A DNA stretch of 46,113 bases, filler included, from Jimgerdemannia flammicorona (taxonomy: Eukaryota): NCBI GenBank assembly GCA_003990765.1. It is 2 parts of 2 records of this genome, joined end to end, with 100 filler letters (N's around TTAATTAATTAA, not from the genome) between each part and the next. Parts side by side here need not be neighbours in the genome. Positions count along the whole stretch, not along the records: positions 1 to 23,016 come from RBNJ01001170.1; 1 more part is not named here. One strand, given 5' to 3'. This document shows positions 1 to 46,113 of this stretch, piece by piece. The position numbers were made by a program, and so were the translations under genes. Each line of letters opens with the position of its first letter. Positions within the stretch are counted from its first letter, which is position 1. The notes under the pieces are model-generated. The model made no database searches and was not told the DNA's origin. It was given only the letters and a program-made list of their open reading frames with translations.

Positions 1-1346
1 TTTTTTTTTTTTTTTTTTTTTTTTTCCTGTTACTCATTTATTAACTATCTATAACATGCCACATATCCTCATACAACATCAGTAGTCCCATTCTACCCCA
101 ATCTCAACCCACTCCCAGCCTTGTATCTTTAGGGTGTAAGTTGCGACCTTACTGCCCAAGTAACTAGATCCTCCTACCCGGTCTGCCCCACCCAGTGGGT
201 ATGGGTTGTGAGCCCCAACCACCTCAAGTACTTGGTATCTAGTGCACCTGATCTACCCCTATTAGTGCCTCCTGTCTTGCCTATCTAGCCCATCTTACCC
301 ACCCATGTTGCCCATGTTGCCATCTTGCTGTCTTGCCCATCTTGCCCATCTTGTCCATCTTGCCCGCCCATGTTGCCTGTGTTGCCCATGTTGCCCACCC
401 GTATTGCCCATATTGTCCATCTTGCCCATCTTGCTCGTGTTGTCCATATTACCCATCTTGCCCATCTTGCCCATCTTGTCCGTCTTACCTGCCCATGTTG
501 CCTGTATTGCCCATGTTACCCATATTGCCTATATTGCCTGTATTGCCCATTTTGCCTGTTTTGCCTATTTTGCCCATCTTGCCCATGTCACCTGTCTTGC
601 TGTCTGCCCATCTTGCCCATGTTGCCCATTTTGCTATCTTGCCCTTCTTGTCCATCTTGCCCACCTATATTGCCCATGTTGCCTGTATTGCCTGTGTTGC
701 CTGTGTTACCCACCTGTGTTGCCCATATTGCCTACCTGTGTTGCCAGTATTGCCTGTGTTGCCTGTTTTGCCCATTTTGCCCATTTTGCCCATTTTGCCC
801 ATTTTGCCTGTTTTGTCCATTTTGCCCATTTTGCCCATTTTGCCTGTCTTGCCCATGTCTCCTGTCTTGCCATCTGCCCATCTTACCCATATTGCCCATC
901 TTGCCATCTTGCCATCTTGTCCATCTTGCCCATCTTGCCCATCTTGCCCATCTTGCCCATCTTGCCTGTCTTGTCCATCTTGCCCATCTTGCCCATGTCA
1001 CCTGTCTTGTTGTCTTGCTGTCTTGCCCATCTTGCCCATCTTGCCCATCTTGCCCATCTTGCCCACCCATGTTGCCTGTGTTGCCCATGTTGCCCGTGTT
1101 GCCCATGTTGCCCATGTTGCCTGTATTGCCCATGTTGCCCATGTCGCCTGTCTTGCCATCTGCCTGTCTTGTCCATGTCACCTGTCTTGCCATCTTGCTG
1201 TCTTGCCTGTCTTGCCCATCTTGCTTGTCTTGCCCATCTTGCCCATATTGCCTGTGTTGCCCATGTTGTCTGTCTTTGTTTCTCTAAGTTATATGTAAAA
1301 CTGTTGCTTGAAGTTTGTGTAACACAAATTGTACTGGAGAGAGATG
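1..1346 (-). mobile_element. Non-autonomous poly(A) retroposon S1 (LINE-type 82-nt 5' leader + 9-bp minisatellite + AATAAA/poly(A))
   Basis: Minus strand starts CATCTCTCTCCAGTACAATTTGTGTTACAC at 1346, matching the 5' ends of the three LINEs, and reaches ATG (1264) after exactly 82 nt. AATAAA at 42-37; poly(A) of at least 25 nt at 25-1. It abuts LINE copy 1 ORF2 at 1347; the 3' TSD would be outside the window. Confidence 0.8.
271..1270. repeat. ~1-kb degenerate 9-bp minisatellite (TTGCCCATC / TTGCCTGTN variants) with 8-bp variants and higher-order blocks
   Basis: Tandem units are directly visible; marker blocks such as ATGTCACCTGTCTTG recur near 585, 855, 995 and 1140-1175. Confidence 0.95.
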
Positions 1347-4076
1347 TGGTGATGACTGCCTCTCCCGGATCTTCTGCAGCAGGGGAACCCAACCCCCTCT
1401 ATACAACTCCACTACCCTCTTAAGTCACCATGCCCTCAAGTAGTATAGTCATTTGGAGAAGTCCACCAGCTCAAGACCACCTCTCACCACTGATAGGGAC
1501 AAAGTCTCCCAACCAATCTGACTCCATCTGCCAGCCCAAATCCATCTCTTGGCCACCTTCACCAATCTCTTTACCACCCAGACTGGAAAGTCCAGATGAT
1601 AAGCTAAATATCATAGCTTCAGCAGCCAGTATACATTCAAAATCGAGATCCTTCCTACCAGAGAGAAATGTCTTCCCCCCCAACCCCACAGGTCCTCCTC
1701 CCAAATTCCAACCCTCTGCTCCCACCACAGTCTGGGCAGAACAGACCCATAGACCAACAAATAGATGTCCAAGTACCACACTGCCTCTCCAGTGGAGACA
1801 ATTGTTCCAATAACCTCTCCACCCACCAGGCCATTGCTCAGCACCATTGTTTCACACTTGTACCAATTCAGCTTCACCCCAGAGTTCTCCTCATACCACT
1901 CCACTATCTTCTTGAGCTCTTCGACATCAGCAATGACTCCCAAACCAACCACTATATCATCTGCAAAGGCTCCAACTTTCCAGCCAACTCTATAAATAGA
2001 GAGCCCCACTATCTTCTGCCGAATTCTGTCCATTAGAGGTTCCAAGGAAAGAGCATACAAAACAGGGGAAATTGGGTCCCCCTGGGGCACCCCCCTACCC
2101 AGAGGGAATGCTACCTCTCTATGCCCATTACACATGAGTGCTGCCCTACTCCCTTCCAGTAGGTTGACTATCACTGACCAAAATGGGACTGGAACCCCAA
2201 TTCTATCTAATATTTTCACTAGCCAGACTTGCTGCACCCGGTCATAAGCCTTCTCCTGGTCCAAGAAGACAAGATGCCTATCCAGTCCACAGGCTCTAGC
2301 ACCTTCAATAACTCCATATACCCAGGCTGTGCCATCTCTAATAAGCCAACCCCCTATGAAGCCCCTCTGCTCAATATCCACAATTTGCTGGGCTATCTTC
2401 TGTAGCCTTGTGACCACCACCTTAGTCACCAACTTTCTGTCTATATCCAGTAATATTATTGGTCACCAGTTCTTCCAATCCTCTTGCCTTCCTTTGTTCT
2501 TATAAAGCAGCATCACTAGCCCAAGATCCTGCTCCCCTACTCATCTCCCTGATTGCAATATAAAGTCACACAGTGCTGTCAACTCTCCCAACATGTCCAG
2601 GACTCCAACCATTTGCTTCCAGAAGTCCCAGGGTAGGCCATCCTCCCCAGGTGCCATACCTGAGGCTGTCGTGACAAGAACCTGGTAGATCTCATCCTCT
2701 TTTACAGGCATCACCAGATCACCTAGTCTCTCAGCTTGTAGTGGGTGCCAATCTTCTAATGTTCAGTCAATGGCTGTAGCATCTGCCCCACCCTCCTCCT
2801 CACTCCACAATCCACTCCATTGCTCCTTCAGCATTCCAAGGATATCCTGTACACCATGTACTAGTACACCATCTGAGTCAAGTACCCCTTTTCACTGCTG
2901 CTATACCCTTCTTGCTCAAAGTGTCCTCATGAGAAACTTGGAAGGCCTCTCTCCTTCCTCCAGCCCCTGCCAACAAAGCTGTGCCACCAGGCCTTGCATT
3001 CTTGACTCTTCCTCTTTCCACAGTATCTGTTGTAGTTCCCCAACCTCCATCTTCACCCTCATTATTCTCCAATCCTCTTCTCTCTCCACTACTGTCAGTC
3101 TCATCCACTCCTCCAGGAGCCTAGCCAATCTAGTAGAAGCCCAATGTACTCTCCACCTTCACTGCTTCCCAGCCTCTCTGCCAGCTTCACTCCAGTACAT
3201 CCTGGCCATCTCTTTTATCCTCACCCACCGAACCCCAATTGAGGCCCCTTCCTGCTACCAGTTCTCCACCTTCAGCTGAATGTCTTTCACCCACTCCTCC
3301 CACCAGGACTCATCATCCAACAAGGAGGAATTTAGACATCAATGTCCAGGCCCATCACCACTTCCCCCAAAACACCCCTATCTCAAAAGGCCCCAGTGAT
3401 CTGACCACAGACACCATTCCACCTCTAGCACCTTCTAAACATCGTGGCCCCAACAGTTGGCCATCAGAATCCAGTCAATTCTTGTCCCCAGGCCTCCAGC
3501 CCAATGCGTATATACCCTCCTGTCCCCCCAGTACTCCCTACCAGCATCCACCAGTACTCCTAGCCTTTCGACTTCCTCCCACATTACCAGCCCCCCACTC
3601 CTGCTCTCAGCACCCTGTCCTCCATCAGTTCTATCCAACTGTATATCTCGAACCATATTGAAATCTCCTCCAAGCATATCCACCCCAGTCTCAGCAAGGA
3701 TCCCACTTTCCTGGAGCCCTTTCACTCAATCCACATGCTCTCCCCACATGGCAGGGCAATAATAGGAGCCAATTGTGACCGGCTCCCAACCTGCACAAAT
3801 CCACTCACCCCAGACCAGTCTCTCCCCCCAGCTCCTCACATCTCTTATCTCCCCTCTGCCTTTCCGAACCAGAATCCTGACCTTGCTGTTCCAAATCACC
3901 ATACCACCCCATTTCTTTGTCCATTCTATCCTATCAGAATCATCCTCACACCTGACATCCTGCAAGAGGAAGAGATTGGTCTCCAATCCCTTCAGTCAAA
4001 TAAAAATATTCCTATATCTAACTGTGCCCCTTAGCCCATTCATGTTCAAAGAAAAAATGTTGATTGTACTGTTCAT
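1347..4076 (-). pseudogene. LINE copy 1 ORF2 (APE endonuclease + reverse transcriptase), stops, 3' part missing
   Basis: ATG at 4076; FLLQDV, GGDFN and RIDWIL (APE) and QGDPISP/AFADD (RT) in the ORF track. Confidence 0.9.
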
Positions 4077-4106
4077 AATGAAATACAGTTTGTTCTCAGT
4101 CGATCT

Positions 4107-6132
4107 CTACTGCTCTATGCTCATCTCCTCCTGTGCTATGTCCAAATTATGTTCAGCCATCACCTCCTCCTCTTCAGCCCTCTGAGCCTCCAATCCAGCC
4201 AACAGCTTATTTATCTTCTCATCAGCCTTCTCCTCAAACTCCTCTCTGTACTTGATGCAAGCCTCCTGCCAAAGCTGCAACCCATGATGCTTGTTCCAAC
4301 AGTACTCAGCCCTCTCCCCAGCAATAACCACCATCTCTGCCTCCTGCTCATTGTCTACCTCATACCCTTTCTCCTCCAGATACACTGTGAGAATTTCTGT
4401 CTTCAGTGCCATCACCACTTCTTCCCCCTGCAAAATTCTCATCCAGTACTCATCACCCATCCCATGCAAGTCCACCTCCCCCAACTCTTCTGCCACCAGG
4501 TTATTTATTATCTGGCACATCCAAAGTAGGTTCCCCATCTCCTTCCCACCAGGGGTCACCAGCCTCCCTCTGTCCAGCATCATGGTATCAGCCCCGGCAC
4601 TCACATCCTCATCCCATATCTCCAGGACATCTACCAGTTTCTCCTCCCTGGCTGCCACTACTTGATCTCCATTCATTACCTCCAGAATGCTGAATTTTAC
4701 CTACTGGGTCCCCAGCATCATCACATCCTCCCCAGTCTTGTTTCTGGAAGCCGGGTCATGCCTGATAAGAGGAGAAGGAGTGGGGGAGTTCTTCCAGACT
4801 TCATCCCAAACCTCCAAGGTGCCATTAGTATATGAGTTGCTAATCTTCATCTCTTTTGCCTTCCCTGTCTCCACTCTATCATTCCCACTCCTCTCGCCAG
4901 CCCAGATGCTCGCTCCGGCCCCTTCTGCATCTGTCTTCTTGCTTGCATCCTTCTGTAGTCCACCCCTCAGTTTAGCCAGCAGATTCTTCTGTCTCTTCCA
5001 CTCCTGAGCCCTTTCCCACTATACCTTGTCCACTTGAATCCTCTTTCCATCCACTACCTCCAGGTGCGTTGACTCCTCAAAAGTCTTCCAGGCCTTTGCT
5101 TGCCACTCCACAGTCCCATCTAATTCTTTCAGTACTTCTAATAAATCTTCTTCCTCTTCTTCACTTCCTTTCACCCTCGTCACCTTACACAGGATCACTC
5201 CCCAAACCATCACTGAAGACCAGTCCCTTGCCTTCCCAGTAGCCTCTTTCCCAGCCAGCTAAATCCTCACATCCATATCCCCAGTCCTGAGTGTGGTCTC
5301 TTCCCAGACCCTGAATCTGATATCTACCACCTCTCTATACTCCACCATAACATCCTCTACTTTCTTTCTTATCTCTATTACCATCACTATGGGTACTCCT
5401 TTCACCAGCAGTTGGACCACCCTTGGATCTCATTTCAAACACCTCGCCATCGGAACACATACCTCTCCAACCACCAACCCAACCTTCAGTACCTCCTCTA
5501 GTGGTTCAGCCTCCTCAAAACCCACCTCCACACCCTCCAGTCTCTTCAGAAACTTCACCGAAGCAGCTCCTGCCACCTGCTTAGCGATAAACCCCAGCAC
5601 CATTTTCACTATCACCGCTAAGCCCCAGAAGCACAGTGTAACCATGAATGCCAAGATCAATTTCTTGAGTAATAGGGCCACCACCAGGCCTATCATGCCA
5701 TCCACCAAATCTCCTTGTCTTCCAAGCCCCAGCTACTCAGCCTCGCCAATAGCCATCACATCTGGATTTTTTTCCAGATTAGCAGTTCCATCACTATCAG
5801 CAGTTACACTCTCCCTAGCCACTACTCCCCCAGCTTCACTGCCCCCCCTTCTAAGGGCCACTCCCCCCTGCACTGCTGCCTTCTCATTCTTCTTGCCCCT
5901 CCTCAGCCAGCCCTCCAGCCTCAATGCCTGCTGCCTCCCCTTCACCATCTCTGCAAAGCTCGTCCTTCTAGACTCCTGACCTCCACCAGTATCTCTACCC
6001 CTTCTTCATCCACCTGCCAGCAGCCCCCTCATGCTCCCCCCCCAGGCCTGGACCCCTCCCAACTTACTGTCATTTGAAAGCGCTTGGGCCACCCTGCCCA
6101 GTATGCACCTTATCTCACCTATCAGTTGTCAT
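4107..6132 (-). pseudogene. LINE copy 1 ORF1 (putative RNA-binding protein), premature stops
   Basis: Fragments 5733..5948, 5430..5708, 5019..5213 and 4107..4676 match copy 2 ORF1 in order; ATG at 6132. Confidence 0.85.
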
Positions 6133-6584
6133 ATTATTAGTCTCTTTGCTCCAAAAATGATATCATGAGTGTCTTCCAAAGGTTGTGTAACCTGAGTAGT
6201 ACTGGAGAAAGATGTCTGTGACTGCTTGAGTTTGTTGTACTAGAGATATCAGAACCTTGAGTCTGTTGGCTGTTTCTTCATTAATGAAGTTACCTAAGGT
6301 ACTACTGTCTATCATAATCTTGACAGATACTCAGTTGACAAAAGCTTGAAGTATAAGCAGTTTGTCTGATCCAATGGTAGTAATTTCAGTTGTAAGAGCT
6401 TTCTTTCTATTGGTTCTTCTTTGAGCCAGTTCATTGACACAAGAGAAGCAATCATCAATCATTCAGGAAGAGTATATTCTAATGCCATGGGGGCATTAGC
6501 CACTTGATACATATCTGTCTTCAATTTTCTTATTGAATTATTCTTCTTTATTCATGATAGGTTGGGCTGGGGCCTTGTTTAATG

Positions 6585-6986
6585 AGCCAAATCCTTTGGA
6601 TTCTTGGATAGTGGGTAATAGTTCAGGGACTTTCTTGACTATCAGCATTGACTCGATTTTTTCAAATAGGATCTGAGCAATATAGAAACCAATGGGGATC
6701 TTGAAGAGTATCCAACTATGGTTTTGGATGAGAATAATAATTTTGCCTATGTAATCTTCATCAATGACTCCTCCTTCTACTAAGAGTTCTTTTAATGCTA
6801 GGCTGCTGTAATAGCATATTCTTCCAACATGTCCTTCAGGGATTTGGATGCTGATTCATATAGACTTGCTTGACTTCTCAGTTGGAAACTGTGGCTTCTT
6901 CAGCTGTATATAGGTCATATCTAGCTGCTTTTTGACTTCCTTTGGTTGGGGCCTTGGCAGTTTGCCTTAACTTGACAAAGTCCAGT
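6585..6986 (-). pseudogene. dUTPase domain of Gypsy family B
   Basis: LDFVKL..AKAPTKGSQKAARYDLY...IPEGHVGRI..SSLALK..VEGGVIDEDYIGKI...IAQILF...SKGFGS: trimeric dUTPase motifs I-V, with one apparent frameshift. Confidence 0.88.
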
Positions 6987-9012
6987 ATTCTGGTAGTCAG
7001 ATTATTGAGATGGTACAGAGTAGTAACAGTTGCTCATGTTGCTATTCAGAGTTTTTAGTTGGGACAGACACTGGCCATGTGTCCTGTCTTTCAGCAATAG
7101 AAGTATGCTCTGCTTTTTTGAAGTTCATTTCTTTCTCCTTTGGTGAGTTTCTTTAAGGTATTTGACTGGGTAAGTTCATGATTTCTGGGTGTCCATAAGG
7201 TGGATGTTGAGGGAGCTTGGGATGCTTCATGCTTGGGTTCTTCTTTCTTAGTCTAAGTCTTTTCCTTATTGTTGAATTGTCTTCAGAGCAGAATTGGTCC
7301 AGCTGTTAGTATTTGCTTAACTATAGTCTTGATTCTTACTAAATACTATTGTTGGTAATCATAACCAACTGGGTGTCCTTGTTCTCAGATTTTTCTTGTA
7401 AGCTATTTGGGTAGTGTATCAAATAGATGGTCTGCTCTTATATCATTTCATGCTTCATCATTGGTAATATATTCTAGGCCAATAGTGTTCAGAAGTAACT
7501 TGAGTTTTGTACAGAAGGTTTTAAATTCCTCCTTACCATATATATCAAATTTGAGGTTATGGAGTTTAACTTGAGATTCAGCAATTATGGTTTCACTGTG
7601 GTATTGAGCAATCATGAGCTATTTGAGTCCAGGAGCTGCAGGATGGGCTCCATATCCTGGAGCATTATTGACTATATTCTGGGCAATTACTACAGGTTGG
7701 ATATCTCATATAAGGAGTTTTTCAGAAAGAGTTCACCACTATTCTTCAGCAGGTCTTTAGAAGAATATAATAACTTGATGGACATAGGCCATAGTAGTAG
7801 CAAAGAGTTGTTCCAGAGTGTGATCTTAATTGTTTGTCAGAAGGTGATCAGTAACTCACTCATTAGTCCATTAATTGGTTTCAAAGTTGGTATCAACTAT
7901 ACTAATGAAGCTTTGAACTTCTTATATAGTACTATTGAAGATAGGTAGACTCAGATTTTTAGTTGGTCAGATCTGTTTAGCTAAGGTAGTGATGGTTGCT
8001 ACCATTATGGCTATCTGGGCTATAAGATCTAGAATCTGTTAATTTGCCATATTATTTGCTAGAGATAGTTAGACTACTGATAGTAATGTTACTGGTACTA
8101 CTTAAGATACTAGTATAGAGTATTATGGTGTTCTTTGAGTCTGTATAAGTTGTTGGAGTAATAATTATAGGTCTGAAGTAAGGACTCAATAGATAGCTGT
8201 CTGTTGCTATATAGATGTATTCTATCCTGATAGAGATATATCTTCTTCAGTAGTGTATCTGGGATTAAATTTACTAAGATACTCCTTCTCCTCTTTGGCT
8301 TGATCTCTGTGTAGTTGAATTTGCTCAGTATCAAAGTAGATAGAGCCAGTTATATATCTGATTTCAGATGGACTTAATTTAAAGTCAAGTTCTGGTTCAG
8401 TATTGGTTTCAGATTCAGATAGAGCTATAGCTAGGCCTGCTTCAGATTTAGGATCAGATTGTTGGCAGAGAGTTTTCCTTACTTCTTCTTTAAGAATATA
8501 GTGGGCCTTGTAATTCTGGAAGTAGTAGTATAATATAGTCTTAGTCCTGATATAGTGAAAGTTGGTAGAGTTGAGCCACTTGACTATAGAGACTTGGGCT
8601 TCATAAGGAACTAAGGCTAGAAAGACTGCTACTGGTTATTTTAGGTCACTTGGATTTATAGAGCTGATAAAACTCTTGTTGAGAAGAGTAAAGAATACTT
8701 CTATAAGACCTTCTTTGTCTTAACTTGCAGGGTGTAGAGCAAGGAGTTCAGTGAATAGAGTTTTATCTATCTGCTGATTTAATTGAAGTACTTCTTTCTT
8801 TGAGTAAAGTTTGTCCCACTTGTTATAGGTATAGAGTTCAAATTATCTTTATATATCAGGTTCAATTCTCTCCAGATTGTCAGATAGTTCAGAATAAATT
8901 CTAGTTCAGAGATTGGGCTTTATACCAATTTATAGAAATTCTCAGAGAGGTTTGTAGCAGAGTGAGGAAGTATCTTGAAATAGAATTAGATTGTAAACCA
9001 CTACTATCAAGT

Positions 9013-9048
9013 TGTAAGAGGGTTACCCTAACAAGTAACTCTTTTACA
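9013..9048 (-). repeat. Putative 36-bp LTR of family B (TG...CA, 14-bp inverted ends)
   Basis: Plus strand reads TGTAAGAGGGTTAC-CCTAACAA-GTAACTCTTTTACA. It is followed on the minus strand by the PBS-like sequence and preceded by family A LTR sequence. Confidence 0.55.
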
Positions 9049-11745
9049 TATATCTCTTGAAGTATATTAGACAGACTTCTCTTATACTTTTAAACTTTTT
9101 AGACTGAGATTTATTTACTCTTATATTTTATACAGTTATAGTTACTAGCTAGTTACTATGTAACTAATTATAAAATATATAATATATAAGACTAATTTAG
9201 AAAAATATTTTCTCAGAGTATAGATGTATCTTGATATTATAAGATTTATTCTAATTTAATATATAAGTTGTTTATATAGTAAGTGGTACAAAGGTAGCTA
9301 TACTAGATAACTTTACTGGATAACTATTTATATATTATCTAACTATACTATAATATTTATTTATTACATTAGCCTTTATTAAAGAATAGTCTGCCCTCAA
9401 ACTATTCTGTAGTCATTATTTTAATATCAATAAGTATTTTTTATATTTATGTCTATACTATTATCTCCTTTTATATCTAGGTTACTCTTTTCTAAGAATT
9501 CTTCTTTTTCTTCAGAAAATAGAATTTTGGCTTAGCTGATAATGCTCTGATAAGTAGCTATATTCATTTTCTATATATTATTTAGAAAGAACTGGGTCTG
9601 AGTGAGGGCTGAGAGATTTTACTTATATATTATAGAGTTTATCTATTGCTAGAGAATTTCTTTAAGAGAGATCTGTAGTATTTCTGATATATATCTATTC
9701 TAATACTAAGAGGTCTTGCAGTTATCTCCTAATAGTATAATAGACCTGTAGTTAGTGAACTTAAAGCAACTGTTGTACTAAGGTGAGATTCTCTTAGTTA
9801 GTGCTCCGAACGAGTCAATCCGGATGGGATTCAGATGGATTTGAATCCCATCTAGATCAACTCGGATTGGATTTGAATCCCATCCAGATCAACTCGGATT
9901 GGATTCCCATCTGGATGGATTCGAATCAACCATTGTTTTGATTTCCAAATTGGACAATTAAATGTTTACATCAATAACTCGATGAATAATCATCCAAATT
10001 TAATGATCTTGGTGTCATTTGAAAGCCCTTAATAAGGTCTTTCTAATGATATCAAGAACATTAAAATCGGATTACGCGTTGCCGAAATATTAAGGAAAAC
10101 GTTCTATTTGACGAAATTTCCAAAATCGGCAAATCGAAGAATTTCCAAAATCGGCGATTCAGACGGTTTCCATCATAACTCAGCAACACATGATCGGATT
10201 TCAATGTTCTTGGTATCATTAGATAGGCCTTATTAAGGGCTTTCAAATGACATCAAGATCATCAAATTTGGATAATTATTCATTGAGTTATTGATGTAAA
10301 CATTTAATTATCTAATTTGGAAATCAAAACAATGGTTGATTCGAATCCATCCGGATGGGATTCAATCCGAATCAATCCGAATCCAATCCGGATTAAATTG
10401 ACTCGTTAGGAGCACTACTCTTAGTATATCTAGATCAACTAGAGACAGATTTTTTAAACTTTATAGAACTGAGATAGAAGAACTAATAAAGTAAAGAGAG
10501 CTATGAATAAGAGTCTAAAGATACTAGTCAATTATCTAGTACATTGTATTGAGAGAAGATATATTTTGAGGTAGTTAATATATACTAGTATTCTCAAGAT
10601 TTATCTATTCATACTTCTTATATAGATATTAATTTCTTTGATATTATATATAAGATAAGATTCTTTCTATTTAGGCTTCAATTTGATAATAAAGTTAGAT
10701 TTAATTATACTTTTCTAAATGAGGACTTGATTACTAATCTTGATTTTCTAATTCTTCTATTTCTAATTATAGTACTTTTTATTTTTCCTAGACCTTAATT
10801 ATCTGAGCTCAGGCTTAATTATGTAATTATTCTATCTTTTTGAAAATATCTTCAAGATTCTTATAATCAGAGATTCCGGTTTTCTTAATAAATATTATCT
10901 TGAATGACTTTTATTTAGTAGAAGTAACAGGGTGTTCCAAATTTTCCATAGGATCTCAGATAAGTAGAGATCTCAATTGATAGGATTAACTCAGATAAGT
11001 TTTTTCTTAATAGTCTGATTCATTCATTCTGTTATACCATTAGTTTGAAAGTAATATAATGAAGTCTGTTTCAGGTAGATTTTATAAATTTACACATAAC
11101 TTATAATTATATTATTGATAAATTCTATATCATAGTCTGAGATAAGTTTTTTTGGAGATTTATATCTAAGTGTGAGATTATAAAGATTATCAACAATGGT
11201 CAAGATATTAGTAATTTCTATTAGAAAAGCTTTCAGCCATTTGGTCAGATATTCTATAAATACTAAAATATATTTATTTCTTTTTAGTATAACTAGCAGA
11301 AGTCTAATAACATCTACTTTCTATTTTTGAAAGATATAGACTAGTGATGTAATTAGTTATAGTAGTGCTTGATAGTTCTTCTTTTCTTAATATTTCTGAT
11401 AAATATCACATTTCTTAAGTATATCTCTAACTTATATTCTGAGATTAGATCAGTATTAGTATATTATTCATAGCTTTTCTTCTATATTTATCTGTTCTTA
11501 GTAGACTTTCTGATATTCTTATCAGATAAGGTCTTTTTGTACTTTAGTAGTTATAGAACTTCCTTTAAGATGCAGTTCTCTAATACACTCTTCTTCTAGT
11601 TTATTAGAGTTAGTAGAAAAGTATATCAATATTATTGTAGACCTTTTCTGTTTTATAGATAATGGTGATTTTATAATCTTATAGAATTAGAATTTAGTAA
11701 GTAAGAATTTCAGTAAATTTCCTATAGTTGAATAGCTATATAATA
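9049..11745 (-). mobile_element. Heavily decayed Gypsy family A-like copy (end of RNase H, integrase, ORF3, PPT, partial 3' LTR 9368-9049)
   Basis: The reverse complement aligns by eye with 35180-37217. Example: KIYLKQTSLYYFQTNGITE*MNQTIK vs KIHLK*TTSYHPQTNGMTERINQTIK. PPT/LTR junction TAATAAAGGCTAA|TGTAAT vs TAGTGGGGGCTGA|TGTAAT. Confidence 0.8.
9799..10417. mobile_element. hAT-type MITE / non-autonomous DNA transposon (619 bp)
   Basis: TIRs TAGTGCTCCGAACGAGTCAAT / ATTGACTCGTTAGGAGCACTA. Perfect 8-bp TSD CTCTTAGT at 9791-9798 and 10418-10425. Subterminal CGGATT/AATCCG repeats; CpG-rich, unlike its flanks. Confidence 0.9.
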
Positions 11746-12009
11746 ATACTTATTTTAACCTCTCTTTATTCTTAGATAACTTGAATAATAAGATATTACT
11801 TAGAGACTTGATATATATATTTATCAAGAAGTCTTTTAATTATTCTTTTACTTAGTAGTATTTACTAAGATTGAGAAAGTATAGTAGAAATAAAATATTA
11901 TTCTTCTTCAGTAACTATAGTTATAAGCATCTCTTTCTAGTACCATTCCGGTTATACAATCTTTGGAAGGTACTTTTGACATTGTTTTTGGCAAAAAGAG
12001 ACTAACAAC

Positions 12010-14034
12010 ATGGCAACTGACAGACAACCTGAGGTGTGTACTGGGCAGGGCGGCCCTAGCACTTTCGACTGGCAGCAGGTGGGGAGGGGGCCAGGCCTGG
12101 GGGGAGGTATGAGGGGCCTGCTGGCGGGTGGACATGGAAGGGGTGGAGGAGGTGGTGGAGGATCAGGATCTGGGAGGGCAAGCTTCACGGAGATGGTGAA
12201 GGGGAGACAGCAGACGTCGGGACTAGAGGGCTGGCTGAAGAAGGGCAAGGAGACCGAGAAGGTGATGGTGCCGGGGGGTGCGGCCCTTGGAAGGGGGGGC
12301 AGTGAAGCTACAGGAGTAGTGGCTGGGGGGGGTGTGACTGCTGATAGTATGGGAACTGTCGATCTGGAAAAAAATCCAGATGTGATGGCTGATGGTGAGG
12401 CTGAGCAGCTGAGGCTTAGATAACAAGGGGACTTGGCAGATGGTATAATGGGTCTGGCGGTGGCCCCGTTACTCAAGAAATCGATTTCAGCATTCGCAGT
12501 CACACTATGCTTCCGGGACCTAGCAGTGACGGCAAAAATGGTGCTGGGGCTCATCACTAAGCAGGTGGCAGGTGCAGTATCTGTAAAGTTTTTGAAGGGA
12601 CTGGAAGGAGTGGAGGTGGGTTTTGAGGAGGCAGTACCACTGGAGGAGGCACTGAAGGTTGGATTGGTGGTTGGAGAGATATGTGTTCCAATGGTGCAGT
12701 GCCTGAAGTGGGACCCCAGGGTGGTCCAACTGCTGGTGAAGGGAGTGCCGACAGTGACAGCAATGGAGACGAGGAAGAGAGTTGAGGATTTTATGGCAGA
12801 ATATGGCAAGGTGGTAGATATTGGGTTCAGGGTCTGGGAAGGGACCTCACTCAGGACTGGTGATGTAGATGTGAGGATTCGGCTGGCTGGGAAAGAAGCC
12901 ACTGGGAAGACAAGAGATTGGCCTTCAGCGATGGTCTGGGGAGCGATCCTATGTAAGGTGACAAGGGTGAAGGGGAGTGAGGAGGAGGAGGAGGATTTAC
13001 TGGAAGCACTCGAAGAGCTGGGGGGTGCGGTGGAGAGGTGAGCGAAGGCTTGGGAGGCTTTTGAAGAGGTGATACACTTGGAGGTGGTGGATGGAAAGCA
13101 GATTCAAGTGACCAAGGAGTAGTGGGAAAGAGCTCAGGGGCATAAGAGGCAGAAGGAGTTGCTGGCCAAACTGGATAGTGGACCAATGGGGGAGGTGAGA
13201 AAGGTGAAGGGCACAGGGGGAGCTGGAGCAAGTATCTGGGCCAGCGAGGGGGAGGGGAAGGACAAGAAGGAGGCGGGGAAGGACAAGAAGAAGGCTAAGA
13301 AGGACCTGTATGCGGATGGTATACTGGAGGTGTGGGAGGAGAACTGGGTGGACTCCCCTACCCCTACCCTTCTCATCAGGCATGGCCCAGCTTCCTGGAA
13401 TAGGGTAGTGGAAGATGTGCCAATGTGAGGGGCCCAGAGGGTACAATTCGGAGTTCCGAAGGTGGCATATGGGGGACAGGTGGAGGCGGATGGTGAGGAG
13501 GAACTGGTGGATGTCCCGGAAGTATGGGATGAGTCTGCAAGTGCTGGAGCTGACACCACAATGTTGGATGGCGGGAGGCCAGCAACTCTGGGGGGGAAAG
13601 AGGTGGGGAACTTGCTTTGGATGTGCCAGATGATGAATAACCTGGCGGCGGAGGAGTTGGGGGAAGTGGACTTGCGAGTGATGAGTGATGAGCATTGGGC
13701 AGGAATACTGCAGGGGGATGGCATGATGAAGGCATTGAAGGCGGAAATTCTTGCGGTGTACCTGGAGGAGGAAGGATATGTGGTGGATAAGGAGAGGGAG
13801 GAGGAGATGGCGGTTGTTGCTGGAGAAAGGGCTGAATACTGCTGGAACAAGCGACATGGACTACAGCTCTGGCAGGAAGCATGCATCGAATACCGAGAGA
13901 AGTTTGAGGAGAAGGCCGATGGCGAGATGAATGAACTGCTGGCTGGATTGGAGGCTCAGAGGGCTGAAGAGGAGGAGGTGGCTGTGGAACATAATTTGGA
14001 CAGGGCGCAGGAAGAGATGAGTATGGAACAGTAG
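12010..14034 (+). pseudogene. LINE copy 2 ORF1 (~675 codons; Gly-rich N-terminus, putative RRM-like core, acidic C-terminus), in-frame stops
   Basis: Same-frame fragments 12010..12423, 12433..13041, 13159..13428 and 13462..14034 are separated by stops, mostly explicable by C->T change. Confidence 0.88.
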
Positions 14035-14071
14035 AGGTAGATTGACAACATCACATACATATATCATCAAT

Positions 14072-17000
14072 ATGAACAGTACAACCAACATTTTCTCTTT
14101 GAACGTGAATGGGTTACGGGGCGCTTCTCGACGTAGGAACATTTTTACTTGGATGAAGGGATTGGAGGCTGATCTCTTCCTCTTGCAGGATGTCCGGTGC
14201 GAAGATGACTCTGATAGGTTAGAATGGATGAAGGAATGGGGAGGTGCGGCGATTTGGAAGGGCAAGGTTGGAATTCTAGTTAGGAAAGGCAGAGGGGAGA
14301 TACAGAATGTACAGTGCTGGAGGGAGAGACTGGTCTGGGGAGAGTGGATTTGGGCAGGCTGGGAGCCAGTTACGGTTGGTTCCTGCTACTGCCCTGCAGT
14401 ATGGGGTGATAGGGTCGATTGGGTGAAAGGCTTACAAGAGAGTGGATTACTTGCGGAGGCTGGGGTGGATGTACTAGGGGGAGATTTCAATATGGTTTGG
14501 GATATAATGCTGGATAGATCAGATGGAGGCTGAGGTGCTGAGAGCAGGAGTGGAGGGCTGGTGGCATGGGAGGAAGTGGAGAGGCTGAGTGCACTATTGG
14601 ATGCTGGACAGGAGTGCTGGGGGAGTAGAAGGGTCTATACCCATTGGGCAGGGGGTCTGGGGACTAGAATCGATTGGATTTTGACAGCCTGCTGCTGGGG
14701 ACTAGATGTTTGGAAATTATTGGAGGTGGAATGGTGTCCATGGTCGGATCACTGGGGGCTTTTGGGGCAGGGGTGCTTTGGGGGAAGTGGAGATGGGCCT
14801 GGACATTGGCACCTCAATTTCTCTTTGTTAGATGACAAGACCCAGTGGGATGAGTGGGCTAAAGACATTCAGCTGAGGGTGGAGAACTGGAGGCAGGAAG
14901 GGGCCACAGTTGGGACTCGATAGATGAGGATGAAGGAGATGGCCAGGATTTACTGGAAGGAGGCTGGCAAGGAGGCAGGGAAGTAGCGAAAACAAAGAGT
15001 GCACTGGGCCTCTGCTAGATTGATGAGGCTCCTGGAGGAGTGGGCAAGGCTGATGATGTTGGAGGGCGAAGGAGATTGGAGATTAATAAGGGTGAAAATG
15101 GAGGTTGGGGAACTTCAATAGGTACTGCGGGAGGAGGAAGAGGCAAGGGTACAGAGCTTAGCAGCACGGCTTCATTGGCAGGATCTGGAGGAAGGAAGGA
15201 GAGAGGCCTTCCAAGCTTCTTACAAGAGCCCTTCGGGCGAGACGGGTCCAGCAATGGTGGGAAGGGGTATTGGACTCTGATGGTGTACTGGTGCATGGTA
15301 TACAGGACATTCTTGGATCGCTGAAGGAGAGATGGAGTGGATTGTGGAGTGAGGAGAAAGGTGGGGTGGATGCTGCTACAATTGAATGAATATTGGAGGA
15401 TTGGTACCCACCACAAGTTGAAGGGCTAGGGGACCTGGTGATGCCTGTAAAAGAGGATGAGATCCACCAGGTTCTTGCCACGACAACATCCGGTATAGTA
15501 CCTGGGGAGGATGGGCTGCTCTGGGACTTTTGGAAGCAAATGGTTGAAGTCCCAGGGGTGATGGGAGAGATGACAGCGATATGTGACCTTATTCTATGAA
15601 CAGGTAGATGGGTGGGGGAACAGGACCTTGGGCTGGTGACGCTGCTCTACAAAAACAAAGGAAGGTGGGAGGATTGGAGGAACTGGTGGCCGATAATGCT
15701 GCTAAATATGGACAGAAAGTTGGTAACTAAGGTGGTGGTGGTGAGACTACAGAAGGTGGCCCAGCAAGTCATGGGTGTTGAGCAGAGGGGATTTGTGGGT
15801 GGTCAGCTCATCAGGGATGGCACTGCCTGGGTGCATGGCATCATCGAAGGGGCGAGGGCATGTGGACTGGATGGGCATCTAGTTTTCTTGGACCAGGAGA
15901 AGGCTTATGACCAGGTGCGGAGAGTCTGGCTGGAGAAAGTTTTGGATAGAATGGGGGTACCGCATCAATTCCGGTCAACAATGGTCAGCCTACTGGAAGG
16001 GAGTAGGGCTGCGCTCATGTGTAATGGACATAGAGGGGTGGCATTTCCCTTGGGAAAGGGAGTGCCCCAGGGGGATCCATTGTCCCCCATTTTGTATGCT
16101 CTTTCCCTGGAACCACTTATGGACCAGATTAGGCGGAGGATAGTGGGGCTCTCTGTCTTTGACATAGGATGGAAGGTTGGGGCCTTTGCTAACGACATGG
16201 TGGTGGGCTTGAGTTCGATTGCTGATGTTGAGGAGCTCAAGAGGACTGTGGAGTGGTATGAGGAACATTCTGGAGCTAAGCTGAATTGGCATAAGTGTGA
16301 GACGATGGTGCTAGGTAATGGCCTGGTGGGAGGGGAGGTTATAGGAACAATTGTCCCCACCAGTGAAGCAGTGTGGTACTTAGGTATCTACTTGTCAGTC
16401 TATGGGTCAGTTTTGCCCAAGCTTTGGTGGGAGCAGAGGATTGGAATCTGGGAGGAGGCTCTGCGGAGTTGGGGGGGAAGACATTTTTCTCTGACAGGGC
16501 GGGTCTCAATTTTGAATGTCTACTGGCTGCCAAAGTTGTGGTACCTGGTGTATCATCTGGACTTCCCAGCCTGGGTAGTGAAGAGATTGTTGAAGTCGGC
16601 GAAGGGATGGATTTGGGCTGGCAGGTGGAGTCAGATTAGTTGGGAGACCTTGTCCCTACCAGTGGCAAGAGGCAGTCTTGAGCTGGTTGACTTCCCAAAA
16701 TAGTTACACTGCTTGAGAGCATGGTGGCTGAAGAGGGCGGTGGAGTTGAGAGGAGGTGGATGGGTTCCTCTATTACAGAAGATATGGGAGAGGCGGGTAT
16801 CGCCAAGGGGCTCAACTGGTGATCTTCTCTCCTTGGTTGGGCTTCCGAACACTGCCCAACTACGATATAAAGGATTTTGGTGGGGAATTGCTGAAGGAGC
16901 ACACCGCATTGGCATTTGTTGGCAGGGGAATGAAGGTGAGGAGGATTGGGACCCAGCGATGTGGAGATGGGACCGTATACTGCTGGGGGGTGCTCCCTTA

Positions 17001-17732
17001 GTTGAGTTCAACATTGGTGATGGAATAGAATACCAAAGGGGACCAGGCCAGGATCTGTGGCCTAGTGGTTGGCAAGGAGTTGGAATTGGCAAGGAGTGGA
17101 ACTGGCATAGTGTTTGGACCTGGAGTGCTGCAGTGAGAGCTTGGCTGCCACCAAAGTACTGGGTGGTCTGGTGGCGCATGCTGCAGAGGAATGTTATGCT
17201 CAATTTTCACTTGGGGCACCTGGTTGTAGGGGGTTGCTTCGACTGTGAGGAGTGCTATAACGTAGGGCAGGAGGGGGGTTATATACAGACGCCGGAACAT
17301 TGGCTAGGAGAGTGTGAGGTGTTGGGGGATTTTTGGCGGATAATTGGAAATTGCTTAGAGGTATGGGGTAGGAGTGATGAAGCACAGGAATGATGGGAGG
17401 ACTTGAGGGTTAGATTGGTAGGGGAGATAGGGAAGGAGTGGCTTACTTTGGGTTGGGCTTTGGCAATTTGGGTGGGGTTGGCCAGTCATTGGCTATTTGT
17501 TTTTGAGGATGGGAGGAGACAGAACTTGGGGGACCAGCTGCTGCGATGGCATAGGCTTATGGAAGATACCTTAACAGGCTGGTGGCTGGGTTGGGGGATG
17601 TGGGGTGGTTGGAGGCGCCGCTTGGTAGAGAAAATCTGTGGGCAAAGTGGGGGGAGAGTGGGGGTAGTTGGTGAAAGGGTGATTTTCGTTCGTGAGAAAG
17701 TAGAGAGGGGCCCCCCAGTGGGGATTGGATAG
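14072..17732 (+). pseudogene. LINE copy 2 ORF2: APE endonuclease - reverse transcriptase - C-terminal CCHC zinc finger
   Basis: SLNVNGL, LQDV, GGDFN, RIDWIL and SDH (APE); LDQEKAYD, GVPQGDPLSP, AFAND and YLGI (RT); CFDCEEC...EHWLGEC (zinc finger). Confidence 0.93.
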
Positions 17733-17796
17733 TGGGTCAGAATGATGTATATTTATTTATAGACTGATAATAAAGACAGAGTCCAAGTGACTATAA

Positions 17797-17834
<38 letters not shown>

Positions 17835-17845
17835 ATAGTTATAAG

Positions 17846-18663
17846 AGACTTGTTTTTACTATATATAGACTGACCTCTTATGATTCAGATTCAAAAAAGT
17901 TTTCTTTTAGATTTATATATCAGTTTTTAGTTTTGGTAGAAGTTAGCTAAGCTTTTGGATTTTAGTTAGAAATACTAGAGTACTTAGAGTTCATTATTAA
18001 AAAACTTGAAGAAGTATATATATAGAAGAGAATTTTTACTTAACTAAGAGCTAATTTATTTTAAATATAATTACTAAGGTATTTATATATATTAGCTAAG
18101 TAATATTTTATAGTTTTTTGACTATTTCTATATAACTAATTGATTTATAACTACTTTAATTGTTTATTCACAAAATGAATAACTTTTATATTTAGAACAA
18201 CTGCTTTTGATTTGTGATCAGGGTAATCACTTTTGGTAATATATTGATTAAGTAATATAATTGCTATAATACTAATATAGACTCTAATATTTAGAGGATT
18301 TATTATCTTATTTTTTACATTTATCTCATTTATTTTATTTGTCTTGTTTATATATCACTTATTTATAACATTATTATTAGATTATATAATTGCTATTTAT
18401 AGTATATTATAGATATAATTTATTATATTTCTTTCTTCTTAGAAATTAATATCTATATTGATTTCTGTTTTATCTATCTTGAAGTTAAAGACTAGAGAAA
18501 TGATATCATTCTCATTCTCATCATTAGTATCACTCTAGTCAGTATATAAATTAGTAGGAGTATCAATATTAAAGGCAGAGAAATTAATGAGATCTATAAA
18601 TAGTTCTAGCTAAGCTAGATTGTGAGATCCTTTTACTAGTCTGGGATTATTTAGAGTAAGGTT
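17846..18663. other. Very AT/TpA-rich decayed repeat relic, family not assignable
   Basis: Composition matches the identifiable hypermutated relics; it is the target of the LINE copy 2 and S2 insertions. Confidence 0.4.
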
Positions 18664-18677
18664 AGAGATCACTATCT

Positions 18678-19875
18678 AACAGCTCTTTTCTCTACTATCT
18701 TACTGGTAACAAGATTTGATAGATAATCTTCCAAGTTCCCTTTCCCCTATTATTACCCTCTCTATCTCAGGTTAGTTTGCTATATCTGCAGGAACATAGT
18801 GAAAGGAGGGCAATGATGATGAGTTGCTCTTTTATCAGTATTGGATCAGTGTCTTCTCTACTTTTTTGTAAATTCTGGTGCCTTCAGCTATATCTGGGGT
18901 ATACTTATTTTGATACAGTATTTGCTTTCTTTTATTGTTATCAATAAGGTGTTGTCTCAGAGTATTATAGGTTATATAGAGAGTCAACCAACCTTGGGCA
19001 TCAAGTATCTAGTATAGGTTATCTGTAGGTTCTCAGTGCCTGTAGTGGGGCCCTCTGGCTTTGACAAGCTTTCTGACAAGCATAGTTCTGGCATAGGTAA
19101 CTATTTTTTAGGTGTTGTTGGGATGAGAGGGGAGATGATCATCATAGATAAGAGGAAGGGCAATAATGGTAAATCAGTAGAGTGCCAGACTAAGAGTAGT
19201 TTTTGAGACTGAGATAGATGCTGCTTTGGTGAGATCTTTTGATTGATGCAGAGTAGTTAGATAGTAGGTATCACTCTCAGCTTCTTTTGGTAATATATGG
19301 AGTTGGGCTCCAGTCATTGGAGGGGGGTCAGGGGGCCTGAGGCCATCTATTTTAGATATCTTAGCTATACTCAACTAGAACTAGAAGCTGATATAGCAAC
19401 ATGATGGAGGCTCATAGGCTTGAGTAGTGGGATATTAGGGGTCTCCTCCCACCTCACATGTAAGTCCTTTACTCACCTCATCTGAGAGAACTAGACTCTA
19501 TCCACTGTGATGTACTTTGATGAGAGTTTTTTCTTTGCCTATCATTCTTCTTAGAGTAGCAGGAGCTATTCTATTTGGCTCAAGCATAGCCTTATATATA
19601 TGTTGGGGTCTCAGGCATGTGCTTTTGGTCATTGGTGTATGGCTGAGTTCCTCCTGGTAGTAAGGAGAGTATGGTGTGCAAAATGAGATATAGGCTACTA
19701 TAGACCCTACTGCACCTAGTATAGTTAAGCTGCTAAATAATAGCTAGTCTAGATTAATAAGAGAGTAGTGTTTGATGGATGGTGGAAGAGGGTTTTGGCC
19801 TATATAGTCTAGATTCTCTTCTAATAAAAATCTGCAGGACTTTGAGTTTGTAAAATAAAATAAAAAAATAAATAA

Positions 19876-19925
<50 letters not shown>
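18678..19925 (+). mobile_element. Non-autonomous poly(A) retroposon S2 (~1.25 kb, unknown interior)
   Basis: 14-bp TSD AGAGATCACTATCT at 18664-18677 and 19926-19939; AATAAA at 19823-19828; A-rich tail from 19852. The 5' CTCTTTTCTCTACTATCTTACTGGTAAC (from 18683) resembles the LINE leader. Confidence 0.85.
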
Positions 19926-19929
<4 letters not shown>

Positions 19930-19939
19930 ATCACTATCT

Positions 19940-22616
19940 GATATAATTAGTACTATATATATAAAAGACTGGGTCTTTATTTCTTAAGATATCTATTTAT
20001 ATAGGTGGTCTTTCAAATAGATCAGAGAGGTCTTGAATTTATTAATTAGAGTTGTCATTCAACAAGAGACTCTAATTCTTAATCTTGAGGAGAATTCAAA
20101 AGTAGGTCTCAGTAGTTATATACTTTTACTTTCAGTTCATCTACTTTAGAATAAGAGAGGTTCTGGATATCTGAGATTTGTATGAAGTTAAGATTGAGAA
20201 TTACATAGAGAGTATACTAGAAGATTTGATAGATCTTCTTGATAAGTCCCTATTTATATCTGTTTAAATTAGTCTAGACAGTAATTTGGTCTATAGTTAG
20301 ACCCTAGCAGTATTAGTAAATATGGTGACTAATTTTATATTTATGTCAGATCTCTAAGTAGTTGGTAGATTGGTAGGTCCTTTTAATAAGTTTCTAGTAG
20401 TTGAGAACAAAATGTCCTAAATCCTGACTAATGAGATTAAGAGTCTTAGAGTGGAAGTTCCTTCCTTATATTATAACCTTAATGTGACCAAAGAGGTAGT
20501 CTATAGAACTTGGGAAGAACTGACCTCAGTGAAAAGTCTAATAGTTATATTGAAGAGATATCTTTGTAATTTTCTAAAGTAGAGATAATATTTGATATTC
20601 TGCCTTTTATTTAATATTTATATCTTCTTACAGTATTGCTTTATATTAATTATAACTACTTTTAACTTTGATATATTTCTGATAACTGTTTTCTTATTCT
20701 ATTATAAGATAAATAACCTACTAATATAAGCTAGACATATACTAGTTATATAGAAGTTGATATAGTAATATTAGGTTAAGAATATCTTATTTCTAACTTT
20801 AGATAAAGAGTTGGTTACTCTATTAAGATATCAACTTCTAGGCTATAGACTAAGAGTTTGAATCTAACTTTATGACTTCTATAGTTACTAATAAATACTA
20901 TATATAGCTATTATATATTGCTTTGACTTTGTATAGTTCTCTGTAGTTATTAAAGATCTAGAGAAGTTCTTCAATAGAATAATCTTTTATTTCCTTCAGT
21001 ATTATATATAAATAGCTAGATAATACTAAATACTAATAAATTTCTCAGTATATTGAGTAAGGTTTGATTATCTTATTTAGAGTAAGAGCCTTAGTATCAG
21101 TCTGACTAGCTAAAAAGAGATTCAAACTCTGCTCATAGCTTCTCTTTAGAGAAATTATTAGTATTATATCTTTAGTAGATCTCCTGATAGAATACTCTCT
21201 AGTTGGGAGCCATTGCTATTAATAATTTAAGAGTAGTAACTTACAGACAATCAATATATTCCTCTTTTGCTAGCTATAGTAGTTAATTATTCCTTTTGAG
21301 TTATTCTATATATTATTTCCTATTAGTATTCATTATTAATATATTCTAGATAATTATAAGACCATTTTTCACTTAATTATACTTTTCTATCTTAGTTAAT
21401 TTAGAAGTTAGAGTTACAGTTCTCTCCTTTATTAAAAAGTGAGAGTATTTATATACTTCTGTAGTACTTTTTGTATATTTTTCAGAGTTTTTCCTTTTTT
21501 CAAATCACATTATAGGTGGGGTAGTTCTTTTACTTAATTAAAAAAAACTACTTGACTGTTTTTATATATCAGTAGATCTTATAATTCAAAATTCATCAAT
21601 TTTGAATTTTTCATAATTATTAATTCTAACTGAGAGTAATGGTGATATGTACTATATACTCTGAAAAAGATTTCTTATAAAAGTCTACTAGTTAACTAAT
21701 GTAGAATATAGATGCATATAAATATTATAAGAAAGCTTTAGTTTGTAGTTAACTTTACTAAGTTTTGTTAGAATTTAATATAGTCTAATTTCTCTAGCTT
21801 AAAGTTTTTTTAATAGTTACTATACTAAAGTATCTAGATGTAAGTGGTTGTTCTAAGTATGATCTGGTCACTGATATTGTAAGAAGCTTCTCTTTGTATA
21901 ATAGTTCTAGTTTCTTTAAGAAGAAGTAGCTAAGTTCTGAAAATTCTAGTAGATCTAAAGTAGCTTAAAGAAATACTTATAGATTCAAGTATTCTTGAAG
22001 GATTTCTGAGAGAAAATATTCTGAGCTTTATTCAAGTAGAGAATAAGAATAGTTATATAAAATCTGAAAGAAAGATCTAAAAGGATCTTAAAAAAGAAGA
22101 GAAAAGTCAAGAAACAGATTTTTTATAAAGATGACTAATAGAATTCTACAATGTTTCAAAAGATTTTATAACTAGCTAAGATAAAATACTTGGTATCAAG
22201 AAAAGACTAGAGAAAAGATACAAAAAAATACTAAGACTAAAATATAATTGTGAAATTGTTACATCTCTCTCTTCTTAAGAACCAATATCCTCATTGAGTT
22301 CTTAAATATATAAGACTAAATATACTTAACCAAAATTTCTCAAACTTATATTAGTGTATTGGCAAGAACTAGTTATTCTTATATAGATCAGAGGACCTAT
22401 TATCAGACTAACTAACTGAGAGAGATTTGAATCTAGCTAGTAGCTTCATTTTAGTAGACTTCTTATTTATTAGATATTCTGCTAATTTCAGGATTTCAAA
22501 GTAAACTTCTGATATATAAGATACTAATTATTGCTATAGGTTATCAATAATTTAAAAAAGTTACTATAGAGATTGAGAAATGTATTTTGTCTTAAAGTCT
22601 TGGACTAGGTCTTTAT
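19940..22616. other. AT/TpA-rich decayed repeat relics, family not assignable
   Basis: No CpG seen, abundant TA/TAG/CTA, no long ORF; no motif could be recognised with confidence. Confidence 0.4.
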
Positions 22617-23016
22617 TGTGAAATACTGGAATTTGAGGGATAAAGGAGCAATCTTTATTGATATGCGTGAAGCGCATATTTACGCGTTGATGACGTTTCC
22701 ACTAATGACATCCTCACACGTGAGCTGCGCCACCTTCATGTGAGCTACATACCGAGTTGATTAGCTAGAAATCTCAACACTCCCGCTCAACGAGATATGC
22801 GCTCAAACTGCAGAAATGTATGCTAACTAACTAATGAATGCAATGCAGGAAATGATAGGTAGAATGGGTGCTATCTATCAATCTAAAAATGTCCGAATTC
22901 CCTGCTTATAAGCACTAAAATAGGTAGAATACGTAGTAGAAAGGGTGCGCTAGGAACTGATAAACAGTCCGAATGTCCGAAATGGATGTCCGCTTGAAAT
23001 GTTTGCTTGCTTGCTT
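22617..23016 (-). mobile_element. Young Ty1/Copia-like element 3' end: 163-bp LTR (22779-22617), PPT and adjacent internal sequence, cut by the contig end
   Basis: Minus strand reads GTTGAGCGGGAG|TGTTGAGA...AATAAA...TTTCACA, a Copia-typical PPT/LTR junction with TG..CA ends. CpGs are intact, in sharp contrast to the flank. Confidence 0.75.
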
Positions 23017-23116
23017 NNNNNNNNNNNNNNNNNNNNNNNNNNNNNNNNNNNNNNNNNNNNTTAATTAATTAANNNNNNNNNNNNNNNNNNNNNNNNNNNN
23101 NNNNNNNNNNNNNNNN
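23017..23116. other. Artificial contig linker (N44-TTAATTAATTAA-N44)
   Basis: Symmetric N runs surround a 12-mer with stop codons in all six frames; total exactly 100 bp. Confidence 0.95.
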
Positions 23117-26100
23117 CCTACTCCCTCTCGATGGAAGACCACTTTGTCAACCACCATCTCCACCCTCCCCCCACACTGGCTACAGATCCCTTCCACCAGA
23201 CGGCAATGTCGCCCACCCTGGGGACCCCAACCAACCCACAACCCAGTAAGAAGATTACCCATCAACTCCTCCCACCTCGCCAACTTCTTCTGCATCCCTG
23301 TCTATCACCCTTCCTCAAAAACAAATAGCCAATATCCAGCCAACCCTACCCACTGCAATCACCCACCCTACAGTGAGCCACCCATTGCCAACACCTCCCA
23401 CTAGTCTAGATTTCAAATCCTCCCAGTGACCTCACTCACCAACTGGCCTCCGTACTACACCCAGCCTGTTCCCTATAGCTAGCCAAAAGTCCCCCAATAC
23501 CTCACACTCTCTCAGCCAATGTTCTGGCATCTGCACAAAACCCCCAGCTTGCCCTACATTATAACACTCCTCACAATCCAATCAGCCACCATCCACTAGG
23601 TGCCCAGCACGGAAATTCAACATAACATTCCTTCGCAGCATTCGCCACCATACTACCCAGAACTTGGGAGGAAGCCACCACTGCACCTCAGCACTCCAGA
23701 CCCAGATTCCTGCCCAGTCCCACTCCTCACCAATCCCCACTGCCTGCCAACTACTTGGCCAAAGATCCTGGCCAAGTCCCCACTGATACACCACTCTATC
23801 ACCAATATCAAACTCAGCAAGTAGAACCCCCCCTAGCAGCAGTCTGTCCTAACGCCACATTGCAGGGACCCACACCTCCTCCCTCTCATTACCTTGCCAG
23901 CACAGGCCTATCTGGTGTGCTCCATCCACCACCCCCCACCAGAAGCTCTTATACCACAGCTGTCAGCTTCCATTCAGCCCCACCAGAGAGAGCAAGTCTC
24001 CTGAGGACCCCTGAGGTGCGAATCTCATCTCCCACACCTTCTGCATCAGCGGAACCCAACCTCCTCCTCGTAGTTCAACTGCCCTTCACAACCACCAAGC
24101 TCACAGACAGTGTAGCCTCCTAGGAAAATCCACAAGACCTAGGCCTCCTCTAGCCACTGGCTCCACAAGGGTATCCCAACTAATCTGCGACCTTCTCCCT
24201 GCCCAAATCCAATCCCAAGCCAGCTTCATCAGCCTCTTCACCACCCAGGCTGGAAAGTCCAAGTGATACACCACATATCATAGCTTGGGGAACCAGTACA
24301 CATTCAGGATCGACATCCACCCCACCAGGGAGATGTGATGACCCCCCCAACCTCTCAGAGCCTCCCCCCAAATGACCACCCTCCTCTCCCACCACCCCTG
24401 TGGTAAGACTGATCCATATATAGAAAGGAAGATACTGAGATACTGCACCACCTCTCCTGCAGGGACAATTGTTCCAATGATGTCCCCTCCCACCAACCCA
24501 TTCCCCAACACCAATGTCTCACACTAATGCCAGGTGAGTTTCACCCCAGAGTGTATCTCATACCATTCTACAGCATCTGTAAGTGCCTCAACATCCACCA
24601 CTGATCCAAGACCAACTACCATATCATCTGCAAAGGCCCCCACCTTCCACACCATCATACATAAAGAGCCCAGCCACCTTCTGATAGATCCTATCCATTA
24701 AAGGCTCTAGTAAAAGGGCATACAGAATAGGGGACAATGGATCACCTTGAGGCACTCCTCTCCCCAAGGAAAATGCCAAACCCATGTAACCATTGCACAT
24801 CAGTGCTGCCCTACTGCCCTCCAACAAACTCAACATAGAGGCCTGAAACTGTGGTGGGACACCACTCCTGTCCAGTACCTTACCCAGCCATACCCACCAA
24901 ACATGGTCATAGGCCTTCTCCTGGTCCAAAAAGGCCAGTCTACCATCCAGCCCACAGGTCCAAGCCCCTTCAATGATGTCATGCACTCAGGCAGTTCCAT
25001 CTCTGATAAGCCTACCTCCCACAAAACCCCACTGCTCCCCACACAGCACCTGTTGAGCAACTTTCTGCAGCCTTGCAACAATCACTTTTGTCACCAACTT
25101 CCAGTCCATATCCAAAAGCATGATTGGCCTCCAATTCTTCCAGTCCTCTTGCCTGCCCTTATCTTTGTACAATAAGGCCACCAACCCTAAGTCCTGCTCT
25201 CCAACCCACTTGCCATATAGAAGAACATGGTCACAGAGGGCAGCCATCTCTCCAAGCATTCCAGGGACCTTCGCCATCTTCTTCCAGAAGTCCCAAGGTA
25301 ACCCATCCTCCCCAGGTGCTGTCCCAAGCTTAGTAGCTGCAAGGACCCTCTGGATCTCCTCCTCTTGGACTGGTAAGATCAAGTCACCCAGGCCCTCTAT
25401 CTGCAGTGGTTCCCACTCCTCCAGTGTATCTCCAATCACCTCTACATCAGCACCTCCTTCTTCCTCACTCCACAGACCCCACCATCGCTCCTTCAATATC
25501 CCCAAGATCTGTTGCATGCTATGCACCAAATCCCCCTCAGTATTAAAGACCCCATCCCACCAATGTCGCACCCTCCTAGCTTTGAGGAGCCTAGACAAGT
25601 ACCTAGTAGGCCTCTCTCCCTCCTCAAGCCCCTGCCACCATAGCCTGGCAGCCATTCCTCGCATATGAGTCTCCTCCTCCTCTCTCAACACCTGCTGTAG
25701 TTCCACTACTTCCAATCTTGCCCACTCAAACCTCCAATCCTCCACCACAACAGAGTTAAGCAAATCTGCCCATTCCATCTGCAATCTCATCAGCCTATTG
25801 AAAGCATACCATATGTGCTTTCTCCTCTGCCTCCCAGCCTTTCTGCCAGCTCCTCTCCAATAAGCCTTTGCAGCCTCTTTCAATCTCATCCAATGGGCAC
25901 CCACAGACAGACCCTCATGCCTCCAAATAGCAACCTTCGCCTGGATGTCCTCCACCCATGAGTCCCACAACCCCTTCTCAGCCAGCAGGGAGGAGTTAAG
26001 GCACCAATGTCCAGGTCCATCTCCACTCCCCCCAAACTGCCCCTGCCCTAACAGTCTCCAGTGATCAGACCACGGGCACCACACTACCTCCAAAGTCTTC

Positions 26101-26741
26101 CAGACATCAGCACCCCAACATTCGGCTGTCAAAATCCAGTCAATTCTTGTGCCTAACCCATTCATCCAATGGGTGTAGACCCTGGTGTCACCCCACCTTG
26201 TTCAGCCCATATCCCCTAAGGAGCTGAGATTTTCCACCTCCTCCCATACATCCAGACCACCACTCCTCCCACCCGCATTCCTCACTCCATCAGTTCTATC
26301 CAGTTGTGGATCTCAAACCATGTTAAAATCACCACCAAGAACATTGACTCCTTTCTCCAAGAGAATAACCTCCTCCAGCAGCTCCTTAATCCATGTGATC
26401 CTCTCGCCCCTAACTGCCAGGCAGTAGCAAGAGCCCACCCTTACTGATTTCCACCCTGGCTAATACCATTCTCCCCAGACCAAGTGATCACCCCAGCTCC
26501 TGATTCCCCCCAAATCTCCTCTACCCTTCTTCACCAGAATCGCCACCTTTCCAAACCAAGCAATAGCCCCACTCCATTCCTTAGTCCACTCCACCCGATC
26601 ATCCTCATCCTCACACCATACTTCCTGCAGTAAAAAAAGATCAGCCTCCAATCCTTTGAGCCAAGTAAAAATGTTCTTATGCTGCCCAGATCCCCGCAGC
26701 CCATTCACATTCAGAGAGAAAATGTTAGTTGTACTTTTCAT
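23117..26741 (-). pseudogene. LINE copy 3 ORF2 (APE-RT-zinc finger), disrupted
   Basis: Fragments 26460..26741, 24987..26165, 24624..24986, 24278..24514 and 23582..23794 are homologous to copy 2 ORF2. Confidence 0.9.
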
Positions 26742-26772
26742 AAGAAATACTGTTATATATCAAACTCATCCT

Positions 26773-28803
26773 CTACAAATCCGCATTCAAGTCCTCCTGC
26801 ACCAAGTCCAAGACATGTTCCGCAGCTAGTTCCCTCTTCTCAGCTTCCTGTGCCTCCAACCCCCCCAGAAGTTCAACCATTGCCCCATCCTCTTTCTCCT
26901 CAAAGTCCTCATGATACTCCAGACAGGCCTCCTGTCAGAGCTGCAAACCATGATGCTCTGCCCAACAGTAGGCAGCCCGCTCACCAGCAACAACCACCAG
27001 CTCTGCCTTCCTCACCTCATCCACCTCATATCCCTCCTCTTCCAGGAAGATCACAAGAATCTCCACCTTCAGCACCTCCACCACTCCATCTCCTCGCAGA
27101 ATCTGTGCCCAATGCTCCTCAGGCATTACACATAGGTCCACTTCTCCCAACACCTCAGCTGCAAGGTTATCCATCACCTTGCTCATCTACAGCAGGTTCC
27201 CTACCTTCTTCCCTCCAGGAGTCCCTGGCCGCCTAGCATCCAGTATTGTTGTATCAGCTCCTATACTGGCAGCCTTATCCCACTCCTCCTCGGGGACATC
27301 CACTAGCTCATCCTCACCAACTGCCACCACCTGGCCCCCTTTCGCCATATCTGGGACCCCAAAGTGAACTTGCTGGGCCCCCTGCATTAGTACATCCTCT
27401 GCCACCCCTCTCTTCCCAACCAGGTCCCTCTTGATAAGTAGGGGGGGGGTGCCATCCAAATCCTCCTCCCAAACTTCAAAAGTACCATCGGCATAGGGAT
27501 CCTTGCCCAGTACCTTCCCAGCCCCTTCTTCGGTCACCACCACCTCCTCTCCTCCTTTGCTAGCCCATATGCTGGCTTTGATGCCTCTAGCCCCCTCAGC
27601 CCTGGCCACCTTTCTCTTCACCCCTCCTTCCATACTTGCCAACAGCTCCCTCTGCCTCTTGCACCCCTGGGCCCGCTCCCACTGCCTCCTGTCAGTATGG
27701 ATATGTTTCCCATCTACCACCTCCAGATGTGTCGACTCTTCAAACAGCTTCCAGGCTTTCGCCCTTCTCTCCACAGTACCACTCAGCTCCTCCAGAGCCT
27801 CCAACAAGTCCTCCTCCTCCTCTTCACTCCCTTTCACCCTCAACACCTTACAGATAAAAGCTCTCCACATCAGCACTGAGGGCCAGTCGCTTGCCTTCCC
27901 TGTGGCCTCCTTCCCTGCCAGCTGAATCCTGACATCAACATCACCTGTCCTAAACATGGTCCCCTCCCACATCTGGAAGCCAATGTCCACCACATCCCCA
28001 TACTCCACCATCACCTCCTCCACCCTCCTTCTGGTCTCCTCCTTTATCACCACAGGCACCCCCCTCACCAGAAGCTGCACTACTCTGGGGTCCCACCTCA
28101 AGCACTACACCATGGGGACCACCACTTCCCCAACCACTACCCCAGTCTTCAGGGCCTCATCCAGTGGGCCTGCCTCCTCAAAGCCCACCTCAACCCCTTC
28201 CAGACCCTTCAGAAACTTCACTGAGGCTGCCTCAGCCACCTGCTTCGAAATAAGCCCCAGAACCATCCTCACCGTCACTACCAAGCCCTAGAAACACAAG
28301 GTGGCCGCAAACTCCAAGATCAATTTCTTGAGTAACAGTGCCACTGCCAGTCCTGTCACACCATTGGCCAGGTCCCCCTCCTCTTCAGGCCCATCTGCCC
28401 AGCCCCTACATCAACTGTCACATCTGGATTTTTTGCCAGATTCTCAGTCATGCTACCATCAGCAGTCTCACCACTACCCCCAGCATCTACTCCACTTCCC
28501 CCACCTCCCACCAGCGAAGGCCCGCACCCCCAGCATCCCCAACCTTCTGCTTCCCCTTCCCTCCTGCCTGTCCACTGCAAGCTCCCATCGGCCAACCTCC
28601 AGTCCTCAGCGTGTCTGCAAGCTCCTCCCCTGCTGCCCTCCAGCCCCCCCACCAGTACTGCCTCCACTGCCCAAGCTGTCCTGCCCACTCGAGCCACCGA
28701 AGGACTCCATTCCAAGTCCATACCCTCTCCCGACATGTTGCCAGTCGAAGGCCCCAGGTCTGCCCAACCTAGTATGCATATCAGTTCGCTTGCTGGTTGA
28801 CAT
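26773..28803 (-). pseudogene. LINE copy 3 ORF1, frameshifted and with stops
   Basis: Fragments 28606..28824, 27187..28101 and 26935..27186 are homologous to copy 2 ORF1. Confidence 0.85.
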
Positions 28804-29390
28804 TATCTTAGTACCTTTCTCCAATAAACGACTTGAAAGTATGTTGTAAAAGTGTGTGTAATGTGAATTGTAGTGGAGAAAGGTGGCTATCAGTATTATT
28901 CTCAGTAAGAAGAACCCACCACAAGTATAATTCCCAGTATGCTGCCATATAAGGAACCTGCCACACTATACAGAGATTGTTGCACTATACAGAGATTGTC
29001 ATCCAGAAATCACATACTTTTGGAGATCATCATGCATCAAGATCATCATGCTACACAGAGATCATCACACAGAAATCACATAAGAAGAACCACTAAATTG
29101 CCAGACTGTCATGCATAAGGAAACCTCTTGTGCTATATACGAAATTCTACCAATTCCCAGTTGATCCAAGAAGGAAAAGATATACAAATCACCACTACAC
29201 TCAGAGAACCATCCAAATAAGGAAACTGCTTACAGATATTCAGCTTTGACTATTAGATCACTAAATACTAAGAACCTCAGGAATCTTAGAACATTTTGTT
29301 GCTTTTTGACAAAGTAACTAGGGGCTCAAGCCAAACTACATCAACCCCCAACCTTGTAATTTGCCTTCATTGAGTCAGGCACATTACATT

Positions 29391-29408
29391 TGGGGGCTCA
29401 ACTGGGAA
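29391..29408 (+). promoter_or_regulatory. Primer-binding site of A1 (tRNA-Pro-like)
   Basis: TGGGGGCTCAACTGGGAA two nt after the LTR end resembles the tRNA-Pro PBS TGGGGGCTCGTCCGGGAT; the A2 equivalent is at 41393-41410. Confidence 0.7.
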
Positions 29409-29933
29409 CTATTTCAAATAAATATGACTTTTCAGCTCACAAGAACCTACAGCCAAACTGGATATATTTGAGACAACACCAATCTCTGCCACTATAGGAG
29501 AACCAGTCATCACTAGCATTTGGACAGGAAGAGAAGTAATTACATCAAGATTTGCCAACTACCTAGTATCAGAAGGATTCTAATCAGAGACCAGCACTGT
29601 CCAAAATCTCCAACCAGATCAGCCAGATAATATAGGTAGCCCTATTGGAGATTTTGAAGAACTTGCTCAAGAACTAGAAGATCTTATCACATAAGCCCAA
29701 GATCTTACAGCCAGATACCCCATACTAGTCCCATCAATCTCACTAATAGAACCTTTACCACAAGTCCTTGCAGAAGTTGAAGTAGCTCCCACAAGAATAC
29801 CTGGGCTTATTTCACTTTGTTCAAGGCCCAGAACCACATCCTCAGGATACCCAAGCACCCCCATTTCCAGTGATAGTTCGGAATCTGAATCAGAATCAGG
29901 ACTAGAACCAGAATTAGAAAAAGTGATGACAAA

Positions 29934-32900
29934 ATGGCCACATCATTACCAACCTTTGCAGGATATCTAGAGGAAGACCCAGAGAGTTCCTTGATGGAAT
30001 TAAAGGAATCACAGCTCTAAGAAACCTCTCAGATATAAGAAAAATCGCCATCTACAAGACCCATCTCAGAGAACCAGTCAGAGAAATTTTCCACTGAACT
30101 GCAAGTGATCCCAATTCAGAACTAGCAAGGCAGATATAAGCAGCAACATCTGATGAGCTAGAATATGCAGCCATGGTCCACTGGCTTATTGAAAAGTATA
30201 CAGGAAATGAGACCCACCACAAGGCCCTAGAATCCATCATGGGAATGAAGATGAATCTTAGAGAATTGCCCAGAGCCTTCTTCACAAAAATCTAGAAGAG
30301 AATGCATGCTGCTGGGTTCAATGCCACCAATCAGGACATCATAGGTCCAATGATCTTCATGAATGAGATTTCCCTGAACATTGCCCAGCATGTCCATACC
30401 CTAGGCATCAGAAGGTCTGAGGAGCAAGTAGATACAGCCTATGGATTCTTTGATGTCAGACAAGGAACCACCTGGAGTGACTATGACAAGAAAGAAGATA
30501 AAGAAGACATCCTGGTCAAAGCCCTACAAGGACTCCTCCAAGGACAGGAGAGGTCTGAAGAAAGAAGGCCAGCTAAAGAAGGAAAGAAGGACAGGAGTGA
30601 AATCCAAGACCTCAGCTCCAAGTTGGATTGATTGGTTGGACAGATTGAAAAACTTACTATACACAAAAATCAGAGCTACCAAGACAGTAGAGGATACCTG
30701 CCACAGAGGAGCCAAGGTTATTTACCAAGAGATAACAGGAGCTACCAGCGAGAGGAAAGAAGGTATCCTGACAGAGCACAAGTCCAATGCTTCCACTGTG
30801 GACAATTTGGACACTATGCCACTAAATGTGACAACAAAAGAAGTGACCAAAGGGACTCAGAACTACCAAACTAGAGGAATGACACTCAGTACAAGAAGAC
30901 TGAAGTCTATCCTGTTAAATATTTCAAGGAAGCAAGCAACAGTGAAGACTACAGTGACCTAGACTTGTACCCTACTAAGGTTACTACCTGAAAAGCAGTC
31001 TACCCAGCAGAGAAGAGGAAGAGACCTGTAGGAAGGCCATCCAGGAATATCAGCAGAAGAATTATCCAAGAAGAAGATGAAGAACATAAAGAGGAGCAGG
31101 TAGAAACACCTCCCCAGACCCCCTCACCTTTCGTCCCCAAGACAAATGAGCTGCCACCAGAGAATGAAGAAATGGAACAAGAAGAATGAGAACCTACTAT
31201 CCCAAAGCCCAAGAAGAAGTACACCCTGAAGATGATGCCCAGGGATATTTATAATGAAGTCTGGCAAAAGATTCAAGAAGCCAAGATGGAAGTCCCTCTC
31301 CTATAGTTCCTGCTACTGACACCAGTGGAGTCTGAAACAAATTACTGAGGACCACCAGGTCTAGCACTGGTAGAGTTCCAATTCCACAGCAAGAGCCAGC
31401 CACTATTCCTATCCAAGCTGCAGAAAGACATGTCAGTACCTACATGGAGATATTGGAGGACAAAAAGCGAAAATCCTCATAAATACAGGAGCAGCTGTCA
31501 GTATCATTGCCAAACGATTCCTGGACACCCTCCAATGGCCCATTGATGGACCATCCAACCTCAGTATCATAGTAGCAGATGGAGCCTGAACTCAACCCCT
31601 CAGAGAAGTACGAAATATCACCATCTCCCTTGGAAACATTCAGATCTTTATCCCAAAAGCAGTTGTCACTGAAGCTGTCACCTATGATATAATTCTTGGT
31701 AACAACTGGATGAAGGAAATGAATGCAGTTGTTGACATTGGTCAACAGGTACTCAAGTTTGACTATCAAGACAGGAAGTACAGAGTCAAAGTAACCAGCT
31801 ATGAGCAATCAAAGAAGAAGAAGAAGGTCACTATCTAGGAAGAGTATGCCAGCAGTGAATAATCTACCACAGAAGAAGAAGAATCTGAAGATGGAAATGA
31901 TCCCAGACTTAATCCCCAGATCAACCTAGTAGATGACAGACCAGAAGACAATGTATGGTTCAAGAACACCATCTCTATTACTATTGGAGCTATTACAGGA
32001 GAAATCAAAGAATGTCCCACCTGTCTCAAGAGACACAAGTGCCCTGAGCACTCCTCCAAGATCATTGGAACAAGGAATTCGCCTGATATAGTCTGCCCCA
32101 AATGTAGAAGAAAGAAGAAGAAATGCAGACATATTTCAGAAATACCTGCAACTGAAGCTGCAGAAGTACAAGCAATTTGGGGTCAAGAATCATCTGAGGA
32201 AGAAAATGTTCCTGACCAAGAAGTTCCCAAACAAGATGCACCTATAGAAGAAGAAGTCCCTGAACTCATCTCCTGGGATGATCCTCGCTGGACACTGCCT
32301 GAAGATGATGACTCATGGAATATGGAAGAAGGACCCAGCACAACCCCCATTATTCCCAAGAAAGAAACCCACCAAGAAAGAGACTTCCAGCTAGGAAGAT
32401 GTCCACACCAAATGATCTTTCACCCATCTTGAGATTACTGCTATCAGTGCCACCTACTTGATCAGCAGGAAAGACAGAAACCCCTGAAACCAGAATACCC
32501 AATAACAGTTGCACAAGCAACGACCTTTCAAGAAGTGACTACTAAGTTACAAATTTGATTTAGAGGACAAGGTCTCTTCACCTGAAGAGAAGTATACCCC
32601 TTATCCACCCTTCTACCAACTTATGATCAAGATGGATACCAATTCCCAAGATAACAGGAGATCAATAACTGGAAACAATATTTTCAAGTAATAGGATATA
32701 GTAACCACAGCAGACAACCAGACTGCCAAGACTGCAGACACCAGAAGATTCACCTTAGTCATGATGTTGCCATCCATATCTTGAAGAGAGGAGATAACAG
32801 AAGTCAGATCTGAAAAAGTCAGACCAAGAAGCCAGAGAGAAGGATCCTCAAGATTTATGATCTAGGAGAAGACCTTCTAGCTCTCATCAGACATGCAACT

Positions 32901-33905
32901 CACCAAGGATGGGCAGAGGATGCCATCAATTTCATGGAAGCCCTAGACTCTACAGGAAGAAGAGGAATCAACTACCTCTGAGACCCCTCTACTAGAGCCA
33001 GGTGGCCACACCTCAACCTGAGAGCCTGGAGGCTTTCTCCTAGTGGAGCCTCAGCCCTAGGTCGGCCCAAACTCAGCAAGGATATTGCCCAGTATGCTCT
33101 GTTGCATCCCAAGGCCAAACCTCTAACCAAAGCCCACCCAGAAGACATAGGATATGACCTTCACAGTTTGGAGGACCAATCCATTAAGTCTGGAAAAACA
33201 TTTATAGTCAGAACTGGACTAGCCATGCAGCTATCCCAAGGAGCTTACATTCAACTTACCTCAAGGTCTGGACTTGCCTGACAAGGAATAACTGTAGAAG
33301 GAGGAACTATTGACCCAGAATATACAGGCAAAATCAAGGTCATCCTATACAACAGTGGTACAGAATGGCACCAAATTATTAAAGGGCAGAAGATTGCTCA
33401 AGAAGTCTTCATGAAGGTCAAGACCCCACAGTTATAAGAAGTTTCTGAACTGACTGAAGGAACATGACAAGCTAGAGGATTTGGAAGTTCAGATAAGAAA
33501 GAAGTACACCTCCTCCAAGTCAACCATCTCAAGAGGAATATCCCTCAGCAAGTGTACCACCAATCAGTCAGATTGCACAAGAATCTCATTCGGGAACCTG
33601 GAGAACAAATCACCTTCGAAATCTTTATACCACCTGATCCCAGAAACCTTTTATTTGAACCCAATGAAGATATCCCATACCTAGACATAGAAGGACACAC
33701 ATTTCCAGACAAGATGAATCCAGTATACTCCCAAGGAACCAACCAAAGTTGGGAAACCATCATCTTGCCAAAAGGAACCATCATAGGATATCTGGTGCCT
33801 TTTCTCAGCTGAACTCACAGAGAAGTTTATGAATTAATCTTATTGGGAAATGACAAAAGGTCCCAGAAGAAAGGAAAGGCCCCTCTGCAACCCAGGAGAC
33901 AGTGA
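29934..33905 (+). pseudogene. A1 gag-protease-Cys-rich linker-dUTPase (dUTPase ~33090-33494)
   Basis: Colinear with A2 41949-45948, with many more C->T stops. Confidence 0.85.
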
Positions 33906-36393
33906 AGCCTTCCACCAACATTGGAGAAGAACTGAAACCTCAAAAACAGCAACAACTAGTAGAAATTCTCAATAAATCTCAAGATATCTTTACTACTGAT
34001 TATGGCAACCTGCCATATAACCCATCATATCACCACAGCATAAATATGGGAAATGCAACACTCATCTGACAGAAATCTTATAGAATACCCCATCACTTAA
34101 AGACATTTGAGAAGGAGCATGTTCAAGAACTCTTGGACAATAGAGTCATCTGATCCTCAACCAGCCCCTGGGTCAGCCCTATACTTATTGTACCAAAGAA
34201 AGGAGGATGGAGACTCTGTATAGACTATAGGAAACTCAATTCAGTTACTAAAAAAGATGCCTACCCTCTGCTCAGAATTGATGATCTCTTGAATCAGTTA
34301 CAAGATGCCAAATACTTCAGCAGTATGGATCTTTTCACAGGATTTCATGAGATCCCCATGGATCCCAAGGACATTCAAAAGACAGCCTTCCTTACCCTAG
34401 GAAAACTGTTTGAATACCTCCAAATGCCCTTCAGACTTTGCAATACACCTCCCACCTTTCAGAGGATGATGAATTCAGTCTATGCCCCCTTGATTCACCA
34501 CTGCCTGATTATATACATGGATGATTCCAACATTTACTCAGTAAATTTTGAAGAATACCTGCACTACCTTGAAGAATTTTCCAAGCTCACCTGTAAGAAC
34601 CACCCAAGACTCAATGCAAAGAAATGCTACTTCAGGAAACCGAAACTTGAATTCCTTGGATTCATAGTTTCAAAATAAGAAATCCACACAGACCCAAAAA
34701 AAACCAAAAAGATCAACAATTGGTCAGTACCCAAGACTCCCAAGGAAACACTATCATTCCTGATACTAGTATCCTACTACAGAAGATTTATCAAGGACTT
34801 TGCCCGAATTGCTGCCCCAATCCGAATCCTTCTCAAGAAAGGAGTACCTTATAAATGGACAGAATCACAAGAAAAAGCCTTCAAAGAACTCAAGAACTGC
34901 ATAACCACAGTATCAATCCTTGTGCGCCCCAACCTACAGAAGCCATTCATCTTGTATACAGATGCTTCCAAAGATGGCCTGAGAGCAGTTCTAGCCCAAG
35001 AAGGACCTGACCAATAACATCATGTGATAGCTTATGTAAGCTGAGCTACCAATCAATAGCAGATGAACTATGGTAGCACCAAACTAGAATGCCTTGCAGT
35101 CATATGGGCAGTCACCCTGTTTAAGCATTATCTCATCAGAAAAAGGTTCACTCTGATCACAGATCATGCAGCTCTTAAATGGTTATTCAACTATAAGGAA
35201 CCCACTAGAATTCTAGCCCACTAGATCCTTATCCTTCAGGATTACAAAATCACCATTATCTATAAAGCAGGGAAAGCTCACAACAATGTTGATGTACTTT
35301 CCCACCAGTCCCAATGAACCAGAAGAAGGGTGTCCCAAGGAACTCTACCCTGAAGGAAGCTCTTCAGACCATCAAGGCACAAGAAGATCTCATTTGAAAA
35401 GATCATCAGAAAGCTGACCAAGGACTGGCTAATATAGAAAAGAAGCTGCAAACAATACACCAACACTGGCCCAACCTCAGAACACAAGTACAGAACATAC
35501 TCAAGAAATGGGATACCTGTCAGAAGTACCAAGAAAGGAGAAATTATCAAGCACCATTACAACTAATTACACTACCAGACAACATCTTCCAGAGATGGGG
35601 AGTTGATGTAATTGGACCTCTACCAGTTACACTAAAAAGAAAAAAATACATCCTTGTATTTGTGGAACATCTGACTAAATCGCCTGAGGCTTTTCCAATG
35701 AAAATTTCAGATACCTTGACCATTATAGGCCTTCTCCACAGACTTACACTCAGATATAGACCCCCAGAAGAACTTATCTCTGAGTGAGGCACAAAATTCA
35801 TCAACAACATAATCACAAGTTATGTCTGAATTCACAAGATCCACCTCAAATGAACCACATCATACCACCCCCAGACCAATGGTATGACAGAAAGAATAAA
35901 CCAGACCATCAAGAAAGGACTTGCCTGAGTCAATCCTACTAACTGGAATCTCTGCTTACCTGAGATCCTATAGGAAATTTGGAACACCCCTGCTGCCTCC
36001 ACTAAACAAAAGCCATTCGAAATGATGTTTACAAAAAAGACCAGAACTGCTGACCATGAGAACCTGGGAGATCTCCTCAAGAAGGCAGAATATTTATGTA
36101 ATCAGGCCTGAGTTCAGATTATCAAAGTCCAAGAAAGACAAAAGAAGTACTATGAACAGAAGCAGAAGGATTAGGAGATCAAGATTGGAGATCAAGTACT
36201 AGTTTGGAGAAGTATGATTGAGACAAACTTTGCTGCTAAACTGGAGCCCAAATGGAAAGAACCTTATCTTGTACACAATATTAGAAAAACCAGCATCTAT
36301 TTAAGAAGCATGGATGGACAAACTCTGAGAACACTAGTACACATCAATTGCCTTAAGATATACCTTTCTCCACATCATGAATCAGAGAATTAA
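33845..36393 (+). pseudogene. A1 pol: reverse transcriptase - RNase H - integrase
   Basis: WRLCIDYRKLN, FSSMDLFTGFHEI, YMDD, YTDAS, LITDHAAL, WGVDVIGPL, YHPQTNGMTER and a GPY/F-like WKEPY. Confidence 0.92.
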
Positions 36394-36880
36394 CAACTGC
36401 CTTCAGACTCTTATCCTTAGTTCCTTCCAATTACTGTCAGTTCCTCTACCCCAATTCCAAGAAGTCAATGGGAATACTCTCCAGAAGATCCAGATTCACC
36501 AAGAGAATCTTGTCCTGACCAGATGATTGCTACAGGTTCACCAACTCCAGGCCCATTATGCAATTGGAGAACAATTGCAGAACCTCCCAGTCCCCAAACA
36601 GACATATATCAGAAATACAACAGAACTATCAAGAAGAGATGTCACTGCAGCAGACAGACTTTATACCCTTTATAAATAAAACCCTGCAGCCCTAATGTAA
36701 GCACAATTCTCCTGATATGATATATGAGGAATGAACCTAGCCACCTACCTGAGCATCATCAATACTGTTGAAATTCTATTCCCAGAGGAAGAAGAAGAGC
36801 CTTTGGAATGGAGCAACCATGGTACAGATGATGAAGATGATGGAACAGGTATTGATGCAGAAGATGCTTACCCACACTAG
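36377..36880 (+). pseudogene. A1 extra ORF3 (~168 codons, unknown function) between integrase and PPT
   Basis: One frame MNQRINNCLQ...QLQAHYAIGEQL...AADRLYTLY...EEEEEPLEWS...DDEDD; its five internal stops are TGA/TAA, derivable from CGA/CAA. Confidence 0.6.
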
Positions 36881-37463
36881 GATGATGACTAAAGAACAGT
36901 CTGAGGACAGACCATCCTTTAGTGGGGGCTGATGTAATATACCAAAAACATACCACCCAAATTATACCTTAGCCAGATGATGTGAACATACAGTATAGCA
37001 ATCAGACACAGCAACCATTGCTGCAGAAAAGTGTATAAATAGCAAGACTACCAGAAAAGGTATATCTGTAAAGGACCTGTACACCTGTGTCAGACCTGCA
37101 CACTTATGCTGGACCTGCACAACTTGCCATAAGTAGCAAATCTATAGTTAGCCACATAGTAACCAGATAGCAATCAACTTGTATAAATTACCCCAGAGAC
37201 AAGAGTGAATAAATCTCCACTATACTAGAAATTTCTGATGATCAGCCTAGTAATGTGAGTATGAAAATAGATATATCAATTATGAGCATTCCTCCCATAG
37301 GTGTAACCTCAACAAATATTGGAATTACAGTCCTGGTTATTAGTATGTATAAACATAGCTAAGAGGTCCATGACAATCTTTGTTTGGAGAGACTATACTA
37401 TTTGAGTATTTTATATAATAAATCTCCTTGATGAATATGGCTTGGTAGAGTATATAAAGCTAC

Positions 37464-37534
37464 TGTAATATACCTGACTCAATGGAGGTAAATTGTAAGG
37501 TTGAGGGTTGATGTAGTTTGACTTGAGCCCCCTA
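37464..37534 (-). repeat. 3'-terminal fragment of a family A LTR
   Basis: The reverse complement matches 41321-41390 and ends in TATTACA without a following PBS. Confidence 0.8.
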
Positions 37535-37539
37535 TTTTA

Positions 37540-40100
37540 AAGAGATATTTTTACTATAGCTACTTAGCACTAGTAGGGTTCATAACCTTTGTTGTAAAGA
37601 GAGAGCATTTTTATTGAAGTTGTATAGGTCATATATTTATACTTTACTGATGAATAATAGAAATCTGATGGTATGATATAAGGTCATATACTGATATATT
37701 AAGTTGCCATCTTAATAATGAGATCATCAATCTGTTTATATTCTTATAACTAGCCAAAATATAGCTCTATATCTATATTATCATTGAGAAACCCTATCTT
37801 TACATCTATCTGATAGATTTCCAGATTATATATAGAACTGATCACAGAAGTATTCTCAGTAAAAAAGCTTGAATACTAGTAAAGTATTTCATCATAGTTA
37901 CCATTGTAATCTTGTAAATAACTCTTAGTAATGAAGTATATATAATATCACTCTATACTTCTAAAATTCTTATGCTTAATCTTATATACTTATTATGATC
38001 TTATGACTTATTGATTGCTCAGAAGAGGTACCAGATTCTACATACTATTCTTGATAAGTAAATTATACTCTTCATCTATGGCTTGCTTTTATTTCTTATT
38101 TTCATAAGAAGTATCACTTTATTATACATGTTTGGCTCATTGGAAGTTATACTAAATACACATTCATATATCTTAATATAGCTCATATATTTCTTATATT
38201 AAGATATTTTTAGTATATTCTAATAACTTTCTAAATTAATAAAATTTCTTGATAAATATTAGAGTACTTTTGCTTACTCTTTATAAAGAATCTCTCATTA
38301 TTATTTAAGGTCTTGCTATCTTTAATTTCAGTTATTCTTGACTCAGATAACTCTAGCTTATAAAGTAGATAATTTTAATTAACTATATTTGAAAATATTA
38401 TTCTTTATTATTGGAAAGATTAGTGCTATATATTATATTTACTAAGATGTCAAAGTAGAGGTTCTGATAGATATATTTATACAGGGTTTCTAATTTCCTT
38501 TTTTATTGAACTGTATATTATAGAAGATTACTATATAATATTTATATAGATTCCCAAGTTAGTATGTCTTGCCAGAATATCCAAGAAATACAGACTTGCT
38601 GGCTTTTGGCTTAAAATTATACTGATTGACATTGCTCTTATTGAGAATATATATATCATATCTGAATATATATAGATATAATATATCTGACTTATTATTA
38701 TCTCTGCAATACTTATTATTATTACTAGATTTCTTATTTAATATTTAAGTTACACATCAGTTATATATATATACCACTATATTGATAACTTTGATCTAAT
38801 AAGAATATGATAATCTGATTATATTAATTATTATTCTTACTATTTCCATGGCTATATAGTTAAATTGATTAGCTACCCCATTTTGCTGTAGTATATATAG
38901 TATTGTTATCTGATAGTATATACTATATTTCTTTAAATACTGCTTGAATATACTATTGATATATTCATATCTATTATATAAGTATATAGTATATATTCTA
39001 TATTCTGTTCTGTTCTCTGTAATTACTTTAAATTCTCCGCATTTATCTAAGGCTTACTCTTTACTGATAAGAAATATACACAACCTTATATATATAGTCA
39101 TTAATGAATTTAATGAAATATCTCTTCTCTTTATTAAAAGTAGTATATATTAGGCTACATATATCTACATAGATTAAATTGAGTATATTTTATCTACTTC
39201 TTAAAGAGATATACTTTATTTACTATAAAATTCTCATAGAAATTATCATCAAGAAATATTTTCAATAATTCTTATATAGATCTATTTCTTATTATTCTTT
39301 TTAAGCTCAATTACTCTATATGTCCCAAGTATTAATATTATGTATTAGATGTATCAGGCATAGTTATTATATATATAGAGGTCTTTATGCTACTCAATAT
39401 ACTATTGATCATATGAAGATTGTCTTGTTTTAACACTATCATAATCTTTTTATTATTCTTCAAACTATATACTGTTTTTTTCATCAGATATAAATAGATT
39501 TATTATCACTACGGATCATTATTTTACTAATTAAAAAGAGAGTCTTTTCTATTTTCAGAGTATACAATATGTTCTAAAAAGTACTAGTTGGCTCTGCTAT
39601 ATTTCTATAAAGATATATGTATACTAATATTTCCTCTACCTTGAATATATATAACATTGTTGTCACCTACCTTGATGAATATAGAATATTTAAATAACAC
39701 ATATATTGAGAACTATTCTCAGTAAGTTGTTATATATTATATGATATCTACATAAATCTATAAGCTAAATATTATAATTATTGATAGTATTGGTACTCTT
39801 GCTGACTGTATTCTTATCAATAAATATATATAAAGATATTGCTTATATAAGTATATAATCTTGAAGCTACCAAAATCACATATTACCCTCTGAATAAATC
39901 TACAAATCACATATAAGATTATAAGCTAAGTCAAACTAAAGTTACAAATTATAAGGCTGAGTCAACTTGAAGTTACAGAATATAAGATATATGAAAATGA
40001 AATCTTACTAATTAAGATCAAAAGTATATATACTAAATATCTGATGTATCAAAATACAGAACTATAATAAACTCAAATAATAACCATAACTCTCAAATAT
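37540..40100 (-). mobile_element. Heavily decayed Ty1/Copia relic (pre-integrase, integrase/SH3, RT N-terminal part); boundaries approximate
   Basis: Minus-strand remnants in Copia order: YLGHI (~39325), KPKASKSVFLGYS (~38590) and LEIYQIDVKIGFLNDNID (~37800, cf. QMDVKTAFLNG). Confidence 0.65.
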
Positions 40101-40102
40101 AT

Positions 40103-41390
40103 TGTGATGAACCAGAACGTATTACCTGAATTATACCTTAGCCAGATACACAGCATAGTAACCAGCAACCATTGCTGCGGAAACTGTATAAATAGCCAGA
40201 TTACCAGATAAGGTATATCTGTGCAGGACCTGCACACCTGTGCTGGACCTGCACACTTGTGCTGGACCTGCACAACTTGCCATAGATAGCAAATCTATAG
40301 TTAGCCTCATGGTAACCAGATAGCAACCAACTTGTATAAATTACCCCAGAGACAAGAGTGAATAAACCTCAGTCCGAAAGTTGAATACAAACCAAAGCAA
40401 AAGTCAATTGTCTGGTACACTTAGGAGAAATGCCTGCCAAAAGCCACTTGATCTAGAAAGAATTGCAACACTTAGAAGATATGCCTGCCAATGAGCCACT
40501 GCCAAGAAGTTGTGAGCTTGGTTCTCTTCTCTTCCACTCCAGTCCACTTTCTGATACAAAGCTTGAAGATTTGCTGCCAAGTTCGAGGAAGAACTTCACC
40601 GCCTTTGGAACTATTGGTTTGCTTGCCAGATAAGCCTGAAGTTTGCCGCCCAAGTTCGAGGAAGAACTTCACCACCGTTTCCCAGTTAGAAGCCCGCCGA
40701 TTCAGGAAGAATCCGTGCCATCCGAGTTATCCGAGTTATCTGCATCACCTGCCATTTTTGAGTTATCCACCATATTCCCAGTTGAAGCCAAATCTGCACT
40801 GTCTGAGTTACCCGAGTTATCGAATTATCCGCCTCCTGTGACATCCGAGTTATTTGTCATTCCTAGTGAGCCCGAGTTATCGAATTATCCGCCACCCGAG
40901 ATAATTCCCAGTTGAAGCCACTGAGTTATCTGCATTCCCCGAGAACCCCGCCATTCCAGGAAGAATCTGTGCCATACAATTCCCAGTAAGCCAAATCGAG
41001 TTATCCGTCAAACTATCAGAATGCCCCGCATAAGGAACCCGCCGTGCTACACAAGATCGTCATGCAGAAATCAGAGACCGTCACCCAAGAAGGAGAACCG
41101 CTAAATTGCCAGACCGTCACACCCAGAAATTGCATACTTTTGGAGATCGTCACGCTACACAGAAATTGTGCCATTCCCAGTTGACCCAAGAAGGAAAAGA
41201 CATACCAATCGCCGCTACACCCAGAGAACTATCCCAATAAGGAAATTGCTCGCAGATATCCAGCTTTGACTATTATACCGCTAAACACCAAGAACATTTT
41301 GTTGCTTTTGACAAAGTAACTAGGGGCTCAAGCCAAACTACACCAACCCCCAACCTTGTAATTTGCCTCCATTGAGCCAGGCACGTTACA
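40103..41390 (+). repeat. 5' LTR of A2 (~1.29 kb) with internal tandem repeats
   Basis: The start matches the A1 3' LTR (36933-37217) and the end matches A1 28886-29388. Contains ~19-bp GGACCTGCACACYTGTGCT x2.5 (~40227-40273), CAAGTTCGAGGAAGAACTTCACC x2 and many CCGAGTTAT motifs. Confidence 0.88.
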
Positions 41391-41948
41391 TTTGGAGGCT
41401 CAACTGGGAAGATTTCAAAATCGACGTGACTTTTCAGCTCACAAGAACCCACAGTCAAACTGGATATATTTGATACAACACCAATCTCTGCCACTACAGG
41501 AGAACCAGTCATCACTAGCATTTGGACAGGAAGAGAAGTAATCACCTCAAGACTTGCCAACTACCCAGCATCAGAAGGATCCCAACCAGAAGCAGGAGGC
41601 AGTGCAGCCCGAAATCCCCAACCAGATCAACCAGACAATACAGGCAGCCCTGCTAGAGATTTTGGAGAACTTGCACAAGAGCTAGAAGACCTTATCACAC
41701 GGGCCCAATACTTCACAGCCAGACACCCCACACCAGTCCCACCAACCTCACCAATAGAACCCCTACCACAACCCCTTGCAGAACCAGAAGTAGCTCCTAC
41801 AAGAATACCTAGGCCTATTTCACCTCACCCAAGGACCAGAACACCATCTTCAAGATACCCAAGCACCCCCATCTCTAGTGACAGTTCAGAAAGTGAATCA
41901 GAATCAGAATCTGAACCAGAACCAGAATCAGAAGAAAGTGATGAAGAA

Positions 41949-44900
41949 ATGGCCACCTCATTGCCAATCTTTGCAGGATCCCGGAGGAAGACCCCAGAGA
42001 ATTCCTTGATGGAATCGAAGGAATCGCAGTCTTGAGGAATCTCTCAGATGAAAGAAAAATCGCCATTTACAAAGCTCAGCTCAGAGAACCAGCCAGAGGA
42101 ATTTTCCATCGAACAGCAAACAACCCAGATTCAGAACTAGCAAGACAGATACAAGCAGCAGCCTCCTATGAGCTAGAATATCAGGCCATGGTATACTGGC
42201 TCATAGAAAAGTATGCAGGAAATGAAACCCGCTACAAGGCTCAGGAATCCATCATGAGAATGAAGATGAATCTTGGAGAATCACCCAGAGCCTTCTTCAC
42301 AAGAATCCAGAAGAGAATGCATTCCGCCGGATTCAATGCCACCAACCAGGACATCATAGGTCCAATGACCTTCATGAATGGAATTCCCCCGAATATTGCC
42401 CAGCATGTTTGCACCCTAGGCATCAGAAGGTCCAAAGAACAAGTAGATGTGGCCCAAGGATTCTTTGATGTCAGGCAAGGAACCACCTGGAGTGATCATG
42501 ATAAGAAGGAAGACAAAGAAGATATCCTGGTCAAGGCCCTGCAAGGACTCCTTCAAGGGCAAGAAAGGACAAAAGAAAGAAGGCCAGCCAAGGAAGGAAA
42601 GAAGGATAGAAGTGAAATCCAAGACCTCAGCTCCAAGTTGGACCGATTGGTTGGACAGATTGAAAAACTCACTACACGCGAAAATCGGGACTACCAAAAC
42701 AACAGAGGGTACCCACCACAGAGGAGCCAAGGTTATCCACCAAGAGATAACAGGAATTACCAGCAAGAAGAAAGAAGGTACCCTGTCCAAGACAGAGCCC
42801 AAGTCCAATGTTTTCACTGTGGACAATTCGGACACTATGCCACTGAATGTGACAACAAAAGAAGTGACCGAAGAGACTCAGAACCACCAAACCGAAGGAA
42901 TAATACCCAGTACAAGAAGACTGAAGCCCATTCTGTTGAAGATTTCGAGGAAGCAAGCAACAGTGAAGACTACAGTGACCTAGACTTGTACCCTACCAAG
43001 GTTACCACCCGAAAGACAGTCTACCCAGCAGAAAAAAGAAAGAGACCTGTGGGAAGACCATCCAGGAACATCAGCAGAAGAATTATCCAAGAAGAAGATG
43101 AAGAACATGAGGAGGAACAGGTAGAAACACCTCCCTGAACCCCCTCACCCTTTGTCCCTGAGACAAATGAGTTGCCATCAGAAGATGAAGAAATGGAACA
43201 AGCAGAATGGGAACTTGTTATTCCAAAGCCCAAAAAGAAGTACACTCCAAAGACCATGCCTAGAGATATCTACAATGAAGCCTGGCAGAAGATTCAAGAG
43301 GCCAAGATGGAAGTCCCCCTCCTGCAGTTCTTGCAACTGATACCAGCTGGAGTCCAAAACAAATTGCTGAGAACCACCAGGTCCAGCACTGGCCGAGTCC
43401 CAATTCCACAGCAAGAACCAGCCTCCATCCCTGTCCAAGCAGCTGAAAGACATGTCAGCACCTACTTACATGGAGACATTGGAGGACAAAAAGCGAAAAT
43501 CCTCATAGACACAGGAGCAGCTGTCTGTGTCATTGCCAAATGGTTCTTGGACACCCTCCAATGGCCCATTGATGGACCATCCAACCTCAGCATTATAGTG
43601 GCAGATGGAGCCCGAACTCAACCCCTTGGAGAAGTACGAAATATCACCATCTCTCTTGGACACATTCAGTTCTCCATCCCCAAAGCCATTTTCACAGAAG
43701 CTGTCACCTACGACATGATTCTTGGCACCAACTGGATGAAGGAAATGAATGCAGTCATTGACATTGGCCAACAAGTACTCAAGTTTGACTACTGAGACAA
43801 GAAGTACCGAGTTAAGGTGACCAGCTATGAGCAATCAAAGAAGAAAAAGAAGGTCACTATTCAGGAAGAGTATGCCAGTAGTGAAGAATCCACCACAGAA
43901 GAAGAGGAAGAATCTGAAGATGGGAATGATCCCAGACTCAATCCCCGAATCAATCTGGTGGATGACAGACCAGAAGACAATGTGTGGGCCAAGAACACTA
44001 TCCCTATCACCATTGGAGCCATTGTGGGAGAAGCTAAAGGATGCCCTGCATGCCTCAAGAGACACAAGTGTCCCAAGCACTCCTCCAAGATCATGGGAAC
44101 AAGGAAATCGCCTGGCACAGCCTGCCCAGGTGCAGAAGGAAGAAGAAAAGATGCATACATGTTCCAGAAACCCCTGCAACTGAAGCTGCAGAAGTACAAG
44201 CAATTTGGGGTCAAGAATCATCTGAGGAAGAAGAAACTTCTGACCAAGAAGTTCCTGAACAAGAAGCACCCGATGAAGAAGAAGTCCCTGAACTCATCCC
44301 CTGGGATGACCCCTGCTGGACACCACCTGAAGACAATGACCCCTGGAATACAGAGGAAGGACCCAGTACTATTACCATTATTCCCAAGAAAGAAACCCAT
44401 CAAGAGAAAGCTTTCCGGCTAGGGAGATATCCACATCAAATGGTCTTTCACTCTCCCCGAGACTACTGCTATCAGTGTCACCTGTTGGACCAACAAGAAA
44501 GACAGAGACCCCAGAGACCAGAAACCCCAACTACTCTTGCACAGTCCACCACCTTTCAAGAAGTTACCACAAGGTTACAAAGTTGATTTAGGGGACAAGG
44601 CTTCTTCATCCGAACAGAAATATACCCCTTGTCTACCCTTCCCCCAACCTATGATCAAGATGGGTACCGATTTCCAAGACAACAAGAGATAAACAGCTGG
44701 GAACAACATTTTCGAGCAATGGGATATTGCAACCATGGGAGACACCCTGACTGCCGAGACTGCAGACATCAGAAGATTCACCTCAGTCATGATGTTGCAG
44801 TGCACACTTTGAAGAAAGGAGATAACTGAAGCCAGATCCGAAAAAGCCAGATTCGAAAAAGTCAGACCAAGAAGTCAGGAAGAAGAATCCTCAAGATCTA

Positions 44901-45948
44901 CGATTTGGGAGAAGATATCCTAGCTCTCATCAGACATGCTACCCACCAGGGATGGGCAGAGGATGCTGCCAACTTCATGGAAGCCCTAGACCCTACAGGA
45001 AGAAGGGGAATTAATTACCTCCAAGACCCCTCTACTGGAGCCAGATGGCCACACCTCAACCTCAGAGCTTGGAGGCTCTCTGCCAGTGGAGCTTCAGCCT
45101 TAGGAAGGCCCGAACTCAGCAAGGATATTGCCCAGTATGCCCTGCTGCACCCCAAGGCCAAACCCCCGACCAAAGCCCACCCAGAGGATGTAGGATATGA
45201 TCTTTACAGCCTGGAGGACGAATCTATCAAGCCTGGAAAAACCTTCATGGTCAGAACTGGATTAGCCATGCAGCCACCTCAAGGAGCTTATATTCAACTG
45301 ATCTCAAGGTCTGGACTTGCCAGACAAGGGATAACTGTAGAAGGAGGAACCATTGACCCAGGATATACAGGCGAAATCAAGGTCATCCTACACAACAGTA
45401 GTGGAGAATGGCACCGAATCATTAGAGGACAGAAGATTGCCCAAGCAGTCTTTATGAAGGTCAAGACCCCACAGTTACAGGAAGTCCCTGAACTAACCGA
45501 GGGAACCAGACAAGCCAAGGGATTTGGAAGTTCAGACAGGAAAGAGGTACACCTCCTTCAAGTCAACTACCTCAAGAGGAATATTCCCCAGCAAGTGTAC
45601 TGGCAACCAGTCAGACTGCACAAGAATCTCATCCTGGAGCCCAGAGAACAAACCACCTTTGAAATATTTGCACCACCTGATCCCAGGAACCTTTTCTTCG
45701 AACCCAAGGAAGATATCCCACACCTGGACATAGAGGGACACACATTCCCTGACAAGATGAACCCAGTACACTCCCAAGCAACCAACCAAAGTTGGGAGAC
45801 CATCATCTTGCCAAAAGGAACCATCATAGGACATCTGGTGCCCTTTCTCAACCGAACTCATAGGGAAGTTTATGAACTAAACCTATCAGAAAACGGCAAA
45901 AGGTCCCAGAAGAAAGGAAAGGCCCCTCTGCGACCCAGGAGACAGTGA
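41949..45948 (+). pseudogene. A2 gag-protease-Cys-rich linker-dUTPase polyprotein (~1330 codons), few stops and two 1-nt deletions
   Basis: ORFs 42032, 43172 and 43817 share a frame; 44041, 44629 and 44905 share a frame after a 1-nt deletion near 44125 that A1 lacks. Confidence 0.88.
45133..45537 (+). CDS. dUTPase domain of A2 (uninterrupted domain within the disrupted polyprotein)
   Basis: VGYDLYS, SRSGLARQG, GGTIDPGYTGEI, GQKIAQ and RQAKGFGSS: all five trimeric dUTPase motifs. Confidence 0.93.
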
Positions 45949-46113
45949 AGCCTTCCACCAACATTGGAGAAGAATTGACACCTCAGCAACAGCAACAACT
46001 AGTAGAACTTCTCAACAAATATCAAAATATCTTCACCACCGATTATGGCAACCTGCCATACAACCCATCATATCACCACAGCATAAATACAGGAAGTGCA
46101 ACACCCATCTGGC

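Follow-up and report, generated by a model that had tools for sequence, protein, structure and literature searches.

We found that a 46,113-nucleotide stretch of Jimgerdemannia flammicorona DNA (assembly GCA_003990765.1; hereafter the window) carries at its left end an element of ~1.35 kb, S1, which is probably a LINE-headed non-autonomous retroposon, mobilised in trans by an L1-like LINE via its poly(A) and belonging to a propagating family. The structure of S1 (1346->1, minus strand) is that of a retroposed full-length transcript: it starts at the start site of a LINE family, ends in a signal-directed poly(A), is non-coding and lies inside another element. We read it as a retroposed complete transcript because a full 5' end, an AATAAA and a pure A25 occur together, nested in another element. 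Our confidence in the reading as a family is moderate because it comes from one full copy and one fragment at the protein level only.

S1 is composed of four parts, all on the minus strand: a head of 82 nt (1265..1346), a minisatellite array of ~105-108 units of 9 bp (271..1264), a unique, G-rich tail of 245 nt (26..270) and a poly(A) of 25 pure A (1..25). The head starts at 1346 with CATCTC (CATCTCTCTCCAGTAC), and the ATG at 1264-1262 is the start of the array. A sequence-only reading of the window had described ~1 kb of 9-bp repeats followed by AATAAA and poly(A), and both were recovered: TRF placed the array at 302-1268 with a period of 9 and 108 copies (72% matches, 8% indels), and AATAAA was located at 42->37, 11 nt upstream of the A25 (25->1). 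The edge of the window falls inside this poly(A), so that the full A length and the 3' target-site duplication lie beyond it. The Pfam search detected no reverse transcriptase, endonuclease or ORF1 domain in S1, its only matches there being low-complexity Collagen ones.

Classical SINEs carry Pol III heads derived from tRNA, 7SL or 5S. S1 resembles them in being short, non-autonomous and, on our reading, dependent on a LINE reverse transcriptase, but it has no head of the tRNA, 7SL or 5S type. ARAGORN predicted 0 tRNA genes in the window, and Rfam gave 0 families at gathering score and 0 at E<=1 within 1-1500; S1 is therefore not a classical SINE.

Three copies of one LINE family are located in the window. 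LINE2 (11928..17832, plus strand) served as the full-length reference and has an 82-nt leader, degenerate ORFs with an AP-type endonuclease (APE) and a reverse transcriptase (RT), a zf-RVT-like C-terminus and a poly(A). LINE1 (6214->1347, minus strand) has a full 5' end and is missing its 3' part from the equivalent of LINE2 16805, and LINE3 (28885->23117, minus strand) has its 5' end at 28885 and is cut at its 3' end by the artificial contig join, which consists of N runs at 23017-23060 and 23073-23116 around TTAATTAATTAA. Self-BLAST gave pairwise identities of 78.6% (LINE1/LINE2), 67.8% (LINE1/LINE3) and 69.8% (LINE2/LINE3). A 15-bp target-site duplication, AACTATAGTTATAAG, flanks LINE2, one copy after the poly(A) and the other directly before the first base; because this fixes the 5' end of LINE2, CATCT is the true 5' end, and hence the transcript start, of the LINE family.

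The LINE ORFs are degenerate, yet Exo_endo_phos (AP-type endonuclease) and RVT_1 (reverse transcriptase) were detected in them, RVT_1 in LINE1 within the ORF at 1611-2432. The C-terminus of ORF2 aligned to residues 865-1079 of a metagenomic relative (P0028; E 3e-11; 37% identical to the window LINE) whose zf-RVT lies at 1021-1079, and the named relatives are fungal (e.g. Rhizopus, agarics) and ~30% identical. An ESM Atlas search with the window RT was uninformative. Its APE, RT, zf-RVT-aligned C-terminus, poly(A) and 15-bp target-site duplication make the family L1/Tx1-like. Grem-LINE1 and other L1-clade LINEs of Mucoromycotina have an AP endonuclease, RT and zf-RVT in this order and a poly(A) signal, and the study that describes them reports that, at the thresholds used, Endogonales genomes contained none of Grem-LINE1 (10.1101/706580). 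The likeness to Grem-LINE1 concerns the partner LINE only, which has the APE, the RT and a C-terminus aligned to the zf-RVT region, whereas the named Mucorales relatives are ~30% identical to it and zf-RVT itself was below the Pfam threshold in the degenerate copy of the window.

The sequence-only reading had also assigned to S1 the 82-nt leader of the LINEs followed by an ATG, and an ungapped slide, a pattern search and nhmmer all bore this out. The first ATG of S1 is at nt 83, likewise in LINE2 (11928, ATG 12010) and LINE3 (28885, ATG 28803); LINE1 (6214) has an ATG at nt 83 as well, plus an earlier one at nt 49. When the 82 nt of the S1 head were slid without gaps along both strands of the whole window, the best three non-self placements were 11928(+), 6214(-) and 28885(-), which are the exact LINE 5' ends, with 50/82, 47/82 and 43/82 identities, respectively (next best 40; background 21.4, sd 4.4). 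A degenerate 28-nt pattern derived from all four heads, CTYTYTCYASTACNAYTNNNNTTAYACA, matched 4/4 heads at <=3 mismatches and no other site in the window, with 0.01 expected. Using nhmmer with a model of the three LINE heads from which S1 had been left out, we detected S1 at 1346->1309 with E 5.4e-6, the next hit having E 2.2. Because the match of this leave-S1-out model is confined to 1346->1309, only nt 1-38 of the head are independently significant. The identity between S1 and the LINEs was 70-72% across nt 1-40 and 33-52% across nt 41-82, and the support for nt 39-82 consists of the equal length and of 17/23 identities to LINE2 just before the ATG.

Compared with the individual LINE heads, the S1 head was 52-61% identical, and the LINE3 head was 59-60% identical to those of LINE1 and LINE2. 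Since the S1 head comes no closer to any one LINE head than LINE3 does to the other two, S1 did not arise recently from a LINE copy close by. A consensus RNA structure predicted from the alignment of the four heads contained 0 base pairs, and with no Rfam match at E<=1 either, we rejected a ribozyme or a conserved RNA structure in the head. The conservation of the head is one of primary sequence, as would be expected for a promoter or initiator acting at the DNA level, not for a ribozyme.

Apart from these elements, the window consists of AT-rich DNA, whose GC content falls to 22-29% in places, and of LTR elements of the Ty3 type that encode protease, RT, integrase and dUTPase. S2, a further poly(A) element without coding capacity, was found at 18674-19926 with a 14-bp target-site duplication. 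It showed no LINE similarity and no Pfam domain, and as a candidate second head-bearing element it was rejected, the LINE-head model scoring it at E 8. The presence of S2 is consistent with the LINE machinery of this genome mobilising foreign poly(A) RNAs, and we count it as circumstantial support for mobilisation in trans.

For the tail, a loose likeness to the LINE 3' UTR had been claimed, and this did not hold up. The tail matched neither the LINE 3' parts nor any other segment of the window significantly. An alignment with the LINE 3' end that scored 68 was mostly poly(A) and lost significance once the poly(A) was removed: the z values were then 1.3 (LINE2) and 2.1 (LINE3) against 300 shuffles, below the best shuffle. 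What is alike is composition, G 0.33/C 0.15 in the tail and G 0.40/C 0.11 in the LINE 3' UTR, against G 0.15/C 0.11 in the background. The tail and the LINE 3' end have in common AATAAA, poly(A) and composition only. The excess of G over C on the sense strand of the array and tail agrees with the LINEs and contrasts with the AT-rich background, and we counted it in favour of the LINE-headed retroposon. Counting against that reading are the limitation of the significant head to nt 1-38 and the missing LINE 3' homology of the tail.

A second occurrence of part of S1 came from protein data. When the 57-aa frame read through the tail was compared by phmmer with 1.84 billion representatives, one true relative emerged with E 2.2e-16, namely RUP42893.1 (P0080), an 89-aa "hypothetical protein" of Jimgerdemannia flammicorona from a 6,871-bp contig. 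Its first 42 aa correspond to the same 9-bp array, translated into Met-Gly-Lys and Met-Gly-Asn units (the Gly-Lys-Met frame), and its last 46 aa, which follow the array directly, are the S1 tail with 37/46 identities (80%) and no gaps. The module of array and tail is therefore present at least twice in public data, the second instance stemming from an independent assembly and being known from 89 aa alone; that locus may be a paralogue or an orthologue, perhaps one ancestral insertion shared with a related genome. The sequence-only reading had named a single copy as the outcome speaking against it. This objection was weakened by the recurrence of the array and tail in RUP42893.1.

Two further phmmer hits, P0081 (E 4.7e-6) and P0082 (E 1.3e-4), are repetitive proteins that match a stretch of 21-23 residues many times, and we judged them unrelated. 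With RUP42893.1 as the query, no relative was detected in genome_contigs or viral_contigs; the head pattern had 0 matches in metagenome_contigs, genome_contigs and viral_contigs; and a protein search with residues 318-385 of the antisense ORF 266-1420, which lie over the head, returned 11 candidates, none of them significant. A 27-mer of the array was found at 34 loci in metagenome_contigs, of which 0/34 had a head or tail at E<=1e-3. L009 and L010, which are among the three longest matches, lie within long uninterrupted ORFs that carry Pfam Collagen repeats and have neither head nor tail, and from these two we read the 27-mer loci as unrelated look-alikes of S1. The absence of the head motif from the three contig collections and of head and tail from the 27-mer loci also counts against the reading of S1 as a propagating LINE-headed retroposon. 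A review gives the genome of J. flammicorona as ~240 Mb with >77% repeats (PMC10386755). In the papers that our literature search covered, no S1-like element is described for Mucoromycota.

These data also bear on a one-off origin, in which a LINE copy lost its ORFs, a minisatellite grew in their place, and the product was retroposed a single time at most; the match in J. flammicorona would then be the orthologous locus, and no family would exist. Such an origin would fit the single full copy, the lack of a match to head or tail in any DNA collection searched, the one true relative among 1.84 billion representatives, and the LINE copies here, which are old and degenerate with 68-79% identity. 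We nevertheless consider it rather unlikely. The S1 head is no nearer to any LINE (52-61%) than the head of LINE3 is to those of the other two copies (59-60%), and the nested arrangement of a full 5' end, AATAAA and pure A25 is what retroposition of an entire transcript leaves behind. Moreover, the one phmmer relative is a lower bound, since relatives above 50% identity are merged in the library and repeats are often masked when fungal genomes are annotated.

The way in which S1 meets LINE1 raises a second alternative. LINE1 and LINE2 are homologous over 1347-6214 and 16805-11928, respectively, with a sharp break at 1347/1346. Self-BLAST and junction alignments confirmed the earlier observation that this homology stops precisely at 1347: the homology of LINE1 to both LINE2 and LINE3 ends at this position to the nucleotide, and the CATCT of S1 immediately adjoins it. 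LINE1 is either the element into which S1 inserted or its 5' partner in a chimera. A chimera would have formed by template switching within one reverse-transcription event, the enzyme copying the S1 RNA to its 5' end, then jumping onto a LINE RNA at an internal point and copying that RNA to its own 5' end, so that LINE1 (6214->1347) and S1 would be a single insertion. The two point the same way, and each has a complete 5' end, with LINE1 lacking its 3' end, a layout that resembles known L1 chimeric retrocopies. We examined one full copy of S1, and the resumption of LINE1 beyond it lies outside the window, which itself does not distinguish the two arrangements; a nested insertion is, however, simpler in a window that consists almost entirely of retroelements, and we consider the chimera quite improbable. 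Even so, the S1 RNA would still have been a template of the LINE enzyme, and the mode of insertion would be altered, not the nature of S1.

An assembly artefact, in which contigs or reads were mis-joined at a repeat and head, array and tail never formed one molecule, is very improbable. Minisatellites are difficult to assemble, the window begins inside a homopolymer, and an artificial contig join with N runs is present in it. Against this, the junction of array and tail is independently present in another record (that of RUP42893.1), the head runs into the array via a LINE-like ATG context, and the boundary between LINE1 and the head coincides to the nucleotide with the true 5' end of the family, unlike a random mis-join.

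Within the array the commonest sense unit was GCAAGATGG, with variants carrying AAC, AAA or AAT and ATG or ACA, and the unit spacing was 9 bp in 75/104 anchor spacings. The reading register shifts 22 times and there are 4-6 stops in each of the three sense frames; because of these shifts and stops, the array is not a maintained ORF. The frame opened by the ATG at nt 83 closes after 28 codons. Pfam Collagen matches occur in the array because its period is GGN-NNN-NNN, as on the ORF at 732-1193 (36.2 bits vs a cut-off of 27.2 bits). We also considered whether the array was born from the first codons of ORF1, and this was not established: the collinear similarity after the ATG was nominal for LINE2 only, the fractions of other windows scoring at least as high were 0.03 (LINE2), 0.55 (LINE1) and 0.20 (LINE3), and other LINE sites scored higher. 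That S1 is a real gene, or the retrocopy of a gene, for a Gly-X-Y (collagen-like) repeat protein is scarcely credible: the ATG at nt 83 does open a Gly-Asn/Lys-Met/Thr frame, the Collagen match exceeds its cut-off and RUP42893.1 is annotated as a protein, but that frame is short and the register broken as described above, any repeat of this GGN-NNN-NNN form scores as collagen, the Atlas model of RUP42893.1 is unfolded (pLDDT 0.22), and in the true collagen-like genes with the 27-mer (L009, L010) the ORF is long and intact, with neither a head nor a tail.

Having set these alternatives aside with the probabilities given, we return to S1 as a LINE-headed retroposon and propose how it may have arisen. 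The source RNA would have been a non-coding, polyadenylated transcript of ~1.35 kb that began at the LINE start nucleotide with the same ~38-nt 5' motif and kept the 82-nt distance of the LINE to the ATG, the minisatellite and an unrelated G-rich tail replacing ORF1 and ORF2. The conserved head may act as an internal Pol II promoter or initiator directed downstream, so that each copy would bring its own start site; the transcript would then be cleaved and polyadenylated at the AATAAA; and the LINE endonuclease and reverse transcriptase would copy the RNA in trans into a nicked target, here presumably an older LINE copy. Enzymes of the L1 type require little of their template beyond a poly(A) 3' end. 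From the sequence-only reading of S1 as a non-autonomous, LINE-headed retroposon, the anatomy was upheld (LINE head, poly(A), no Pol III head), and its promoter, Pol II transcription and mobilisation in trans are steps that we infer.

Both features that set S1 apart have precedents. In the trypanosomatid pairs RIME/ingi and NARTc/L1Tc, the non-autonomous element and the LINE have their first ~77 nt in common, and in L1Tc this segment (Pr77) is an internal Pol II promoter (PMC1874656, PMC8190864, PMC3383444). Pr77 is also described as an HDV-like ribozyme (PMC3185411). S1 resembles RIME and NARTc in lacking ORFs, in carrying a poly(A) and in having a 5' end (82 nt) that is shared in position and homologous with that of an autonomous LINE. 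It differs in that those elements keep the LINE 3' end or are truncated LINEs, whereas the S1 tail is not detectably LINE-derived; its partner is L1/Tx1-like, not ingi, its host is a fungus, and the trypanosomatid elements have no minisatellite body. The heads of S1 and the LINEs also differ from Pr77 in having neither a consensus structure nor an Rfam match. By analogy, S1 would work like the RIME and NARTc pairs, but it is not a member of that family.

The body of S1 finds its counterpart in SVA and LAVA, the VNTR-bearing Pol II retroposons of hominoids that are mobilised in trans by L1 (PMC3287187, PMC7353768, PMC4432496). In one of these reports, the VNTR composite class is described as hominoid-specific (PMC7353768). 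Like SVA and LAVA, S1 is non-coding, falls in the range of 1-3 kb, has central tandem repeats between unique ends and carries AATAAA and a poly(A). Unlike S1, SVA has Alu-like and SINE-R modules at its ends and no LINE 5' head. The repeat units of SVA are tens of bp long, compared with 9 bp in S1. S1 would be a functional analogue of SVA and LAVA whose likeness to them is convergent, the distinction being drawn from their published description. The idea behind S1 is accordingly less novel than the sequence-only reading had stated, because LINE-headed partners (PMC1874656) and VNTR retroposons (PMC7353768, PMC3287187) are already reported. The most fitting class for S1 is that of a non-autonomous retroposon with a LINE head and a VNTR body, a variant of an already known element type.

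Should S1 prove to be a one-off, it would be a nested retrocopy of the ordinary kind. At the other end of the range, we tentatively raise the possibility of an independently evolved fungal counterpart of SVA: a Pol II-transcribed family with a LINE-promoter head and a hypervariable 9-bp body, amplified by an L1-like LINE across repeat-rich genomes of the Endogonales type and leaving Gly-X-Y-like minisatellites, along with spurious "hypothetical proteins", scattered over many loci. If true, it would join the 5' promoter hallmark of the trypanosomatid elements to the VNTR body of the hominoid ones, so far known separately. If S1 belongs to a propagating family, as we think probable, a few dozen nucleotides of a LINE 5' end and a poly(A) would suffice for an RNA to parasitise an L1-type LINE in fungi, and VNTR-carrying retroposons would not be peculiar to hominoids. 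Some of the short "hypothetical proteins" annotated in early-diverging fungi with repeat-rich genomes would also be explained by the family. S1 would in that case offer a natural minimal substrate both for mapping the internal promoter of the LINE, through the conserved nt 1-38, and for defining what L1-like enzymes need of their template.

Compositional analysis showed that the LINE copies together with S1, the minisatellite-bearing retroposon (1-6214, 11928-17832 and 23117-28885), have a GC content of 48-56%, and that G strongly exceeds C on their sense strand (GC skew approximately 0.33-0.55). The surrounding background has a GC content of 22-29% and almost no skew. This contrast could reflect either the composition of the family or strand-biased mutation.

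A second poly(A) retroposon of about 1.25 kb, S2, was found on the plus strand at 18674-19926, ending in an A-rich tail (19852-19926) and with a target-site duplication on either side, AGAGATCACTATCT, whose two 14-bp copies match perfectly. S2 resembled neither the LINEs nor S1, no Pfam domain was detected in its ORFs, and its 5' end scored only E 8 with the nhmmer model built from the heads of the three LINE copies. We also observed a loosely similar motif in the 10-15 nt upstream of the 5' ends of all five retroposons (flanks 1347-1360, 6215-6230, 11913-11927, 28886-28900 and 18660-18673), in the versions CAGTCAT, CAGTCAC, TAGTTAT, TACTGAT and GAGATCAC; with n=5, it might represent a target preference or chance.

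Two copies of a Ty3-type LTR retrotransposon, 84% identical to each other, lie on the plus strand at 29038-34068 and 41052-46111, and carry zinc knuckle, aspartyl protease, RT and dUTPase domains with traces of integrase. An additional dUTPase fragment is located on the minus strand just beyond LINE copy 1 (6538-6855). At 23017-23116, two runs of N (23017-23060 and 23073-23116) enclose TTAATTAATTAA, an artificial linker with stops in every frame; the window therefore consists of contigs stitched together, and the 3' end of LINE copy 3 is lost at this linker.

Using the 57-aa reading frame of the S1 tail in a phmmer search, we found that its residues 12-34 were matched seven times by the unit (about 55 aa) of a repetitive 430-aa protein, P0081 (E 4.7e-6, 51% identity). 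This match may be a low-complexity chance similarity, or P0081 may be related to the tail in tandemly repeated form. An exact 27-nt word of the 9-bp array of S1 is shared with two metagenome contigs, L009 and L010, where it lies in long, intact collagen-repeat protein genes on the minus strand (1-4017 and 910-3702; Pfam Collagen, E 5e-138 and 1e-8, respectively). These results show that the same repeat of Gly-Lys-Met codons has independent origins in genuine genes.
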